From NCBI GenBank assembly GCA_965637545.1, contig OZ281498.1, forward strand, positions 13,082,001 through 13,146,000: DNA of 64,000 nt, given 5' to 3'. A program made the translations under genes and the position numbers. The first letter of the stretch is position 1, and the number at the start of each line of letters is the position of its first letter. Source of the stretch: Phallusia mammillata (lineage: Eukaryota). Under the pieces are notes generated by a model. That model had not been told where the DNA came from, did no database searches, and was given only the letters and a program-made list of their open reading frames with translations. Below, piece after piece: positions 1 through 64,000 of this stretch.

Positions 1-1949
1 TGCGTTAAAAATATTTTGTAGTTTGATTAATTTCCGTCATAAAATGTTTGCTCCTTTTTGATTATCTGCCTTCAGGAAACCGAACACCGAAATAGCGAGC
101 TTACTTTTGTGATTCTAATCTTTCGCAAACTTTTTCGCTGACACCAACGTATAGAGGCGATTGAAAGTCATATCCATTATGTAGGGCTGCCTTGTCCTGC
201 GCAAAGTATACAACCATGGATGCGCCGTCTCATATCGCTGTTTGTAATAGTAAGCGTTAAACGGCCGCTGCTTATATTGTTCAGGTCACTCCAAAAACGC
301 CTTGTGATAACCGTTGGTTGAATCACATTGAAACGAAGAGATGGAAGGCAATTTTCATTAAAAGTAAAACCTACTGCTCGACCAATGTCACGTTTCGTAT
401 CAACCAAATACTTCCTTGGCGTAAAACATGCACGAAAATTGTATTGCCGCCCTGGAGAGTGTTAACATGTTGTCAAACAAGGTATTGGACGTATTTACTT
501 TTCACTTTATTCACACATAGCGACACGATGACGTTTTTGCTCGGAGCTGTCATTAATTCAATCATCGGTCTTTGTCTGTTACGAACCCTTCGCTATTGTG
601 TATTCCCAACAAACCATGTTCCAAAATCATGTGACTTCTGCTTGGTGACGCGCAGTCAATGAGAAAGTGAACTTTTTCTTTCTGTGCCGTCGTGTCACAC
701 GCAAATAATCAAGTTGCTTTTTAAAGGCAGGATGTATGATTTTTTGGGTGTTATTGCGATCAGTGCGTGATTGATGTGTGATCCTCTTTCGTCCACTCAA
801 TGACTTCCGAGAGTGATTGCAATTAAGCATTCCCCGGAAGCATATGGGTTGAATGCTTCGAGTGGCTCTTAGCAATCTCTGTTCTGGCGTATTAAAAATT
901 ACTTTACAGAGACACAGAAAAATATGTGCTTGGCAAACTTTACGCCACAAAATTTAAATGGAATGGGAAGTTAAGTGGTTGTGATGTAAACCTTTGACTA
1001 ATGTTAAACAAGACAAGGGGCGTCGGTTGCTCTGGGAAAGAAACAAACTTCGGACTAAAGTTCGGGCAAAGCAATAGAATGAACCCAATATGAACCACAG
1101 GGCTTTTATTATTTGCCCAGACGCTTCTAGCGAGTGACGTCATTTTCACCTGCCTACTCAAGGGACTCGATGCTTTGTTATACGCCATGCCTTAAAGGCG
1201 AGTATGGGCGTAGGTGGATCTACAAAATGAGGCCAATGGGACCCAGGCGTCACTCGACATAACTGTTGGGCCCAGTTGTTGTTCGTTTGACATTTCGACT
1301 ACTGAAGAAAATCCCAGTAGTGACACCACCAAACAACCACTTATTTGTGTACTCCACGGGATAGCAGTGAAGTCGTGAAAATGCTTGTGCATTTATCTCC
1401 AAAGCATAAAAAAATTAAACCAACTTTAAAAATGTAAGGTCAATTCGTGGTTTAAAATACAACAGTTCACAAATCTGAAATCAAACAAGTGCATTATTCT
1501 TTGAGCTCAAGTTACGTGTTTGCGTAGTGGATTATCCGGGAGCGTTCTTATCACTGGCCTTGTCAGTGAACCGGTAAACTGCCAACAATTTCTCGAATGC
1601 AGTGCAAATATTTTTTTCTTTCTCACCTCCCGACTCGCGTCCGATGGCATGCAGATAAATAGATTTGCTGTCGGTGTCTTGTCATCGTGAAACTGAACCC
1701 TAGTGCACCTATACCTAATGTTTCATCTTTATCGGACAACCCATCTTCCCTACAAGTTGAAATTTTACAGTCGACCAGACACTGTCCAGTCAGACAGAGT
1801 ATTTGCTTGGTTGGCTTCCCCGTTTAAACCTCCATTCCCTTCAATGTTTTTCTTGGCCAACCATACCCTATTCACGTGCTCGAGTTTTGGCCATAATTGC
1901 TCCATCTTAATTTTATACGCGTTTCTGAAATGTCTGTGTTTGTTTGCAG

Positions 1950-4900
1950 AATGCCCAGCTGGAAAGTTCAAGTCGGAATCTGGCAACGGTTTATGCAAGG
2001 ACTGCCCTGTTAATAGTTATGCATTGAACACAGGATCGCCTTCGTGTCGATGTAAGGACGGATTTTTTCGGGCCTTAGATGATCGGGCCGATGCATCTTG
2101 CACAAGTATGTAAATCCGAAACAAATGCAAACTACAATAACATGTCGAGTTTGATGTAGGCTTATAAGCCAGAATACCCATATATTTCATGTTTGCGTGA
2201 ATTGCGTTTGTATTGGTCATGTAATCCGCAACCTGGACGATCAAAGGCCAACTGGTCTAAACCAACTTTAGGGAGACCGATGAGAAATGCTTGTTTTTAA
2301 TCCTCGTCCGGTGCGCACGGAATTAGTGTTTTCGTACACGTTTCCTGGGTCAAGTACTTGACCTTGATGACGGATCGATAGAGCATGAGGTGCAAAAGTC
2401 GCCTTAGCTTGTGTACGTGTAGGAATGGTTGATCGAAAGTCGATTTTCTTACCGCGAAACCAGTCCCTAATGGCAATCAATATCGAGTTAAGGACGTGGC
2501 CAGCTGTAATTAATCTTCTTTCTCCTTGTTAACTTGTCATGTCACGAACCGTGCTTCGTCCATTTACGGCAAATTAAAAATCTTGTCTGGACAACTTGAC
2601 CGTATGCCCCATAGGAGAGGTGTGAAGAAAAGTGTAATATCGTTTTTTTTTCTGCAGAACCACCGAGTAAACCGATCCTTCTCGAATCATTAGTCAACAA
2701 AACCGAAGTCATACTAACCTGGAATGAACCTCAAGAAAATGGCGGACGAGCTGACATCACGTATACGTAAGGAATAGATCTTAAAAATATTAAAAATAAG
2801 TTAATTTTTATTCTTTGTAGCTTAGTTATACACTCTTACTTATGGGGTTCTATATGAAATATCCGAGCAAATGAAAATGTCAATATACCAAACTGTATAA
2901 TTTGCTTACAGCGTGTCTTGCCAACGTTGCGACTCCACTTTCACCTTATGCGACGCTTGTTTGCGAAAAGTCGATTTCTTTCCCCGTAAATATCGCCTTA
3001 CCACTGGACGCGTCATTGTCAAAGATCTTTCACCGTTCACTTACTACAAGTTTGAGGTGAGAATCGGTTTAACCAACCACCTCTTTTGGCGATCACTGTA
3101 AAAACATTTTTCTGAATACTTTGTTTTCTGTTTAAGGTTTACTCGTTCAATGGCGTTTCAAGTTCCAGCGGATTGGAACCGAAGTTTGCAGAAATAACAC
3201 TCAAGACAAATCAAGCAGGTGCATATTTTCTTGATTAAATCGGTTTAGAAGTAACATTGATTAACATTCAGTAAATATTTTAAAGAAAAGAGATAATTTA
3301 ATTTAAAGGTCAGTTGCCTTCTGCTATGGTTGCATTTTTAAAATTCAAAATTGTCCCTCAATATTCGATCAATGTCGTTGGTTTTTACTTACATTCGAGG
3401 CCATCAATAAGACAAACTGGTGCATGACACGGCGGCAGAATGACGTCAAGTGATCTTAGTGCGTCCGCTTTTTGGAAATAAAGCACACTCGAAGATAAAT
3501 GTTTGTCGCGACGAAGAGGGTTTAAATCGGACTTGGGAATTGCAACCACATTGGTCAAATACGGGCGATTGTTGATTTGGGTCAAACCTCCCCGCTGTTT
3601 TGGCTGGGGTCGTATTTATTCTGGGGATATGTATGCAATCGGCGATAGGTCTATTAAACGTTCATTTAGAAAAAGTTCAAATATTTAGTTTTCGGGCATT
3701 GATAATGGCAAAGTTGCTTTGTTTTTCTTACATGATTTTCTTAAAACTGATGTGTTTTGTGGCTTGAGACGCTGTTGACAAACTTGTTAGAAACGCTTCG
3801 GATCATTCCAAATGACCTAGCTAAATAATTCACTCTTGTACGCAGCACCATCTCCCGTTTATCCAGTTCGCATAATGTCAACCACTAGCGGCAAAGTTGA
3901 GCTACAGTGGGATCGGCCACCAAGTCGGGTTTCTGTTGTTGATTACCAGATACGCTACTCAAGTGTCCACGACACTCGTACCAACGTCACCAAAGATCTT
4001 CACTTTAAACTTACTAATCTTAAGCCCTCTACATCATATACAGTTCAGGTTGGTTCCATAGTATTTATTGTTTCAAACAGATTGGTTGTGTAGTATGATC
4101 TAAGTTTGTATTTATTGTCTGCATGGCAATGCAAAATTTGTGTTTCGTATTTCAGGTTCGTGCCCGCAGCAAGGCTGGTTTTGGTTTGTTCGGCCGCAAG
4201 TCAGCTTTTCGCACCAAACCCAAAGTTCGTGTTACCATAATTCCAGTCCACGACAACCTTTTGCCCCATGCCGACTTTGAAACTCAAACTAAAGCAGTAG
4301 AAGTGAGCCAGATAAACGATGAAGTCAACACGATCACCAAACCTATGCCGGACCGCAACCAATTGATACTTGCTATAGTTGTGACGTGTAGCCTTCTGGT
4401 GATCGCAATTGGAGTCCTTCTCATTCTTTACGGACGGAGAAGACGATACGCGAAATCCGCCGTTGCCGATTTCGAAAAGTATCCGGGATTTATCAACAGC
4501 TCCGGTAAGTCAAATGTGCCCTCCGCACTGTCAAACCAAATACACTATGAGTAAGTTTTAACTGTTGGTTGTTTGTGTTTAGTGGATTTGATCAGCACCA
4601 AAACATATGTTGACCCAAGCACATACGAAGATCCTTACTCAGCTGTTCAGCAATTTGCAAACGAAATTGACTATAGATTTGTCAAAATTGAGCAAGTGAT
4701 TGGAAAAGGTAAATATTTGGACTCAATTAACTCCTTGTAAGAAACTCTCGAAAATACTTCAATTTTTCACTGATCTGTTCAGGTGAATTCGGTGAGGTGT
4801 GCAAAGGAGTGCTTACACCATCGTGCCAAGCGGTTGCTATCAAGACTCTCAAAGCTGGTTACAGCAACCAGGAAAAACTCGACTTCCTCAGCGAAGCGTC

Positions 4901-6520
4901 GATCATGGGACAATTCGAACATCCCAATGTTATAAGACTGGAGGGAGTTGTAACCAGAAGTCGACCGCTCATGATCATCACGGAATTCATGCAACATGGG
5001 TCGTTGGATGATTACCTCAGGGTATGTGAATATAATGCACAAAGTTAGCAAAAAAGCCGTAACTTTAAGATCGATTTGTTTGAAAAGTTCTGGTCGGATG
5101 TTAAACATGTATTATTTGCACAGGCGAACGAAGGAAAAATTCCTGTTGAAAAACTGACACAATTTCTACACAATATTGCGTCTGGAATGAAATATCTTTC
5201 CGACATGGGATACGTCCATCGGGATCTGGCTGCCCGTAATGTTCTTGTTGATTCTGATCTTGTTTGCAAAGTATCCGATTTTGGACTAAGTCGGGTGTTG
5301 GAAGAAGTTGGGGATGAAGAAATGGCTATGTACACCACTAGGGTAAGTTCAGCGGTTTACCGAACAGTTTCACAACGTAGGCATTTCTGAATCATGAATT
5401 GCATTGCCAAAAATTGCCATTTACTGAATGTTTTGTAATGAATTCTCTATTTGCAATTGATTAACGTTGACCTTTTTTCTGAAGGGAGGCATGATTCCAA
5501 TCCGCTGGACGGCGCCAGAGGCAATTACGCAACGCACATTTAGCTCATCTAGTGACGTATGGAGTTACGGCATAGTGACGTGGGAGATACTTTCGTACGG
5601 AGAGAGACCTTACTGGGAGATGTCTAACCAAGACGTAAGTCGTTTAAAAATTTTTGCACATATAGTCTTATTTAAAATAATTTATAAATGAGGATTTTGA
5701 TGCAAACAACCGATGAAAATTTCGGACAGGTATAAACAAAACCTTTTTACAGGTGGTGCATTTCGTGGATAGTGGATATCGTCTTCCAGCCCCTTGTTAT
5801 TGCCCCAGAATCCTTCATTGCATGATGCTGGATTGTTGGAACAGAGATCGTACGCACCGACCTACATTTAAACACTTGGTGTCGCAATTAAACCGTTTCT
5901 TAAATGACGGCCTGTGTTTCAACGATACCATCAACAACAGGTACTTACAAAAAACATTTGTTCAAATACAAAATGTCCTTATACGTGTTACATACTTTTT
6001 GTTATTAATGGGTTTGTTACAAGTAAAACACTGTTTAACACCCCCTTTTTCCGTTCAGGCCTTACAGAGAACAGGAAGATTGCATTCCTGAACTATTGGA
6101 TCTTTCTTCACTTGGTCAGTGGCTTGAACAAATGCATCTTCTCCAACACAAACCTGCGATGCTTAGAAGCGGATGTGTAACTGCTGAACAAATAATGCGA
6201 CTTAGTCTGAGGTATAAATCAACAAAACAAATTATTACTTTTAGTATGTTTTGACCAAGGCGTAACGCTAAAAGTATTAAGCCAATAGTTTTGCCCCAAC
6301 AAATAGTCATCGTTACGAATTGTTCAATATTAACAACCAAACGTTTTGAGATAACGAAGTATAGTAAGTTTTGCGTTTGATTTTAAATTAACTATTTTTT
6401 TGCAGTGAGCTTGAAATCATGGGCATCGAAGACCCACGTCACATTCAAACTATTCTTCATGAAGCGCAAGTTTTACGTCAAAAGATAGAGGAAGTGAACA
6501 ACAAAGGGATTGCTGTGTGA
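1950..6520 (+). CDS. Eph: Eph receptor tyrosine kinase paralogue 1, 5'-partial (EGF-like, FN3 x2, TM, kinase, SAM, PDZ-binding tail GIAV)
   Basis: Hand-spliced GT-AG exons 1950-2105, 2658-2766, 2912-3056, 3137-3218, 3846-4048, 4156-4504, 4583-4708, 4783-5021, 5124-5342, 5485-5634, 5753-5940, 6059-6211 and 6406-6520 keep one reading frame. Motifs: CPAGKFK..C..CP, juxtamembrane [58 protein letters not shown]. Ligand-binding-domain exons lie upstream of the window. Confidence 0.95.
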
Positions 6521-9318
6521 ATTGAATCTTTTCGACACATAACGTGGGAAACCGCCCTTGGAAGCCGAGAGGTCTGAGATGTTCGAGGCGAAACTCAGAG
6601 GGAAGATATCAAGTCGAATCCCACCCCCACCTACCCACCAACTCACATCACACTTGTGTTATACAATAGCGGCCGGTCCGCTTGTTTTTCACTTCACTTC
6701 AATTATTTCACTGTGTGTTTTTGTCATCTGCTTTGCTCGAAGCATCAAAGACAATCTGTTTTGAGTTCCTTTTACCGATCACCTTACGTTTTACGTGTTA
6801 ACGTTTTTTTCTCCTTGTGTAATTAATTGGATATTGTTAAAGATGCCAATCCGTCATCCGTCATGGCACTGTTTTGCTTTATAGTCGCCGACACAACGCT
6901 TATTACACTGGGAGGTCCCAACACTCATGCGCTTCCACTGTTTACTGCATGTACACCACACAATAATTAAGCTTAAACCCACACACACCTTCAATTTATC
7001 TATATCTACCGGATAAAGGTCTTAACCTTAACCATGCACAGCGCGACACCAATATTATTAAGCGTTGCGTAACTTAACTGCAAGGGACCTTATGTAACAA
7101 GTCACATCTGGAAAAATTCGCGTTCGGAATTGCGACTGTTTATTTCACTGCGTATCAGCTATATCCTGTCTATTAAACGTTAGAAGGCGAATGTTGCCTT
7201 CCGATATTGCAGGGTGTAACCTAAAATTTTGTAAAGATTTTTATTTGTCTTGAAAATATTGCATTGGATATTTCTTCGTTGTTTGACAACGGCATTTGCT
7301 TCTTGTTGTTTGAGTGAAATGAACTTGAAATATAAAATAACACGCGAGTTGATGGTGTGAGTTTAAAAATTTCAAAAAAAAGTGTGTTAGAGGCCAGTGA
7401 CACAAAATTGTCAACAGGTAGGGTTTATTCGATAACTAATTTTCCAAATAAAATGCAGGGATGTGCAAGAGCTAATTGGTTTATGTAAACCCAGGTTTGT
7501 TAGGTATGTTAAATAATCTGGGATTGCTCTATGACTAAAACGGCATCGCAGTTCAGACCATCTCTTCCTTTTCTACGTCACGTAAACGTACAGCTATAGT
7601 ACAATTGAAACACCTTTAATGACTTTACCAATAGTGGTCTATTTTCCTGTTCTTTTTCGGTCAGTGCAGTGCCAAAACAGTGTTTTTTACGAGTAGTATG
7701 AATCGGAATGTTTTTTACTTTAACACGCCAGAGGTAAATTTGCTGAAGTATTTTTCAGTTCGAAACTCAACATTAAAATAAAAGTTACATATCATTATTG
7801 ACTTTTACATGCTTATATTGTCGTTTTTGTCTATGCATACGTACCCGTAAAACGTGACTTTGAACTTATACGTATCTTTCACCTGCCGCAAAAAATCACG
7901 ATGTTTGTAGAAAAAGTTCCAACTTTGGTTTTAAGACATTCCCGAAATCTCTGGGAAATTATTTTTTGTTTGACAAATTCGGCAGGAGAGGACGGTAATT
8001 CATGATTCATCGCAAACAGATGTGGGGTCGTTTCGTTTTCACACACCGACTGTGATCTGGCTTCACCTGAAGGGGAAAAGACAGCAATAGTCAGCAGCGC
8101 ACAAAGAATGTGGAAGTTGTAAAACGTGGGCGTGATTGTCCAGTTTAATCAGGTTGCCTATTCGACAGATTTCGTCAGTCAGCTTGCGTCGTAGAAAGGG
8201 GCCATTTGACGAACCTATTGTGTGGCGATTGTCATTGGCAGAACGTGTACAGATTAACGCGGATTAAAAGAGCAAGTAGATTAAGCTGTCGTTGTCACGG
8301 AGATGTGGGTCGCACAAACAGGAAGCCTGCAGTTTGGTTTTCCCGGGTCTGTGTTAATTCGCACCACACCTGTGATATGACAGCGCTCGCCCGCCGGCGT
8401 ACGAGAAAATGTTAAATGATATCGATGCGGCTTTGGAAAACTACATCATAGTTGGGTAACGTTATGCAGGATCGGGTCGTCTCAAGAATAGCCCATTTCG
8501 TCAACTTAGTATAGTGTTCTCTGTTTATGCATAACATGTTACAGTTTTAACATGATCTCTGAGTTTTGTTTTGTCAAACTTCTGTATCCGTTTGTTTGTT
8601 AAAAAAGGTTTACCGGTGTCCATATATAAATACGACATACAAAATATTCAGAGGATTGATTATATTATTCCGATATGGTTTTAAGCATCGCTGCAGTAAA
8701 ATATTTTTTCTTGAAAAAATTGTTGGAATATCTGTGCGGGTGTCGGTGCGAAATCGAGAGAATGTGGGCGAAAAAGGCTTGAAGAAAAGAGAAGATGCTT
8801 TTTCTATGCGCTCTGTTCCCAGAGTGCCACTTGCAATGTCCCGCATAGTAAGGCAGCAAAACGAGCTTTGTTTTGTTGTTGCGTGGTCAGTTTTTCACGT
8901 TAAGTACAGCACACGTAGTATGTAATGCTGTTATTTGTCTCAAGGCCTCTGACAGTTTGAGTCGATTTGATATTTAAACAGGTTGAAGTGGAATACAATG
9001 GCTTTGTTGTCGTTGTGTTTGTTCAGTTCGATTGGCATGAGACGACAGATAAACTTTAAGAGATAAAACAACAAGGAAAGCTAGAAAATAATTAACATGT
9101 ACGTGAAATGTCGCAACTAATTCAATATGTATTCAACAGGACTGCAGACAGCAATCTGTCGCCACCAGAGAAAAACAACGCTGAGTAAACGAATGCTTTA
9201 AACATTGTGTGGGCGTGAAAAAGCGGATTGGCGCCAAGTTCAAGATTACACAACAGTGGAAATACCTTGCTTAGTGGAAATATTATATGCATCAAAACTG
9301 TGATATAACCTTTGCATA

Positions 9319-12300
9319 ATGTCGTCTAAGAGAAGACATTCTTTGGTCAGTCTACGAAATGCGATCGCCCTATTGTTACTAGCGGCGATTGTGAACCTAA
9401 CAAGCGGAAAAGAAGGTGAGTGCTTTCAAATCAGAATTGTCCACACCTACTTTGTCATTGTTGTCAGTTGTCACGCAAATCGTTTTCGGAATAGCTAAAC
9501 TTAGAGATGGTCGAAGCAGTTTCCTGACCAGGACGTTTAATTAGCGTTTCCAGTCAAGTCGCTTCATAAACCCATTGAACGCTACTGTTAAAAGCTAATT
9601 TAATCCGTCGGCGCAGAGTTTCGCGATCCGGTAATAACCAGGCGTTTGCGGAAAGTTCAATTAGCAAGACTTCGCAGATGTATGTGAAAATACCGCCTAC
9701 CGACAAAGTGTTGGCCGAACCTGTCGTGGGAGCGTTTCTCATAATCCTGATAAAAATGTCCAGCTTTGCAAGCAGTGTCGGGTCTGTGCTTGTGAGACAT
9801 AAACAAAACAATTACTCATTGGGTACAAGCCAATATCAGACCTTTTCGAATTTTGGTAAAAATACAATAGATTTCACAGGCCTAAAAATAAGTACACGGT
9901 TATATATTTGATGGCGTTTGTGTGAAACGTTGCCGCAAAAATGTACAAAACATTAATTCGTATATCAAGCAGGCTAAACATAAATCTTAACGACCATTCC
10001 TACAAATGAAGGGCGGACGCGAAAACGGAAACCTTGGGTTTATAGCAAACGTCTTCGAATGAATCACTCGACGTGTACACTAATAGCAAAACACTTTGCT
10101 CTCTTGCTTCAACTGTACATGTAGTAACGTCATAGTTCGGACAGTGAACTGGCATCTCCCAAACGGACGGCCAAGGTATCAGATTACGTGAAACTGTATA
10201 CAACCCACGCACCCGTCTGCATTTTAGTCAATGCAAGTCGAAATGATTGTATGTGGTGATTTTCTTCTCACCCGTTACTCTAACACGACTCGCAAGTAGC
10301 CTAATGCTTGGGGCAAAAACGAGTTAGCTACAGGTTTTGTATCGCACAAATGAAGTGGCTTTTTATGTTCGCACAATACCATTGAGCACCTCAAGTTACT
10401 TGTGTTTTGGATGCTACTTTAGTTTTTAAGAATCGTCAAATGCTAATTTCCGCTATTTACCGTTTAAAATAGTTTCCGTTTTCACGTTTGTTTGTCCACC
10501 ATTTCCATATTAGCTTGTGTTCGACCTAATTACATGCGAACCTTAGCGTGACCCGATCATGTGCCCATATATCGGTGCTATTCGGACCTCGGGATTAAAG
10601 CTAAATACCGTAAACTCCAGCTCAATTTTTATCGCCAGCTTAATGCAACCCCAATTAGTATCTCTATGCCACATTGGTGTTAGGCGTTCCACGCGCGCCA
10701 TAGCGGCACCAGTTCATAAAAATAGCACGGTTTACGATTGCAATTACTCCCCTATCACCCGCTATCCAACAAGTTACAACGATATATGAGATGATTCGTG
10801 GTTTTTCAAACTACTCAATTTGATTCGATACCCACATTTGAATTGCCATGAAAAGTGCTTTGTAGTTTCACCTGCGTTTTTACACATTGTCTTCGTCCGA
10901 GTTTCGTGCTTTTTACGACGTGTTCCGTTGTATTTGCTAATGGGCTGGCTCGTCAAAGTCTGGGCAGACGACGGCGAATTTGCGACGCGACAGGGGTTAG
11001 TACGACTTCTTCTCACACAAAGCGACACTTGGAGTGTTTACCAATACCCTCAGGTTTCGCACTCTGTCGCTTGGTTCCTTTGTGGCGACAAGAGTGTTTG
11101 ATTTTAGCGCAATCTTTGTGAGATATTAAAGACAAATTTGTTTTTCTAGTCTTTCCGAACAAAAACGCATACTTAAAAAAAACTTTCGCATTGTTATGAA
11201 AACAAGGCATAACTGTAAAACCAATATTATAGAAACTATTGCTACATTTTGGCCTTTTGCTGACAAGGTTTTTGGTGCTTGAACTTAGTTCAGTTAAATG
11301 ATTGCCGAATTTTGAATGAAAGGCAATTTAAATCTTTATATCATTAAACCACACCACAAGTATTCCAATTTAAATCAAGTGGTTGCGGGCGGCAGGGCGA
11401 CTTGTCCGCCATGATTTTGAATTGCAGATTGAAAATACCAAATTATTGAGCGTTGTAATATTGCCAAATAGGGAAAGGTTTGATCCCATAAATCTGCCAA
11501 TTTCTCAAAGGAAATGGCAGCATAGAAAGGTTGACTGTACTGACGAAACTCGTTTCTGGCCAATATCGGAAGATAGTTAATGTCGGAGATTTCGTAACAC
11601 ACAAGGCACAAGATTCTGCAGCCGCATGCGCAATACCAGTCAATTCGAAGTCTGTGACCGTAATATTTTATAACGAGGTAAATTACAGTCGTCTGTGCTT
11701 AGAACATCCTGCCCGCTGCAACATCAATTTCGATGATGACAGGGTGTCTCTCGTACACCTTCCAACACGTCATACCCTCAGGCAGATCAGCAAGCTGGCC
11801 ATTCGTAGAGTTGTGTGTGTCGCATCGACTACAATAGCGATACGGAGATTGCTATCTCAAAACAGGTTAAAATGAAATTTTTCCCCCGAACAAAGCAACT
11901 GACCGACACAGGTGTTAAGGAAGTCGCCATTTCACAATGGCATTTTCTATTCATGTCCTAAATGGATCCAACGCATTGTGCACTATATTGAATCAACTCT
12001 AAACAACGCTAAGATTTACTATAGTCTTGTGTTTCGTGTGTGTTTGACAATTTGGTGTTGAACGAGTCTACTCACTTTGTAGATTCGGGCTCGTTATGAA
12101 GGGAACAAACCTATTATTGTTCAAAACTTATTTTACTGCAGGTTTGCTCCCACCTCGAAGCTTCCGGTAGCAAACATGCGCCCTATACCCATTTTTGTTT
12201 GATGTTGCCTATATGTTATTATGTGCCGACCTTTCTTGCATTAATAATTGATTTGACAATTTGTGACCCAAATTGAGGCGCCTGGGCTTGTCCGAAGCTA

Positions 12301-15300
12301 ATAAAGTAGTCATTAAACATACGGTTGTCAAATATTGACTTCTGTTTAAAAACTTTGTTGTATACTTAATTTCACAAAAACCACCAAACATCTCATACTG
12401 CGGCAAAATTCGTAGGTTTTTTTGTTTTCGGAAAATGCTTGGCGTGCTTTGCTACTATTGGTCGAAGCTGCTCGGATCAAGTACTTGCGAAACTTAATAT
12501 GGTACACCTGCCGCACCGAGTGTGTATATCCGCTTGGTGGATGCCGTTCACTTGGTGTCCGACTGCAGTGATTGTGCATTCCACCTCAATGATTGACATC
12601 CTAATGTAAAAAAAAAGAAAAATATTGACATCCTAATGTGGTATGGGATACAAATGACCGCATGATCTTAAAATATATGGGTTATACTGATGGACATATG
12701 GACAATATTAATTCTGATGATACAATTTGACAATTTCACGCAATATCACAGATCAGAGGCGTTTTGTCGACATAATTTAATTTTCGTTTCTCAGCCTCGC
12801 GCCTGCGTGACTTGTTTGGTCGTGCTTCTCTGCGCAACACTGGTGGCCTATTATACGCGAATATTGGCATCGAAATGGTACAATATCAGTTTGAATGGAA
12901 AGTTATCGTGGATCAGAGACATTTCACGTAACATGCTCTTGTAATTGCGTTTAGGACTTCGGGCTTTGTTTTTTAAGTTATAAGTAATCATTGATTTGTA
13001 TAGCAAGTCTATGACTCACTATTTAAAGCTACAGAGCAAACAAGTCTGCACATTTCGACCAAATTGGGAACAAACGAATTTTCAATGAACAGAATAAACG
13101 AGCGAACTCAACAAAACTTACTCGCTATTGACTGTCGCTTTTCGCAACGTCAGTTTGCCCTTTCCTGCTGAATTATTATTTAGCAAAGGCGTACACCGTG
13201 TTACATTGATGTCGATACAGTTACGCGTAAAATTGATTGTTAGATTGTAACACTAAGCTTTTTCGTTTGGATTAACGTTAGCGAAATCAAGCTACAAACT
13301 TTACAAATTCCTTAGTTTCAGTTAGCAAGCGCGTGTTTCATCGAGGGCCTTTGATCTTTGATTGATCGCACGTTCTTGACAGTTGGTCTCTTTTTGTATT
13401 GCCACAACAATTTTCTGTGTTTGCCAAGCAAATACGTGCATTCGGAGCAAAATTCTAGCAGTTGTGTAATTTGTGGACAAAGGCATTAAAAGCGTGCATA
13501 CAAATTCCAACCAATATATTTTTTGTTGTTAACAGCTATATTGTTGGATACAAGAACAGCACTGTCCGACTTGGGATGGACCATGTCTCCAGGATCAGAG
13601 GTGAGTTGTCGATTTAAAATCAGTTGTCTTTAAATTAGGCAGCATTTTTTTGAAGAGAACAGGACTTTGCAGAACTAAAATTAACCAATGCCAATTGCAG
13701 TCCGATCTATCTTCACAGCTGCCACGGCACTGCTTATATTTCCACGTAAATCCCGTAAAAGGATTTTTGAGCACAGAACTGCGAGCTCACGCTTCCCCGC
13801 CAAACGAGCGGTTCTGCTTCGTTGCAAGAACGGTTTCCTTTGTTGTGACGCGAACTTACGATTCGTGCGCCTGCGCACCTTGATTCTGTCCTAAGTGTGT
13901 CAGAACGATAAGGGAAGACCACAAACCACAAAAACTAATACTTCACTCTGGCCTAATCGCCAGAGACAGGGTGCTAAGATCTAAGGTATAGCATGCAACG
14001 CATTTTTCCTCGTAATTTCCGCAATTTTGGTATGGTTTTGATGGATTTTATTTGATTAATGCGGATTTTACTGGCGCACCCTATCGGCTTGATGGCTATG
14101 GTCATTAGAAATTGTGATAAATTACGCCTGTGTAGTATGCAACTGCTACTCGTCGCCTCATCGACCTTGTAATGGTTCTATCAAGTTAATGACGTGTGCA
14201 AGAAACAGCGCAGGGAATACTTGACGGTTTCTTTGACCGATCGAACTTTGACGGCGCCGTTTCTAGGCTTAATGGAAAAGGTGGAACGATTGACGATCAA
14301 CAGACAGCAAGAAGCAGAGCGAAGAAACATATGTTTAACCCGCTTCAAGGGGCCCCGTTCAGTTCACATAGGGCAATCGATTTACTGATACTGCTTCACT
14401 ACATTTGGCGATAACACTACACCCGGCGAGTTTTTTTTTTGAATTCTCATGGGTGGGCGTTTGGTCACTTAAGAATGTCATTCAGCCTTTGTGAGCGTGT
14501 AGAGGGAAAACGTCCCCCTCTTTGGTATGATTTCGTCAAACTGACGTACATTCATAAGTTTATCAGTAAAAATGTGAAGTTAGCGTGCGACTTACACGTC
14601 AATAAATCACTGCTGTCGTGCGAATGTTAACTTTGATTTTTGCAAAGATAAGAAAGTAAATTGGAAGTAAGAATGTAAATAAGAGTTCAAACGTACAATG
14701 GCTTCCATAAACTGCTTTTATCGGTCACATACAATTTGTCGCGCTCAAAGAAGCCATCAGTTGAAATCAAATCCTGCCCCCAAACACGCAAACTGCGGTC
14801 GCTGTCCATTCAACAAACGTAATTAAAATGGATTTTATTTCGACAGCAAATTTTGTCCAGTGTCGGTGCCGCTTAAAGTGTAACGTAGTCATCGATTTTT
14901 CTGCGAATTCTATGTGAGTCATGTTAATAGAAAAAAATACTACGAGTTTGTTGAATGTATGAAAATCTGAATTGACCCTCAAAATCCTAACACTACACAA
15001 ACTGGGCAAGAGTGTTTAGTTCGTCAAGGATAGAAAAGGATTTTTAGGAATGTTCTTGTCAAGTGCCCTTCGTAATTAGTTTCGGAAAAGTGCCATTGAA
15101 GTATGTTTAAGGCTCCCTCAGCTACTTAACATGGCGACTCAAAGGTTCTTGGACATAAAATGCTCCGGTGCCTAAAACAATCCAAGGTCCAATTACACAA
15201 ATAGTCTGATACATTTGCTTAGTTTCAACATGAAATAGAATTTTCATGGTAGAAACCTTATTTCAGTGGCAAGAAATGACCAGCCCTGATGCTCAGGGCA

Positions 15301-18300
15301 ATGAGCGACGAATGAACATGGTATGTCAAATTACCAAACCGAACCAGGACAACTGGCTGAGGACAGATTACATCGCAGCCGAAGGAGCTCGTCGCGTATA
15401 CGTCGAAGTGAAATTCACAATTCGGTTTGTTGTTCGTTTTGATTTTGATGCGGTGTTTGATTTGGGCATGGTGACTTTAAACATGCGTTCATAGATCGTG
15501 CGAAGATGTACCGAACGTCGCTACTTGTAAAGAAACCTTCAACTTGTATTACTATGAAACTGATCGGGATGAAGCCACCTCGACTTTTCCTCCATGGAGG
15601 GAAGGAGCTTATACCAAGGTGTGCATCTCGTTTACAAGGATTTTAAGCTTTTGTATCAGCTCCATATGATTTATTTACATACCTGTGTTACATGCTCAAA
15701 GAGGCACATAATAAAATTATTGCTGTATTGACAAACCCGATGGCTGTGCTGTCAACCTCCACACCCCTGTGATAACAAATGTTGGTAGGTGGTTATCTGT
15801 CATACACGCTCCGAACGATGCTGAGCCGGCAAGCGGTGTTTTCTTACAGTTTGTTACCGCCCGATAGTTTTGCTAACTTTGGCGCTTCGTCACCCGTAAC
15901 AAGAAGATTTCCAGGATTTACAGCGTTGCTAAGTGCGTCGAGCTGAGAAATCGTTTGAACGTTTGAATCGTCTAAATCTGTTAGAAACTTGCGCCCTTTC
16001 GCAGTGCTTTAGTTGCCCGTCCACAAGATACCTGCATGACTAATGGGATTAGTTGGTAGCTGTACAAAGCAAAGTTATCGATTTCCATTTCACATTTGCT
16101 TGCAACGCAACTGGACTAACAAATGTGACAGTAGTACCAGATCAAATGCGAAGTAACTAGATTACGCGTCTGACAAGCGTCGATTGATTTGGAGGTACTT
16201 CATAGTGTTTGTTGTTGCTACAAAACCAGCTTCTTCGGCGTCAGGTATTGCGTTTCACCACTAACCTTTCACATACAATTCCATAAGATGTTTTTCACCA
16301 CAGCAGCATTCGTCTTATAATTATCATTCCGTCAGGTAAACTGATTAGTGATGACATAAAATCTTAATCATGTCCTGGGAAAATACAAATTGACTTACCA
16401 AGGAAAAAAACGTTTCATAACCCGTTTACAAACATTTTACGTTCATCTTAGGTCGATACTATAGCAGCCGACCAAAGATTTTCACCAGGGTCAGACGACA
16501 GTAACTTCGAAACTCGTCATATCGGACCCATTACAAAGAATGGGCTATATTTAGCCTTTCAGGTAAATATTTGTAACGAAAAGCTAAATCTCAGATTTCC
16601 GATTGTGTTCCAATACCCACATTAACCTCTAAACCCGGATCCGAGCAAGACGAGTAAACAAAGCAGGTTGCACGTTTTCGTAATGGACGTCCGATAATAC
16701 TAGATCCCCCTTCCGACAAATATCCAACTTCTATGTGATTACAGAATTTACGGTTGCCTGCACGATTTACTCTAAAACAAAGCTACCACATCCTTGTTGG
16801 TCGTGGAGAAAAGCATGTTGTGTAATACAAGTTATCCATTATGCAGGATACAGGTGCTTGCGTGGCGCTCATGTACATACGGGTTTATTATAAATACTGC
16901 GAGGAATCAATTAGCAACCTTGCCGTCTTTGGACGAACCACAGCCGGATCCGAGATGACGTCACTAGTGGACACTACTGGAACCTGCGTGAAAAATGCAG
17001 TACCGGTAAGAAAAATCTCTTTCCTAAATAAGTTTTCAAAGGTCTTTTATTCGAGCTCATAACGCCTTTTTCCACGTTCAATTCGTCTCTACATCATGTG
17101 GAAAAAATGGGCAAAATTATTTGCATAAAATGTTTGCTGTAGTGTGTTTTGTGATCAAGTCTTACAGGGCTTTGTAATAACGTTTGCGGTTTAAGGACAC
17201 GATAGTTCACATGTTTTATGAACATTATAGGTGTTAAGAAAGTCTAATTTCCATCAAGGTGGTAATTTTGTTTCAAAAGTCTGATGGACATAAATCCGAA
17301 GGAAATTCCATTTAGATTAAAAAGCCGATGTCTGCAAATAGAACTTTGTGGTTTGAGTGTGACAGGCGGAACCCTGAATATAAACTTCGATTGAATTAAA
17401 ATTCTTTCACCAATTTATAATCGATTTAATACAATCCATTTGCGAAATTTTAAAATGGAATACGAATTATTCGAATGCAGACGAACGGAATGCAACCAAC
17501 ACTTTACTGCAACGGGGAAGGAGATTGGATGGTTCCTTCTGGAACTTGTACTTGCGACCAAGGATATCAAGTTAACGCCGATACGACCAAGTGTACAGGT
17601 ATTACTGCTTTGTAACTTGTGCAGGCAAATTTAATTTTGCTCCCAGATTTGAATATAGGCAGGTAGAATGTCGAAAACTGTTTTGCTGGTCGATACTTAA
17701 TAACCTTGTTTGCACGTTCATTTATCGGGACTTGATTAAGCTGGATTGCCGCCCTCCAAATCCTTGGTTGCAGCTAGTTAGGGCCGGCGTGTAAGCTATT
17801 AACGTCCCAACCCATTGGCGTGTATGCTCTGCATTGCAACAAACGCTACCATTATCTGCGTGTGGCTCGCAGAAAGCTTTCACGTTGGCGATTGATGCTA
17901 CTTGATGCAAGGACCAGTTTGGGGTTGCAGGCGGTTCGGATTCTCAAGCGCTCTTGTGTGCTCCGATAAGACGCGGCTCTTGTTAATTCTTTTCGTCTTC
18001 TCTGTCCGCCAGGCCTCATTGCTTTGCTCAATGGTGATTTATTACCCAAAACACAATTAAGTCGCCTGGGCTCCATAGTGTGAGCGTCTTGAAGTGAATA
18101 CAATGCCGCGCGGCTGTCATGGTCGATTGCCCGTCATTCAGTGGACACGGTGACCGGGCGATAAGCAGCACGCCTCCACTAAGCTTCTAATGTTTGATTA
18201 ATAGCCCCTTGGCAGCGCCAGATCGCTGCAGATTAGATCGAATCGCATCGGGTTACCGTGTAGAGTGCTTGTCTGTTTCTTTCTGTAAAAGTTTTTTGAC

Positions 18301-21300
18301 AATGCATTGGTTGCTATTTAAGGCAAATACCTTGGAGTTTATTGAGCGAAACTTAGAAAGCTGATTACAAATGCAATTAATTAATTAATTAGATTCTTTC
18401 ATATTCAGGTCGCCTCCTGCAAATGATTTACCAACAAACATGTTTGCACCATGCCACCTTCAGAGTCTAGGATTTAATCGTCGAATTACTCAAAAATCGT
18501 GACATGTGACGTTTGCTTTTAATCCTTATATTTAACCACTTGTCTGTTTGGGAACAAACTTATTAGCATGGCGTACCTCACTGTAAGTTCCGATGTCTGT
18601 TTTAATAAGCATTAAAATCCGGTGTATTTAAGCCAAATCCTGTTGTTAAACTACACGGAGGAATTCTGAATACACCGAATTCGCAGTTTGTAGACTTTAA
18701 CCTGCGCTTTTCTCTTGACCGTCTAGTTTTTGATTAAATTTAGGTGTTTTGCGTGTTGTTAACAACTGTCCGACATTTGAGTGTGAATTCTTAGCCATGT
18801 GACTGAGATCCTAAGTGGCCCGGTACACGGATCAGATAGTTCCTCGCGTTCTTTCGTCGCCTAATTCTTCCAAAACACGGTTACTTGCGCCAAGCAGCGA
18901 CAGGCAACCACTAATGTGTTATTAATATGTTGTTTGTATACATAAACGGTTGCTTCTAATGAACGGATTAGTTCATGGAGAATGTCCACCTGACAGAAGC
19001 AGATATTCTGTTAGGTTTTCAGTTAATATCAATCACTCATAGAATAGGACCTTCCAACAGTATTTCGGTCATTTTAAACCAATATGTTTTAAAGCCTAGC
19101 ATCTTTTATAAAACTACACGAAACTTTATTGCCCGTTTTGTCTTTATTAGGGTAGTGACTTTTGCTATATGTTTGAAACATTAAGTGCAGTGAAACGCAA
19201 AATAAAGCAAGGCTGATTTGAATGATGCAGAGCTTTTATTGCAGACGTCCAAAATTCACAGATTTGACAACGACACTTTGTCGCGCCTTTCCAAATCCGA
19301 GTAAAAATCTGTTCCGGCCACCCATCAAATTTTCCTCCAAGTTCGTCAACTTAATCTTATTAGCACTTACGTATGACTTATTTCCCAAACAGCTGAAATC
19401 GCATTTTGTTAATTACAGTTTAAACGTTGGTGTAACCGCCGCGTCCTAAACAGAACCTAATTTGAACATATCGATTCACGACTGTCAGATATCGTTTGTT
19501 GCGCATATAGGATAGTTTTGACATCGATTAATACGAAGTCGTGTATGGCATTAATGAACTTCTCATCACAGTTGCATGTCTCGTGTAGCATGGAGACGTT
19601 TCGAAATTGCTGCACACAAACCGAGTAATAAAGCTTCTCTATCCAATGCAATCCATCAAATTCAATTTAAACAATCGATCCCGCATTCTCGTCACACCGC
19701 CCGACGTGTTATTGTGAAAGTCCTTGTTTTGTTTGTGTTAATTTTCTTATGTTCGCCTCTCATATCAGTATTGGTTGCCTATTGTTTACGACAGCGAGCT
19801 GGTTGGACGTGTACAACTGACCCCAAGTGACCTGCTGACCGGGTCAACGCTCTCTGCGAGATCTGCGATACGGTTGTTTGTTTGTAAATTATTCGTTAGT
19901 TATCCGTTTTGCCCAGTCACTTTTTATTACCTTTCCAGTGGTAACTTGCTGAACTTGTTTTTGTTAATGTTATTGCTGCAAACTTAATTTCAAGCCAGTA
20001 GACCATTTGGGCAATGTTAGAAATGGCTTTATTAAATAATTAATCAACCGCAATTCTTGCTGATAATTTACCTTTACGTCAATCAGGTTTCACCTCCTAA
20101 CCTACCAGGGACCATCGAATCCACGTAAATCCTTTAATACGTCAATTTGTGCTTCCCTTGGGCTATTAATGACCCAAACACTAGAGCGGCTATAAATGAC
20201 CCAAACGTGTATGTAAGGGTAATTTTTGGGACAATGCATTCTCGTACTTTGCCGAAATTAATTTTCCAAGCAATTATTTTACGATGGCTTCGGGATTTTG
20301 ATAGTTCATGACTTAATTTGACGACAGAGCGTAACGGCTGCGAGGGCAAAAGTCGTACATGTACGTGTGCATTCATGTGTGGAATTGTTAAGGGGATACA
20401 CATTGTTTGTTTGGCTTAAGTACTGCGGTTGACATACGGCAATCTTGCAAAAACTGATTGTATGATTCATAGCCGCTTGGAAGCTAAAAAATACTGTTTT
20501 CGGAGTTGATTTTCATTTTGTGATGGTGGCAGTTTTCAGTCACAATACTTTCTCACCTGTGCGTTCCCCATTTTTAGATGTAATCGAATGCGTTCAGCAA
20601 TTAACCGCGATTTATAACACTTGGCTAAAAAACTGGGGATGGTCAAAGTTGCACTTTATTGTAAACCCCGGCACTTGGCCCCGCGGTGAGAAACTTGCGG
20701 TAAATCTTTATTACGGTGATCGCGTTTCAGGCCTGCTGCATTCACCAGACCCCAACTGCTGGATACATTTCAACTAGTCGTGCGCTGTTAAACCTGTACA
20801 ATCGGGGGCTGTCAGCGCCTGTTTTAACCCCGAGTTTGAAGCATCGGTTGTTCGGAAAAAGGCTCCTGCGTGGCAAATTAAACACTTTTGTTTTTGGTCG
20901 TTAGCTCTGAATGGCCCCGTCCACTTTGGAGCTTGTTTTCTGCCCATTAACTTTGCGTGCGCAGCAGGAGTCTGTTATATCCCGATAATCCCACAGAACA
21001 ATCTTTTCTAAAAGCCGCGGTGTCTGCAAAACTTTGAATTTTTTCTTGCGTAAAAAATGGGCTTGGAGATTACATTGGTGAAGTGGAAAGAAACGAGCGT
21101 ACTTTCAAACAAATGAAAATAAATCACTCCAAATGTCAGACAACAACTGCCATAAAACGTTGTTGGGCTGGAAGAGGATTAAATCCGCTAAACAGTAAAT
21201 TTAGCCTTGTGCTGTGCCAATAACAAAAATGTAGAGCAAATTTTACGTGTTTCCATTTCCCTCCAAAACCCCACCGATCAATGTAATGTTTGTTTGTCCT

Positions 21301-24300
21301 GTCACAGTTGTTCGAACTTGCGGAAATGAGGGTATTACCACTTGTAGTTGAATAATCACTAATTATTTGGGGCTGAGGTAATTTTTTTAAATGCATGCTT
21401 GATTTAACGCCTAATGCTATTACATTTGCACTGAAAAAAGTCAAGTGAATTTGTTTTTGGCTGCAAGTTTTTATTTCAGCCTTCTTATCGTTTGCTCTTT
21501 TGCTTTCACAGCTTGTTCCCCTGGATACTTCAAATCGAGCGTGGCAAACAGCGATTGTGAGCGCTGCCCTGCTTTTAGTTCGACCCGCGGACGAGCGTCG
21601 ACTTTCTGCCGCTGCACGTACGGTTATTTTCGGCCTCCCACCGACGGCGTGGACAAAGCTTGTACAAGTGAGTGAATATGCATTTACCGGCAAAGCCACC
21701 ATAATTGGATTACACCATTCGGTTTTCAACTAGCACTTCGCATCCCGGCTCGCCGAGAGGCTTTAAGAACAAGCGTTTCCTTTGAATTAGACTTGGACTG
21801 AGTTTGAACACCAACCACTTGCGTTGACGACTCATTGCCCAGTTAACATACCGGAATGAAGTATTTTTGGCGCCGGTCGTAGTTTATTTTAGGAAGTGCT
21901 TTATGTTTGGATGTTTTGCCGACAGCAACGCCGTACCATATGGACCATTTTCAGGTGCCTAACCGGATTTGTCAAGTGTATGTAACAAAATTGTCACTGG
22001 CACTATGCAATATTTCGCTGAATGTAGTAATATTGTTGGACAGCATTGGGTCATCGCGCGTTTTTGTGAAAGTGTGTAATCTGCTATAAGGAACTGTCTG
22101 ATTTAAATACTATACAAGGAACTGCACTGCACAGACAACTGTTGTCTTGCTCGTTCAGCAAATATTTAAAATTTCACCAGTTCATCAAGGTTCCGACGGG
22201 CCACGGTCGTTTGCCGTGAATAAACTTCCACGCGGCTCGTCGTAGTCAAAACATGCCTCTCGTGCCAAATAAGGTTGTGTTGGGGGTGATGCACGTAAGT
22301 CGAGCCCCGCTCCAGTTCTGTTGTGTTGCGGAGATCGAAATGCCAGTAGACCGCAAAGATTTCAACGAGCTTCGATCCTGAATGTCGAGATATGTTGGGT
22401 CAGCTGGGTTTTCGCGTGCCAGCTTACTTTCTCTCCCTATTTCCTTACGAATAACTGTTACCGCGGTGACTAAATATTGACCCTGTCCGTCACAGTCAAA
22501 GATTGTTAGGTTGGCGACCAGGTGGGCATGGTGATTTCATTGCGGTATCAATGCATAGGATTTCAGCAACCGAGTAACCTGCAGTCGTCTAGGATATTTT
22601 GTCGAAGAAATCCAACTCCTCTTTTTACAAGCTACCGTGCGGTTTCTCTGGCAATTGTCCGTCCGTGTTTGAATGTTGAGTGCTGCTTCCGCTGGTGCTT
22701 GAGGCCTTTTGGAACAAGACAAAACCTTTCGTGACATGCCATTCCTACTAGTAGCGTGGAAATGGCTGGTGACCTTGCTGGGTGTCACAACACATTTTTA
22801 ACTTGCAAGGAAGCGCGTGTTGACTTTTTGGTTGCAAAAGTCGACAAACCGTAACGAAAGGATGTTTCAGTCGACAGTTGTAAATTAACTTCTGGTGCTC
22901 GTTTAGATCTGGTCGCATTCACGTCCACTGCCTGTCGGCGTCGTTGGTTCAAAGACAGGTTTAAGGTACTTCACACTTGTGCGTGGTTTAAATGCGTCTG
23001 GAAAGTTTAACACTTCTTAATTTAAACCGGTTTTGTCCTAACTCTTTCACCACAGTCTGCTTCCCACACCTGTCAAGAGCAATGTTACAAAACCGCAAAC
23101 CTGTACGTTCGTTTAATCACAACTGTATAAATGTCACGCGAAATTATATTTCCTGTTGTCGGACAACTTAGCCGGAACTATATACCTGTTATATTTTGTG
23201 GTCATAAAGCTATTTTTAGACCCGAAGCTTGTTTTGCAAAATCAGTCATCGCCCTCGAACTCCTGAAACTGGCAGCGTGGCCAAACCAGGATTTGCTGAA
23301 AAAACTTTAACGCAGCGTCGCGCTTTGATTTCGAACACCGGAGAGGCAATGTTCGCTGCTGTTCGTCGTATGCGATCGGTCAGGATCGAGTGACCCGATT
23401 GACCAGCAGCAAGTTTCCATCTGCGGGTCGTTTGTTTTAATTTGCGCAGTGCTTGCATGGCAAATCCCGCCACTTGAGCCGACGATCGTATGTTGATATT
23501 TTGCCATGCGCTTCTGGCAAAAAGACCACTGGAATTCGGTTCGGTTCTCTGCGCGACAGACGAGGTAAAATGCGCGCCACAAAGTTCCCAAAACAATGGA
23601 GGTAATACAACGCTTGCCTTCCAGTGTACAAAATGGGATTTGCTGATGCGTGTAATCCTGCTTGGTGCATTTTTACGTGTAAGGGTACAGTTTTATTGCA
23701 TCTATCAGATGAATGTATCAAACGATGTGCAGTTAAACCACGTATAAGCTATCCCAAACAATTTCCCTATTTTGGTAAACTTGTGTTGGCTGGGAATAAG
23801 GTTGATATACACCTCACTGGCCACACCAGATAAACAAACCTTGAGTGCAGGGCTACAACGACGCCTCTTTGTCCAGTTCCTTTGTTTGTACGCTGCAAAT
23901 TGACCACATCGCACCGGACCAGCCAGTTCGTAAACTTCCAATCGCCCAGCCTGACCCCGTCAGTATTGCCGCATATCACCCCTTCACTGTTTGCCATCCA
24001 CGCCAATTCTGAGGCTTAATGGATCGGCAAATAGCGATCCTGCAAATCTATCTGGGTTGCGACCTTATTTGATACATTTACGTCGCACTGTTTACGTTGG
24101 ATTACGACGATCTGACGCGCAAGTGTCACTGAAACTGATATCCAGCTCCTAAACCAATTTTGCTTTGCCAACTGTAGGCGATAAAAAACAGTTAAACAGA
24201 ACTTAATCGTTGCCACTGAGATATGTTTGTATTTGTTTTTGTTGACTTACGTTATTTTCGGTTTTGGCTCAGGAAAACAACGCTATTAAAATTATAGCCT

Positions 24301-27300
24301 ATCCGTTCACAAAATTCTTGTTATCTCTTCCTTATAGGCTTTTATACTGTAAAATTTATAGCGGATACTTATTTCCCGTTTTGAAAATGTTATTACTTTA
24401 TAACCATGTTGTGAGTTCAGATTTGTAATTTTGCTTTTCAGTGCCTGCTTCTAAACCTCGAAACCTATATTCCGTTGTTAATAAAACATCGGTTCATCTT
24501 TATTGGGAAAGACCACAGAATGATGGCGGGAGGAGTGAGCTGTGGTACAGGTAAGATTATACTCTACTTAAAACAGTTCTGTTGCAGATCAGTGAGATAA
24601 GTGAACTAAAGAAATCAAACATATATGTTTAATGTGTATTCGCGTTGTAAGATATAAATCTTTTTTAAATATCATGTTGGGAATGCAAAGTAAGATACAC
24701 ATTGCAGTAAGGCCTTTCATACAGTCATGTGTCAGCCATATTGCTACACAAACGATCGCGTCTTTCAATCGTTTTTCTCGAGGAATTCAATTGCTGGTGG
24801 TTAATTACACCTCACACGCGCCAGGTCCGATCGGAAACATCGGCTTAAATGAAAAGTATTGATAAGTTCCATGTGAAAATCACGTGTCTACGTCCTGTCC
24901 CGCCCTCTCGACCAACCTATGATTGCTGGTCAGACTTGTAATTCGCTTCGTGAGTTGTATGTTTGATTGTTAATTGACTGGCCCAGAACGGTTCAACATG
25001 GGCGTTTTAGACTATTTGAATTTAAATGGCAAGGTTTGCAAATTTTTCTTCACCTTCGCCTGTGTATTCTATTATAAGTACAACCCTCGCACTGGTAGTT
25101 TAATGTAACCCGGCACCGAGCATCAACCAAGTGGCGAAGTTAACGACCTGTCACGTTAGTGCTGTAAAAGCCAGTCAAAATAACATAGTCGCAGAGCAGT
25201 AAAATTATGGAATGCGACCAGTGTCTGGTTTCAAAGACCGCTTTCGCTAGAAACAACATTCACCCCTTAAGGGTATTAAGTCCTTTCAAAAATAAAATTG
25301 AAAATTTCCTTAAACATTAAGTGTCTCAATTTCAACTAAAATTAAAATTGCAAATAGCATTTAGTTTACACAGCTTTCACAAACTGGTAACTTTACATGT
25401 TAGAAGTAGCATTGCAATCTAAGGCAACGTGTGTGCACATCACAGTATCACGACAATCTTTGATGTGTGCAAAAGATATGACATGCATAACACAGAATAT
25501 ATCCGTATCTACAACAGCCCACGGCAAAACGTTCGTGTACGATGGAAGAAACGCTTGTCGTGCTCGGCCGAATTCGACTTAACGCTTGCTTAACTTGTCA
25601 AGCACACTGTTTTTGACGGGCGCAAACGCCACAACATCTGCCGCAGTCAAATACAGATTGATTGTACGACTGATTGTAAGCCTGCAATAGCGTAATCCCG
25701 TAATGTGCTCCGCCTTGCTAATGCGCTGCTTGTGCCAGCTTGTGAGAACGAACCATCTTGCAGCAGGTGATAATAGCAAAGACGCCCGACGGGTGGTCTA
25801 TACCCATCAAACCTCTCACATTAGGTGGCAAAGCTTGAAGTGTGAGCTTACATAATGTAGGAATGTTAAATTCGAAATAAACTATACGCGGTGGATGACA
25901 TCTCATAGACGAATACGTTTATCCCAGACCAAAATTCCGGCTTGAACATAATCCCCCAAACGCCCAGGCTGTTTATTGCGCGTACTTAATGCAGCGTTGA
26001 TCGTTACAAACCTGTCAATCATAGTTACAGCGCGTAATGGAGTTGTTATGCAACATCTGGAGATGCCAGCGTTCCAGATTCACAGAATATTGGTCTAAAA
26101 TTTTGAGGACGGAAAATGACAAATGCTTTTTTAAATACATTTCAGCATCCAATGCTTTCAATGCCAGCTTGGTTTTGTGGCCTGTGCCCCATGTTCTAAC
26201 CAGGTTCATTACGACCCCTCACCAGAAAAACTCATTCAAACGGAAATTGCAATCAAGTCTCTGAGCTCCTATGCATTTTACAAGTTCCAGGTAAAAGTTT
26301 ATGCACATTTGGTGACATCAAAATAAGTTATTACACTTTTCTGTTGCAACATGTACACTCAAGTATATATGCTCTTGGTTTGGTTACCTTTTGAATATCT
26401 AAAGTTTGAGATTGGCCTATACCAGAGTTAGTCAAACATGAAGGGATTCATATAAATATTCGACCACGAGATGACTTAAAAAACTATTGTTCTATCTATA
26501 CTGTTTTCATTATGAGAATTATTTTCACTGAATCAGTGATAAATTCCACTAAGGCGAAAACGACCTGAAAAGGTCATGAAATACTGACCTAGAGATGTTT
26601 AAGTATCGTGGACGAATTCGCTTGAAATCCCGTAAATTTAATCCCATTTTGTGTCAATTCTGCGAACAATCAAAGAGTGAAGGATTTATGAGTTTATGGG
26701 TTAGTTTCAATTATGTTGCCTTGCTCCATGACTTTGTTTGTATTCTTTAAATTCTTTAAATTCATATCTTTCTAAATTTGCTACATAACAAGAAAATTAA
26801 CCCAACTACCCTGGATAACACAGCTGGTAACTGGACTTAATCTAGTTTTCGTGCATGCTGTCGAATTTTGGCTTTTTAGAATAGCCGTTATCGCATTGCC
26901 GCCATATCTTGAAGCTTGTGGCCGCCAACCATCTGCTGTATTGACATCGTTGTGGCTACCGGATGACCTTATGATATAGCACCAAATATAGTTTGTGTGA
27001 TTAGCGTCGACAACATAAATTCCACACTTTATTGTCGGCTTCTAATAAATTTGCCTTGGCAGGTTTTATCGATAAATGCTGTGACAAACATCGCCGCGTC
27101 GTCTGGACATCGCATCAACAACTTTGCTGAAATCACTGTACAGACTAACCAAGCAGGTAAATTACAAATTACTCTAGGAATTTTTAATTATTTCATGTGA
27201 GCCTCAAGTTGGTTAAAATGCGTGGGAAATAGCAAAACTTCGAGAAACTGATTTGCTGCGTATAAACAGTGCCACGAAGCAATTTTATAAATTTTACATT

Positions 27301-30300
27301 TAACGTACGCAAGTCAACCTCACAAATCATCGATCAACCGATTTTAATTAAAGGTGGGCCGGTAATGTAATGAAGGTCGGTTGTGGGAGTTACAGTGAGA
27401 GACCCAAACGACCTGGGGTTGTTTTCAAAACTTCAAATGTCTGGGAGAGCAGCAGTGCTTTATGTAAGGGGGAAGACAAAGTCGAATGCTCCATTAGCTG
27501 CTATTGAGTGTCGTGCTTAGGGTGAATACTTGGTCTTTGCAAAAATCCAAATGACGTCAATGATAATCCATGGCGGTTGCACGACATTTTGAACCTCCAA
27601 ATAAGTCTTGTGTAGAGGTTAGACAAAACGGAAATTATGTCGAACCTCATGCAGTTGGCCCCACCCGGAAGGGGTAGATTTTCATTTACGAACGTAATGC
27701 GATTTCCAAGTTAGAAATATGATAAATGCCCAATTATTCATCACACATTCGCTTTGATTTGATGATTCACTTTAATGTAAGAACAACCATTTCACGCTTG
27801 AACGAAAATGCCCGTCGGTGAGTCACGTGGTGACATGACTAGGATACCTGCTCGGATAAACACAACTTGCACACTTGTATTGAAATTTCGTCCACCAGCT
27901 TAGGATGCGTCAACCAGGTGACAGACGTTCGTTCCGATATAAGTCATGCCACTTACCGTCAGCTTAGGGATTTGACCAATTTTTGTCAACAGTGAGTAAT
28001 TTCACGGGCTTCTGTGATCTTGAGTTCATATCGTTTCAGCGCCTTCGGCTGTTCTCGACGTCCGAGTGTCAGAAGTCGAACCAGACTCGTTTTACGTGTC
28101 TTGGAGTCCACCAGCAACCACCAATGGTCAGATTGTCGATTATGAAGTGATGGTTACATCGCTTGTGGACGGATATCCAGCCCCTTCCAGTGGCGAATAC
28201 ATAAACCGTACAACGGCTTTGCGCATTAAAGTGGAACCTCTTAAGCCATCATTTCGCTACATCATAAAGGTAATAGGATCTAAAAACATACATGCACCAG
28301 TATGGAATTTGCCGCAGGGCCACGTCTATATTTACTCGGTGCCGTGTAATCGAGCTTCGGTTGCATGTACATCGCATCGACCTTATACACACAGTATTCG
28401 TTGTTTTTTTTGTTTTTTTTCATTTCTAATATTTAAGGCTAAGCAACTTTTTACACAATTATGTTAACTTTGTTTAATTCACGCAGGTCAGAGCAAGAAC
28501 AAAAGAGGGTTATGGACCATTTAGCGCTCCAACCCGCGCCAAAACTGGTAATCGACCGACTGTCTCAGCAGAAAATCATCAGAGTGGACCTGAACCTGGG
28601 GTTGATATCTTACAACTCATCCTTGCTGTGGTTGGCGGAGTGGTACTCGTTCTCGCCGTTGTCGTCGTTATCTTTATTTGCCGAAGGTGAGTCTGAGGGC
28701 ACACGATTGTGATCAAGCTTGAATATTGGGCTCCTCCAACGATGGATGGCTTTCTTAAGTGGCTGTACTCTTTTGGGGGGACATCGATCCTTTTGCCTGC
28801 CAAAACGCCTATTGTGAATTATTGTTTTTAGCTTGTCTTATATTGAGTTAGTCTGACATGGTTTATTGCTAAAATTGCAACTGATGGATGTTGGTTTTAT
28901 TGCACATCCCCGATAATTCTTTTGCGTTGATTGCGCTGATTCGGTAACGATCTGTTAGCACCAGCGTGGTTTGTATCGATCCACAGCTTGTAGTATTAGA
29001 GCGGTCTTTGCGGTCAGGTAATGACCAAACATGGCGCGGAAATCGTTCCTGCCAAACAGGGTTGTTTACGGGCAGTTACGAAACAACGGCGCTTCGGTTT
29101 CCGAGACAAATCATCATTCATCGCGCACGATCTGCGGTTTGCTGCCTCACAAAATCCTGGCCTGCCTGACTAACGTGTCACGTGATCGACTTAATCCCCG
29201 CGGTGTGGTAAAGTTGATGGGATCGGGGTTTGGTGCGACATTTAAAAATGGTTTGAAACATTCCACCGTTTGCATAGGATCAATGCAGAGTACCTGAGCA
29301 AAGGCTTATCCGACCATAAAATGCGATTGACGCTGTAAGGTATATGAGACAAACTTTAAAACTGCAAGCTTAATATGTATGCCCTGGCATTTATGCACAG
29401 TTGATTGCGTGCGATCAAACCACAATGTGCCTGAAGTTTAGGTTGAGTGCGAAAGGCGATATTGCAACCCGTCATTGTCGGTTGTTACAACTCATATCGT
29501 TGTAAGTTTTGCGATGAGTCTGGGCTTGTGTTTAATCTTTCTGCATTAGTTTTGAAATCCATGCCACCCATGCTTATCAGGCAAGCGCAGATAGACAAGT
29601 TATACCACTGGCCGCTTGTCACGCAATATCTTTCACTTGCTTGAACTCTTTCTTAGCTTTACGTGATACAAGGCGTGACCCCGCCTTTATATACGCGGCA
29701 CTAGGGCGTGTCTGTGGTAAATGAAAATAGACTTTATGCATTCTTTCTTAGGTTGAAAGTAGCGTTGCATGGTAACGGGCATAAATATTTTAGAAATCTA
29801 GTTTTCAAAACTGAAATACGATCGTTTTGCAGTTGAATAAAACGTAAAATATACTGAACAAATAATAATTAGGAGCAGTGGATTTAGGTTCCAAATTAAA
29901 TAGGATTGTTGCAAGCAGTGGATTTAGGCTCCAAATTAAATAGGATTGTCTGGCCAAAATCAAGATATTGCAAATCGTTATTTGAAGTAATAAAATAAAA
30001 CGTGCTGAAACGTTGTTTTAGGCGTACAAAGGCGGCGAAGTCAGAAAAATCGGACGAGGAGAAGCGGCCGATGTTCAATGGAAGTTCAGTGAGTTTCAAC
30101 GGGTCGTTTCCATCCCAACACAAGACCTACATTGACCCAACCACTTACGAGGATCCACAAAGAGCCGTGCGAGATTTTACCAAGGAAATCGATGCTTCGT
30201 GTGTAAAGATCGAAGAAGTTATTGGAGGAGGTAAGTTTGGGTCCCCTGTATTTCAAAGGTCAAGTTTTGAAACTCAAAGACTTTTAGTTAAATACCATAG

Positions 30301-33300
30301 CGATATAAAAGGTTACACGAATGCCTACTAATCTGACAGCATTATATGCACACTATTAACATTTTTTTGATTTTGGAAAGTATTTGTTTGTTTTCTGTAT
30401 TTTTTACATTAAGCATAATTTTATTTTTTTCTATTTTATGATTTGCCACAAGCTATTTCTGGTGAATATTTATTATTTTCGGTTAAAAATGCCTGTGCAC
30501 TTTGTGATTAAATACGTCTGGTGCCAATCTTAATCCATCGTCTTAGACATCGCGAAAGTCTCGCCTTGAGTTGCATGATGAGCGATGTTCCGTCCCAAAA
30601 ACGTGAGATTAAGGACGCGACGCTATCTCCGGTGCATCTAAATCCTGTTAATTTGCGCAGTCACGCTAAAAGGCTTCTCTAAAACAGCAGCAGTGATAGA
30701 ATAAAATGCCGATACGACACTGCTGTTTCTGTAAAGGTTACGTACGTAAGCTGCTATGTAGGCACGCAATAAAAATTCTCTTGAATAAAGCGTGACCGAA
30801 TTTCCTGTAGTAACCTGTCCTTCGCCAATTTTTGCGACGGTCTTTCTCTGTTCTCTTTGTCCCTGGAAGTGGCGCAAAACAAATGGTAAATCTTAAAATC
30901 ACAAAAATGTGGGAAGACCAGAGCAGATTCACACAAATGAAAAGCGATAAACATCCGCACCCCAACCCTGTCGGCAAATAACGTGAAGATGTCTTAAATG
31001 ATATGGGAGCAGTCACCACTAAAATATTTGATTTTACACAAAATATTACAAGAAATATACTTTTGTCTTACTATAGTTGATTCCATTACAGGCGAATTCG
31101 GGGAAGTTTGTCGTGGACGTTTGCAACCAAACAACAAAAGTGAACGAGACGTAGCGATTAAGACTTTGAAATCGGGCTACAGTACGCAACAAAAATTGGA
31201 TTTTCTCGGCGAGGCATCAATTATGGGCCAGTTTGATCATCCCAATGTCATTCGACTCGAAGGTGTTGTTACCAAAAGTCGACCGTTGATGATCATCACC
31301 GAATTTATGGAAAACGGCTCACTTGACGTATTCCTCAGAGTAAGTCAATAGCTTTTCCACTGCGTGGTAAACAGGCTGTACCATGAAAAAGCAGTATTTT
31401 AGCATTACGCCAACAGGTGACCTAAATTGGCCACAAGTTTAAAACGCGGTAGTTAATCGGTATTTGTGTACATTTGCTTTGTTTGTCATTAGATATCGGG
31501 CGTCAACGTCAATCAGCCTGTAGAATTACGTAGTCGGCATTGCATAGTTGGGCTTGTCCGTCTTGCTGTCTGACAACTGTTATCTGCTCAGTTCCGTGCT
31601 TTCATCCATCAACTATTAGACTTCATGCTGTGAAGTTGACTTTGGGAAGCCCGGGTACCGTGAACATCCATACTTTTCAAGCGAAACGGCAAAGTATAAT
31701 GAATCTCAAGGGCAGGGAAACCGGGAAAGTGCCAAATCGAGGGATTTAGTTTCAAACCCGTCGTATTTTGGCATGTGTTTTCAGCCAATCCGCTCTCTGC
31801 AGATGATTATCGCAACCTGATAAGAGGCTTGTAGGTGGTGCGTCTGCCCAATGATGCATCTTCGAAACAACAGTGCGCTTGGCCCTAAAACACGACCTTT
31901 CATGGCAACAGGCGATGGAGCGTGAACGCCACTGAAATAATAGAGATCAAACACGTTTTGAGTGAATATTTGTCACGTAAACTAGTATTTGTGCGCAAAG
32001 TAAAGTACATGAGAGCAATGTCCCCCAGTCGCATTCCGTTTTTCGGGGACAAAACTCGCAAATTATTGACCCAAGCATTAACAGCTTAACGCCAAACGAT
32101 AGCTCGGTATCAGGTTACTGCAACCTTGAGAAACCAGTTCACAACCTCACAAAAACGTAACCCACCGATTTTCATTAGATTATAAGCAGGAAAATTGAAA
32201 AATTACGTCCTGGTTTGGGCAAATTTGTGGAACATTAAGCTATGCCTGAGTTGTTTGTCCCAAGCAATGCCTTATACAGACATTTCACAAATGCCATCTT
32301 GGGTGTTTAAAAAATTATGTTGCATTTTGCTTAACTTAATAAATTCAAACGTCACTTATTCATTGTAGAACCACGACAACCAGTTTACTGTGATCCAACT
32401 TGTCGGAATGCTCCGTAACATCGCAGCAGGAATGAAGTATCTTTCCGACATGGGTTATGTGCACAGAGATTTGGCTGCACGAAACATTCTTGTTAATGCT
32501 CAACTGATTTGCAAAGTGTCCGACTTCGGAATGAGTCGCGTTTTAGAAGAAGACTCTGAAGCTGCTTACACTGCCAGGGTAAGCTTAAACTACTGACTAA
32601 AATGCATAAGTGTAGTCTTTTATTTTTTTATCTGAAAAAAATATTGTACTGATTTTGTTAAATCGTTGCAGGGAGGTAAGATTCCCATTCGCTGGACGGC
32701 GCCAGAAGCATTCACCTTTCGCAAATTTACGTCGGCCAGTGACGTTTGGAGTTATGGAATCGTCATGTGGGAAGTGATGTCATATGGAGAGAGACCTTAC
32801 TGGGGAATGTCGAACCGAGATGTAAGTAATCTTTAACATCTCCAACTTATGTGTTTCCACCTATTTTGCTAGAGTTTTATTTCGTGCTTACAATTTGCAT
32901 TGCACTAAAGGTCATGAATGCTGTGGAGACTGGATACCGTTTACCAGCACCAATGGATTGTCCACAAGTTCAACACCGACTCATGCTTGATTGCTGGAAG
33001 AAAGATCGCAATCAGAGACCCAAGTTTGCACAGATTGTTGCGAATCTTGACAAAATGCTCCGAGAGCCAGCTCAGCTAAAGATCAAAGCCGGCCACGAGT
33101 AAGTTGTTAACCTGACATCTTTTTTAGGTGAACCAAATTAACTTTTTAACAAAGTGAAATGTTTTTATTTGGTCACAAACGGCTAATGTAAACCCGAACT
33201 AATTAAAGTTAACTGTACAAACTGTTCGATATATTAAGTAAAAAAATCCAGCTGACTACTTTGCAATCTTTAGCATTTTCCATCCCTCAACAATATTCAG

Positions 33301-34632
33301 TTGAGCAAATTTGTAAAGGTTAATTTGGGTCACTTTTGTTTTTCCTTTAGACGACCGCGAAACGGCAGGATCCCCAATGCCCACGGCCGCCCAACATCTG
33401 CACTAGGCCAAGCAACACCCAAACCTACCGACAACGCTCCTGCTTCCAGGACTGCATCTCCACCTCCGCACTCCTCATCCAATGGCGACTCTGGATACAG
33501 CAATGAGGAGACTGATGAGGATGTTCCCTTCATGACGACAACGAATGAACAGCTCAAGGCGGATTCTGTCAATGTTTCATCCTTAGGAGTATGGCTGGAT
33601 AGCATTGGACTTTCCCACTGCAAAGAAAGTTTTACGAGAAACGGTTGCACTTCACTTGAACAAGTTCTGCAGCTAACTCATAGGTAAGATCTGCAAACCA
33701 AATTGGAAGTACGTGTTTTAGCAAAGAACTTACCAAAGCATTAAATATTACTGTGGTGGAATAGTATTGGGATTAATACGAATTGGTTGTTTTAATTTAG
33801 TAGTTTAGCAGCCTTATTGTTTCATTTTATAACTTAACACTGAATGCGTATGACAATTACGATTAAAAGTAGTTTCAAATTTTGAAATTTTTGGTTACAG
33901 ATTAACATTTGTCTGCGTAGTAGTTGTGAGTTTACTACAATATTTTTCCTGTAAGCCTGAAAACGGCACCAATGTGCCGGGATTAATACAGTGACTTTAC
34001 GCCCCGTCAAGTTTTCCACCTGACTTAGTTCAAGTCAAGTTGAGAGTTTATCGCACAAATCTTGGGGTCATTGGGTCGACTGACGTTGGGGCTTGGGGGC
34101 AACGCTTCGTTGGGTTCGCGTACATTCTTGACATTTCGTCTGAGATGAAAACCTTAAACTCATTGTCTTCGCACCACAAAAATTCCACCCGACCCTGGCT
34201 TTCTGTTTTGTTTGATTTAAGATCTATAGGCCCTGCGCATCCGCGTTTAGTCTGCTGCCAAGTCGACTTGACAGCCAACATTTTGTATGCAAACATTTTT
34301 ATAATGGGTAACTACGTCAGCATAACGCTAATGGAGTTTAATAAGTAAACGCGATGTTGTTTTATTGTAGATTACTCACTATATAAGTATTGTGTGTTTC
34401 AAACACATTTATATTTGCCACAAATCGCAAACATTTTCCTATTTTGTGTCTCAACAGTGACATGGAACGAATGGGAATCGACAGCACAGAAGATCAAGAT
34501 CATCTCATTGAAACAATTCAGAAGATCTCGGGACAACAGGAAGAGCACCAAGATGCAGATCAAAGTAGATCAGCATCGACCATGTTACCTTCCTATAACG
34601 AGAGTCAACGTCTCACAGGGATTTCTGTGTGA
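9319..34632 (+). CDS. Eph: Eph receptor tyrosine kinase paralogue 2, complete, 20 coding exons, about 1092 aa, C-terminus GISV
   Basis: Exons 9319-9415 (signal peptide), 13536-13600 ([14 protein letters not shown]), 15267-15424, 15495-15618, 16452-16562, 16847-17005, 17481-17598, 21512-21667, 24442-24550, 26146-26290, 27063-27156, 28040-28269, 28487-28686 (TM), 30022-30230, 31092-31339, 32369-32578, 32672-32821, 32911-33098, 33351-33683, 34458-34632. All are GT-AG with consistent phases; total 3279 nt. All Eph domains and catalytic motifs are present. Exon 1 is the least certain. Confidence 0.95.
12592..12639. repeat. 16-bp direct repeat flanking an A-rich tract
   Basis: ATTGACATCCTAATGT at 12592-12607 and 12624-12639, separated by AAAAAAAAAGAAAAAT. 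Confidence 0.85.
29874..29949. repeat. Tandem duplication, period 40 bp
   Basis: AGCAGTGGATTTAGG(T/C)TCCAAATTAAATAGGATTGT starts at 29874 and at 29914, with one mismatch over 36 nt. Confidence 0.85.
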
Positions 34633-35366
34633 AAATAAACTGAACCGGTTGAGACCAACCTATGTATGAGTTGAATTTGTCCGAGAGTACAGAGCATAAA
34701 GTGGAGGAAAAACTTGATGGCAAAACGCTTCCGGCTGATTACAAAGTTCGGCATACTGTGCACATTAATTGACTTTGTGCGAGGACACATTGTACAGCTC
34801 AGGCCCATGACCAACTAATTTGCGCGTGAAATCGCAAAATCGACAATCATTTGTATTTCTGTTTGTCAGCTTTTGGGATTTCGTATGTTGCTTTGTAGTT
34901 GTGTGCAATTGTTGTTTGAAAGTTATATAATAACGTTTAGACATAAAAAATTGCTGTAAGTTGAAATCGTTTATTTCATCTCTGGTGTTTCTTGTTCGGA
35001 TCGCTATGTTCCTATTTTTCTTTCTTTTTGTTACATTATTATCTATGGTGTGCTTGCACACTTCGCAAAGTGGCTGTCAGCAGTATCCCAACTCCTTATT
35101 ATGCCTTGATAAGCTTTCAAACACTCCTGGTGAATGTGGTTTGCTTATAAAACACGCTGTATTTGTCTACAATAATAATACTTTTAAATGTTTAAATATT
35201 TCAATGTTGGTCGAAGTGCCTAATTTCATCGAAATTAAAACGCAGGTACTTTAAATTGGTGGGTACTTTAAGTTTACCTTTATCATATTCCTACTAATTC
35301 GCACACTGCTATTTATATGTTGCTGTATTTCCTTTGCTATACAGAATCGGGCAGATCTGTGTACTA

Positions 35367-35376
35367 AATAAATAAA
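35367..35376 (+). terminator. Candidate polyadenylation signal of Eph paralogue 2
   Basis: Overlapping AATAAA hexamers (AATAAATAAA) about 740 nt after the stop codon, followed by a T/GT-rich tract (TTTGTCGTTTTTTC). Confidence 0.45.
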
Positions 35377-36178
35377 AACCTTGTGAACTATTTGTCGTTT
35401 TTTCAACGAACAGTTTTCTTGCCTGCATCAATTTTGCACACTTAGGCCTTCTTTTTTGTTTTTCTCTGCAGCTAAAAAATAATCATGTTTCGCATGTATA
35501 TTGTAAAAATTTAAAGGTCCAAACGTTTTTGTTTTATTTTATTAATTTCAAAATGTAACGTTAGTTAATTTAAAAAGTAACGTGTGCAACTCAGAAATGT
35601 GCAATAAGATGTTCACACTCTGAATTTTTTATACATTTTAGAATAAAATTGAGATTATTTTATATCAAACGTATGTTGGCGTGTAACTACGTAGCTCATA
35701 ACCGATATCTGTTTTGGAATTTGTCACAAACGTCATAAACTGTTACCCAAGGGCATTCATCGATACTTTACAAACAATGGAACGGTCATTTCTTAACGAC
35801 CTGCTTCTACACAGGTCAATCCGACACATCAAAAGATTGATTTTTAAAAGTTTAACCTGATTTATAGAGCACCCCGAAAACTCATACTGCAATACTCCTT
35901 TTGTTATCCGATTGTGGTTAGCATGATTCAAAGTTTAAGTTGGAAATAAAGGCACGGTACTTGTTAGGATTAATGCTGTTTTAGCCTTCTACCACAAAGT
36001 CTCATGATATTTATCCGCTGATTGATTGAACAGATGTTGATTTTTGTTCACCAAAAATATTTGCTTTTTATCTTGCTGTATACCTCTAGTGGGAACTGAG
36101 GGAGCTTATAATTATTGCATTTAAAGTCGTCTTTTTTGCATTAATTTTACCTGCAAGGCATGGTCGAAGACAATAATG

Positions 36179-36198
36179 GCTTAGGGGCGCCCCTAAGC
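36179..36198. repeat. Perfect 20-bp palindrome
   Basis: GCTTAGGGGCGCCCCTAAGC equals its own reverse complement. Confidence 0.9.
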
Positions 36199-36836
36199 GA
36201 TTATAAATTTAATCCGTTAAGTATAGGACAAATATATTTTCTTTTCAGTTTACTTTCAGACGCAATCTTGAAGAAAAAAAACAGGTGAATATAACTTATA
36301 CATACTCATTACTATCTCCACAATTGGTAAAGATTTTATCTGTATACTTTTAGCAAAGTTTATTGGTTGCTATTGGAAACTGAGCACAGTGAACAAAACA
36401 AAATAAATAAAAAGTGGAGAAACAGCTAAACGCAAAAGCATCAAGGAAACGATTTGGTTAGTCAACTATGTTGCACGCAAATGTGGCGAAGCATAGAAAA
36501 AAAAACTTTGACACAAGTTAAACACGTTAGAAACGTACTTTGGTAGCTCAACTTTGGTAATCAATACTTTATGTCAGCGCAATCTTCAAGAGTCCGCTAT
36601 AAGCGCAATCGTCAAACATACAAGAAAGGCATAAGACGGACATGATAAATTAAGCGTAAGTGAGTACAGGAAACATCAATATAATGCGCAGGAGCAAATG
36701 GTATAAATAGAAAAGTATTGCTTTGGGTGCCCTATATTCTCGTGTCGTTATTTCCAGTCTATCTCTTTTTGTTTCATCTGAGTTGGATCCATTCCAATAA
36801 TGCTTTCACATCAAAGACGTTGATTGCAATTTGTTT

Positions 36837-54725
<17,889 letters not shown>

Positions 54726-55338
54726 TGTATGCTAAGTTTAACTACACCTTTCTCAAAGGCAGTTTGAGACGTGGAACGATATGATATAATCTGCAACAGT
54801 TATTCGCACTTGTTCGTCTGTTCTGTTCCACTAATGATAAACCAGACCGCGCTTTCAATCGGCTGAGAAGATTTCTTTTTTCCTTTTTTTAGCCTAGGAA
54901 CTCTTTGGCGCTTGATGCGGCATGTATTGTGCATTTATTAATCCGCTAGTGGGTTTCTATTTTGTTTTGTACTTTGACTAGTCATTGCTCGTTTTATGGT
55001 ACTGTATCACTTTATGGTCCATGTGGCTGTTAACTTTTTTTGCAGGCAGTTTCTGGCCGACTTAGCTAAATGTGCTTTCGATGCTTCTGTGCTAACAAAT
55101 ATTAATATTTCTATGCCAACTAAGAACTAAGAAGTAAGAACGCACGTAAAAAGTAAACACTGAATTTGTCATTTGTTCAGGTTCGGGCCAAAGGTGAAGC
55201 TCAGTGTTAGTAGCTCTACCCAGAATTTCATAGCTTCTGTTCAATACGAATCGACGTGCGTTGTTGAAGATCGTATGCTAATGAAAAAATACACACTAAT
55301 TCTTTTGACGAAACTGAACCTTTAAACTTTCCAGGATA
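54726..55338. promoter_or_regulatory. Candidate shared (bidirectional) promoter region between Eph paralogue 3 and COMMD4
   Basis: The divergent start codons are only 613 bp apart. Inferred from the arrangement; transcription start sites cannot be seen in the sequence. Confidence 0.4.
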
Positions 55339-58300
55339 ATGGTAAAATTTTGGTAACATAAAGTTTGGTTGTGGTTAGTGGCATAAATGCATACAAACAT
55401 TATTATCTTTTTTAGAGATTTCGGTTTTGTGGAGATCTAGATTGCCCCGACTGGGTTTTGGCAGAAATCAACATATTGGCAAGATTGGTAACTATCAACA
55501 TTGTTATCACCATACAGTTGTTAAATCAATTTATCAATATTGAACCAAGCATTTTTCCACATGACAACAATTTAAGCTACACTTGTTGTAAACACTTCTT
55601 TTTACTGGAAGAAACCATTGTAATTTTAAACAAGGGTACAAAACCTGTTGTCCAACATACAATTATATTTTATTGGTGACATGTATATCAAAATATACTA
55701 CAGGTGGTCTTGAATTAATAGAAATCTTGCCAAAATTTTGCTGGTAAACTGATGTGAGAAGAGTTTTTTTGCCCTGCATTGGTGTTCATATTACCACCTG
55801 ATGATAGTACTATTCTTTCACCAGGAAAAATGTTAGGAAACAGGAGGAACCTGTGATATTCACAGTCAAAAACATAAAGATTATTCACTCTTTATAAGAG
55901 AAACCTAATTACCCACCATTTACACATCAAAGAAAATGATATTGATTTTACTTATTTGTAGACATCTGTCAAAATGAAATTACTCGTTACTCAAGTGATA
56001 AAAGGGCTTCTGGAGGAAGGAATTGATGTAAGCTCAATGTTGTTACTATTTTCAAAGTGTTAAACACCATTTCACATTTTATTTTAAGAAAGAAATGTTA
56101 CGTGGGTGCCACTGTTGAAAGTAAAAAACAACAATTATCAATATGGGTGTCCTTTCTTGAAGGGGACACATCTTGATTTCACTCAGTTTTTTTGTCCTCT
56201 TTTCTGATTTGCTTTAGACTTTAATGGATTTGGATGAAACTTTCACAGATCGATTTCTTTTGACTTAATAACCCTTAAAGCCTCCAAAGTGTAAACGCTT
56301 TTGTGTGTTGCTGGGCAACGCAAATAAAAGGTTTCTGTGGTGTAATAGTGCCATAAAGGCAACCAGGCATATGTTACATGTGTTTGTGTATTGCTTAGTT
56401 CAGTGCTTCCCAACCTTTTCCAGCTCGCAGCCCACTTAAAAAAAATTTTGTTTGGCGGACCACCGTTTAATATTGCTACAAAACCACAACGGAAAGAGAA
56501 CTAAAATTGAGACAGAAAAATAATAACCGCACAAGCAATACTTCTGTCAATGCAAAGCCTGAGCTTGCTGATTTGATGTGATGAGATCACTACAACTTTC
56601 TGGGATTTTTTTTATTTTCTTTAATTTTCTTGATTTTTCTTTAAAAAAAAAACTATCCATTTTGTAGCTACGCAAAGACCAAATAAAGCTAATAGAGACA
56701 GTTCTAGCATCAAGATTTTACAACTAGTGCAAGTACTGTTGTGACTCGACAGTCGCAGTTTGGTTGTGTAATAAAGCTTTGTTTAATGTGAAATCTTATG
56801 TTCATAGTGGCTAATATTATAAATTTTTTAAAGTGGTTAAATTTAAAAGTACGTTCACACAAACTGTGTAACTTTTTTAACTTCTACATTGGTATGGTAA
56901 TAGTTTGAAAAGTTGGCGGCCCACTAGAAAGTTCGTCGCGGACCACCAGTGGGCCGCGGCCCACCGGTTGGGAAGCTCTGGCTTAGTGCACGTTTTTGCA
57001 GGGTTGTTTAACAGCTTATGTCATCAGAAGCATTGACAAATATTGCTCAAAACACCTCTATTGATCAAAATTTTAAACATTGGCCGATTTGCATAAAAAT
57101 CTACAGGATTGCAGTTTAGGTTATTGTGGAAATTTTTAAACGATGTCAAAATTGGATAAAATTGGGACAGTTTGCAGAATATGCAATTTTTAGGTGTCAA
57201 TTGTAAAGTTTTACCTTGAAGCCCTAATATTTACCCCATAACCACTAAAAAAATGTTGGGTGAATGTTTGAAACAATGCCAGAATTTGAGACTGGACAGT
57301 TTGTACCTTCTATAGCATGGTTATTTTAGCTAATAAATATCTCCAAATTTGATTATCTCAGAATTTGCATTGTTTACAACTTTGCATATTTGGGGACCCA
57401 TGAGTTTCTGATTTCAGAAACAAATGAAATTAGAAAACATTGGCTACTGTGAGACCCAATATAAATATATGAATGTTTTAAAATAAGTTATAGTGTATGC
57501 GCATAAGCAATAGATGCTAAGCCACCCTTCTAGTTTTATAATATTTTCGTTTGGTGCTAGGTGCATGTAAAACATGAAAATAAGCATTTTGATCTATTTG
57601 TTATTGCAGTTTGAAAAAATAGAAAAGTTGACTGCAGATGCCAAATATGGTGAGTGCAAATAAAATATAGCTGGGAACATTTTAGTAGAACTGTTTTATC
57701 CATAAATATTCTTAGTAATAACTGTTGTTATTCTAACAACTCTACTTGTGAACTAGTCTTTTTAAATGTATTTGCCATTTTGTACATGTCTACCTAGTAG
57801 TAAATAGACTTAAAATTGCTGTGATATTTTTCTTGGAAAAGATATTGGAGATATAAAGGCCAGTGTTGCCGGACTGGAGTTTATTATTTCAAGTTCTGCA
57901 AAGCATGAAGTGGATGGAGAAACATTGTCAAATGAACTACAGCAGCTTGGTCTTCCAAAAGGTGACTATTGCTTATGGTTGCTTGCACACAATTTCTTTG
58001 AATATTATTGTCATATCTGCACACTATAAATTTGCAAAGTTAATGTCCATTACCCTTTTGTTAATTTTGCCCATAAATTGTGTTTTTTGCAGAACATTCA
58101 ACAGCATTGTGCAAAACTTATGAGTCAAGATCTGATGCCTTACAACAAGAACTACTTTCGAAAAGTTTTCGCAAAACTGCCAGCTTACAAGATGTAGATT
58201 GGAAAATAAACCCCATCCTACCTGGTCAGAAGGAACGCACAGTTGATGTCAGATTAATGGTTGGTACTATACAACAATACGTATTCAAGCCTAACTTGGT

Positions 58301-58624
58301 CACTAGTATAATTCTGTTGCCTTAAGTGAGCAGTAACTTGGTCACTTGTACTTTGTTTTGTTACAATAGATGGAAGATAGGTGCACAAAGCAGAAGGAGA
58401 TTATTGAATTTGTCGCAAATGAAAGCAAATTTCTGGTTCTTTTACATGGTAAGTGAAATAGTAAGCAGCATTGAAAAACATACATAAATCATGCACTACA
58501 ATGAATAGACACTAAAGAGTAAAGAAATAAAAACTAGTGTTGTATTAACTATTTTAATGCAAAAATACGTTTGATTTCAGAAATGAAAGTTATTCAGAGT
58601 CAAATGCAGCAAGTTGAGATTTGA
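55339..58624 (+). CDS. COMMD4: COMM domain-containing protein 4, 8 coding exons, about 196 aa
   Basis: Exons 55339-55341 (ATG only), 55416-55487 ([24 protein letters not shown]), 55962-56027, 57610-57649, 57842-57961 ([12 protein letters not shown]), 58093-58259, 58370-58448, 58581-58624; total 591 nt in frame. The N-terminus matches the COMMD4 signature [19 protein letters not shown]. Confidence 0.92.
56401..56980. mobile_element. Non-autonomous hAT-type DNA transposon (MITE) in COMMD4 intron 3
   Basis: 15-bp TIRs CAGTGCTTCCCAACC / GGTTGGGAAGCTCTG (14/15). 8-bp TSD GCTTAGTT / GCTTAGTG (7/8, central TA). Subterminal GCGG(A/C)CCAC repeats; no ORF. Confidence 0.85.
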
Positions 58625-58930
58625 TTGTATTCACCCATTCTTATCATTGTCTGTTGTTGGTTCCGTTCTTTTGTGCAAGTGCAATAAATTTTTCATTTAC
58701 AACTACATGTTACACGAAGAAGATAATCACGTTATGAAACAAGGCCTTTTTAATTATATTCCGCATATTCCACACTACTTTGGATTCATATGTACCATGG
58801 CTTGTTCCAGTAGCCGTGGCCTAGAGTTGTTTTTCCTGAACAAAGATTCAGTATGTTAGAAAACAATAAGATACCGTGGTAATACTCCCAATATGGTGTG
58901 TAATTTGAAATTAAACATAGCAGTCTAAAG

Positions 58931-59382
58931 CAGGGGTCCGCAAATAGCGGGTCGAGAGACCTTCCAGTCTGGGTCGCAAAATATTTCAAATTTTCCATGA
59001 ATATAAGCATCGCATCTATAGTATTAATGAACTTTCAGTATTTTCAACTTAATTATTATTGTATTGTTACATATGACTACGTAACTGTTATATACAGTCT
59101 ATGTAACAATACAATAAGTTAAGCGTACCTGCGCAAGCAGTCATGCTTTTCTGTTACCATTTTGCTGAATAAATACGTTCGTTTACATACTGTTTTACGT
59201 GCCGAGTTTCGCTTTATTTTGTGCAAGAATATAGCAACTGACAAAGGCATAATAGCAGTCTTAGTGTTGATATCTAGTTGCTTAGTATTTTCCACAAACT
59301 TACATGCTAACAAAATGCTTGGGTCGCGATAATTTAGAGCAATTTTTTTAGGGTCGCGCCAAAAAGCATTTGCGGACACCTG
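58931..59382. mobile_element. Non-autonomous hAT-type MITE
   Basis: TIRs CAGGGGTCCGCAAAT / ATTTGCGGACACCTG (14/15). TSD GTCTAAAG / GTCTCAAG (7/8). Subterminal GGGTCG repeats at both ends. Confidence 0.85.
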
Positions 59383-59508
59383 GTCTCAAGAACTAAATTA
59401 AACGACTGTGGTTCCCAAGCAGTTGCTTGGCCACTGTGAGCCAGTTTCAATTGTGCTGTATGCCCAGTTGTCGCATCGCACAGACTAGGTGATGCATGGG
59501 GTTGTACC

Positions 59509-60024
59509 CAGGGAGTCGAACCGCTTGTCATATGGGTCCAGGTTCGGTTCGGGTTCACTTCGTTTTGTTTTTAAGGGTTCGGGTTCGGTTCAGGTTTTTA
59601 AAAATGTTCGGGTTCGGGTTTTGTTCCGGTTTGGGCAAATTATCCGGTCCAAACCGGTTTGCGGTTTTTGAACCGGTTCAAATTTTCATTCGTTTCGATT
59701 TAATTTTACCCATCATCTACTTGGCCTTATCAAACTCCAAAATAATTTTGACCGTGCACTGTTATTTTTGACACGCCCTATAAGTGTTATCTAACGTGTT
59801 TTTCAGTGCGCTGTTTTGAAAAAAAATCACAAAATATAAAACTGACTGGATTGTTTTCTGGTTCAGTTCCGGTTCGGGTCCAACGCCAAACAAAAAATAG
59901 GGTTCAACTCCGGTTCGGGTTTTTTGAAAATCGTCATTAGCGGTTCGGGTTCGGTTCGGGTTTAATGAAATTAACCACTCAAACCGGTTCGCGGGTTCGG
60001 GTTCAGTTCCGGTTCGACTCCCTG
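59509..60024. mobile_element. Non-autonomous hAT-type MITE rich in GGTTCG(G) subterminal repeats
   Basis: Perfect 15-bp TIRs CAGGGAGTCGAACCG / CGGTTCGACTCCCTG. Perfect 8-bp TSD GTTGTACC at 59501-59508 and 60025-60032. Many GGTTCGGG/CCGGTT repeats inside. Confidence 0.9.
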
Positions 60025-60033
60025 GTTGTACCC

Positions 60034-60303
60034 CAGGGTTGCCAGGTTAAAATTTTGCAAATCGACCAGATCGTAGGCCAGAATCTCGTTCGAGACACGG
60101 CGCTTATCGCGATAGCGAAGAGAACAAAAAGGTCGGGACCGAAAAGCGTCAAATCCTGCTGAGAAGCGTGCTCGCTTGATGGAAGTGTGAGAACGCCCAA
60201 ACTTTCGGCCAGACGGCCAGACCGAAGTTTTTTCGCCCAAGGGCTCTGAATCAAGGCAAGAATGAGCGATTCTGGCCGAAAATAGGCCAACCTGGCAACC
60301 CTG
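60034..60303. mobile_element. Non-autonomous hAT-type MITE with CAGGGTTGCCA termini
   Basis: Perfect 15-bp TIRs CAGGGTTGCCAGGTT / AACCTGGCAACCCTG. TSD TTGTACCC (60026-60033) / TTGTAGCC (60304-60311), 7/8. Confidence 0.88.
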
Positions 60304-60561
60304 TTGTAGCCTACCCTGTTGCTCACCACAAACTGGAGTGCCGTTGGATGGCTACACTAGCCAATACGGCCGATCTCGTAAGACCACTAAATAAAAAAGT
60401 ATAAAACGCCAAATCACGAGATGTTATATCAATGAAAAGAAATTCGCGAAAGGTTTGTAATTGATGCCTTGATTTTCTCCACAGTAAGAATTCTCAAGTT
60501 AGGGCAAATACAGTCAGAACTTGATTATGGTTTCTACATGTAGACATGTTAATACTCCAAC

Positions 60562-62743
60562 TTACGACAAGCCCAAGACCCTTCTCAGTGAAGGCCATTT
60601 CAATTTTCTCTTCCTGGGAGTAGATGCTGTGATTATTATAGCGCTGGTGAGAAGTATTGGTCCTCCCAAAGCTTTTATTAACGTGTCGACTGTTTCCACG
60701 TTTCGGGACAAACCTAAACGAAAAGTTTAAAAACAAATATTTACTGGAAGATAACAGCTAGGTCACACTTTCTTGATGACGAGTATCAATGAAAGAAATT
60801 ATTTCTAGCTGACAAAATATGCAGTTAGTTTAGAAGTGTATTCAGAAAATTGGCTGCAATGTGATCTCGTACCATCATTTTGCGATGCAATTTTCTTGTC
60901 ATGAGAGGGTCGCTTTGAACCACCAGGACTCGGCAAACTTGAAGGTAGTGTTGGTAAAATATTGCTTTGTTGAGTAGATACAATGAAGTTTTGTAAAAGT
61001 TTTTTTGCCGCGTTCTGTCTTTTCAACATCTTGTCCATTCTTCTTATAGTGCCCACGAATTCCTCGTAGTCAATTAAGCCCGACTCGTTCTTTTTCGCAA
61101 ACCTATTTTAACGAAAAAAGTAACGCCCTAAATGACTACACCAGCAGTCCCCATCCTTTATCGACGAATTCCTCCCTTAACAATTCAAACCATTTTCATG
61201 CTACATTGTACATGATAAACCACACAAAGATCATTTAAAATTGGGCCTTTTATCAACTTCACAGGCTATAAGTTAACATCTCCTATAGGAGATACTTCGG
61301 TGATTTTCAAACTGAGAGTGGCGATGCCATGGTACGTATAGTTTAAATTTTCTAGGGCGTCGCACAAGTTTCGTAGCAAAACTCAGATGAGTTGCAAACA
61401 AAAATTCAAAAAAAAACAAAAAAAAAGAGTTTCGTGTTTCATTTCGTGATCCAGACTACAGACACCCTTATCCGACTACCACCATCTTGACATGTGCAAT
61501 TGGAATTATCACTTAATAATAATTTAATAAGATTTAACAAGAAATATCAATAACATTTTTTGCTTGTGCGTTAAATTTGGTATTAATCTATGCTGGTTCA
61601 AAGGTGTCGCATAGAAAAAAGTTTAAGAACGACCGTCCTACTTAATCATTTCATTAATTTCCTTTAGCGTCATTTCTTCACTGTGAGTCGTCAACATTCG
61701 GATGAGGTCGTCAGCCAGAATGAATCCGTCATCGTTGTGATCAAGGCATCTAAATGCCTCTCTGTCAAGTGTCACAAACATTTGTTGCACACATTGCACT
61801 TGCCTGTTTTGTAATAAAACTTTCAAAAAAACAAAAATTTATCAGTATGTTTCAAGTGGAGAAAAGATCCCTGATTCACATGGAATCCAAGGTTCAAAAC
61901 AATAGGAAAACAGTTTAATTAGTCAAAAGATGAATGATAAAATGTGCAAACCACTGATGCATTTTTACTGTCCTAAGTATAGATTTCTGTAGCCCACTTA
62001 TTATTAAGGTTACAGCTAGCATTCACAAACAGATCCATTTCAAACAGCTAGGTGTGGAAATGTGTGACGAGCAAAAAATACCGTAACTCTCCGTATTCTC
62101 CCCTCTCTTCGGTAATGTGTTCGATTAGCATGCAAAACTCGCTAAAGTCAAAGGTTGAATCTCCATCAACGTCCATTAATTGTGTAACTTCTTCTATTTC
62201 CTGAAGTGTAGGATTGTAGCCAAGAGCTCGCAAAGCCACATCCAAATCTCTGCCAAGAAAACAATCGATATCAATTCAGTCGAGCCGCAAATGCGGTGCA
62301 CTCTTTTTTAACACCAATCCCTTGTTGATACAGAGTTACTTTTTGTTTGTTGATGTATACATGGATTAACACAATTTTTACATGAGGGATTTTTCATTTT
62401 TAGAATTTGACAAACCACAACTTCTTTATCCTTTAAAAGGTTTAATGTTTGAGAACAATTTTCTGCGTTGGCTTGATTAGCCAGTCATTGTGTAATTAAA
62501 TAATTTCTAACAAGGATACTATAAATAATTCCCAACCCAATATCCATTGTTTTGGTATTGTCGATATCATAGAATTCAAAGATTTGTCGAAATTCGTCAA
62601 CATCTTCGCTTGAAAAACCCGAAATTCTTTTTGCGTCGTATTGTTCTTGTCGTTGTCTGACTCCATGATGAACTGATCTACCCGTCGGTCGCTTTGCACT
62701 CCCCAGTGGGGTCTTCGATCGATTGCCACGTCCAGAAACGTCT
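60562..62743 (-). CDS. Calmodulin/centrin-like four-EF-hand protein with basic N-terminal and long C-terminal extensions (5' end unresolved)
   Basis: Minus-strand exons 62537-62743, 62082-62249, 61642-61761, 60873-61102 and probable last exon 60562-60713; phases are consistent. EF loops: DIDNTKTMDIGD, DVDGDSTFDFSE, DHNDDGFILADD, KKNESGLIDYEE; also ALRALGYNPT. Without the last intron the ORF would instead end at the stop at 60805-60807. Confidence 0.8.
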
Positions 62744-63137
62744 CTGCAAATAATATGGCACACCTAATTAGCACTATTCCAGAACCAATGTTAATGTTAA
62801 GAAAGCTTTTCCTGCATAATAGGCTACAAACTTTTTGCAAATTTTGACACAAAATATTGTAACACCGCGTGTACATTCGCATATTTGCAGAAAAAGTTTA
62901 TTGCGCTAATTTGGGAAAGAACAGGATACGGCCGTTTAAACAAATGTTAAGTGATTATATGTGTGATCAGATTTATCCTTCCACAAAGTGCAACAACATT
63001 TAAACATCATGCTATTTTGTTTGTTTGACAATATTAGCTTATAAGCATTGGTTTTCCTTAAATTTCTGCTGGGTTCGGGAAACAAGTTAATTTACTTTCG
63101 ACATGAAATGATTATTTTCCTGTTTTTTGTAACATAC

Positions 63138-63216
63138 CCTGTCATCCAGCCCATAAAATCTATTAACTTGATATTCTGCCCACGAGATCTGTGCGTCATA
63201 ATGGTTCAATGTGCTA
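63138..63216 (-). CDS. Possible upstream exon of the EF-hand gene
   Basis: Good acceptor (tttttcctgtag) and donor (gtatgt) flank an open frame STLNHYDAQISWAEYQVNRFYGLDDR. It ends in phase 0 while the next exon needs phase 2, so an intervening exon is missing or the assignment is wrong. Confidence 0.3.
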
Positions 63217-64000
63217 CTACAGGAAAAACTGAATGCAAAACTTAAAGCAATACACAATATACAACACCTTCGCCAACTTTTCTTCGGGACTAACAAAACC
63301 AATACTAACACATTTACGGCACAGCCAACTAGTCGAACTGCTGCAGTAGCAGAGCTGCAACAATCACGCCGCTCTCTTGTGGCTAATCAAACTCATAGTT
63401 TGAAAATCTTATGATGGGAGAATTCGATCGGCTATACCAACGATTCGATTTTTGACCACCATCACAGTCATAAAGTGGCCCAATAAATAGATTATTATTA
63501 CTTTTGAAAATATTAATATTTCTGCTTACACTAGCATCGATTGACATTTACTAAGGTACGTCTTTCTATAATTGTTATGGAACGTTAAGCTATCCCTCAA
63601 ACGCCCGTCTGCAAAATAGATTTTTTTCCACCTATAGGTAATTTCCAAAAACAATCTTAATCTCGCAAGGATCTAACTTGGTTCCAACAATAGTGATTCG
63701 ACCATCTTCATTATGACGTCACGCTAATACATTTGTATTTCTACCAAACTGTGGTGTTATTAACGTTACATTCTAATCTCAGTTCTGTGGGTTTTAGGAT
63801 TGCTTTGGTCTTCGTTATCATCCTGACGTTTGTCTTGAGTGGACAAACGACAGTGCTCTAAAAATATTGCAGCTGATACGATTTTAGTATTTGCTCAGGT
63901 TAGAACTGTTTGGTACTTTTTTATAATAGTCAAAATACACGGTTTACGCTTGCAAATCGTGTTCGTAAAAGATTCGGTTTCAGCCTAATCGCAACAATGG

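What the first reader, a model, noticed from the sequence alone, without database searches (positions are those of the whole stretch)
32729..32814. 86-bp perfect identity between inverted Eph paralogues: recent gene-conversion tract in the kinase C-lobe
Eph-2 32729-32814 is 100% identical to the reverse complement of Eph-3 38156-38241 (28 codons, [28 protein letters not shown]). Codons just before it in the same exon differ at most third positions (ggt/gga, aag/aaa, ccc/cca, att/atc, gaa/gag), and the adjacent introns show no evident similarity. Protein-level selection does not preserve synonymous sites, so recent non-allelic conversion is the simplest reading. Eph-1 differs at many positions across the same stretch, which serves as an internal control. 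The fold-back geometry of the convergent pair may favour exchange; that part is inference.
Basis: partly seen in the sequence, partly recalled or inferred. Interest (0 to 1): 0.72.

Follow-up and report, generated by a model that had tools for sequence, protein, structure and literature searches.

The report
Gene conversion between convergent Eph genes
Two neighbouring, tail-to-tail Eph receptor genes of a tunicate have repeatedly copied short stretches of their kinase-coding exons onto each other; this is a clean but ordinary case of gene conversion, and it means kinase-based family trees of these genes will mislead.

Summary
Window 32729-32814 equals the reverse complement of 38156-38241, 86/86, with a mismatch on each side. 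Contigs from three independent DNA studies break exactly at both copies and carry the 86-mer as a separate piece at about double depth, so it is not a polishing error. RNA contigs show both genes spliced.

The interpretation, non-allelic gene conversion, is supported. A deeply diverged relative ("R", one 57.9-kb metagenome contig) holds orthologues of both genes in the same convergent layout. Juxtamembrane, SAM-linker and non-island kinase codons group by orthology, so the duplication predates the species split. Inside the tract all 8 informative sites group by species: E2-E3 0 differences, R2-R3 2, each orthologue pair 10. The orthology tree is rejected there (AU p=6e-6). Nucleotide-level constraint therefore cannot explain the identity.

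The tract is the youngest of three sub-exonic conversion islands in the kinase domain. All three are also homogenised in R, so conversion recurred in both lineages. Each tract border lies next to residues that distinguish the two paralogues in both species.

This is a new instance of a well-known process. I found no paper reporting it for Eph genes.

The parts
32729..32814 (+). Conversion tract, Eph-2 copy (island C), 86 nt. Encodes kinase subdomain IX / alpha-F ([28 protein letters not shown]).
   Evidence: Exact identity to the reverse complement of 38156-38241. 8 species-grouping sites and no orthology sites. Collapsed 86-nt contig at double depth in 3 DNA studies.
38156..38241 (-). Conversion tract, Eph-3 copy (island C).
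32672..32821 (+). Eph-2 kinase exon K3 (150 nt, GT-AG). The tract is bracketed by paralogue-diagnostic codons: F/I at 32711-32713, F/Y at 32717-32719 and R/Q at 32816-32818.
   Evidence: Splice sites. RNA contig joint 32577/32671. Pfam PK_Tyr_Ser-Thr 2.3e-21. Diagnostic residues shared with the orthologues R2 and R3.
38149..38298 (-). Eph-3 kinase exon K3.
   Evidence: joints 38297/38390 and 38047/38147.
32390..32493 (+). Island B, Eph-2 copy: 101/104 identical to Eph-3 38476-38579. Encodes alpha-E and the catalytic loop HRDLAARN. Older than island C (block pS 0.44).
   Evidence: In the relative, the same region holds a 116-nt exact run between R2 and R3.
38476..38579 (-). Island B, Eph-3 copy.
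   Evidence: (I1).
31166..31263 (+). Island A, Eph-2 copy (VAIK lysine to beta-4, including alpha-C). pS 0.38 against Eph-3 39401-39498. Only species-grouping sites.
   Evidence: In the relative, a 113-nt exact run between R2 and R3.
39401..39498 (-). Island A, Eph-3 copy.
   Evidence: (I2).
13535..35304 (+). Eph-2 gene: ligand-binding, cysteine-rich, FN3, TM, kinase and SAM exons. The 3' end reaches at least 35304.
   Evidence: Paralogous exon map, Pfam domains, spliced RNA contig ending at 35304.
36413..52367 (-). Eph-3 gene, convergent with Eph-2. The 3' end reaches at most 36413. About 1.1 kb between the two 3' ends shows no RNA contig.
5485..5634 (+). Eph-1 exon K3, the internal control (21/86 differences in the tract).

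Best explanation
The 86-bp identity is a short non-crossover tract of interlocus (non-allelic) gene conversion between two old, convergently arranged Eph receptor paralogues. Shown: Eph-2 and Eph-3 duplicated before this species split from the relative R. Within three sub-exonic islands of the kinase domain, the two genes of each species are far more alike than either is to its orthologue. Outside the islands they sort by orthology. Inferred mechanism: a break in one exon is repaired off the paralogous exon 5.3 kb away in inverted orientation (synthesis-dependent strand annealing), copying roughly 90 to 120 bp without crossover. Once a segment is homogenised it offers perfect homology for the next event, so the islands sustain themselves. 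Tracts that would overwrite paralogue-specific residues (F/I, F/Y, R/Q next to this tract) are either removed by selection or blocked by mismatches. Island C is the most recently converted in this species. Islands A and B are the most recent in the relative.
For: The identity is exact and real in three independent DNA data sets. Quartet site patterns in the tract are 8 species-grouping, 0 orthology and 0 cross, against 6 and 28 in the flanks through K4 (Fisher p=2.5e-5). Differences in the tract: E2-E3 0, R2-R3 2, E2-R2 10, E3-R3 10. pS for E2-E3 is 0.00 in the tract, 0.38 and 0.44 in islands A and B, and 0.65-0.92 elsewhere. For R2-R3 it is 0.12, 0.05 and 0.05 against 0.53-0.92 elsewhere. Orthologue pairs are saturated at 0.8-1.0. 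AU tests reject the orthology tree in the tract (5.9e-6) and in the three islands (1.8e-82). They reject the species-grouping tree in non-island kinase codons (0.0037) and in the juxtamembrane plus SAM-linker protein (0.00077). A shared one-codon indel and many shared replacements join E3 with R3 and E2 with R2. Introns are unrelated in both species. The R sequences recur in separate metagenome assemblies. The longest exact run between orthologues is 26 nt, against 86 (E2-E3) and 116, 113 and 70 (R2-R3).
Against: No conversion event was observed directly, and no polymorphic tract was seen in the three DNA runs. A Sawyer-type permutation on silent polymorphic sites of the kinase-only, four-sequence alignment is weak for E2-E3 (p=0.10; all sites 0.013), because only 10 polymorphic sites fall in the tract. 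The borders of islands A and B were drawn after seeing the patterns, so their AU values are inflated. Eighteen nt (GGAGAGAGACCTTACTGG) are the same in all five genes, and E-R pS in the tract (0.62) is below that of other regions, so part of the identity would exist without conversion. Flanking identity of about 80% is low for homologous repair, so how the first event was seeded is unexplained. Only one relative species carried both genes.
Confidence: 0.9

Rival explanations
1. Nucleotide-level constraint, such as an exonic splicing enhancer, an RNA structure or a small-RNA site, keeps the same 86 nt in both paralogues without any exchange.
For: An 18-nt purine-rich stretch (GGAGAGAGACCTTACTGG) is identical in Eph-1, Eph-2, Eph-3, R2 and R3. 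Between-species pS in the tract is 0.62, against 0.8-1.0 elsewhere.
Against: Each orthologue pair differs at 10 of 86 sites, Eph-1 at 21, the fourth Eph at 19 and a further relative (L005) at 13. Eight synonymous sites changed in parallel in both paralogues of one species or the other. Equally conserved motifs ([13 protein letters not shown]) do differ synonymously between Eph-2 and Eph-3.
Confidence: 0.05
2. Assembly or polishing artefact: one copy was overwritten from the other.
For: Inverted near-repeats 5 kb apart can mislead polishing.
Against: Contigs from three DNA studies (2018, 2020, 2024) all break at both tract borders, carry the 86-mer at about twice the flank depth, and show no alternative letters inside it.
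Confidence: 0.01
3. Eph-2 and Eph-3 are young, lineage-specific duplicates and the tract is a leftover of the original identity. The ectodomains simply evolved very fast.
For: Kinase exons are 83-91% identical while ectodomain exons are 48-63% identical. Tunicate Eph expansions are described as lineage-specific (PMC6993872).
Against: 35 orthology-supporting sites, a shared codon indel and many shared replacements tie E2 to R2 and E3 to R3. The species-grouping tree is rejected outside the islands. Synonymous sites between E2 and E3 are saturated between the islands. The same convergent layout is present in R.
Confidence: 0.03
4. Chance combined with codon bias in a highly conserved peptide.
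For: The peptide matches vertebrate Eph exons at 27 of 28 residues, and 6 of the 28 codons are Met or Trp.
Against: Codon usage alone gives 10^-11.5. A permutation within the kinase domain gives p=0.001. The same-codon fraction at identical residues is 0.31-0.40 in most ectodomain exons.
Confidence: 0.005

Closest known systems
Long-lasting interlocus gene conversion and concerted evolution in linked protein-coding paralogues (for example the mammalian gene pairs of PMC2720389, seen by title and abstract)
   Same: Stretches of homogeneity, with paralogues more alike than orthologues, persisting across deep species splits. The method is the same: paralogue against orthologue similarity.
   Different: Here the islands are sub-exonic (about 90-120 bp), lie in receptor tyrosine kinase genes of a tunicate, and the two species compared are saturated at synonymous sites.
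[quoted passage not shown]
   Same: A mosaic of converted and unconverted segments. Unconverted segments are read as being under selection for paralogue-specific function.
   Different: Here most of the gene is diverged and conversion is confined to three small islands. That selection sets the borders is inferred from shared borders in two species and was not tested.
Arm-to-arm conversion in large palindromes (primate Y ampliconic palindromes) and in inverted gene pairs such as Drosophila Hsp70Aa/Ab (from my own knowledge, not checked here)
   Same: Intrachromosomal, non-crossover exchange between inverted copies a few kb apart.
   Different: Those arms are near-identical over kilobases, including non-coding DNA. 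Here introns and intergenic DNA share nothing detectable, so this is not a palindrome in that sense.
Tunicate Eph receptor expansion (PMC6993872)
   Same: Several Eph genes in one tunicate genome. The domain architecture is the canonical one.
   Different: That paper reports lineage-specific expansion, and a text search of it found no occurrence of 'conversion'. The present data show that at least this pair is older than a deep species split and only looks young in its kinase core.

Membership tests
Interlocus (non-allelic) gene conversion / concerted evolution | Within the tract, paralogues of one species are more alike than orthologues between species | tested here: met
   E2-E3 0, R2-R3 2, E2-R2 10 and E3-R3 10 differences in 86 nt. 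8 species-grouping sites and 0 orthology sites. AU rejects the orthology tree, p=5.9e-6.
Interlocus (non-allelic) gene conversion / concerted evolution | Flanking sequence keeps the orthologous history, so the duplication is older than the speciation | tested here: met
   Non-island kinase codons reject the species-grouping tree at p=0.0037, and the juxtamembrane plus SAM-linker protein at p=0.00077. There is also a shared codon indel.
Interlocus (non-allelic) gene conversion / concerted evolution | The run of identity is longer than the background divergence allows (GENECONV/Sawyer logic) | tested here: met
   Run of 22 degenerate codons: permutation p=0.001 within the kinase domain. Codon usage alone gives 10^-11.5. 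Sawyer-type test on polymorphic sites: p=0.013 for all sites but only 0.10 for silent sites.
Interlocus (non-allelic) gene conversion / concerted evolution | Both copies really exist in the genome, so the identity is not an assembly artefact | tested here: met
   Contigs from three independent DNA studies, with the 86-mer at double depth.
Interlocus (non-allelic) gene conversion / concerted evolution | A conversion event seen directly (a polymorphic tract, a pedigree or gamete typing) | not testable with these tools
   Logan contigs drop rare variants and cannot phase across the 86-mer.
Eph receptor tyrosine kinase | Ephrin-binding domain, cysteine-rich region, FN3, TM, tyrosine kinase and SAM, in that order | tested here: met
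   Pfam hits exon by exon: Ephrin_lbd, Ephrin_CRD, Ephrin_rec_like, fn3, EphA2_TM, PK_Tyr_Ser-Thr and SAM. Exon order. Closest named protein is a Ciona savignyi RTK.
Large palindrome with arm-to-arm homogenisation (Y-chromosome type) | Near-identical inverted arms that include non-coding DNA | tested here: not met
   Introns are no more alike than shuffles. The repeat finder reports only exon-sized inverted matches of 70-91%.

The most novel reading that the evidence does not exclude
The three conversion islands keep nearly the same borders in two tunicates whose synonymous sites are saturated, and each border lies at residues that distinguish the two receptors in both species. The most novel reading not excluded is that selection, and not homology alone, maintains this mosaic. 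On that reading, the catalytic core (alpha-C, catalytic loop to DFG, alpha-F) of two receptors is kept co-identical by recurrent conversion because the two kinases must stay interchangeable, for example for trans-phosphorylation in mixed clusters or for shared regulators. The activation segment, tail and ectodomain would be protected from conversion.
Probability: 0.25. Interest if true: 0.55.

Novelty: new member of a known kind. Interest (0 to 1): 0.4.

Why it matters
The process itself is textbook, so the value is practical in three ways. First, it is an unusually clean case. It has an exact tract, verified copies, both orthologues in a deeply diverged relative, and opposite tree topologies a few nucleotides apart. 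Second, Eph phylogenies are usually built largely on the kinase domain. In this lineage the kinase core groups paralogues by species, which would make old duplicates look like young, lineage-specific ones. The reported lineage-specific Eph expansion in tunicates (PMC6993872) should be re-examined with ectodomain and linker sequence only. Third, the shared island borders offer a natural map of which kinase residues are interchangeable between two receptors and which are paralogue-specific.

Tried and rejected
- **C. savignyi DNA:** the closest full-length protein (P0125, Ciona savignyi H2ZQT8) has no DNA on record, so a third species with both genes could not be added.
- **Exon-level protein search:** it returned mostly exons with the vertebrate-type 'YWDMS' peptide. 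Only P0001/L005 carried the tunicate-type 'YWGMS' and was used. I identified none of the others as human and did not pursue them. In one search the K3 exon of L014-L026 was compared once with Eph-2, before their origin was considered, and they were not used further.
- **Sawyer-type test on silent sites only:** not significant for E2-E3 (p=0.10). I report it and rely on the codon-run permutation and the quartet and AU tests instead.
- **iqtree:** the first run failed on a thread setting and was repeated.
- **cDNA-templated conversion:** considered because no island enters an intron. There is no support, since no island crosses an exon junction in spliced coordinates and the K2/K3 junction region is the most diverged part.
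- **Species-specific codon usage as the source of species-grouping sites:** considered because GC3 is 0.47-0.49 here and 0.57-0.59 in R. Rejected because such sites are almost absent between the islands and within-species identity is exact over 70-116 nt.
- **Literature:** searches for Eph, tunicates and gene conversion found nothing specific.

Full report
**1. The observation**

Window 32729-32814 (+) and the reverse complement of 38156-38241 are identical over 86 nt, and the bases on either side differ.

The window holds three Eph receptor genes (exon map, Pfam domains):
- Eph-1, about 1900-6212 on the + strand; its 5' end may lie off the window.
- Eph-2, 13535 to at least 35304, + strand.
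- Eph-3, 52367 down to at most 36413, - strand.

Eph-2 and Eph-3 are convergent, tail to tail. The exons the paralogue map found at 13.5-17.6 kb and 48-52.4 kb are their ligand-binding exons, not a separate gene.

Kinase exons with GT-AG borders:

| Gene | K1 | K2 | K3 | K4 |
|---|---|---|---|---|
| Eph-2 | 31092-31339 | 32369-32578 | 32672-32821 | 32911-33098 |
| Eph-3 | 39325-39575 | 38391-38600 | 38149-38298 | 37862-38049 |

The tract lies inside K3. The other 64 nt of that exon pair carry 14 mismatches.

**2. Is it more than chance?**

- At residues identical in both proteins, the fraction of identical codons is 0.31-0.40 in most ectodomain exons and 0.56-0.76 in the kinase exons.
- The tract holds 22 degenerate codons, all identical. 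Codon usage alone gives 10^-11.5.
- A permutation restricted to the kinase domain gives p=0.001. That background is conservative because other converted blocks raise it.
- Equally conserved motifs ([13 protein letters not shown]) do differ synonymously between the two genes.
- Eph-1 differs at 21/86 and a fourth Eph elsewhere on the contig at 19/86.
- Flanking introns are no more alike than shuffles.

**3. Is it real DNA?**

One 6000-base stretch covering both copies was laid against contigs of three DNA runs from three studies and one RNA-like run.
- In each DNA run, unique contigs stop 30 nt into the tract (at 32758 and 38185) and restart 30 nt before its end (at 32785 and 38212).
- A separate 86-nt contig covers the tract at about twice the flank depth: 180 against 88, 80 against 31+39, and 23 against 9+10.
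- That is the signature of an exact two-copy repeat in a 31-mer graph. No alternative letters appear inside either copy, so mis-polishing is excluded.
- The RNA contigs carry the predicted splice joints of both genes, so both are transcribed.

**4. Relatives**

- The closest named protein is a Ciona savignyi receptor tyrosine kinase. The organism is therefore a tunicate; this is an inference, since names are coded. Its DNA was not on record.
- A metagenome scan with the K3 exon returned one 57.9-kb contig carrying two Eph genes in the same convergent layout, with K3 exons 18.2 kb apart. These are L009 (called R2 here) and L013 (R3). They recur in separate metagenome assemblies: L010 is 99.9% identical to L009, L012 is 100% identical to L013, and L006/L007 cover the upstream part of R2.
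- R is a distant species. Orthologous synonymous sites are saturated (pS 0.8-1.0) and the FN3 exons are only about 40-50% identical in protein.

**5. Orthology outside the islands**

- E2 pairs with R2 and E3 with R3 through many shared replacements and a shared one-codon indel in the K1 loop.
- They also pair through juxtamembrane and SAM-linker motifs.
- AU tests reject the species-grouping tree for non-island kinase codons (p=0.0037) and for the juxtamembrane plus SAM-linker protein (p=0.00077).
- The duplication therefore predates the split of the two species.

**6. Inside the tract the history is reversed**

- All 8 informative quartet sites are of the type E2=E3 and R2=R3 with the two species differing. 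None supports orthology.
- The flanks through K4 have 6 such sites against 28 of the other types (Fisher p=2.5e-5).
- Differences in 86 nt: E2-E3 0, R2-R3 2, E2-R2 10, E3-R3 10. A further relative, L005, has 13.
- The orthology tree is rejected on the 84 in-frame nt (AU p=5.9e-6).
- The grouping of E2 with E3 follows from how the tract was chosen. The independent information is the divergence of the orthologues and the similarity of R2 to R3.

**7. A larger pattern**

Species-grouping sites cluster in three sub-exonic islands. Coordinates are Eph-2; pS values come from the bins, which are slightly wider than the island cores.

| Island | Eph-2 coordinates | Encodes | pS E2-E3 | pS R2-R3 |
|---|---|---|---|---|
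| A | 31166-31263 | VAIK lysine, alpha-C, beta-4 | 0.38 | 0.05 |
| B | 32387-32493 here, to about 32530 in R | alpha-E, catalytic loop; to DFG in R | 0.44 | 0.05 |
| C (the tract) | 32729-32814 | subdomain IX / alpha-F | 0.00 | 0.12 |

- Elsewhere in the kinase domain both paralogue pairs are at 0.53-0.92.
- Exact runs: 86, 33, 29 and 29 nt for E2-E3; 116, 113 and 70 nt for R2-R3; at most 26 nt for orthologues.
- Conversion has therefore recurred independently in both lineages at the same three places. Which island is the freshest differs between the species.
- Islands A and B were delimited after seeing the patterns, so their AU value (1.8e-82) is descriptive only.

**8. Borders**

- The tract is bracketed by residues that distinguish the paralogues in both species: F/I and F/Y upstream (last discordant site 32728) and R/Q downstream (32816-32818).
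- Position 32815 is a change specific to Eph-3.
- The tract is therefore 86 to about 88 nt.
- No island enters an intron or crosses an exon junction.

**9. Mechanism (inferred)**

- A break in one exon is repaired off the inverted paralogous exon without crossover.
- Homogenised segments supply the homology for later events.
- Either selection on the diagnostic residues or mismatch rejection sets the borders.
- A crossover in the tract would invert the 5.4-kb interval and swap the gene tails. K4 and the SAM-linker still sort by orthology, so no net swap has occurred since the species split.

**10. Caveats**

- 18 nt (GGAGAGAGACCTTACTGG) are shared by all five genes, and between-species pS in the tract is 0.62. 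Low degeneracy, and possibly a purine-rich splicing enhancer, therefore contribute to the 3' half.
- The conversion signal rests on sites 32731-32812.
- A Sawyer-type test on silent polymorphic sites is not significant (p=0.10; all sites 0.013).
- Only one relative carried both genes.
- 'Recent' means pS below about 0.17 at 95%, that is, well after the split from R.

**11. Comparison with the known**

Interlocus conversion that lasts across deep splits is documented in other gene pairs (PMC2720389, PMC3728101, PMC3199776; seen, abstracts only). A recent Eph/ephrin phylogeny describes tunicate expansions as lineage-specific, and a text search of it found no mention of conversion (PMC6993872). 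Searches for Eph conversion found nothing. This is a new member of a known kind.
Noticed in passing
window 37045-37259 (last intron of Eph-3): The hairpin element (arms 37109-37154 / 37181-37226, 98% complementary) is extremely repeated in the genome. Summed contig depth is about 146,000 against about 88 for the flanks in run X1, with dozens of variant contigs and loose ends. It behaves like a high-copy MITE- or SINE-like element.
   Followed up: partly
window 15493-15630 (+) and 50009-50146 (-): One ligand-binding-domain exon pair of Eph-2/Eph-3 stands out from the other ectodomain exons: 82-86% nt identity, 89% aa identity and a same-codon fraction of 0.60. It is a candidate fourth conversion island. 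The relative's exons were not available to test it.
   Followed up: no
window 32707: The assembly and the RNA run have A (GAA), while all three DNA runs have G (GAG), the state found in Eph-3, Eph-1, R2 and R3. It is a single synonymous polymorphism 22 nt upstream of the tract and not an extension of it.
   Followed up: partly
G000:C5:12713645-12713777 (L004): A fourth Eph-type kinase exon lies about 370 kb upstream of the window on the same contig. It is 75% identical to Eph-2 K3 and encodes GGKIALRW...YWDMSNDD.
   Followed up: no
P0125 (Ciona savignyi H2ZQT8) against Eph-2: Its K1 exon is 95% identical in protein to Eph-2, closer than the orthologue R2. Its ectodomain exons are only about 38-66% identical, apart from two conserved ligand-binding exons (76% and 95%), and are no closer than R2 where both could be compared. 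This may be another sign that kinase cores and ectodomains of tunicate Ephs have different histories.
   Followed up: partly
window 5494-5522 (Eph-1) against Eph-3 K3 5' part: A 29-nt exact run between Eph-1 and Eph-3 in the [10 protein letters not shown] region, where Eph-2 differs. It is too short to judge.
   Followed up: no
window 29874-29949: Two 36-nt direct repeats 40 nt apart (97% identical) in an Eph-2 intron, just upstream of the TM/juxtamembrane exon.
   Followed up: no
window 35304-36413: The 3' ends of the two convergent genes, as seen in RNA contigs, leave about 1.1 kb with no RNA contig. No sign of overlapping convergent transcripts in that run.
   Followed up: partly
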